A DNA stretch of 45,805 nt, counting the filler, from Sphacelaria rigidula (lineage: Eukaryota): the NCBI GenBank assembly GCA_964200075.2. It is 2 parts of 2 records of this genome, joined end to end, with 100 filler letters (N's around TTAATTAATTAA, not from the genome) between each part and the next. Parts side by side here need not be neighbours in the genome. Positions count along the whole stretch, not along the records: positions 1 to 22,871 come from CAXNAA020000305.1; 1 more part is not named here. One strand, given 5' to 3'. Positions 1-45,805 of this stretch are shown piece by piece. A model generated the notes under the pieces. It was given only the letters and a program-made list of their open reading frames with translations. It was not told the DNA's origin and ran no database searches. Numbering within the stretch: the first letter of the stretch is position 1; each line of letters starts with the position of its first letter. Both the position numbers and the translations under genes were made by a program.

Positions 1-419
1 GGGGGGGGGCGTCCTCATTTGTTGCTTGCCTTAGTCGTTTGACCATTGACCACGCATCTCTTTCGAGACGGAGCACACGTACCGGGGGAGAGATGGGTTG
101 ATCCCTTGAGACCACGGACTCATCCCGAGGAAAGGGAGGGGTTCAAAGTGTGAGTAAAAAACAAAATGGTGACAGCAACGGCCTACACACGGCCTCTTGG
201 GTGTCTCACCATTTAAATACCACGTAGTGCGATCATCCCCATTGTGCTGAATTGGGGTTCTCCCACGCCGCACAAAATGATCTAGCTCGACTACCATCAT
301 GGTTACCGCAAAAAAACGCAAGCGCGTAAACAAAACGGTAACCTTGTTGCCTCGCTTGAGCACTGAGTAGCGTGTTTTATAGCGTTATCGCCAACCGACG
401 CCAACCCCATCGGGGGTGC

Positions 420-810
420 TCGGGAGGGGGGGGTGGGGGTCTATACGAAAAGCATCGGAGAAGCTCAAGGAGTCAACCATGTGTATTTAGAAGTTTCCCG
501 TGGAATATTGTGAGTCGTGCACGAGGCTCGAGAGGCGCGGGATGACCATTCTCACCAATCACGGTAGTCAAAATGAGCACTTTTGTTCCGGTTCGGGTGG
601 TCAAGATTGGACTAATTCGCTGTCTGCCCCCGCGACTCATTTTGTTCGTGGGGAATCAACCATTTATTAGATGGTACAAATAACTTGTTTTGTATTCTGC
701 TTGTGGTCTACGCCACCTGCCTGACCTCTCATGTACAGCTTCAAAATGTCTATAGCGTTGTTGTCGAGTACTAGGCAGAGGCACCAGCAGCATGCAGTAC
801 ATTGTATTCA
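420..810. repeat. Dispersed repeat, copy 1 (copy 2 at about 21410-21810)
   Basis: Colinear shared blocks with the 21.4-21.8 kb copy, e.g. gaagtttcccg, atgaccattct(c/g)accaatcacgg, gtcaaaatgagcac, gcagaggca(c/t)cagcag(c/t)atgcagta. Boundaries approximate. Confidence 0.8.
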
Positions 811-1840
811 GTGGAGAGCGATGACACACTTAAACTGTATCTTACCGTCGTATTCAGTGAAGACACACAGCAATACATACATACCGACTCTGCACACAAT
901 TGCCTGCAGGGTCAAAACTCGTCAGGGGTTGTCCGGTATATTTTTCTATATAAATGACAAAAAACCACATGTTCATGGAAAAGGTTTTGTGTAGCGAGAA
1001 AAAAGCAACTCTGAACCCCAAATGGGGCATAGTCTGAATCAGTCCACCTGCCGGGGGGTCGCTGCTAAGGGATTAAGGCTGATCAATCAATTATGCCCAT
1101 TTTTTTGCTGACACATCGCAAGGGGCGCATCACTATAGCCTCAAACATGAAATGGTGGGCACGTCCACGCAAAGTTAGCGGTGACTCAAAGGTTGGCGAT
1201 GGTCGATTTCTGGGTGAATGTTCACAGTACATCACGAATGTACTCGAAACGGGGCATGTGTGATGCGCAATTCAGAGATTTCACGCCGTTCGGTGAACGC
1301 GAACTATTTGCCATCCAAAGTCAAGGCTACCAGTCAAATTGCCAAAAACTTTTCGGTTAGCAGGCTACTCATTTCTCGACCCATTGGAGGTGGTGCCGGT
1401 GCCTCCAGGAACATGAACATCAGTGACAGTTTAATGGCTACCGGTGCCGCGCTTGACAATATAAATTCTGATGGGGGTACCAAGCATTCGACTGTTGAGT
1501 GTGCCTCTATTGCAGTATTTGCATGAAGCCAACAGCACTGGAATCAGAAGCGTAAAGCCTGTACATGACTCCGCATTACGTATGCAATACGTATCTCATG
1601 TACGTATATGCGGTCCTTCGCGCAAAGGTACCACCAACCACCACGCTGTAATTCCTTGTCCCGCATCTAGCTCTAGAGCTCCTTCCGTCGGAGATGGCCG
1701 ACAACGTCAGGGCAGGAACGCTGACGGCGCGTTTACTCATGTTGCTACTAACCAAGGTATAAATTGAAAACCCACCACTGCTGACGAGACTACACACATG
1801 GAGTCCCACTGTTGTTCATGTTGTCGGCGTCTGGACATAC

Positions 1841-2803
1841 CTCTCGCAAACGAGCAAACTCAAACGGCACCTCTTCCCCGCACTCCTCGGGCCAGTCCGC
1901 ATCCAACTCCGAGGTCCGCCAACGTTCACTACCAGCTGCTTCTTTTCCCTCTGTGCTCTTTCTATGACCATGACTAACGTCAACCTTGACTGGTGAACCT
2001 GCTCCCCCCACACTGGCGGTTGACACCGCTACGGCAGATCCACCCCGTTCGACGGCTGCCGCGGTTTCAAATCGACCGTTCCTAGTCCCGCTGCCGCTGC
2101 TACTGCTCCTGACTTCGTAGTCAAAACTCTGAGCAGTACCATCTGCTTCAACCAACATCTCATGTTGGTCATCGGAAGACAATATATCTTGCTGCTGTTG
2201 TTGTTGCTGCCGCCGTCGTCGTTCAACATGAAGTTGCTCCACCGCCGAGCAAACAACGGCATATGAAGCGCGCGACAGCTCCACCGTACCCGACCTCCCA
2301 CCGCCACGGCCACCGCCGCCGCCACCGTCAAAAGGTGGCGGCGATTCCCGCCATTGACCGAAAGAAGACTGGGCACCTGAATCGGTAGCCATTTGCGATC
2401 GTAAGGTCGTTGGTGCTGCTGTCGTCGTCTCAGAAGTCACGCGACCGCGGCGGCGCGGCGGCGGTCGTGGTGATACAGTGTCGTAGCCTCTTCGTCGTAC
2501 TTGGCAATCATGATCCGGAGGGAACAGCCTTCTGTTGATACCAAAGGTTCGTGACAGTTGGCGTGTACTTGTTCGTGGGAGAGGCGGCGAGAAGGCATAC
2601 ACAGCGCATCCTCCACATGTGAACAATGACGAGAATGATGACGATGTCGATGATGATGTTGAGAAGGTTTGGATGCTGCGGCAATGCGGAAGGGAGCGCG
2701 CTAGTAAGTTCAACAGGACGAGAGTGACTGAGGATGCGGACGTACTTGCGTGTTTTGACAATGCAGGTCTGGGTCGTTTCCTGTGCTGTTGCCGCGGTCG
2801 CAT
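1841..2803 (-). CDS. First coding exon of an unknown protein with a possible signal/plastid-targeting leader
   Basis: Lies within the 368-aa ORF 1790..2896. ATG at 2803 (MRPRQQ...), hydrophobic stretch VTLVLLNLLA, VYAF motif, S/R/T-rich transit-like region, poly-Q and poly-G. Good phase-0 donor GAG|GTATGT at 1841/1840. Downstream exons not identified. Confidence 0.65.
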
Positions 2804-3128
2804 CACTGTGGGGCATCTCAAAACGCCATGGATTGGAGACGGTGGTAATGGTTTTGGTGTTGAAGACTCTCGAAGCTGATCACGGTAGCAGCACATCGCA
2901 CGCTTGCCACCTCAACAGCCGCCACGGTCAATCAATGCACACACGGAAGACTTGGGAAGACACAGCAAATCGACATCATTGGAATATGACAACAGGATAC
3001 TGTTGAATCATGACGATTTTCTACCGTATATCCTTTCCATGTTCATGTCCAAGGGATCATCTGAAGCAAAAAGCCAGCGCCGTCCAGGGTGAAGTGACTC
3101 CCTGGAGGGTGTCCAACAATACTACCGA
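2804..3128. promoter_or_regulatory. Putative bidirectional promoter and 5' UTRs
   Basis: 325 bp between two divergent start codons (2803 minus, 3129 plus). Inferred from gene arrangement only. Confidence 0.5.
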
Positions 3129-3369
3129 ATGTCGTCGACCCTGCCGCTGAACGCGTTGTTACTGCTGTGCTGCTATACCAGCACCGTGCAGTCGTTCTAC
3201 TACTGCGGTGTTGCTCCTCGCACCAGCGGCGGTACCGGCACCGCTTTCATCGGAGGCTTCAATCAACAAGCTTCCCGCAAAAGGCGGCGAGATGGGCCGC
3301 AGTCCGTCATGTCGATCGCCACGCTCCCCCATCGGCTATCGGTGGCATCACCTGCTTTTATGGAAGAGG
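3129..3369 (+). CDS. DnaJ-type zinc-finger protein, exon 1 (signal peptide plus transit peptide)
   Basis: MSSTLPLNALLLLCCYTSTVQS-F resembles the stramenopile bipartite leader (F at +1), followed by a basic/hydroxylated stretch. The phase-1 donor G|GTAGTG at 3369/3370 fits the exon at 4536; the alternative CAG|GTGACC at 3380/3381 is phase 0 and would need another exon. Confidence 0.6.
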
Positions 3370-4535
3370 GTAGTGTTCAGGTGACCACGGCAGGGAGCTT
3401 TGTGGCTGGCACTGATGGTGGGAGAGGGTGGTTGGGGAGGAATGAAGCGAGGAGTTGTCGACAGTTAGGTGAGGGCTTGAACGCCACACGCGTGTCGCGA
3501 TTGTAGGAGTGACCCTTTGTTCTTCATGGTGCTGGAAAACAGACAAATATTAATCTATAGGTGTAAGGGGTGCACATCCGATCGGTGGGTATGTTGAATT
3601 CACCATGTATTAGCTTGAGTGAGGCGTTTGGCGGTCATTCGGTTCGAGTTCCACGTGTTTCCTGCGTATCCGCAGATTGCGCATTTGCTTGAGGAGTAAA
3701 TTCCAGAACAGTTTTTTCCTACACCGTTACAGTATCGTACGAGTAGCGTCTGTGAAGAGGAGCCAGGGTGCGTGTAATCTAACTGTAACTGTATGCAACC
3801 GGGCCTGCCTGAGGTTAGCTGCTTTGCCACGCGGCATATACGGCGCTGCGTGTAACCATACCGAGAGCAACTACTCTGCTGCGGTTGATGGCGCTTGCAA
3901 GGGGCCCGTGGCTCACACGGTTTCGATTACAGAGCAGCTGCGCCCTATACCGCGATTCACAACACCGTAAGCTATCAAATTCAAATCCAGCTATCAACCA
4001 CTCAGCTCTGTAGCAACGCGCCGGCCCCCGTGCTGTGCACCCCTCCTGTCCAGTATACTGCATAACATTGACATTGGCGCAATTTATTTGCTGCCGTTAC
4101 CTGTCACGAAGTACATAATGGGCTTTCCAAGCATGTTCATGGCGAGAGTCGGCATTCTCAGGACAAAGTCCGCAGCACCAAAACTCGAAACTGTCACAGT
4201 ACTGTACTGCGCATTACTCGCTGCACCGCAACGCATTTATGCTAGATGTCACATCATGCTTTGCCCTTCTCTACTTCACATCCTACGTTGTTCTTGAACA
4301 AAAAAATATGAGGAAAAATGCCGTTATGTACCCTACTCCTTGAGAAAGTTTTGGCCCATGACCGAGTACAGACCGTAGCGCTTTTGCAAGTCTTAGCGAC
4401 CTGAAGTAAAGCACCACGACCCTACTCCTGATCTTTCTTTTTGTCCTAGCTTTTTTTAGCGCGATTACTCACCCCCTACCAACACCACTCTCTTCCCCCG
4501 CACACGCCAAATACGCTACTGCGTACATACCATAG

Positions 4536-4789
4536 CCGCGGGGAGGAACATGGACATGTATCAGCTCCATTTCGAGCCTCCGGACATGCATTCCATCATG
4601 GCGAGCGTTGGACGCGTGCTGTTCTGGGGGACAGCAGGCGCCATCCAGATGAAGTACATGAAGGAAAGGCTGAGGGAAAAGGAGCAAGGCTTGGAGGTGG
4701 ATGACCAGTGGGAGGAGACGATGAGGGCGAACGAAGAATATGGGGAAGACGATACCTACGTGTGCACCCTGTGCGACAACGAGAACGAG
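4536..4789 (+). CDS. DnaJ-type zinc-finger protein, exon 2
   Basis: Acceptor catag| at 4535, donor GAG|GTGAGA at 4789/4790, GC3-rich codons. Encodes a hydrophobic segment (SIMASVGRVLFWGTAGAI), an acidic stretch and the first CxxC (CTLC). Confidence 0.8.
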
Positions 4790-5570
4790 GTGAGAGTCAC
4801 GAGACACGTTGGCGTGGTCGATCCCTACTGTGCAAAAGCGATTGCGATGATCTTCTGAATGCACCACTGATTGGTTAGCATGACGGTGTGCGTATCCGTC
4901 TATTTTAACGTGCAGTGTAGCTTTCAGTTTTGGTGCTTTTGTTTCAAGCTAGTTGTACCGCAGTAGTTGACTGGGAGAATACCTGAATACGATCTAGATG
5001 GTGTGCAAAAGTATGAACAAGTGTCTCCGGGCGGGTGACCTGCTCCCCATTCGCGTGCGCACGGAATACCGTTTCTTTCCCCGGTGTGCCTTTGTGCTTC
5101 GTTTACTCTCAACTGCTGCTCATGTAGCGTGGCGCGCAACGGTGATTTGTGACAAACTCGCTTCGGGTGTTGGCACCCTCCCTTCGGTATGACGTTCGTC
5201 ACTTCGCTACCCTCTCCCGCGAATTTGGGCTCATGCTTACGCAGCGTGTAACAGGCCTCGCACTCGGGGGAGATTCACGACACCTGGTCCCATCACCACT
5301 CCTGGCACTCGACCATGTGTCGTTTATACCTATCTCTATACAGCGATGATCCAATCAGCACTTACTGTGCATGCAGGCGATCGTTGCTACCAGTACCGTA
5401 CGTGCGTGTCGACTAAAAATGCACCCTCTAACTATGTGTGCATGTAGTCATTGAAACTCTCCGCCTCTCCCGCGCCTCCATCGATGGCGTGTGATCACTT
5501 GCCTTACAAACGTAACTCCCCCCACCCCCTCCACCCCGTCCGACCTCACTCGAATCGTGACACGCCGAAG

Positions 5571-5723
5571 ATCGATTGCGACGAGTGCGGAGGGAAGGGA
5601 TTTTTCGTGAGTGATTCGGCACAGCCTAGCAAGTGCGACGTCTGCAACGGTTTCGGGAAGATCGAGTGTCCGGAGTGCGAAGACCGCAGGTACTTTTTAA
5701 CCTTTTTCGACGTCACACCATGA
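5571..5723 (+). CDS. DnaJ-type zinc-finger protein, exon 3 (CxxCxGxG repeats, no J-domain seen; BSD2/LQY1/PSA2-like class)
   Basis: Acceptor aag| at 5570, in phase with exon 2. IDCDECGGKG...CDVCNGFGKIECPEC completes four CxxC pairs. Ends at TGA 5721-5723, or splices at CAG|GTACTT near 5689. Confidence 0.8.
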   Translation: MDCDECGGKGFFVSDSAQPSKCDVCNGFGKIECPECEDRRYFLTFFDVTP

Positions 5724-7989
5724 CCATTCGCCTCAATTTTTGGATCGCGTTGCTCATCCTTTCTTGTTGATCGTTCATTACCCGAGCCTGGTACAGCCTC
5801 CGAGGCGTGCATGTGCTTGTTTGGCTCACAGGCCAATATTTGCTTGAGCTTGCCACAAACAGGGATGCATTCAAAACTGACCAAAGATGAAAACTAGTCG
5901 CCATTTTTCAATCCGTTCCCCATGTGCCCTACCTGCGTCGAACTTGTACGAGAAAAATGCGGTTCCTCTGCAATGCGTGCACGTTTGTGAAAACTATTCT
6001 CGCGTACACGGAATTTTCGTCTCGTCTCACTTTTGTACTTGTGTCACCTGGGTTGATTACGTTCGGTTTACGTTCGGAAGGCACATTCACAATTATTATT
6101 CAAATGGCATTTGCGCGAGAATCGTTCGGAAAATGTATTCACGCGCAGTTCCTGGTCGACGACTAGGGCAGCCCTCGCTGCTGCTGTCCATTGAAATGTA
6201 CCTCTTTTGTGGCCTGTGGGGGTTCTGCGTCTCACGTGTTTGGCAGGGAATGGCAGAGGCAAAACAGGAGCCGAAGGCCACGTCCGTTAAGCCTACCTTC
6301 GGGACGGGGCGACGACGACGACGACGACGAGTTCCCCGTGAACTTTCCATTTTTAGGAGCCCGGTGACCCCAGCCTAGTGCCATCGGCTCCGCTGCGCTT
6401 GGGCCTGCGTTGATTCTGTCTTTACTGTCCGTGCCGCTTTGTTGATCGAAAGTACATGTAGGCCGTAAGAGTCTGTCCACGTTTTTACGTTGCTTTGCAG
6501 CGCTGTTCGTTGTATCCGGATGACTGCAGACGTAAAGTACGGCCCTGTGGAGTGGCCCCGATATGCTTCCTCGCAGCCACTCGAAGGGCTTCGTCGTGAC
6601 GGCTCCTGTGTGACGATGTTCAAGGGGTTTGTACCACCCTCTTTCGTGTATTTTCGTTGTGACCTCGCCTTCTTGTTTTACCGTATCGTTACATGCTTTT
6701 GTTCACCGCCTTCGCTTCGTGTCTCGCCTCAGAGGACAACTACCCACTGGCAGTAATAAATTCGTTGCTATCCCAGTTATCTCAATCCGCCACCCTCCCT
6801 TTTCTTTGTTTCCTTCTCTTCTTGGGTGTTAAGGCGTGCGAATTCCTGTCGCTTGGCTGGGCTTTCATGCCCACTTCATGTGTGCCGCTGAATCTGCGCA
6901 TTTGAGGTTAAGATTTTCCCAATTTATAGACGTCGATTTCAGCCCCGCGACGCTCGGAAACGTGAAGGTATCGGCCAAATACTAAAAATTTGAGGACTTT
7001 TTTGGCTTTCAACATATCCAAGATATTTCATTCCGGCATTAGACAGCACCCTCGTGACTCGGGGAGTGCAGCCATCGGCGAGGCGTTTTAAGCGGATTAG
7101 CCTGCGGGAAGAGTCTGCAGGTGTGCACGAGTTCGAGGGGCGGTGGCGCGCACGTAACTGCTTCGCTTGATGACGAGCGCCAGCAAACGCAGTGTTGGAA
7201 GTCCGGAAAAAGAGAGGTTTATTCGACGTCTTGTAGTTGATGGTCGTTGGCGACCTCGTGACCGATGGACAGCTTAGATTCTCATGGTTTATCAGGTCGA
7301 TGTAGAACTGTATTGTACTTATTTTAGTGACAGCAAGAGGGTGTACGTACATTCATCACACTATCTAGCCGTTGACGATGTGCAAACCACCTCGACTCTA
7401 TGCTGGGAGGTACCGTCTCTCTTTATCTCACGTGTATTTTGCCTTCTCGGTTTGCAGACAGGAGTATTTTGTGGTTGAGATTCCAGACAAGACCCGTGCC
7501 ATGAATGGCAATTGACTGATGCAGCGTTGTGATGTAGTAACACATGGAGTGCAGCAAATTTCTGTGTGACCCAATCACGAAGGCCCACACCGCAAGATGA
7601 CTGCAGAGAGTGCGGCGCGTCCGGTGACACCCGTTCCTTTACGTTTGCCGACATCCTGCGCTTACATCGGACGTATACTCGTAAGTACATGTCTTCATGC
7701 TTCTGAATCGAAAGGGCTCGCAACTTTTGTTCCAGGAACACATGCCCGCCCATGGATTTTTTTTCAGGGGGAGGTGGAGAAGTTTTGTAGCGCCAAACAA
7801 TGTGTTCGTGAGATTGCGAGTAGAGCGTTGATTGAGAGTGGGGTTTTTCATCCGCTTTAACTTGACCAATTTTTCATTCCGTGTGCGATTTTTTTTACCT
7901 GTAACACCGCCATGTACTTTCAGCTACACATCGAAAATTTACTCAGGGATATCAAGGGCTTCGGCGGCAAGCTACTACAGGAAGCATAT

Positions 7990-8110
7990 CGGGCCTTGCG
8001 CGAGCGGGGGGGGCGGGGGCGGGGTCGGAACTGAAACTGTCATTTCATGTATTGACCGCTTCTCACTTTCATCTGTATATACTCTCAATCTCACGAACAC
8101 GTTGTTGCAA
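7990..8110. repeat. Dispersed repeat shared with about 43340-43455
   Basis: Shared colinear blocks gggccttgcg, tcggaact(g/a)aaac, attgaccg, tactctcaatctcacgaacac. Confidence 0.7.
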
Positions 8111-8843
8111 GCTCACATTCCTGTGCTATCGGCCGAGCACTTTCTTGAACCTTTACACCGGAGCAGCAGGCGATCAAGGAAAGGTGCCCGTGTATTTTCG
8201 CCGCTCCCTGTGTTGTACAAGCGCGTAATTTCATGACATCGTCATACAGACTATAATATCCGCCTTGGACCACGTAAGTTTGCGTAAAAAATGGTTGATA
8301 TATATATATACATACATAAATGCCTTCGCGGTGCTGTAGAGTCCAGGTCGTTCTCAGGCGGCGATTTTTTATTTTCATTTCTTGGATATACCTGAGCTCA
8401 ATTGCGATATGACGGATGATAGCGCAATCGCCTTCATAATATCGCCCCCCCCCCTCCCAGCGGTCAACGACTAAGGCAAGCAACAAATGAGTACGTACCC
8501 CCGCCCCTCCAGCTGGCGTTTTCGGGGGAACATGGAGTGGCATGTGCTCGTGAGGATCTGGGGCACGAGCTCTCCTTGTTGATTGTACTACTGTAGTGTG
8601 CACCTGACGTACCTTGATGGGTATGCAGCGCTGCTTCAAATAAATACGTTGTCAGGAGTAGTAAAAAGAAAGACCACCCCGGATCCCGCCACTCCCTGAA
8701 GGGCTGAGAAAAATGATTCAAGCAGCCTTTTCTTCTATGCCGAAAGGATTTTTTGTGAAAGTATGTATGATAGTTTCACGAAAAAAATTATGTACCCCCC
8801 CCCCCCCCCCCCCCCCCCCCCCAACAACAGCCGCAACCGGCAA

Positions 8844-8853
8844 NNNNNNNNNN
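8844..8853. other. Assembly gap (10 N) with low-quality duplicated flanks
   Basis: N run. About 8727-8822 and 8860-8943 are garbled versions of the same sequence, each ending in poly-C. Confidence 0.9.
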
Positions 8854-9167
8854 ACCCACCTTTTTTTTCTAGCCCAAAAGATTTTTTTGGAAAGTATTTT
8901 TAATAATTTCAAAAAAAAAAATTTTTTCCCCCCCCCCCCCCCCTCCTGGAGCGCCGAAATGAAAACGAGCTGAGCCAGCAGTAAATCCCGCATTTGCGTG
9001 CCACACCATAGCTTGAGTCTTACCAAGTTTACCAAATCAGCCCAACTTGAGTATATCGGTGTGACCTGCAGACGAACCTGGAAACGCACGGCGCCGCTGC
9101 CGAATGAAGAAAATTTGAAGGAAAATATACTGAATAAGGTATTACCCTACCGACGGAACAGACGAAA

Positions 9168-9240
9168 GGAATTCGTCGGGATTCGAAGTCGTGACCTCCA
9201 TATTATCTGGAGTCTCCTGTATCGCTCGGATTAAATGGGC
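9168..9240 (-). pseudogene. tRNA-like relic (tRNA pseudogene or SINE head)
   Basis: On the minus strand: A-box-like taatccgagcgata, a perfect 5-bp stem with 7-nt loop ctcca-gataata-tggag, then gtc and B-box-like acttcgaatccc. T-stem and acceptor stem pair poorly. Confidence 0.35.
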
Positions 9241-9283
9241 GCAGCGGTGTCGCACAAAAAGTGCCCTTCTACACTCAATTTAA

Positions 9284-9498
9284 CCCGTTGACCGCGAGGG
9301 TAGGTCACCTGCTGAGTTGTTGTTTGTTGTTGTCTTCACATTAATCAACCGTTCCGATATCTGCGCGGTACATTCGTACTCGGCACCGCGGATGCCTTCC
9401 GTGGTCACCGGCTAGCAAAAAAAACAAAATGTCGGCATCAATTTCACCGGGAAAATTATGCGTGATCCAGATGGACTACCCGCATCGCGGTCTAAGGG
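9284..9498. mobile_element. piggyBac-type MITE (215 bp)
   Basis: TTAA at 9280-9283 and 9499-9502; CCC...GGG termini; TIR cccgttgaccgcga versus cccttagaccgcga (reverse complement of right end), similarity continuing inward (gggtag). Confidence 0.85.
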
Positions 9499-10319
9499 TT
9501 AAGGTAGTATTGCAGGAAATAGCACCAGGGTCTCCTGCACACAAGTACGCACAACAACCTGAGTGATGCCGGCGTATTTCCTGATCTTGACGGAGTTTTG
9601 GCTCTTTTAAAGTTTTCGCAGACACTTCAGGCACCGAGTCCATGGGTACTGGTCGTTATAAAATGATTAAACTCAAATCATCTATCTTTTCGTTTTTGTC
9701 CATGATTTATGATTCTCGAGCTACTTTTACCCGACAGTGTTGCGCCCAGTAAAAAATTCTTATTTTTATAGTCTTTTAGACGCCTCCTTGTAAAATGCTG
9801 GATGATGGCAAGTGTCCCGATTTCGCGTGGAGGGTCTGCGCCTACTGTGCATACAGCAGCGGACCAAACAGTATCGCTCTGGCAGAAGACGGGGACGCGA
9901 GGGCGATCGAAGTGTGTTGAAATACAGACAGGCAGTCCCTCTTGCAAGTTTCAACGGTAGCAGTAACGGAAGCAACGAGTAATCGCAACATTCGCATGGC
10001 CGAGGGTGAACACCCCCCCCCCCCGGGGAAACCGCCCCCCGGGGGTTTGGGGGAGAACCCCGCCCGGGTTTCACCATTTGAAACCTGCCCTCCGGTGTTT
10101 AGGGAGAGCACCGCGCTCGTGTTACACCATTAGCAGAGATATGGAGAGCTGTCTCCCCACCTGCAGAAAATAAGCTTTCCATTGCAAAAGAAATTATTGA
10201 AATCCATCCGTGCTGTTAAATAAACGACTCGACTGAAGTTTGAAAAGTGAAAATTTTGCTCCGCACCCGTGCACGTCTGCTCTGGAGTGCCAGATATGGT
10301 GGAAACAGAGCACCTAACT

Positions 10320-10421
10320 TCAGTACGGTACAGTACAGCACTGTACCTGGTATAGTGCAGTAGAGTCCAGTGCAGTGCAGCACAGCACAGCACAGTAGAA
10401 CATGGTGCTGTGTACAGCACT
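10320..10421. repeat. Degenerate pentanucleotide microsatellite (CAGYA/CAGTG)n
   Basis: cagta-cggta-cagta-cagca...cagtg-cagtg-cagca-cagca-cagca-cagta. Confidence 0.7.
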
Positions 10422-10973
10422 GCCATCAAGGGCATGGTGCAGTCCGCCAAAGATAAGGGTAGTTGCTGAAGTGTATATACGTAAATTGCGGTCGGGTCGA
10501 ATCCTGCAAGAATCAAATCATGCGCACTGTGTGCGTGGATAACGTGTAAATCTTTGGGTTGCATCGTCCATCACGCACATCGCTGATGGTGCTCCTGTTG
10601 GCTTCTGCAGCGTATGTTCGGAACCCCCGTCCGGATTCTAACGGCCGTAAACGTTGAGCAACACCTACGGAGTCGACGCAGACATACAAACCTACTTGAT
10701 GAGTTGAACGGTGCTACAGTACCACAATCGAACGCTGCAGCATCAGATACAAGTATCATGTCAAAATCACAGCTCCGCTAGCGTAGGCCGGTACTGTACG
10801 AGTGTTCTTGAGTTCGTACTCTCGGTGCCTTCTCCGGATTACCCCTTGCCAACGCTGCCGAAGGGACCAGGGTGGGCGTGGACGTTGTGATATCTTTCCA
10901 CAACTATGGGAAAGATATTTCTTCGACCATAGGAAAGAAGAAGTGATCGCGCCGAGAATCGACCTCGCACTTC

Positions 10974-11063
10974 TTTTGTTCGTCAGAACAAACTCCATCA
11001 CTGAGCCACTCAGTCAGCGCTGACTGAGTGGCTCGGTGGTGGAGTTCGTTCCGACGAACAAAA
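10974..11063. repeat. Loopless 90-bp palindrome
   Basis: Two 45-bp arms centred at 11018/11019 (...cagtcagc|gctgactg...), 41/45 complementary; the four mismatches are all transitions. Confidence 0.9.
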
Positions 11064-11300
11064 CACACGATGGAAGGCACGCTATGTCAAACGCACTGAT
11101 TCTCAACCCTCCAACCATTCACCCCCCGGTTCATTACCTCCCTTTTGACGGTAGATGTGGAGGATCCCCAAGACTCACTCACGGGGTGCAACGTCTGGAT
11201 GCCTGCTTGGACGTCGGCGGGGGCAGTCCGAATGTTGCATACGACACGAATGTCGATCCCGAGGTAACAGCGCCACGAGTCGCAGGGTGCTGCATGGTTC

Positions 11301-11881
11301 CAAGGTTGTGTTCTGTAGGATACGGTTCTCTGTATACCCGGGGCATTTTCGCGGGCATTTACCGTCCCCGACAGTTCTGTGACTTCTGTAAGGCGTTCAT
11401 ACCGGTACCCGACAGTTGTGTAATCTCTCTAAGACTTTCATACGCTTACCCGATGGTTCTGTGACTTCTGTAAGCCTCCCGTACCGTCATCGGTGGGCGC
11501 CGGTATGCTCTTGATAAGATACCCGTTTGCGGATACCGTATTCTGTGCAACCTTTATACCCTGCCCGACAGTTTCTGTGAGTTCTGTGAGCCTCCCATAC
11601 CCTTACCCGACAGTTCTGTGAGTTTTGTACATAATGTGTACCCGTACCTGAAGCGCGGGTATACTCTTGAAGAGATGAACCCTATTGTCGGCACGATTTT
11701 TCTGTAAGTCTCCCGTACCGTACCCGAAAAGTTCTGCAATTTCTGTAAGATTTTCAAACCGGTACCCGGCATTTTCTTAATTTCTGTGCGACTTTCATAC
11801 CGGTACCCTATATTTCCTCAAGTTCTGCAAAGAGTCTCATACCCTTTAGAACATACCCGCACCCTACAGGACACAACCTCG
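11301..11881. mobile_element. hAT-type MITE with internal 41-42 bp tandem subrepeats
   Basis: TIR caaggttgtgttctgtagg versus cgaggttgtgtcctgtagg; 8-bp TSD CATGGTTC (11293-11300) / CATGATTC (11882-11889); internal cccgacag-anchored units at 11367, 11408, 11564, 11606 and further degenerate copies. Confidence 0.85.
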
Positions 11882-12539
11882 CATGATTCTGCAAGCGCGA
11901 TTGCTCAAAATAGCAGCATCTGACTTCTTGGCTCATGTTTGGGATCATGGTTGTGATTTCTGTCGAAATCAATGGCGCCTACAGTTGTGCTTTTCAGAGC
12001 TTGGTACGAGTATTTGACTCCGACACTCCCAATTCTGAAGCGACGAGACAGCTGACATATTGCATCCATGCACCGATTTATATCATGTCCTCCAGACAGG
12101 TGGTGAAGCTACTGTATCACTCGGGCCTCCATCCGCCCAACTCGTACCACATCCGTTGTTGGGGCTGGATCTCGACGGACAGACTCCGAGTGAGTCAGCC
12201 AGATGGGGCGGGGGAGGAGCGGCGACGCCGCGGACGGCGGCAACTACGGAACGCGGAGGTTTCGACGGCAAAGGTTTCGCAGGGCCGACACAGCGGACAC
12301 ATCTTGCGGTGGTGACAGACGGACGAGGGAGCAGGGCTGCGTCGGTGCCGACGACGGTGCGAAGGGTGGGTGTTGGCACCCGCGCGGCGGTTCGGAAGAT
12401 TCCACCATCATATATTGCGGTACTGACAGGCAGCGGGGAAATAGCGGCGGCAGCGGACCAGGGTCTGCGTGGTGCGGCGCTTCCCCAGCCTTCCAGTCTT
12501 TGCTGTGGTGGCATAATGGCAGTGGGCCTGATCAGAGTA

Positions 12540-13764
12540 TCCACAGCGCAGCTGGACCCAAGATAAGTGAGGGTGAGATGGCTACAGTCCACTGCATCAT
12601 CCTTTCCGAGTTGTTGTTCAAGAAGCACTAGAAGAAGTGGCTCGTAACTTCGATTGATACTGATCAGTGGATTATTGTGTCGCTAGCAATATCCTCCGGG
12701 TATATCACGCCGCAGGGCTCCGACGCAGCGCAAGTCACTGTTGAACGATTGTGAGCGGTGGCCCCCGGTACATCCTCGAGGACAGGGTGTACAGCTCCAC
12801 CGAGAATCTGAGGGATGGGAGTGAGAGCGCTTGGCCGCCCGCCGGACAGTATACGTGGTTGACGCCATCTATGAAGGTAGCATTATTTGTGTTGACCTAC
12901 CTTTAGGCTGGATGTGACTTCTTACCATATGTGTCAAGGATTCCTTTCCTCAAGCTTTGGGATTTCGTGCTGAAGGCCCTGCGCACGTCGAATCTGTTTA
13001 CAGCACCGATATTCACGGAAGAGGACGGCATCCTGAGAGTGGACATCGATGAGGGCGTGAAGCTGCCGGCCGCCATGTTTTTTTCCAGGGACGAAAACGC
13101 TTCTGCGCAAATCGCCACGGATCCGGGGCTTCTCTTCGCCACGGGGGGGGGGTGGGACTTGGGATCGTATGTCAACAAGATCTACCCGTGTGTCACCACA
13201 GTATATGGGCATATGCCTCCCCGGTGCTGCCCAGACTTGGACGCCTGTCGGAAGTACGTGAGCAAGTCTGACGCGGTATTCGACCACTGGGGAGGGAGGG
13301 TTCAGAAGAAGATGCTCACGGTGGACTTCAACGGCCGCGGTTGGGTTGTGGGATCCCAGAAGACTCATCACAAGCGGGGCATAAAACTGGAGAGCAGAGA
13401 GGCAGAGGCGCTCACGCGGGACAACATCGTTATTTATTTATCAAGCTGCACGTATGATGATGGGTCCGGGAACGTGCGGACCCTGAGGTGCTTATGTAAC
13501 CCGGCAAAGGCGCCACAAAGAGACCACCGCTGCAAAAAATGTAGGTGTCTGGGGAACTGCACGCTGAGCTGCGGTTGCCAGGGTCGCTGCTTGCTACCCC
13601 CGCCGTCCTCTGGAGCAACCGAGGAGACTTCCAGTGGTGATGTGACAGTAGAATTGGCGATGCACGTGAACGATCTATTTCTGCCAGGAGCGGATCCACG
13701 GCGGACCGTGGAAGGGCCGAGGCGAGTAGAGCGACCAACGCGTCGAGGGCAGCAGTCAGCGTGA
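12540..13764 (+). pseudogene. Decayed FEN1/XPG(PIN)-like nuclease plus C-terminal 9-Cys CXC domain; Academ-type DNA transposon fragment
   Basis: Motifs in order: EGEM (12569-12580), SIDTD (12650-12664), GCDFLP (12910-12927), VFDHW...GRGW, and CLC...CKKCRC...CTLSCGCQGRC (13489-13590). Broken by TAG at 12629 and 12904 and a frameshift near 12748. No introns seen. Confidence 0.7.
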
Positions 13765-16700
13765 GGCACGGCGATGAGCCGCGCCGGTTTGGCGGCGGGA
13801 GTATGGTCGGAGAGGGATGGGGTCTAGGAATATCCCCGAATAGTCGTTATTATCACGACGGTTGACGTGAAGACTACAACAGCGTCGGGTCAAGAAGTGC
13901 AGCCGGCATCTGGATTGGATATTCCGATTTGGAGTGTAGCGGGTCGGAGACAGATGACCCGGCAACGGAGGCAGAGAATAACTACTGTATGAACATGAAA
14001 TTTTCATGTTTTGATTGCGCCTGATGGAAAAATTGTAAATATTATTTTGGTTTGTAAAGTGGACTTTTGCATTTGCGTTATTCAAGATTGTCTCCTCCAG
14101 GAGGTGGTCACAAAGCTCGCCTCGTGTACATAGCAATGGTGTTCTTTGCATGGTGCAGTGCGCCCTTTGGGGCACAAGTTTATTGAGGTTGGTGTGCTGA
14201 CGCCCTTGGGCGAATCTCCGGTCGTGCGTGAGTGCAGGCATTAATGAACATCGGACGAGTTTATGTCAAAGATGACTGTCGGTCCAACTCTGAACCAAAC
14301 CACGGTCTCCAAGTTTGTCTTTTGTTACTCCTACATGCGTCCATTATTGCACAGTCATCGGCTCTAGTCTGTGGCTGGAATGAACGGTGGTGTGACATCG
14401 AGCGAACCGCCGGCAATCGTTTCTGTGACGAGTTGTGATGAACGCTGGGGGGAGGAAAGTCCGAACGCGTTCTCCAATGCTTCCTCTTCAACAAGCTGAA
14501 CCACTCTGCAGCGCAGCGGATGGTCGATGTGACCACCTTGCCTCCCATTCGTACCACAGTTCCCCTTCGGCAGTACCGCCCCCTTTTGATGCGGAGGAGT
14601 AACGGTATCGCAGACGGTGGAAGCTATCGGCGCAGTGCAGGTGGCGACATTACTTGAGAAGCTCTAATCTAGGCGAGGCTCGTTTTTTATTCTTATCGCC
14701 GAGCCAAGTGTATTTCATTGAGCAATTTTCTCATTTTCCGCACACGTGCAATCAATGATTAATCTCTTGAAGGCCAATTTCTTATTTCTCGCGGACTCGT
14801 AAAAAATAATGGAATTCTTGAAAACAAACGTTTATTTTTGCCTTCAAATGTTAAGTAATATATGAAATATTGTACAATAATTGTAGTACTGTACAAGAGT
14901 ATGTACTGACTACTGTACCGTATTCGGCGGCGGGGGAGGTAAAGAGGGGTGGGGCATCCTTGCGTGGAGGGGCTCATAGGTCTGCCACCAGTTTCTTATT
15001 TCCCAAGGCTGCAGTGTCGATGACAGATTTCTCATTCGCCGGGCCTCTTGAATCTTTCGATTTCTTATCCTTATTTTCGCCTTGATCTGAGCAAAATTTG
15101 TCATTATCGACTTCTTAAAACCTGAAAAATATGAGCCTCGATTTTTTAACTGGTGACTTCTGGCGCAGCTCGGAACTCCCGTCCTTGCATATTTCAGTGT
15201 CGCCTCACAGTTCACGCTTGTTGCAATCTGAAACTAGTTATTATGCCCTGTATGACAGTACTCTTCCCGACAGCTTGCGGTGTGGTCTGGGTGGGGAGGG
15301 CGGGGGGCTATCGACGCATCATTCGGGCGACGATGTCCGCGATTTGAAAGCACCTGAACGCAGAGCAATTGCCGCCTGCTCATTTTGGATACCACCGACG
15401 ATTTGAAGCGCTTTTACACCGCATTCCACATGTTTTAACACCCCGCACCTAGATGGCAAGATCTCGACACATACTGGAGGTGCAGAGACAAATCAAATTG
15501 CTCTGTGTAGACAAAATACATATCTATTAACGGGTCTATGTTCCAGCGGCGCCGGTCCCTGCTGTCAAATAAAACTTCGAGGTGATACGCATATTTTGCC
15601 CTATACCGACGGTAGGTTGATACGATTTTGGGCTTGAACGACGGCCAATAGATAGTTGTGCCTGCCTGTAAAGTTTCGGTCTACATATATCCGTGCAGCG
15701 TCAGTAATCGACGATCGCGTGTCTGAGGGGCCTGTTGGAAAATGCCTTTTTTGATTGTACAAATAGTAACAACTTTGTTTAGGGCTATCCGTCGCTAGCT
15801 TGTGCGCTGTACTGGATATAATTGCGTCAAGCTTCGTTCAGGACATAGCTGCAGATATACACTACAGCTATGTGTCAAAATCATTACCGTTTCGTTCTCT
15901 GTTCACTTCTTTGATCCCGTGGAGTCCTCATCTTCGGGGTGGTGGTGAAGAACGTGACACTAAACTGGGCGTAACACTGCTGAGATTTCTGTGTTGGCGC
16001 AGACACGTGCGCTACTCAAGTCCCATGTACCGCAGAGAGATCAAGAAGGTTCACTTGTGTTCGTGTTTTTTCATGTCGAGGTTCGTTCTGGGCTTCATTT
16101 CCCTCCGCCAGCTGGCTAAAGCCCAGAACAGTACACAGTATATCGATGATATTTTCAAAAGCACCGTTTCACCATGATGAATCAAGCTTACTGTACACCT
16201 CTGAAAGGGGCGGTGCTCTAGCACACGAGATGACACCCCCCCCCCCTTCCCCTCAAACATTTGAAAAGACGGCGGAAGCAACAGGGATTCCGTCACGGCG
16301 ACAGAACGTCGTCACGAAGCCAGCCTCGCTGCGATGGGGGACGAGGACACAGCCGCTCGGCGATATGGAAAGTTATACCTTGCGATCCGCAGTTCGAGGT
16401 TCAAGCCCACCTGCGGAGGAGGATCCCACATGAAACACAACGCAACGCCATCATGCAATCACCTGGTCGGCATACACAAGAGAGATATTGTACATATTTT
16501 CGTAAGCTGTCCTATGTTGGGTGTATATAGTGCTTGGTCATCGTCACCATTGCACCTTTAGGTAATTTCTGGCGCGGCACCGACAGTCACTGTATCTTTT
16601 ACCGCAAGATGTCCCAACCCTGACCAGGCGGTGGGCATCACGTGAGTATTGCCTGTACGGCACCGATCAACACGACGAGCTATCAAGAACAAAAGCACGA

Positions 16701-16807
16701 CGGCCAACAATAGGGAGCCAGTAGCATTGATATATGCAAGTCGCTCTACCTTTATGTTTTTTTTTTTTTCGTTGCTTTCCCATGTTTTTCCTTGCTATTA
16801 TTGATGA

Positions 16808-17277
16808 GGCCAACTCTAATGGCAGCAATCCAAAATTCCTGTTCAAAACTGCCTTTTTGGCCCTTCTCCGTCGATTTATGCCTGAAAAGAGAGCTAGGCG
16901 GATGTTGACGCCTTGGAATGACTTGCTCTACTCGTTGAGGTCATTCTAGGGCACCTTCGCATTTCCCGCTGGCCGCACTTTTGTTTCTAGCCAAATGAAG
17001 CGCGGCACAGATTTTCAGTAAAAAGCAGCCAGGTGATCAAAATTTCCCCGTTTTCTAATCACTTGACCATTTTTTGTTGGAAATCCGTGTTTGTCCAAAA
17101 ATGAAGGTGCGGCCAGCGGGAAATGCAAGGTTGCCCTGGAACGGCCTCAATGAGGAGAGCAAGTCATTCTAAGGCGTCAACATCCGCCCAGCCCTCTTTT
17201 CAGGCGTAAATCGACGGAGAAGGGCCAAAAAGGCAGTTTTGAGCAGGAATTTTGAACGGCTCCCATTAGAGTGGGTC
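16808..17277. mobile_element. PIF/Harbinger (Tourist-like) fold-back MITE, 470 bp
   Basis: About 190-bp inverted arms (ggccaactctaatgg.../...ccattagagtgggtc); 3-bp TSD TGA at 16805-16807 and 17278-17280. Confidence 0.85.
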
Positions 17278-17898
17278 TGAGGCTGAAAATGTCGTGTCAA
17301 AATTTCGGCGCCCACTTCTCGAATTACCCACAGCCGGGCCTAGAAACATTAAAAAATCACTGTCGCTGTGTCAGCGGGCCCCGCTCGTAGAATGGACAGT
17401 GGGTCGAGGGCGTTTTGTTTTATACTTGTACTACGGTTCCCGTTCTCATCACTAAACTATTATACTGCGCTTTCTCCAGGTGACTCCTTGATTGTTTCAC
17501 TGGTATTCCGCTGCTTGGTTTTTCTCCTCCTTCCAAGTTTATATTGTGTGATAGTGCATTTCTGTCAGTGTGCGGAACAGAATACCGCCTACGACTCGCT
17601 ACTGCCGTGAGATACCATCGCCAGAGAAAATATGTTGGTACGAGTGGCTGCTCTCGAATCTTCCTATCGTTCGATTGCGGATCTGAATGGAAGGGCGAAT
17701 ATGACGAGAAATAGTTCTGTTTTTGGTCCTCTCGCGACGAGCAACAACGAGCGTCAGCAGCCTGTGCAGAGCACACCGACACCGCCAACATTGGTTGCGC
17801 TGGGCGTATCACTGTACTATACTGTAAAATAGCAGAAAATGAGGTTCCGATGGGTCGATGCTCTGCTTGAGGAAGGCAAAACACGAGTGCCGAACACC

Positions 17899-18192
17899 AT
17901 GCAAGACCCCGACACCTCGCTATTGGTCAAGTACGTGGTACTTTATCTGTGCACCTGGTGGCTTCTGTCACGCGCGCGTCGGTTGCTCCTCAGCTACTGG
18001 GCGGGGACCACCTCTGGGGAAGGGGGTGTGGTGGTAGATAGGAGTTCGAGGTGGTCGGTGGTAAGGAGGAAGAGGAAGTCGCTGAAAGCGCCGCTGCTGC
18101 TGCTAAAGAAGTCGGAGAGGAATATGGACCTCGTGGAGAGGACGGCAGTCCTGCGCGAACCTTACGTGCCAAGCCCATGGCTTAACCATCAC
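17899..18192 (+). CDS. First exon of a probable membrane-anchored alpha/beta hydrolase (ABHD1/2/3-YheT-like)
   Basis: acaccATG context, N-terminal hydrophobic segment (LLVKYVVLYLCTWWLL), ending LREPYVPSPWLNHH, which resembles the YxPxxW..xH motif preceding the hydrolase fold in this family. Strong donor CAC|GTGAGT at 18192/18193. Later exons not found, so the product call is tentative. Confidence 0.55.
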
Positions 18193-18517
18193 GTGAGTTT
18201 TGCTGCTCCGCGTGTTGTCTTGTGTTGCAAGGGGCGATCTATAGGACGGGGGAAAGACGAATAGGTGATACAGATAGAGCTTGTTGGTGCTGGAATATAG
18301 ATAGTCCAAATAGACAGTCGTTCCGCATGAGGCAACACACCGCGCTAGCTTCAACTTTTTTCTTGTTTTGCCTACTTTCACTTGCACCCAATCCAAGCGA
18401 ATTCAAGCCGCCTTGTGTTCTTCAAACTGTTGGATCGTGACTGGACGGTACACAACGGGCACTGTTGTTTCTAGTACCAGTACTTTTTTTTTCTCAAATA
18501 TGTTTGTTCTGTCTTCA

Positions 18518-18996
18518 GGCCGCTCCTTATAACGGACAAAACTAAAACTCTGGAAAAGTGACTTTTTGAAGCTTTTACGTCGTTTTACGCCCGAAAAGAG
18601 AGCTAGGTCTGACACCTAGGAATGACTTGTTCTACTAGTTGAGGCGGTTCCAGGACATCTCCCCGTTTTCCGGTGGCCCCAGTTTTCATTTTGGCCAAAC
18701 AAGAATTTCTGTTCAAGTACCGTAAAAAACAGTCGAATGTAGGAAAAATCGCGCCTTTCCTCTGGACTTGACTGCTTTTTATCGTTCTTGGACAAACATC
18801 CTTGTTTGGCCAAAATGAAACCTGCGGCCACCGGAAAACGGAAAAATGTCCTGGATTCGCCTCAACTATAGTAGTAGAGCAAGTCATTCCAAGGTACCGA
18901 ACTGTGCCTAGCTCTCATGTGGAGCGTAAAACAACGTGAAAGCTTTAAAAATGCACATTGCAACATTTATATTTTTGTCTGTTATAAGGAGCGACC
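18518..18996. mobile_element. PIF/Harbinger (Tourist-like) fold-back MITE, 479 bp, related to 16808-17277
   Basis: About 200-bp inverted arms (ggccgctccttataac.../...gttataaggagcgacc); flanks TCA / TTA; shares gaaaagagagctagg, ggaatgacttg and gttgagg blocks with the 16.8-kb element. Confidence 0.85.
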
Positions 18997-19399
18997 TTAG
19001 TCCGTATACCTCTTCCCCTTCCTCGGGACGAATCCGGCGTTTCAAGGGATCAACCGATATCTCCCTTAGTAAGTACACCCCTTACATTTTGTTATCACGG
19101 ATTGATTCCGCTCTCCCGCACCGACCGCGTCGACTGTCGCAACAAAGTCACCCAAATATATATAGTGCTTTTTACGTCCTTATGCCTTCTAGGACGGGAA
19201 TAAGAAATGAGAGAATATCGAGGGGAAAAAAAAAGGCAAATTACGTTTTGTAGACGCATATTTTCGGGAATAGAACCCGCGCATCCCCTGCCGTACTGGT
19301 TGGGTCAGAGTGAAAACCCAAAATTTATTCCCCCGTCATTTCTCACGCGAGTTTGTGGAGCCCCTGCAACTGGCACACGTGTGCTACGAGCTATTGCCA

Positions 19400-21030
19400 T
19401 ATTCTTTCTGATTTTTTTTTCTTTTGTCAGATATCCGGGGTTCCGGGGTAGAGGTGGGCTTGTGAAGAAAAAAACGGTTAAAACAGGTTTTTGGGAAACC
19501 CCAATAGGCGTTAACCTGTTACGGTTCCGAAGAAGAAAACCGGAGTTTTTGTTTGCCAGTTCAACCGGTTCAACCGGCAGGAGGAGGCGTTACTATGGCG
19601 GTCAAACCGGTTTTTTCGGTGAACCGGCTTAACAAGTTTTCTCACGGGGATACGATAATAATGTTGGTGTTTCTTCTTGACAAAAGTTGATGCCATGTCT
19701 TGTCGCCTATCGCTCTTGTACGATGATTGCGTCCTCGTTCATTTTGTAGGGCGAAATTGCCCAGGGAGAGGGCGTGTTTGCGTGATTTGGCGTGGTTTGC
19801 AGAGCGTCTAGTTTATGTTTTCCGTTGTCCGCTGTTTTGTTGTTGTTCGACACAAGAGCGGCACGCTTTTTCCATGCAAAGTTGAGGAATGGCGTGACCC
19901 CTGCTCCTCCCTCGTATTGTTGGGCATTGGGTTGGAGGGGCGGGCGGGGTGTAGGGTGCATACAGTACTGGGCGCCTGAACTGTTCAGGGTTGTTCGCAT
20001 ACTACTCTTCGACAGAGCTCCGAAGTGCTAGCGTCGGTAGATTTTGGTAAAATAAGTAGATAATCCTTAAAAAAGCAGTGCCCAAGTTAGTGATACTTGG
20101 TGTTATCGGGCGATACGAGCAGATACCTCGTTTAATAGGGGAGTATTATTGACCGTGAAACACAGTTATTCGACTCTGGTGCAGTGAGTAGGAAGAACTT
20201 CAAAATAATAAAACTGTACATTTTATCACAACAACGGTCGGGACAGGCTTGATCGACCGAAAATTCCCAAGAGTCAGAATCTGTGCTGAAAAATTGCAGG
20301 ACCCTCGATGACCGTTCAGCCCGTAAGTCACTCAATGTTGAGTACAGATGATTTTTGTTTTCATTGAATGTGGAGCAGATGCAAGTATCTTCAGATCCCC
20401 AATGTGATGGACCGTGACAAGCGAAAGAGCCGAAGAAAATCGCCAATGGGGAAGAAATGAGAGAAGAAACGGTTCAGGTGCCTATACTACTAGCTACTAC
20501 TCCGGAGTATAGTTTTTCTTTTCGACTTTTGACACCCTGTGTTGCCCAGGGTTAGGTGCCAGATTTGAACAGCAGCTCTTCAGGTGATCACCAACACCAT
20601 TTTTTATCATGCATTAAAATCTTTGTCACTAGGCACCAGCCACTGTGCTGTAAAGCTCGACAGGTGTTGCATGGGTGCAAAGTGCGGAGGTGTGAGATTA
20701 AACTTTGCCGTCACCGGTAATGGGTGTGTTTGAGCATATCCATCACCCACCACACACAAAACATACGTCAAGAACGCCTAATTCACCTGCGCTTCAATGA
20801 TTTGGAGGCGTGTTCCCTTGCTAGTCAGGTTAAACCGGTTTTCCGGTGAATCGGTTAAACCGGCTGAAAAAAAACGTTCTTTTGTTTTTGAAAATAACGC
20901 CTCTTACCCGGTAACCGGTTTTTTATTTTGGTGTCAGGTGCTCACCTCTATTCCGGGGGTCCTGGGTTTCACATGGTCCCAGTTGGTCCCGTGGGACTCC
21001 AAATATTCGGCTAAAAAAATAAAGAAAGGG
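19400..21030. repeat. Two AACCGGTT-rich segments in inverted orientation (about 19400-19635 and 20825-21030)
   Basis: Clusters of aaccgg/ccggtt; inverted matches gtagaggtggg versus ctcacctctat and gaggcgtta versus taacgcctc. Termini and TSD not resolved. Confidence 0.4.
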
Positions 21031-21040
21031 GAAAGAACAT

Positions 21041-21365
21041 CAGGGCTTGTTCCGATTATGCTAGTATAACCTCAACCATAATTCCACCTTGGTAGCATAA
21101 AAAGCATACCATTTGGATGAGGAGCATAATGAGCACAGGATTTCAGCAAGTAGCATTAAAAGAGTAATATCCACATTACTAGCATAGCCAAGCATAGTTT
21201 TCCATCTTAGCGGGTGGTATTCTAGCCTACATGCTTGCCTCCTCCCATATTGCCCGAAAAGCTGCGATTGACCGCGGGTCCCAAATGAATACGTACAATC
21301 GTGTGCTACGTGCACTATTTTTGAGAGTTTAACCCTTAGACAGCGAGCATAATCTCGGAACAGTT
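21041..21365. mobile_element. hAT-type MITE fragment related (inverted) to 24139-24621
   Basis: Begins CAGGG; cataattccaccttggtagca is the exact reverse complement of tgctaccaaggtggaattatg near 24570; AGCATAAT subterminal motifs; no TSD found. Confidence 0.6.
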
Positions 21366-21409
21366 TCACAGGCTGGCAGTCCGGAGACATCCGGGGGTTT
21401 CCAGTGGGG

Positions 21410-21810
21410 GGCGGAGGTTGGGTTGAGGGGAGGAATGTCTGTCCGCAGAGCAGTCGGAAAGCTCACCCATGTGCGTTTGGAAGTTTCCCGCGGAAGATTT
21501 TAAGCCAGGAACGAGGCCCGATAGGCGCGAAATGACCATTCTGACCAATCACGGCCGTCAAAATGAGCACGTGGTTCCCCTACAGGTTGACAACAGGTGG
21601 GCTACTTTGCTGTCTAGCGGTATTTCTCATTTTGGTCATGTCGATTCCTCAATGAATGTCATGATCACAAATATGGTGTTGTGTACTCTGCTCGTGGTCT
21701 GTGCCGTCTGTTTGACGTCTTATGTATTGCCAGCATGGCTTCACACTGATTGTCTCGTGTTGTTGTGGAAGACTCAGCAGAGGCATCAGCAGTATGCAGT
21801 AAATTGTAGA
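21410..21810. repeat. Dispersed repeat, copy 2 (copy 1 at about 420-810)
   Basis: Same orientation and colinear blocks as copy 1. Confidence 0.8.
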
Positions 21811-21930
21811 GTTGTGAACTGGCTGCCAGTTTAACTGAACAGTTACAGTCAACTGATACAACTGGTTAACTAATCGATTTTGTAACCAGTTGAACCAGTT
21901 ATTTCACCCGACATCTGTGTCATACGAGCT

Positions 21931-22296
21931 GGGCCAGCCTGGAGGCGGATTTGAGGCGGATTTGTAGTTTGCAGGCGAATGCGTTGGGCAATATTTAGAG
22001 CTGGACCCTGAAATTTGGTGTGGACAATGCATAGGGAAGAAAAAAAAAAAACGAGTGGATCAAGAGTATTTTTTTTCGTGAGTTAAAAGCATTTCACTGA
22101 TACCTGAAAACTGATTACTGTACTGCCCTTGACTCTTGAAAAAAACTGTTACACCCGTAATATTCTTCTTATGCCCTATGCATTGCCCATTCCAAATTTT
22201 ACGCTCCAACTCTCAATATTTCCCGACGCATTCACCTTTTCAAAAACAGGGTCGGTATAAATTCGGAACAGTATTTCCCAGGCCATTCACCGGCCC
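21931..22296. mobile_element. Fold-back MITE-like element
   Basis: Inverted arms 21973-22040 and about 22165-22237 (gaatgcgt...aatatt...aaatttgg...caatgcataggg); possible GGGCC...GGCCC termini; TSD not evident. Confidence 0.6.
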
Positions 22297-22871
22297 GCGT
22301 TGGGTTTTTGTGTATTGTTTTGTGTGGGCCCTCGCTGAGGCATAATTAACAAAACAAAGTGAGTCAGGTTGATCTTTTTCATTTTATTTCACTGGTTTAG
22401 GGCGTTCTAGAATAGTGAAGACCATTTTTTCACGAGAACGTCCATGAAGAAAAAAAGGGAGGCCCGTTTTTTTTGTTTTTTGGCATACCTTAGTGGTTGT
22501 TCATGCTAAGTTTCGAATCACAAGTTTAAAAATTGAGCTAAACAAATTGAGACAAGGCCGAAGAGCAATGTTCATTTCTCCTCAAAACTCCGCTCAAAAT
22601 ACGAAAAAAAATGAGAAAAAAATGAAATAATGAAAAGGCTGTTTTTTAAAAATATTTCATTATGCACCAGCGGTCCTCCATACGGAATTTCATAGCACAA
22701 CTCTTGAAAACTGAGACGCGATATCCAGATTTTGAGCATCTTGTGCCACTGCTCGTAGTATATTGATTCTAGTATGGAAACTTATGTGCGCCATATCTCG
22801 AGATAGATTACGATTTAGGTGAAGGTGAGGATATCTATCGTCTCCCCGTGCTCCAGGAAAAATCCAAGGCT

Positions 22872-22971
22872 NNNNNNNNNNNNNNNNNNNNNNNNNNNNN
22901 NNNNNNNNNNNNNNNTTAATTAATTAANNNNNNNNNNNNNNNNNNNNNNNNNNNNNNNNNNNNNNNNNNNN
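22872..22971. other. Synthetic scaffold-joining linker N44-TTAATTAATTAA-N44
   Basis: Exactly 100 bp and symmetric, with a six-frame-stop 12-mer at 22916-22927. Confidence 0.95.
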
Positions 22972-24138
22972 CGAGGTCAATGATCTTATGACTATGGCAT
23001 GCATGATCATGAGTACCCCCCCCCCCCCCTAACGTAGGATGACTCTGGTGATGCGACGTGATACTCCCCACACCTCCCCTATAGGGTGCGGCGCGGTCTC
23101 CACTGGATGTTATAGTCGCCACAGTTCGGCCTTTCTGACTCGCAGTCAAGTCGTACCAGTAGTGTGTCGGAAACAGCTTAGATCCTTGCTCTGAGTCCAG
23201 CGACGTGCTCTCAACACATGAACTCACTTCAGTTTTAGAGTTCCGGCTACACCTGGCAGCCTGATGACTTGGACGCAGATTACCCATCTTCTCCTCTCCC
23301 CCCCTCGCTACTTTTTTGCTTACAGTAAACCCTTGGGTATGGTGCCTGGAGTGAGTGAGAGAAACGCTACCCCTCTCGTGGGAAGGAAGGTTTGCCCGGC
23401 GCCCGAACGACCAACTGGCCGCCATCTACCCCTACGCTATTGCCCCCTACACGAGCGGACGAGACTGGAAGATCAGTCAGTTGACTGCACGCACGAAAAA
23501 AACCAATTCCATGAGTCCCCCGATGCTTACTGTACCGATAATCCGGCCCAAGAATTTGACGGACACTAGATGTATGGCAACTGTAGCATTCGTACCCCAT
23601 TCATGGCCTCTGGGCGCTAAATGAGACATAAATTCAAGCGTTTTTTTTGTGGTATGGTAAGTAAGGTAGTCTACGTCCATGGTTCAGCGGGCGGCTGCGA
23701 GAGTTTGGGGCGGGTGTATCACACAGCATGGCGTTCGCAGCTTTAGCTTCTGAAGGCCCCTTCAGCACGATGGCAGCAGCTGCAACGCCTCTATATACCA
23801 TAGGGATTGCTTTCGCCGACTTTGGCAATGGAAAAAGCGCAAAACAACTGCGGTCTCCGACCAGTTGCTCCTTCTGGTGTGTACGTCCTCTCCCGTCGGC
23901 TGCGACTTGTACATCTTCGGACATGCCAAACCATATGTTGGTGGCGCGGTCACTGCTCATGGTGGTCTCCACCCACAAAATGCCATGTATACTGACTGAG
24001 CTCTGTACTGTAACCCTCCCCGTCCTACCTTCAACTTCCCTCCTTTCTCGGGATGAGTCTGTAGCCTCAAATATTCGACTCATTTTCCATATTTCCCCCG
24101 ATACAGGATTTCTTCCGTTTTTGCACCCCAGATGGGAC

Positions 24139-24621
24139 TAGGCTTCTACCTATTGTGGTAGTAAAGTCATTTTTAATGGTAGTGATCTCGCCACAAAATA
24201 TGCTCGATTTAGGCTCGCATCCTCAAAAAAATATGCTCTCAATTTATGCTCGCAGCGTGGAACTTATGCTCGATTATGCTCGTAATACCCGTCAAGGGTG
24301 TCATTTTTGACCGAATACAGACCCACCGATCACTATTAGACTGGCAGTGTTATACTGTCATCAGTATCAGTGAATGAGTAGTCCCAGAGCAGACACGCAC
24401 TTCAGACTCGCGGTCGATGATGGCAGAGTTTTCGCCCAAAATATTGCAGTAGGCCAGCATTTAGACCAGTGTGCCAACCCCTGAGGTGGAAAATTATGCT
24501 CGATTATGCTCCTAATGCGGAAATTATGCTCGATTATGCTACTTGCTGAAACCCTATGCTATTTCTGCTACCAAGGTGGAATTATGCCAGAAATCATGCT
24601 TGCACAATAAGTGTACGCCCA
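24139..24621. mobile_element. hAT-type MITE (483 bp) with ATTATGCTC subterminal repeats
   Basis: TAGGC...GCCCA termini with imperfect TIR (tattgtg core); 8-bp TSD GATGGGAC (24131-24138) / GATGAGAC (24622-24629); repeated ttatgctcgattatgct motifs. Confidence 0.8.
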
Positions 24622-25535
24622 GATGAGACCAACACTCTCGCACCCCGTCGACGTTCGTCAAATAATATTTTCGTTGCTGCTCACACTCTCACGTGTTGAG
24701 CGACGGATATCACACAAAATTCAGGAAGAGCGCCGCATGCACCTGCCGGGATTCAAAGCCCCAATCTTCCGCCCCAACAGCTTTCAATTGCATCAGTTGG
24801 ACCATCGCGCGCGGCAACTGTACCGACTATAAAGTATCCTCTATTGTCGGCACAATTTTTCCGGGGATCTCAGAATTTTTCGACTTTCGGACGCTGAGTT
24901 CAGGCTTGTCCATACACGAAGCGGCTTGATATTCTCTCCAAAGCTTTCTTATTGGAGGAGTCTGAAAAATTCGGACTGCGACGCGGCACGTCAGAGACCT
25001 GCTCCATGCATACACCATGGCGCTCGCGAGCATTCGAGAGTCATCAGGTACCCTTGTGCAGTTGCTTTCGAAGTTTGTGACATTATGCACTCCAGCCCCC
25101 CCCCCCCGGCGTGGGGAGGGTAGCGGGGGTAGGGAAACCTCATGAATCACCCGTTCAAAAACAGTGTGACTCCTCACGTATCCTACCATTTGCCCTCGCC
25201 TGGAATTGCACTGAGCGCAATCGCACCAGTCTCCACACGAACCAAGCCGACGTGCGGATACTCCCCCACCCACCCCTACGTTTCCACGCCCGGCAATGCA
25301 GTCCGCCCGTAGGGGCATGTCCCTTCTGTGCATATGTAACTAATTATTCCACCTCAGTTCTTATCTATTTGTTCTAACGTGACCAAACCACTCTTCCCTG
25401 ATGCAACTTGTCTATTACCGTGTATTAATTTCCCTCTTCATCGCCACTTCTGACGATCCCATGTATATTACTCATTCATTTGCAAACACATCACCTACGT
25501 CGGCGACATGAGTCGCCCTCCCCCGAGTACTGTCA

Positions 25536-26595
25536 CTACTCACCCCTCCACTCGGTGGCCTGCCCAGGCTGCCGATCCCCGCTTCTACGCTTGTCGACAA
25601 GGATTTCTGAAACTAGGCCGCAACTGGCGTCATTCGCCCGGACGTATGACTTGTATGCGTCCGATTTCCATCCACCCTCTTTTTGCAACACCTCTGGAGA
25701 CACTGCTGCGGACAAGTGGGTGGCGCCACTTATCCGCAAAGAGTGCAACGCGAACTCTGCGGGGGAAACTCAGCCAACACCACAACTTGCCGTAGCGCCG
25801 CCACCGCATCATACCGCTTCCACACCATTAAGTCCCCGGTGTCCCGCACACCATACGTCAGAAGCGGGGCCTCAGTGCGGTACGAATCCGAAAGAGACAT
25901 TAGTTCAGTCATTAGCGCGACGGCTCCCCCCCCTACTTGAAATGCCAACGCAGGACCCTCGCGAACGCGCGTTACTACCACTCCGACTCGTAAGTGATCC
26001 CCTTTCGCAGCTCGGAATTGCACTTCCACCCGGTCTGCTGTACCCTACTCAGGTCGACGCAACTGTGTCCGTCCCGTGAAAACTGTCACATCCCTCCTAC
26101 GCAAGCAGTAAAGTGGATGATAAGAATGAACGGAATCCGCGAACATCTCGGATAAAAAAAGGAGGCACACAAGCCCAGCCACAGCACGCGGCCTCCTGGA
26201 CCTCATCCAAGCTACAGACGTTTCCCATCCATAAGCACTGACAACGCCACCAGACGTCCATCTCGCTGCTGTGATCCCATCACAACGTGACTACACTTCA
26301 ATCCCATCAACGCATTTTTAATTGAGGAGTGCTGAAGTTCCAAGTCGACAGCCCTTTCCGTTCGATGGAAATATGCCACTACAGCTGAATGACTCGCCAC
26401 GGTGTTCGACCGCAACCCTTTCTTTGCACACGCATAACTCACGTACCCAATCAATCACCAAACGTGATATATCGCATTATCACGGCTACTCAAAAACACG
26501 ACTCGGTTCATCTCTCGCCGGAACTTAACTCAGGAACCAAAATATTCCTCGTACGTTCTCGCAGACGACGGCGCAATGGCATTTCGGACGAGCCC
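25536..26595 (-). pseudogene. Tyrosine recombinase of the DIRS/Ngaro element
   Basis: N-terminal LVRNAIAPSSARTYEEYF, GLRSNTVASH...AYFH, EVQFRAAKGD, and catalytic box HSLRISGAT...EGGWKSDAYKSYVR. Interrupted by stops and frameshifts. Confidence 0.9.
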
Positions 26596-26600
26596 GCGGC

Positions 26601-27280
26601 CTAAATGCATGAACACAGATGTCTCCCCTCTGTCCCTATGTCCCGCATATGCCATTGAACATCTGGACGGCGATACGAGAGGTTAGCGGAGATACGATTA
26701 ATTGACCATCGCGAAATACTATCAGCAACATCATTCAGAATCCCCGGCACGTGCTTCGCCTCGAACACCCATCCCGACGCTATTTCCAACACACCGAGCA
26801 TACGCATCAGAGCGCCCGATCGCGGCTCCTTCCCCCGTCTACACGTATTCACCCGGGTCACGTCGGCTGAATTTTCTTCACGAAACAGCACGCAATCAGC
26901 GCGATGTCGTGGTCGTCTCCCACGGAGAACAAATATCACCCACGCTGACATGACCATACCCAACAGTTCCAAGACATTGATGGAGATGGCCTCTTCCGAG
27001 AGCACCGTATCACGTTTAAAATGAGAACGTTCCTCATCGGACAAGTCATACCGCCACCAAAGGCCCGACTGCAGACAAAATCCGCCAACCGTAGCACCCA
27101 ATGTGCCTAGGAACAAGGACAGCGTGGGTGGGCGCAACACCAATCGGTACACCGGGGACGATAATATTGCTCCACCCCGCGACAAACCGTCACTGATCAG
27201 CCAACGCCACACGTCTAAATCGTCATGAAACTCCGGGCTCAAAGCCACCACTCGCGACTTCGTCGCTGCCTGTTTTTGAA
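26601..27280 (-). pseudogene. RNase H domain of the DIRS/Ngaro element
   Basis: DDLDVWRWLI, SINVLELLG, AKHVPGILNDVADSISR. The first catalytic Asp region and the DN motif are degenerate. Confidence 0.85.
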
Positions 27281-27299
27281 AATAAAGGACCTCGACGCG

Positions 27300-27870
27300 C
27301 ACCAACATCGCCTGTCGTCAGGAAAGTATTTTACTTCCACCAATATACTGTCGTCAACGTAAATGCACATAATATATATGTATATATATACTGTCGTCAA
27401 CGTAAATGCACACAAAAAAGGGGTCGCCCACCCCGCCACCAACTCCCGGAACGGTCTCACAGTCCGGGGGCAGAGTTGCAACGCGTTCCTGCCGGCGTGA
27501 TGCCATCTTGATAGACTGGGCATCACGACGGCCGATATCCGTCACCGCGTGTATGAAAAAGGATGTATTGTTGTGCGAGTGTTTCAAGGCCTTCGCTAGC
27601 AAACCCCGAAAGCCGGGACAGCTGCGCCAACCGAATTCCAGACGCAGATCAATGACCGCTATATCACCAAACACGTATTCAAAATAAGCGGCACGTGCTG
27701 GGTCCACCAGCATTCGGCGAAATACCCCCCTTGACATCAAGCTTACTCAGCACAATGCGGGCTGAGGGGCCAAATTTCTATCGTAAGAACAAAATCCGCA
27801 TCAGGACTTTTCGCAGCACCCCACCAATGTCACACGGCGATGCCTGCGAAAACCGGTGTCCGCATTAATA
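27300..27870 (-). pseudogene. Reverse transcriptase fragment of the DIRS/Ngaro element
   Basis: LSKLDVKG.FR, DLRLEFGWRSCPG, YVDD (duplicated). N-terminal and post-YVDD portions appear deleted. Confidence 0.85.
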
Positions 27871-27884
27871 CTGGTGTGCGGCGT

Positions 27885-29628
27885 TCAACGCGGGGGAAAA
27901 GAGACGCTCGGGTTGTCACCCCCTCCCGATTGTGGCACGTCGTGGCCGAACCGGCATCTGTCTCCCCACCGACAGTGGCCGTAGTCGAGGAAAACGAAGC
28001 ACGGCTGGCTTCGCCGCAATCGCTTGGCCGCCGAGTACCCGCCGTCTCCGGCTGCGGTGCTCCAATTCCCCGCACCCCGGTTGCCGGAGGCCGACCCACT
28101 CCCCACCCCATCCCCAGCAATGGCACTTCCCGTTTCCATCCCTTCCGACGCGTCAACATACCCCGCTCTCACCGTTCGCACAGCGTCGCCCTCAGTCTCG
28201 ATGAACGAGCGTAATTGAGGAAAGGCGGGAGCAGGCGGAGACGGGAGAACGCCGGCCGACGGTGGTGGAACGCGATTGTTCACGAACAACTGCTACGACC
28301 ACTGTGCCAAGGCATCATATCACTTGCCAAGGTCAGAGTTGTTTCTGTGGGTCGTGGTATCAGTACACGCGCGCTGTGTCATCATATCGAAGGGGGCGTT
28401 GGTATACGACCGAAACTCGGAGGCCATCTTCGCGAAGGCCACCGTAAGCGCCCTCGCCCGGTCGGCACACATCGCATATTCTGCACCGGACAGCGCTGCC
28501 AGGCCGGCACGCAGCAAGCACCCAAAGGCTTCACCCATCAGACCCGAACGATCCGGCAGGGATATCTTGTCGCTCGACTGGAACCCGCAGCACCGCGCGG
28601 TATGATTGCTGCAGCGTCGAGTAAGGAGAGAGTGCGGAACATGCTCGCCACCTTTGAAGAGACATGTATCATGGCACCAAGGACCCCCTGCAGCTCAGGT
28701 GGACTGAATGATTGTGCTGGCGGTTTGCCGGTGAGGAGCCACCACTTACGTGACGCGGCGTTCTGCCAAAGCTGCAAAAATTCTTGCATCTCGTACTTTC
28801 GTCGTTGCTCCACCTCAGCCCAAGCTGCAGCCTGGTTTGCCGCTGGCTGTTGTGCACCCCACGGCTGCACGTTGGCCCATGCCCCGCCTTCACCCACGGA
28901 TCCCGAACCGGCAGGGTTTGCGGTCTGCAGGTCGGTGTTGTCCCATCGAGTAGCGGGGGGCGCGGGTTGTGTTGCCGTTGCACCAAGGTGGAAGGTGCGT
29001 GATATCCAGCCAGCCTCTGTCAATTACCCGCGCGGCTCAGCGCGTATCCCTGGCGTACTTGGCCACACCACCGCTGGACGGATCGGTGACCGCAGGAAAA
29101 CATCGCCAGCGACGGTAGTGAGCGGCCTAGCCGCCTCTGTGACAGGACCCCTGACCGCCGCGTGGGAAACGTTACTATCATCAGGGCGGCTAATGGATGC
29201 GACGGGTCCTGCCCCTGATGCAACCAACTGTTGTACCACCTCCCTCAACTGACAAACCTCGTCTGTAATCGAGGATTTCTTGGACCCCAAACCCTCCACG
29301 CTCGTCTTGGTGCCCTCCAGGTTGTTGGCGATGGTGTCCACGCGGTCGCTGACGTGGCCTATATTTTCGGTGATGTCGCCCACCTGGTTGTCCAAGGTAT
29401 CAATCTGTTGGATCGTAGCACGTGACCATCCTACCGTCATCCCACCGTCGAGGGCGAGCCACCCCTACGCAGGGTCATCACTGTGTGTATCCCCGCTGTG
29501 TGTATCTCCGCTGGGCGCAGACCTGGTAGAGGACGACCTCGTCTGGGAGGCAGGCGCGGAAGCGGGCGCCGCGGCTCTTTGTTACCACTGCTGCTCGCCC
29601 CCGCCGAAGCTCCTCCTGACGACGACAT
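27885..29628 (-). pseudogene. gag-like ORF1 with coiled-coil region and CCCH zinc finger
   Basis: Heptad-like stretch IDTLDNQVGDITENIGHVSDRVDTIANNLE; C-x8-C-x5-C-x3-H (CFVFLDYGHCRWGDRCRFGH) at 27942-28001. Split over several ORF fragments. Confidence 0.7.
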
Positions 29629-30223
29629 GTCGGTCAGAGCCGTGAGGTGTAGCTGCAAATGAAAATCTTCAACAAACACTCGAGCCGGGAGGTGAAGCTT
29701 CAGATGAAAACCTTCAGAAAATACTCGGGACGCACGAGCTACGGCAGCGATTCGAGATGTTGTTACTGGCTGATAGTTGCGACGCCCGTATCCCGTAATT
29801 CACACACCTCGAGCTTACCCCACACCCCACTACTGTCGCTTAGTCGTGCTTACACTTGCCCTTGTATCTCGGCTACTTCCTACACACTGAGACTCTCAAC
29901 TGACTCACGCACACAGTAACATCACATCTTTTCCGAAATGGCCTCAAGATACTTCAATCGCAATCCAGGTCTGGGAAAATTCTTATCCACTTCTGCACAA
30001 AGCTCGATTATTTTCCAGCACAGAATCCAACATTTGCCGTCCCGAAAACCTCAGAGATCTCCGAAAAAAAAAGCGTCGATGATAGTGGGCCGAACATGTG
30101 CGTGGCAAGGTGCCTCCCGGTTTCTATGTAGGCGCTGTCTTTCATGAGAATAACTCCTCAAAATAGTCAGGCCAACACGAGGCCACCTATCCGACGGAGC
30201 GCCGTGAGGATTATAACCAACCC

Positions 30224-30480
30224 GAGGGATGCTACGGTAGGGGTGCACAAATATTTTCTGAGGTTAGGATTGTTAGGAGCTCTTCATCTCATCCAAAAAC
30301 ACGACTTATGAACTATGTGAGAGTACGCCGGGATTACTATTTCAATGAGCTAGGGGTATCCCGAATAAATTTGCAAAGGAGGGTGCCCTGACCCATATTC
30401 TTGTACATAGAGAAACTTTAGGAGCCCCCGAGCCAGACAAGATTTCGCGCAAAACGGGCAACCCTACCGTAGCATTGCTC
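30224..30480. mobile_element. MITE-like TIR element
   Basis: Perfect 14-bp inverted repeat atgctacggtaggg (30229-30242 / 30462-30475), extendable to GAG...CTC; TSD unclear. Confidence 0.6.
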
Positions 30481-31386
30481 AACCGTGATACTTCAGCGTT
30501 ATCTCTCCGGCACTATTGTGCACCTCTTTCACTGTCTGAGTGGCTCCTCTGATGATACTTGAATGTTACGTGTACCGGTGTGCTGATTTCCGTTGTACGT
30601 GAGGAATTGTCTGGAAACATATGAAGCAGGAGCATAGTTTACCAAGACCCGACGGTGTAAACGAGATGCAAAGTGCAGATAGAACAAGTAGTGCAATAAG
30701 GCGCAGAGCGCGACAGATGTTGAGAATTCGGTAGTTGAGAATCTCAGGCTCGTCTTTTGAAAAAATTAAGAAAACACGGGAAAGCATTTGTGCTGAACTT
30801 AAGGGAGCAAATAAGAATTAGAAATCAGAAAGACTTGAAGTGCAAGGGGGTCGGCAGGTAGGAATCTGCAAGAATGTACAGCACCTCACAAAAATACAAC
30901 CACCATGGCTACATCAAGCACCCAAGCAAGCTGCCTTCTCTTCTCTGAAACTGACAATAAACATTGATCTCCACTGGGCCACCCCATGGATAATGACAAT
31001 CTGTACGAAAATCGTATATTAACAGCACTGTACTGTATCTTGTTCCGGTTTTGTCTTCGGTACAAATCTGGTTCACGTACGAGAAAAAAGCTGTACTGCT
31101 TACAGCTGGCGCACGGTGCAGTATTGTACCTGCAATCCCCATTGGCAGCGGGTTTTACTAGAGCCTATTCACAAACAGCAGAGGGGGGGTACGGTCGGAA
31201 TGGGCGAGCAGAACAGCCAGCGCGGAGATCCCGAAACAGGCCGGAAAAAAATGGCAGTCAGTAGCAGGGGAAGGGTATTAACGCCCGCACACGCGGCCAT
31301 TCGGCTCCTGTTTGAACATCCTCCATCGTGATTTTCATTATTTTGAGGGGAAAATGGCCCTCCGCACTGCTCCGGAGGATGAAATA

Positions 31387-31593
31387 CCATCTGGTGGTTC
31401 AAGTGTCGTCCAGAGGTTCGATGTGCGAACTCCAGAGGTAAATATACACCCTGGACAAGCCCTGGAGTTTTTTGTTTCTCCGAATTCCCCAGAGGCACTC
31501 TCAGTAAACTCATGTGCTCAAGGGAATCATGTATGTACCCTCTGGCGGCTTCGTTTACTGTCCACTCCAGAGGCATCATGAACCACCAGATGG
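31387..31593. mobile_element. Tc1/mariner (Stowaway-like) MITE, 207 bp
   Basis: Perfect 15-bp TIR CCATCTGGTGGTTCA flanked by TA on both sides; internal ccagagg repeats. Confidence 0.8.
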
Positions 31594-31854
31594 TATTACC
31601 AGTGAAATCCAGAGTACAGTATGAGTGATTTATGCGATGAGCCAAACATGATTCTTGACAATCGTTGAGGGGTGTGTATTGGATGCCTGTACAAAATAAG
31701 ATTCTCAAAATTAAGCATTTGGCATTTGCACCTCTTCGAAAAATAAGGATGAGGATTCAAGCATTTCTGCTGGAATCGGAGAGAAAATAAGACCCGAGCC
31801 TCGCTCAAAACAAGAGTTTCCTAACATCTGTCGTGCCCTGTATAATGACATAAA

Positions 31855-32230
31855 TGTGGAGATCGCCATTTTTTGGGCATGTGCGGAGAGATTTCCTTTT
31901 ATGACGTGTAACCTTAACCTAGTGAACGGCTGTTGCAGGGGTAAGTTCGCAGGAGCCCCGAAACTTCCATATCTGTACAGCCGGATCTGGGACCCCAAGG
32001 TAACAGGGATCTTCCCAGCGAGCTGCTGGCTATCCCTGGGGATGGCTCTTGACCAAGACTCTCAGACTTCGTCATCGGGCTAACTCGCTCGCTCTCGTCG
32101 AGCTTTCCCGAGTGATCCACTTCGCCTCAACCCCACGACTTACGGTCAATCCTTGACTACATAATCCGAGGGAAATCATTCGCCACCTTCGACGGTTTCC
32201 ACCGTCACCGGGAGTCTCACGACTTCCACA
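31855..32230 (+). repeat. 5' LTR
   Basis: Matches 39423-39798 except C31948/T39516 (by-eye comparison, consistent with the ORF track). Confidence 0.97.
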
Positions 32231-32231
32231 T

Positions 32232-32244
32232 TGGCGAACACCAG
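32232..32244 (+). promoter_or_regulatory. Putative primer-binding site (TGGCGAACACCAG)
   Basis: TGG begins 1 nt after the 5' LTR, complementary to tRNA CCA. Priming tRNA not identified. Confidence 0.7.
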
Positions 32245-32517
32245 TTCAGACAAGTGCGCGCAACCCTGAGGGAAAAAAACGCTCACAGGTCGGCAACGTT
32301 CCCAGCGACCGGGGCAACCGCTTTTCTCTCCTCCGCGAGGAGGATGAAAGCAGCTCCGGCCTCGGCGACACGGATCCCGAAAACGTGGGCAGGGCCCCCT
32401 CATCGAGAGCCGTCGCGTTTTCCGACCCAGTACCGGGACACATCAAAGAGGCAGCTCTCAAGGTAGCCTTGAAAACTATGGAACTTTGACAAGGGGACGG
32501 ACCCTCCTCAGTGGGCT

Positions 32518-34028
32518 TTGCGAGCGCTGGGGATGCTGGACTCCCCTCAAGATGTGATCCAGCAAGCACACCAGGTGAACAATGGGGTGGCAGTAGAACA
32601 GCCAGAGTTAGAGGTAGAAGTAGTGAGGGGTAGTTCGGTACATCTACGTCGCGGTGATCATGCACCTAATGACACGACCCTGCCAAGCTCTCGTAGTGTG
32701 CATGCACCAACCACGCCCCCTCGATTGTCCCGGGCGACTAGTAATGTAGTAGATCAAGTCACTGCACCAAATCATTCGCCCGGCACAAACTCTCAAACCT
32801 CGCTGACTTCCGCCCAACTTCACCCGAGCAACGTAGGTTACGCATCCCCTACGAACCAACAGGTGATCAGTAGTCCTCAGGCATTACCTCACGTGCCTGG
32901 CGGTAATTTTTCACCCCACGGGGCACCAAATTTGACCCCCTCGCATAAAAACCAAAATCGATCAAGTGCTATCGACAATATAGTACACACTCCTCGATTC
33001 ACGCTCAAACAAAACGATCTCGGTTCTAACATGGTTTTGAGAGGACTACCAACTGAAGACATTCCAACGATAATGCGACGGTACCGGTCCCGAGTTGAAA
33101 TTAACTCGCAGGATCAATGCACGCGAGAGGAAATCGATGGCCGATGCATCAAGCATTTACAGCTCTTACTGAGGGACACAGCTCTCGACGCGTACACGGA
33201 TCTTGTAACCGGTACCTTAGAATGGCGGACAGAGGCGAATCTCGAAGCCCTTCGGGCACAAGGAGGTGAAGTATCTACCAGGGCCCCCGCATCATGGGAC
33301 GAGTGGGTCGATGCTTATACGAATTTATACTCTCCACCTAATCGCATTGCAATCCTCGCCCGGGCTGTAGCGGAGCTCAATTTTAAGGACCACCACACTG
33401 TAGACTCCTACGCGTTAGAAGTGTCCGAAGCACACTCTCGTTTTTACGCAGAAGCCGCACGAGTCACGCCACATGGTAGGGACCCAGTTAGCTTCGCACG
33501 GGAAGCCAGCCAGACGACTGCTTTTGAAGCAGGATTGCCGCCACATATCAGGGTTGAAACCGTACGCGAAGATCCAACTCATAGCTTTCAGGTTGCAAGA
33601 GCCCGCGCCAAAAAAAGCACGAAACCAACAATTTGCGCGGGACTCAGCCAGAAATTTCCAATCCCTCTCCGACCCACGTTTCATCTCTCGCCATGCACAA
33701 CTCCTCTCAGCTCGCGGAAACAGTCGCGGATCAAGGGCAGCAAATTGAAAAATTGTTGAGAGAGAAGCGGTGGCCTGGCGGAGACCGCGGAAGATCGAAG
33801 AAACGTTCTTCACACCCCGGGGACAAAATGGGCCCATCACCTTCTCCCAGTGAGACCGCGAAACGTAGTCGGTCAGAGAGTAGAGGGAGTAGACAATATG
33901 ATAGTCAACCAAGGAAGAAAAGCGAGCGCTGCACATACAAACCATGCAGGTTCAAACACAATCACTCGATAGAGGACTGTCAACTGGCAAAGAAGCATAG
34001 AGAGCAGCTGCTAGCTTTAGGTGTTTGA
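32518..34028 (+). pseudogene. gag (frameshifted at the A-run near 33610) with atypical zinc knuckle
   Basis: ORFs 32518..33759 and 33633..34028; capsid-like LLLRDTALDAY...WDEWVDAY...TVDSYA...FEAGLP; CTYKPCRFKHNHSIEDC at 33930-33980. Confidence 0.8.
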
Positions 34029-34094
34029 TGGTGCCCGGAGCAGGGGCCCTCGCCCAGCGAAGGGACACATGTACAAGCAAAAAGAGCAACTACC

Positions 34095-35472
34095 GTGCGG
34101 TCTGTCGGAGAAGTTTTCAAGGTAGCATGCGTGACGCAGAAGTACAGAAAATCGAGGGAAAATACTGTGCACCACGAAATGGGTGCCGACCCTCTGGTGG
34201 GAGATAAAAAGGGCAAGAAACGTGTGCGGTTTGCTAGCCAAGGCGTAGCTTCTTCTGTGAGGTCATGTAAGAGAGTACATGTGGAAGGGGTTACAGTTGC
34301 AAAGGCTAGAACAAAAGAGCAAGTAGGGAATACAACAGGTCAAGATCAGATGTTACGTGGGAAGCATCGCCACCTGAAAATTGCGCCCCAAGCTGCTTTT
34401 GTAACCAAGACGTCTCGGAAAAATAATGAAAAGCACAGATCCAAATTTTTGCCTCCAGGCTCGGCAGAATTCGAGCCTTTCTTCATGTCTTCGTTGGCCC
34501 GCTACCCTAGGAAGCCGGCAACGTCACGACCTGCATCAGCAAGAGTGCAGGTTCCCGCCAGAGTCAACGGAATGGAGGTTCCGGCCATGACCATTGATAC
34601 TGCTTCGAATCTTCCCATAGTCAGTCTCAAGTTCATTCGTGCACATCCTACTTTGAGAGACCAGGACATTCAATCTAAGGAGTGCTGACGGTTCACCAAC
34701 CACGATAAAGGGATTCATTCGCTTTGACCTCACGCTGGGTGACATAACCTTGCCCGTCGAAGCATTTGTCCTCGGGAATCTCGGGCCAGACCTCATGCTG
34801 ATAGAGAATTCGGTGATGAGCGCATTTGACGGGGTTCTCGATTGGCAGGCAGAAACCCTGGCGATTCGTAGTCCAGCAGTTCGCCTTACAGCTACTCATC
34901 GAAGAAAAGACAGAACAGTTCATCCGAAGTTTTCAGAATATGATCATTGCTCTGTCATACGGGTAGCATCGGCTGAAAATGTCCCAGTGTATCTCTCAAA
35001 GAGATGCTCCGTCCCGCCGCGAAGTGAGATCGCTCTTCTGGTCGAAACAAATGAGCCGCCAACATTTACGACTGAAGCAGTCATTGAGCCAAGAATTGCA
35101 ACGAGTGAAGACCTCCAATCCAACAAAGTACCGGATGCTTTTAGCCGCCTCGTTGTAGCACGCACAGCCTGTACCTGGTCAGCGATCAACAAAACAGCTA
35201 TGGTACCAGTAGCAAACCCGTCGAATAGACACGTCCAACTCCCAAGAAATTTACTTTTGGGACACATCACACAAGTCGAAAAAAATGACCCGACGGAAAA
35301 CGTCAGTGCAATTTCACAAGCTGAGCGGCACAATACTGACGCCCGAGAAGAACTTACAACAGCGCTCCAGAATGTATTTAAAGATAGCACTTTTTCTGAA
35401 ATTCAGAAGAGCCAAGTGCTCGACCTATGCACCAAATACAGGTGCGTCTTCTCACTGTCACAACGAGAATAG
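34095..35472 (+). pseudogene. Aspartic protease and PR-RT linker
   Basis: TIDTASNLPIVS active-site motif; frameshift near 34680; continues ADGSPTTIKG...LGPDLMLI. Confidence 0.85.
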
Positions 35473-36790
35473 GTTGTTGTACAATTGGGGAAGCAACTTT
35501 TCCCCTTGCCCCGGGCACCAAGCCCGTTGATCGGGCCCCGTACAGAACCAACCCCAGAATTCAAGAAGTCATCGACAACTGTGTACAGGAGATGGGAAAA
35601 GGCGGAATAATCGAACAGAGACCCAGCCCATGGGGCTCGGCAGTGACGATCGTAGCTAAACATGATGGTACCGCCCGATTTTTTGTTGACTACAGATCCA
35701 CGCTCAATAAAAGTCTTGTGCGCAAGTCATGGCCAATGCCTAATTTGGAAAGTCATGTAGATACGGTGGCAGGCGCCAAATTTATCTCTGTCTTTGATGT
35801 ACAGAGCGCGTTCCATGAGATCCCAATAGCGGAGGAGGAGAAAGAAAAAACGGCCTTTGTTACAGAGAAAGGTAAGTGGGTGTTCAACCGGCTACCGTTC
35901 GGCCTAGCACTTCCCTGTTCATTTTCTCGCGAATAATGGCTCTTACTTTCTCACACTTTGGACCCAGGAGCGGTCTGTCGGTGTACATGGATGATTTGAT
36001 CGCCTGCTCCTCCACATGGGAAAGTTACCTCACTCTACTGGAAGACATGTTCAAAGCACTGAAAAAAGCAGGTCTTACCCTAAAGCCCTCTAAAGCACAG
36101 TTTGGTCCAAAGGAGGTCAAGTACCTCGGCTACACTTTGTCCGCTGACGGGATCAAAATTGGGGAAGACCGCGTAAAGGCCATCTTAGGTTTACCTACAC
36201 CAACGAACATCAAACAATTACGTTCAGTGTTAGGGACGATTAATTTCATGAGAAAGTTTATTCCGAATCTCGCACAGGTAATTGCCCCGTTGGCAGATCT
36301 AACGAAAGAAGAGGCAGCCAAGGAAGTAGCAAAACGCTGGAATCACGAACACGATGCAGCTTTTGCCGAAGTAAAAAGACTTCTCATCACCGCTCCTGTC
36401 CTTCACTTCCCAGACTTCTCAAAGGAGTTCACCATTCAAGTTGACGCGTCTGGAGAGGGTGCTGGGTCGTTGCTCACCCAAGATAAAGGGGGCAAAACTG
36501 CAACCGTAGCGTATTTCAGTCAGCGTTTCAATCATGCTCAGCGGCACTACTCTGCTACACTAAAAACATGTTATGCAATTGTATTAACTATACAGCACTG
36601 AAGGCCCTTTTTATGGGGAAAACATTTCACGTGTGTGACAGACCATGCAGCACTACGGTACCTCTATTCCGTGCAAGACACCAGCAATATTTTGACAAGA
36701 TGGGCGATAGCTTTACAGTCCTTTGACTTCACTGTGAGGCACAAACGGGGAAAATTAAATATACTTCAGAACACTCTGTCAAGGCTCTTT
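35473..36790 (+). pseudogene. Reverse transcriptase and RNase H
   Basis: SPWGSAVTIVAKHDG..RFFVDYR, DVQSAFHEI, KTAF, RLPFGL, YMDD, VKYLG, VDASG, TDHAAL, RWAIALQSFDF. Frameshifts near 35470 and 35910; TGA at 36599 in place of Trp. Confidence 0.95.
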
Positions 36791-37042
36791 CGGTTTGAAG
36801 AAGACCAGAATAATGAGGTCAAATCTCTGCTCGCGCCAATTTGTCGGAACGTCCCAGAGGATCCCAAATTGCACGCGAAGAAAGCGCACCAACCGTTTCA
36901 AATTTCAGCGGATGAATTGGATAATCTCAAACCATTACAGAGCGACAGAGAGCTGTTTACCGTCAATTCTCCCCACACAAGCGCTACACATATTTTCACG
37001 TCTGTAAACAAAAACAAGTTGCGAATCGAACAGGCAAAATAA

Positions 37043-38598
37043 TATGGCTCTTATATTCAATATCTGACAGACGACGTCGCACCGTTACCGGAAAAGGAGA
37101 CACTGACTTCTATGTCCTACTTTTTGCTTCGTGACGGTATTTTGTTCAGGTCATACTTGCCAGGAAACCTTCGAAAAAAGGCACCGACCGCGATAGACTA
37201 GTGCTACCAGAAGCTCTGGTGAATTTTGTTCTGCACTCACATCACGATCATGTGTTGTCTGGAGGTCACCTTGGATCCAAACCGACGTATGAAAAGATTA
37301 AGAACAAATATTATTGGCCGACATTGAGCCAAGATGTGCGAAAGTGGTGTCAACGTTGCCACTCATGTCAGAGAAGAAAGACGGCCCATAACCGTCCGAA
37401 ATTACCTGTAGGCCACGTACCTGTGAACAGACCTTTCGAGCGGATATCGATAGATCTTGTCGAATACAAGACGATTTCAAATTCGTCAGCCGGTGTGCCG
37501 TGTAAGTATGTAATGCCTGTGATGGATCATCTGACACGATATGCACTGTTTATTCCCATACCGAACAAATCCGCCAATGCGGTGGCAACAATGTTGGTAG
37601 ACCGTGTCTTCACGACATTTGCGATACCCGAAAAAATTCGTTCTGATCGCGGTAAAGAGTTCCAGAACCGGGTAATACACCAGTTGCAGTTGATCCTGAA
37701 GTTTAACAAAACACGCACGACACCATTCCGCCCTCAAGGCAACTCTGTTTCAGAACGCGTACACTCGAATTTTCACGCTATGTTAGCCATGCATAGTACG
37801 GTCGAACAAGAAAGCTGGGCGTCTATGCTACCCTTCGTGCAAATGGCGGATAATACATCATTCAACACCTCAGTGCAAGAAACACCCTATTTTCTCATGT
37901 TCGGACGTCAACCAAAATTACCTGTCGACATTATTTTGGGCATTTCCGAAAAAGGGCACGCTGTGGATGCTGAACAATACGCGAAAGAGACAAAAGAAAA
38001 CTTGCAGATAGCTTTTGAAATTGCAAGACGCAACTTGAAAAAACGAGCAGACAAACAAAAGGCAAGTAATGATAAGCTCAAGCCATGTCCTGTCTTTAAA
38101 CCTGGCCAACAAGTGCTACTCTTCAGGCCACACCAAGACACAGACGGTCCTGATCCAAAGTTGGTATTACCATGGCGGGGGCCATACAAGGTCGTCAAAC
38201 AAATTTCTCCGGTTGTCTATGAGGTCAAGATAAGCGAAGATGCGAAAGAGACGTCAGTATACCTCGCCCACCTTAAGCAATACTATCCACGAGAACGACC
38301 CCCAGCTCCCGAGTTTGACCGACTCGACGAGTATTTCCTACTAGGCAAAAAACTACCCCTGCCCCAACTTGACCGTCCGGAATCAACGAACCCAAGAATT
38401 GAACGTTACATCGTTGACAAGGTGGTGGGCCACAAACGAGGTCCGGGAAGAAAGAGCCATCAAAATTACAAGTACCGTCTCCGTCTTCAAGGCTACGGGC
38501 CGTCAGCAGACTTCGAGTACCGAGCGGACGAGAAACGACAATGTCAAGAACTCATCAACGCATGTCGAATAGAACACAAGTTCGATAATACGCGCTGA
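37043..38598 (+). pseudogene. Integrase (HHCC, DDE, GPY/F) with C-terminal chromodomain
   Basis: HDHVLSGGHLG...CQRCHSC; SIDL, SDRGKEF, GNSVSER; WRGPYKV; YIVDKVVGHK...YRLRLQGYGPSAD. Upstream TAA at 37040 and a frameshift near 37180. Confidence 0.95.
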
Positions 38599-38858
38599 TT
38601 TGATTCGCCATCTCAAAATTCCAAAAAAAAAGGAGAGAGAAAAATATAAGGCGAGCTGAAAAAAAAAAATCGTGTCATACTTACACGACCAACAGAATGT
38701 CTGAAAATAAATAAATGAAACGCGTATCAAATCAGTTCAAGGTAAAGTTAAACGCGCTATCTTGACTCGCCATGTCATAAATCCGGAGAAAAGAGACGAA
38801 ATTATAAGGCGAGCTGGAAAACATAATCGTGCATTACCTACACGACAAACAATAATAT
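38590..38858 (+). repeat. Diverged direct repeat (about 110 bp x2) in the Gypsy 3' UTR
   Basis: acgcgct...tcgccat...tataaggcgagctg...aatcgtg...tacacgac at about 38590-38700 and 38752-38858. Confidence 0.75.
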
Positions 38859-39409
38859 CGGGACAGATCTCACGATCGAAAACAGATCGACGGTGAAGAG
38901 AGACTTGGTCTTTGAATCAAGCTCTTATCAGCATAATAAGGGGAACTTGCTGACAAGGATTGCCGTAAAAGCTCTTTCTACTCCGAGCAAAATGCTCCGA
39001 GAAAAGAAAAGCACATTTTTACCACCGCTGTATCCGATTTCAACCTTTCCCTGGTTACCTAATATATCACGCGGCCACCATAGCTCCACTCCTCTGCAAG
39101 TCATGAGCGGACCTTATTGGTACAAACCGTCGGATACGGTAATCTGTATAGATCGTTCAGCTGATCACTGAACGAAACTTGCACAAAATTTTAAGGAAAA
39201 CAATTTTTTGTCCAATTTTTTCTTCACACGAGCCTGTAGGAGAACGTCGATAAAGTTTATTGGTTAGTGTCTCTCAACACCCAGTGTGACGCGTTCAACT
39301 CCAGGCTACTATAAAGGTATCTCAGAAGCACATACAAATTAGACCCCCAAAAATTATCACTCTCCCGAATGCCTGCCACGAGCCTTCACAGATGGCCTCG
39401 CGGCGCATC

Positions 39410-39422
39410 AAAGGGGGGGTGA
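39410..39422 (+). promoter_or_regulatory. Polypurine tract
   Basis: aaagggggggtga immediately before the 3' LTR. Confidence 0.85.
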
Positions 39423-39798
39423 TGTGGAGATCGCCATTTTTTGGGCATGTGCGGAGAGATTTCCTTTTATGACGTGTAACCTTAACCTAGTGAACGGCTG
39501 TTGCAGGGGTAAGTTTGCAGGAGCCCCGAAACTTCCATATCTGTACAGCCGGATCTGGGACCCCAAGGTAACAGGGATCTTCCCAGCGAGCTGCTGGCTA
39601 TCCCTGGGGATGGCTCTTGACCAAGACTCTCAGACTTCGTCATCGGGCTAACTCGCTCGCTCTCGTCGAGCTTTCCCGAGTGATCCACTTCGCCTCAACC
39701 CCACGACTTACGGTCAATCCTTGACTACATAATCCGAGGGAAATCATTCGCCACCTTCGACGGTTTCCACCGTCACCGGGAGTCTCACGACTTCCACA
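39423..39798 (+). repeat. 3' LTR
   Basis: 376 bp, TG...CA, followed by TAAA. Confidence 0.97.
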
Positions 39799-41533
39799 TA
39801 AACATGTATTCTCTGGCCACGGTCATCCTTACGACCGCCAGTGTGGATCATCCATTGAATTGGCAGCGTTTCATTGTTTTCAGGTTGACAACGAGTATAT
39901 ATGACCCAGATGACCCACCATGGCGGCCAAAGGGTCAAGCTTCATTTCGTGAGGTACACGTCACTAAGTGGGTAAATGGCGGGAAATAGATTGGCCCTCT
40001 CATACCGGTGATTGTGCACGTGTTGACCGACGATAACATCACTCACCTCTAGAAACGGGTCGTGTCGTCTTGCCTTCGGGACCCAGTATCCAGCCTTTTC
40101 GCTCACCGTACTCGTGCAGAAACTGGCGTGAAGAGTTAGTAAGACATGCGTATATGAAGAAGCAGCCTTGGAACGGCAGGTAGTCTCTGAGGCTCGACAA
40201 CAAATAATATGGCATATAGCTTGTTTGGCTGCGGACGAGCGAATTATTGTTGACATCGAATCACCTGGCCGGCAGAGCATCCGTCCCCGGCTGTGCAGCT
40301 GTGGCCAGAGCCCGGACCGAGTCAAGGACTGGTTGATGCTTGGAACGTCCCAGCTTAGAGGCTGGTCTAGGTGGAATAAACAGCTGTTCTTCGCCCATTG
40401 CCAGTGAGGTTCCTCACTGCAGGGATAGAGTGCCGCCAGCTGAATGAGGAGATGACATGTGTAGAGTATTTCGTCACGACCCGACGGTCCTCAGACGCGA
40501 TGGATATCGTGGAAAAGCTGACGGTTACAAATACGAACAATAAAAACAAACGCCTCCTCGCCCCCTGCTCAGCAGATCCTGGAACACTCGCACTGCCACG
40601 CGATACCGGCGCACACCACTTTCGTGAGTGAAGCGGCTATTGGCAGTCCCTGATTAACACAAGGACAAAACATGTTGTTCGGCAACAGGGCCACGGATCT
40701 CGGGAAGTCGACTGATCCAGATGATGATCTATATGAGGACTTCAACTACAGGTACATGCCCCTAGGCAGTGTTTCGATACAACGGTGGTGTGTGACCAGT
40801 TCCGGACGAGGATGCCGCCCATGTCCAAGCACGGCAGTTGCAACGCCTTCAAAATCAGCACCCGAGGATGCACAGCGATATAGCAGCTAATACATAACCT
40901 TGCGTTGCGCAGCATACTGGTTTGTAAGTAGCTCCAGAGTGCTGTAATGCGGTATAGTGATATCGCTCTTGTACCGAACTAGACATACTGCCAGTTGGTA
41001 TAAATATGCTGAGCCGGCTAAGAAAATCACCTTGTGCGGATGTTTTCTTCTTTTGAACGCTGAATTGGGGCGAGCCAAGGATATCATTGTCATTGACTGC
41101 AGTAGTTAAGGTAGTCGCGCGCAGCTATTAGCTTAGAGATCCGCCATGTTGGTGCCGTGAAACTCGCGTCTCCGCGTTGATTCGTCTGAAGATTTCGATT
41201 CAAAACTATTCCGAATTCCTTCAAACTTTTTCGGCGCGTCAACTCCCGAGACGAGAGGGAATGCGGTGAAGGTATAATTCCGTGATTCACCGTGGTTCAA
41301 ATGTGAACGTTTGAGCCGACACCCTGCATTACGCCAGCTTGTATCAGAGCGTCTTTGGCGAAAATACTGTCACTCGGAGCTGATTTTTTCTAGTCGGGAC
41401 AGGGGGCAGCGCGGAGAAAATTTTCGGACACGTAGCCCCCCCCCTCCCCCTCCCAGAGGACATTTTTCGAAATTTTTTATGATTGTTTTGAATATGTTTT
41501 CAGACAACTCTGTCGCAAGAAAATGATCAATGA

Positions 41534-41737
41534 AGGTGTCTCAAACTCGGTTTCCGGTTTCCTGGTTCGTTCTATTTCCCAAATGAAAGCGATGGCGATT
41601 CATCAGATAGATGATGATTCCTTTTGACCGCCAGGTCAGGTCCTCCCACGAATCGCCATCACTTTCACTTGAAAAATAGTACAAAACCCAGAGCTAGCGA
41701 ATGAACCAGGAAACCGGAAACTGAGTTTGAGAAACCT
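41534..41737. mobile_element. MITE (204 bp) with about 39-bp TIRs
   Basis: aggtgtctcaaactcggtttccggtttcctggttcgttc versus aggtttctcaaactcagtttccggtttcctggttcattc; inner inverted pair tgaaag(c/t)gatggcgattc. TSD ambiguous. Confidence 0.8.
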
Positions 41738-42674
41738 CTAATAAACATTGTTTTATTTATTTCTGTTAATTTTGTGAAAAGAAATGGATTAATAAACAAT
41801 GGCAAAGGCCGAAAAGTCTGGTGGGCTTCGCGGGGTTTGCATATTGGCTTCTGCTCCTTAGTATATATTTTGTACACATCATTTCACTTTTTTCACCACT
41901 TTTGCCGAGTTTCCTCAGGCGGCAAGGCATCTTATCACGCGCTTCCTTTTGCAATGCACGAAGAAGGTGCAGCGGTACATTACCTTTCAGGTTTGGGTGT
42001 CATCTGATAGCTGTGGCGCGTGTTCTGGCCATTGAAAGTCGCCCACACTGGCACTTTTTCGCGGGGCGTCGATCCCGGACCACAAAAGCCTCTTCAAGAT
42101 GATGGAAAACTCCAAACAGGAACCTAAACAACAAAAGCCTGTTCATGGCGAGGCATTTCTTTGCGTTCTCGTCGATTCGGGAGCACGAAGACAGCGGTTA
42201 TGCAGCAAATGTCACGAGAACATGAAAGCAAAGCAGTTGAAAACAATTGAAAATTGCCTTCGCCTTAGTCACCAGCAAAAACAAGACCGTGTAAGGAGCC
42301 GTTGGCGAGTTGAACAAGGCACACACGTGAGCAAACGTCCTCACTGTGGGTCAGCTGTGCTCGACAAGCGCAGGGGGGTGACGAAATCCCTGTGATCATG
42401 CAACCCGTAACAGAGAGTACCCTCAAAGGATGCACCGGTGAAGTACCGGCGCAGGAATGTCCTTGTGACAGGGATGACAGAGATGTCCTTGTGACAAGGC
42501 TGCATCCCTGCACAAGTACTTCACAGAGGGGACCTAAAGAAATGTACGTAAACAATGGCTGGTACTATGGAGATGCCCCCAACCCTAACGCTCACCCTAA
42601 CACTAACATCGACCAAGGCATACCGAGAACTCTCGGGCAAGGGGGGTGCAGTTTCTTAGGTAAAACGTGCGTTA

Positions 42675-42743
42675 CGAGAGCTCAAATAGACGCCTTTCGA
42701 GAGCTCAAATCGACGCATTTCGAGAGCTCAGGTTGACGCCTTT
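42675..42743. repeat. Tandem 23-bp repeat x3
   Basis: cgagagctcaaatagacgccttt / cgagagctcaaatcgacgcattt / cgagagctcaggttgacgccttt. Confidence 0.85.
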
Positions 42744-43716
42744 GAGCCGATTTTGGGCTAGAACACGTTCTGAACGACGTGATTCTACTGCTCACCACTG
42801 CTCACCTGCCCCAAATCATGAATTTTCTCAGAACTTTCTTTAGTCCGAAACCAAGTCAAATCGAGTACCAATCGTTGTTTATGTACATTTCTTCAGGTCT
42901 ACCAGTGTTGTACTACAGGCGAATGCATATATGCATGCGCAGATGCATAAGCTTAGACATGTTGAGCGGCTGGACGGCCGATGCGGTGGTAAACTGGCAC
43001 CGGTCTGTACTGCGGCCCTTTCTGGATCATGACCATCTGTAGTGTACCGATCGGTATACAGTCTGTTGAGCTACGCAGTTCATGGCGCACGGTCCTAAGC
43101 GCGCTGCAGCCGCTGCGAGGCGCTGAAACATCGCTCATAAGCTGTGCAAACCACAGCCAGCAGTTCCAAGTCGCTATATCTGGTGCTGTGCGCTGAAGCA
43201 GTGCGCACTAGAGGGCAAAAGGGTAAGATTTTGTTGCGAAAAAAATGTTTTTTCCTTTTGGCGTAACACTGACTTCACAGGAACATCTCTGCGCCGGTAC
43301 TTCACAGGTTAATAACTGTGAGTTAGCCCGCTGCTTCGGTAAGGGCCTTGCGGAGGGGTATTTCGGAACTAAAACGATTACATCACTAATTGACCGATTT
43401 TCCTTCTCGATCGTATCCTCTACTCTCAATCTCACGAACACATCGTTCTATGCAAATGGAGGCTCCCTCATCAGTTGTGTTTGTTCGTCCACGTCTGTTC
43501 ATTTTTCGCGGAGGGCAATATATACCTGCTCGATCGAAGCGGACAAAGCGATGACTCGCGCGCTTCTTCTCCCTTCATTCAACCCATGTGTATTTTGTAC
43601 ATGTATCATTTCACACTTTCACCACTTTTGCCGAGTTTTCGCTGCCAGCAAGGCATTTTTTCCCACGCTTTCTTTTGCAGCGCACTGAGAAGGCATACGA
43701 AGTATATTTTATATTA

Positions 43717-43770
43717 TCGACTTGCGTCATCCCCGGGAGGCCCGTATTAACCTCCCGAAGGGGAACCTTG
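43717..43770 (+). mobile_element. 54-bp Helitron-like module (second copy at 45743-45796)
   Basis: Starts TC, hairpin cgggagg-N10-cctcccg, ends CTTG; sits between A and T in an AT tract; no TSD. Confidence 0.45.
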
Positions 43771-43806
43771 TATAATATATAGTATATAGTGTATATATAG
43801 AATATT

Positions 43807-44153
43807 TCGAACTCACGAGCGTCAAGCATAATTTGTAACGAGGCGTCCACGAGCTTTAGTGCTGGTTTTAGTGTGCAAGTTCCTCCGCACCCGCCCCGAG
43901 AGATGACTGTTCGGGCCAATGCCAATTCTAGGGGTCCGGTAAGCGGATTCGTACTTTACTTTGTCCGGGGGTACACATGCGTTTGCGACCGTTCCAACGG
44001 ACGCGCGATCGCGGTGGTCCTGCAATGTTTCCGGCGAGCATGGACATTTCGAGAGAGGGTCTATTCTCACGAGGGCTTGGCAAGGCAAGAATACCGAGAC
44101 CCTCGGAAAAGACGGACGGGACCGGGGCACAGCCCTGGGTCCCGTACGGCTTG
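43807..44153 (+). mobile_element. Non-autonomous Helitron-like element
   Basis: Starts TC; GC-rich hairpin acgggaccggggc-aca-gccctgggtcccgt near 44116-44145, followed by CTTG (44150-44153) and CTAG (44158-44161); AT-rich flanks. Confidence 0.5.
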
Positions 44154-45742
44154 TAATCTAGAACTTATAATATATAGTATATAACTTATAATATTATATA
44201 TGCTATACAATATATGTACATGTATCATTTCACGTTTTTCACCACTTTTGCCTTGTTTTCTCTGGCAGCAAGGCATCTCATCACGCGCTTTCTTTTGCAG
44301 TGCACGAAGGAGTCGCAGCGGTACATTACCGTTCAGGTTTCGGTGTCATCTGATAGCTGTGGCGCGATTTCTGGCCATCGAAAGTCGCCCGCACTGGCTC
44401 TTTTCGCGGGGTGTCGATCCCAGAACACAAAAGCCTCTACAAGTCCATGAAACACTTCAAGCAGCAGGATGATGGTTGGCGGGGTATCTTTCCTCCGTGT
44501 TTCTCTTCGTTGGGTTCTCGTTCATTTGGGAGCACGAGTACACCGCTTATGCTGCCAACGTCACGACAACATGAGAACAATGCAGTTGAAAACAATTGAA
44601 CATTTTTCCTTGGGCTTAGTCAGCAGCAAACACCAGACCGTGCGATGAGCCTTTGACGAGTTGAACGAAGCACACACGTGGGCAAACGTCCCCACTGTGG
44701 GTCAACTGTGTAAAACAGCAGAGCGGGGTGCCGAAATCCCTGTAGCATGCAACCCGTAGGATGTACCTGTGAAGTACTGGCGCGGGGATATCCTTGTGAC
44801 AGGGTTGAGAGGGAGAATCATACGAGTACGCACCTCATGTATCTTCCGACGGCTTAGTCCAACTCTTATGGAGCGTTTAGAATTTGATTTTGCAATAATT
44901 TTGAACCACTTTTTTTTTTCTTCTTTGTCGTAGTCGTGTATTTTGTGCCCGTCCACCATGATGACAAAGAAAAAAAAAATCCTCTGAAATTGTTGCAAAA
45001 TAATTTTTCAAACGCTCCCATGAGAGTTGGCCTTAGTACTGTATTTTCAATACAAGTCAAGCGTTACTTTGCTTGTGGATTTCTCTGCCGTGTCCAAACA
45101 AACTAGCCTGAAAATTGGCGCAGAGGTAAACCACAACACAGACAGCTTATTCCCGGATCGGCGGCACGTTTTACGGTGCGCCAGACGCACGAAGTCAATA
45201 CGGATTCTGGGCAATGCCATCGATATGCCCTCAAAACGGGGTCCCCTCGGCCCACACTGTGTGAGACGTCAGTGGATGCATATATGGACACGCAGATGCG
45301 CTCACTTCCACATCATGACCTGCTGGGTGGCTCCTGCCCGGCAAACGAGCATCGATTCGTATTTGGTACACTCTGGATGATGTCATTTTCCGCGGTACCT
45401 ATCTTGGTATCGCCTGTAGAGGTACTCACTTCAGGAGGCACGGTCGTGCAAGCGCTGTCAGTACTCCAACGCGCAATGTATATTATGTACATGTATCATT
45501 TCACATTTTCACCGCTTTTGCCGAGTTTTCTCTGGTGACAAGGCATATTTTCCCACACGTCCTATTGCAGCGCACCGAGAAGGCTCAGCGATACGTTACC
45601 GTTCGGGTTTGGGCGCCATCTGATACCTGTGGCGCGTGTTCTGGCCACCGAAAGTCGCTCAAACTGGACCTTTTTCGCGCGGTGTCGATATCGAACCACA
45701 AAAGCCTTCAAGATCGTGGAAAACTGGACAAAATATATATTT

Positions 45743-45796
45743 TCGACTTGCGTCACCCCCGGGAGGCCCGTACCAACCTCTCGAAGGGGAACCTTG
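45743..45796 (+). mobile_element. 54-bp Helitron-like module, copy 2
   Basis: Same length as 43717-43770 with about 4 substitutions; AT tracts on both sides. Confidence 0.45.
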
Positions 45797-45805
45797 TATA
45801 TATTA

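Follow-up and report, generated by a model that had tools for sequence, protein, structure and literature searches.

A probable AcademX-type DNA transposon, persisting as a dead deletion derivative, in the brown alga Sphacelaria rigidula

The window, that is the whole stretch of Sphacelaria rigidula DNA analysed (45,805 nucleotides, filler included), consists of two parts, and the element described here lies in the one taken from contig CAXNAA020000305.1 (C305; window positions 1–22871). Positions 22872–22971 are N filler, and the sequence beyond 22871 is not on contig C305. The features of the element are collected in Table 1. Elsewhere in the window are an LTR retrotransposon at 31854–39721, with RT, RNase H and integrase spread over several ORFs and with identical 300-bp repeats which mark it as a young insertion, two related MITE-like inverted-repeat elements (16807–17278 and 18517–18997; a relative lies in L031 at 5312–5800), and a 37-bp inverted repeat (3–39 and 8466–8502) whose two copies, separated by 8.4 kb, could be the termini of a further DNA transposon. 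Several dispersed and inverted repeats, tandem or nested, occupy 41860–45800.

Table 1. Features of the element and its borders (window coordinates)
Feature	Position	Strand	Remarks
Whole non-autonomous element, very probably AcademX-type, subfamily A	9735..15979	+	6,245 bp; sister-copy similarity begins at 9735 and ends at ~15979; flanks vary between copies
Left target-site duplication (TSD)	9731..9734	+	CCGA; 3/4 match with 15980–15983
Left terminal inverted repeat (TIR)	9735..9750	+	16 bp, starts CAGTG; 15/16 complementary to right end
Insertion absent from C4632	10803..11060		carries hairpin 10974–11063
Sole surviving copy of the ~450-bp direct terminal repeat of a nested 1.8-kb element	11296..11882		absent from C4632
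Deletion junction	12189..12191	+	window 12189 = C4632:1778; 12191 = C4632:8804
C-terminal half of FEN/EXO1/XRN-fold nuclease (EGE, DTD, GCDFLP)	12494..13488	+	broken by TAG 12629, frameshift ~12749, TAG 12904
9-cysteine CXC (CRC/tesmin-like) finger	13489..13590	+	C-x-C-x11-C-x2-C-x-C-x3-C-x3-C-x-C-x3-C
Low-complexity and acidic protein tail	13591..13985	+	further frame change ~13640
Right terminal inverted repeat	15964..15979	-	16 bp; pairs with left end
Right target-site duplication	15980..15983	+	CTGA; 3/4 match with left CCGA

Six-frame translation, with read-through in which TAG was rendered as X, recovered all the motifs named by an earlier, sequence-only reading of this DNA: EGEM (12569–12580), WLVTSIDTD (12638–12664, after the TAG at 12629) and, past a change of frame at about 12748–12750 and the TAG at 12904, GCDFLP (12910–12927), followed by VFDHW...GRGW. 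The two stops, the frameshift near 12748, the nuclease motifs and the 9-Cys finger are real. Open-frame copies such as L050 (700 amino acids) hold the same set of motifs in a single frame. Since at least 157 nuclease matches exist in the alga's own genome (tblastn; 244 Mb, 27,214 contigs), the assembly of motifs is far beyond chance. Just the C-terminal half of the nuclease is retained in the window copy. The remnant does not end at 13764, where the gene had been closed, since the frame change at ~13640 moves the acidic tail (~13898–13972) into another frame, in which it matches the tails of open-frame copies. At each of eight of the finger's nine positions, 80% or more of the aligned rows have Cys, and the 9-Cys pattern recurs in all six other family proteins examined, one of which has an extra Cys pair. 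PF03638 (TCR) occurs in 36% of the members of the Atlas look-alikes of the CXC part, and the finger probably binds DNA.

The nuclease was modelled from an intact relative (110 sequences; pLDDT 71.5, low solely in the insert and the ends). The model aligned with EXO1 (Z=15.7, rmsd 3.8, 270 aligned), Xrn1 (Z=15.2, rmsd 4.8, 359 aligned), FEN1 (Z=12.4), XPG (12.3) and GEN1 (12.2); among 48,161 chains, the 17 with Z≥8 were all FEN-family 5' nucleases, and the next row stood at Z=6.0. Foldseek ranked XRN1/2 first (best XRN1 E-value=1.7e-3), with no PDB match at E≤0.001, Pfam gave no match to the nuclease-CXC part, and profile searches of PDB sequences gave chance matches only. To judge from the model, this is a FEN-superfamily 5' nuclease. 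The FEN-family fold of what had been called a FEN1/XPG-type nuclease is thus upheld, but EXO1 and XRN1 resemble the model at least as closely as XPG does, and 'XPG-like' should therefore read FEN-superfamily 5' nuclease.

An end-pattern search of the own genome gave 84 right and 25 left ends, with none in reversed controls. TSDs were tallied in the ten copies with both ends in one contig, a count that omits L069, where the left and right ends are degenerate, an additional right end in L046, which is the host copy's, and C22017, whose left terminus is altered. Six of the ten have a 4-bp duplication, perfect in C747, C953, C7186 and C10191 and with one mismatch (3/4) in the window copy and C1503; two have 5 bp (C3094 perfect, C9159 at 4/5), and in C2566 and C3422 the duplication is absent. 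The inverted ends and the TSD of 3–4 bp that had been anticipated were therefore both found. A duplication of 9–10 bp, the AcademH hallmark, was seen in none of the ten. Despite the CAGTG termini, a Mariner-Tc1 (Sagan type) identity was rejected, as a fixed TA was not found at the flanks of 67 family ends. An AGACGC-like short word stands near position 44 at left ends and at 52–53 at some right ends. The notion of unequal ends one helical turn apart was likewise dropped, since in 25 x 29 pairings of ends the offsets of the best matches were scattered, without a peak at 10. The right flank of the window copy (15980–16155) is 80% like the sequence to the left of the C953 copy (L036:2971–3145), and the remaining flanks differ; the shared flank points to two insertions beside the same other repeat.

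Comparison with the transposase-bearing relative C4632 revealed that about 7.0 kb is missing at 12189/12191, comprising the N-terminal Cys/His region, the DDE transposase and the first half of the nuclease. The sequence-only reading had taken the remnant for the 3' part of an Academ-like element; Academ-like it is, but the TIRs, the TSD and the C4632 comparison make it a whole two-ended element with an internal deletion rather than a loose relic. Six other copies have the same junction, and other subfamilies have other junctions. Sister copies are 85.7–95.0% identical over the nuclease region, and core subfamily-A copies deviate by 2.8–4.5% from their majority sequence. The frameshift is present in 17/17 subfamily-A copies versus 0/13 others, which indicates that the remnant was dead before the subfamily spread and that it spread in trans; TAG 12629 is found in 11 of the 17 and TAG 12904 is private to the window copy. 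That subfamily A was copied many times though dead implies that its ends, together with an enzyme provided from elsewhere, were enough. The 7-kb internal deletion created the subfamily, which afterwards acquired the frameshift and two insertions while copying continued in trans. The hairpin within the insertion at 10803–11060 is loopless, with 45-nt arms that are 91% complementary, and its host insertion is present in most subfamily-A copies. The nested 1.8-kb element is LTR/TRIM-like (L046:2934–4736); sister copies keep both of its terminal repeats, which are 86% alike, one repeat is left in the window and in L045, and related sequence occurs at L124:2109–3440.

At least 91 transposase matches were found in the own genome, and in many copies the transposase, the first and second halves of the nuclease and the CXC finger follow one another on one strand. 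The DDE transposase upstream of the nuclease, which the sequence-only reading had proposed to look for, is thus present in relatives, and it is DUF6589-like. Autonomous-type relatives specify one protein of about 2,000 amino acids with a Cys/His-rich N-terminus, DDE core, nuclease, CXC finger and acidic tail. The core motifs are of DDE type (DNCD...GDEET...GDWH...LDERQE, with D/D/H/E motifs in P0184). DUF6589, which we take to be a marker of the Academ transposase, matched an own-genome copy in Pfam (E-value=1.6e-7; 30.9 bits, the cut-off being 27) and homologues with E-values down to 4.7e-11, most scores lying below the cut-off (above it in 1/9 proteins of one scan and 3/7 homologues of another). 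Neither of the papers found under the term DUF6589 concerns this link. The transposase model was poor (pLDDT 54.5), its best match, to the P-element transposase, being weak (Z=6.1, rmsd 5.6, 238 aligned), and Foldseek gave no match to it at E≤0.001. Transposase and nuclease reside in single proteins of 1,802 amino acids in Nemacystus and of 2,027 and 2,070 in Ectocarpus sp. CCAP 1310/34, the last identical under two accessions. No copy recovered was both autonomous and two-ended, and Pfam revealed no helicase family in the proteins scanned, among which there was no complete autonomous copy. In B-type transposases (L071:3673–6123, L052:1337–3301) the DDE core is interrupted by an insert of ~280 amino acids that weakly matches the EsV-1-7 motif (E-value=0.018 in L071, 0.2 in L052); either an intron or a captured domain could account for it.

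The gene had been called intronless, which does not hold for the family: in relative L063 two GT-AG introns lie upstream, and the gene there has at least three exons. Contigs from three of four runs of one study, which we call RNA-like because they skip GT-AG introns (that they are RNA is a guess), skip 644 and 424 nt and join the exons; in the fourth run, which reads across the two introns, both joints are missing. The reading frame continues through the three exons without a stop for 1,633 codons, truncated where the contig ends. Because the spliced contigs reach from the first acidic motif to GCDFLP, they join DDE core and nuclease; they differ by ~1% from L063, and hence derive from a sister copy. 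A distant family (L072:3733–5394) is apparently without the second intron, the match being continuous across the site. The right end of the more distant L063 family likewise starts CAGTGTTGCGCC, which makes cross-mobilisation plausible.

The homologues with a named source are those of Sphacelaria, Ectocarpus, Scytosiphon, Pylaiella, Nemacystus and Ascophyllum; three brown-algal orders are represented, and a profile search retrieved 526 representatives at E≤0.001. The database protein identical to one sister copy is that of Sphacelaria rigidula. Ectocarpus siliculosus CBJ28733.1 and the 2,027–2,070-residue Ectocarpus sp. CCAP 1310/34 proteins belong to the family. Fuller copies, which the sequence-only reading had thought to look for in brown algae, thus exist: the Nemacystus and Ectocarpus proteins of 1,802–2,070 residues carry all parts. 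In its accessible parts, the curated Ectocarpus catalogue of 2025 (PMC12477816), which includes Repbase 29.02 families, lists DDE superfamilies without Academ, the name not being found in the text, Table 1 and five supplements; nor does it occur in what is accessible of the brown-algal genomics preprint 10.1101/2024.02.19.579948. The portions seen of PMC4455052, PMC5751038, PMC3627910, PMC10294476, PMC10799480, PMC12973397 and 10.1101/2021.09.26.461848 treat Academ in fungi or animals, or give the name only. In the open literature, outside Repbase/Dfam and subscription papers, no report of Academ from brown algae was found. The lineage that the sequence-only reading thought possibly undescribed would belong to AcademX, which is already known, and would extend its host range.

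The half-nuclease and finger retained in many deletion derivatives could be imagined as a selected product, a repressor or helper, for which the P-element KP is a precedent. At least eight different deletion junctions retain the 3' part, one derivative has the 700-residue open frame (L050), and dN/dS is 0.48 among non-autonomous B copies. The copies were, however, found with the nuclease-CXC region itself as the query, and L109, found by its ends alone, has lost the nuclease; the B copies come from several parents, so that their ratio includes earlier selection, and subfamily A spread carrying the shared frameshift. The private changes of subfamily A number 141, 155 and 174 at codon positions 1, 2 and 3, and selection on its half-nuclease was rejected, dN/dS being 0.66 against 0.71–0.86 in control frames (transitions uncorrected), which is near neutral. 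Among transposase-bearing copies dN/dS is 0.20, against 1.3–1.4 in shifted frames. We regard a selected product as highly improbable.

The window copy is very probably a dead, two-ended, non-autonomous cut-and-paste DNA transposon of AcademX type from a brown alga, the family being assigned to AcademX on described features such as domain order and TSD length. The Academ superfamily and its AcademX lineage are reportedly treated by Kapitonov & Jurka in 2010 and Kojima in 2020. AcademX, with hosts among animals, fungi and a red alga, has the domain order XPG-type nuclease then C-terminal Cys finger. According to the accessible part of PMC10045372, AcademX makes 3–4-bp TSDs and encodes a nuclease, AcademH makes 9–10-bp TSDs and has a helicase, and TSD length is linked to the accessory enzyme. 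A separate DDE lineage, related to Academ and outside AcademX, would form its own clade with 4–5-bp duplications and an XRN-like extension. That sequence searches name solely brown-algal homologues would suit it, as would the mostly sub-threshold DUF6589 scores, the 5-bp duplications in two of the ten two-ended copies and the alignment of XRN1/2 over ~360 residues of the nuclease model as against 235–270 for EXO1 or XPG; but distant relatives escape word-based searches, the order of the domains and a TSD that is most often 4 bp fit AcademX, and in the Atlas both halves lie near animal clusters (DUF6589 at 0.95, TCR/CXC at 0.93–0.94; leads rather than alignments). Such a lineage appears distinctly unlikely. 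The viral nuclease that the sequence-only reading kept as its alternative, here one of giant-virus origin left by viral integration, is scarcely credible and found no support. Among viral proteins, the best fold matches were to XRN-like proteins of giant viruses (E-value=5e-5), and some transposases have the weak EsV-1-7 match (E 0.018–0.2), yet those fold matches share 6–14% identity, and IMG/VR contigs and phage records gave no match. A viral origin is already contradicted by the dispersed copies with their inverted ends and TSDs, by the spliceosomal introns and by the fusion to a transposase.

Sequence comparison indicates that the AcademX-type family moves by its ends, with target duplication and spread in trans, and that relatives have one spliced two-nuclease gene. 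The DDE core would bind the CAGTG ends, nick the transferred strand and join it to the target, with a strand-transfer stagger of mostly 4 bp, and the fused 5' nuclease would cut or trim the non-transferred strand or a 5' flap. In Tn7 the labour is divided between TnsA and TnsB, and by analogy it would be divided in a similar way here. For the nuclease, processing of the non-transferred strand or 5' flap is the role we somewhat favour; processing in target or gap repair is a less likely one, and another role, for example on RNA, is improbable.

At four of 38 right ends (L046:8896, L078:539, L098:3027, L095:920) the adjoining DNA is right subterminal sequence of the family itself, each time at roughly one site ~265 bp in from the end, which on these small numbers is a possible self-insertion hot spot. 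At L094:2829, L129:230 and L130:158 a right end is followed within ~10–25 bp by another copy's left end, as head-to-tail pairs. The mixture of 4- and 5-bp duplications is a lead, again on small numbers. An old, intron-bearing and still transcribed brown-algal Academ lineage, with XRN-like nuclease extension, 4- and 5-bp duplications and self-site preference, is a doubtful reading; were it true, a self-targeting two-nuclease transposon would exist in Ectocarpus, where the role of the second nuclease could be tested.

There is nothing unusual about the window copy itself, a dead derivative. The assignment would extend Academ, a little-studied DDE superfamily, to the stramenopiles, a new host supergroup, and exposes an annotation gap, the accessible parts of the curated Ectocarpus catalogue being without Academ despite CBJ28733.1 and the CCAP 1310/34 proteins. 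The spliced, apparently open-framed relative is a natural substrate for biochemistry.

The family nuclease shares its fold and acidic motifs (D, D, EGE, DTD, GCD) with FEN1, EXO1, XPG, GEN1 and XRN (PDB 5uzv, 3pie, 6tnz, 6tus), but at 8–16% identity, and unlike them it forms one protein with a transposase and a CXC finger and is not specified by a single-copy host gene. AcademX has the same DDE-type transposase and nuclease in one protein, the Cys finger, TIRs and a mostly 4-bp duplication; the S. rigidula family differs in its stramenopile host, in two introns in at least one family, in a nuclease split by a low-complexity insert of 30–300 amino acids and in some 5-bp duplications, and the window copy, a product of internal deletion, has lost the transposase. 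AcademH presumably shares the DUF6589-like DDE core. It has a helicase and 9–10-bp TSDs (PMC10045372, accessible part), whereas the S. rigidula family has a nuclease and 4(–5)-bp TSDs. Ectocarpus Sagan-1 and TcMar-1, of Mariner-Tc1 (PMC12477816, accessible part), have the same CAGTG...CACTG termini and a spliced gene; they duplicate TA, whereas in the S. rigidula family the duplications are 4 bp long and vary in sequence, and the nuclease-CXC fusion is present.
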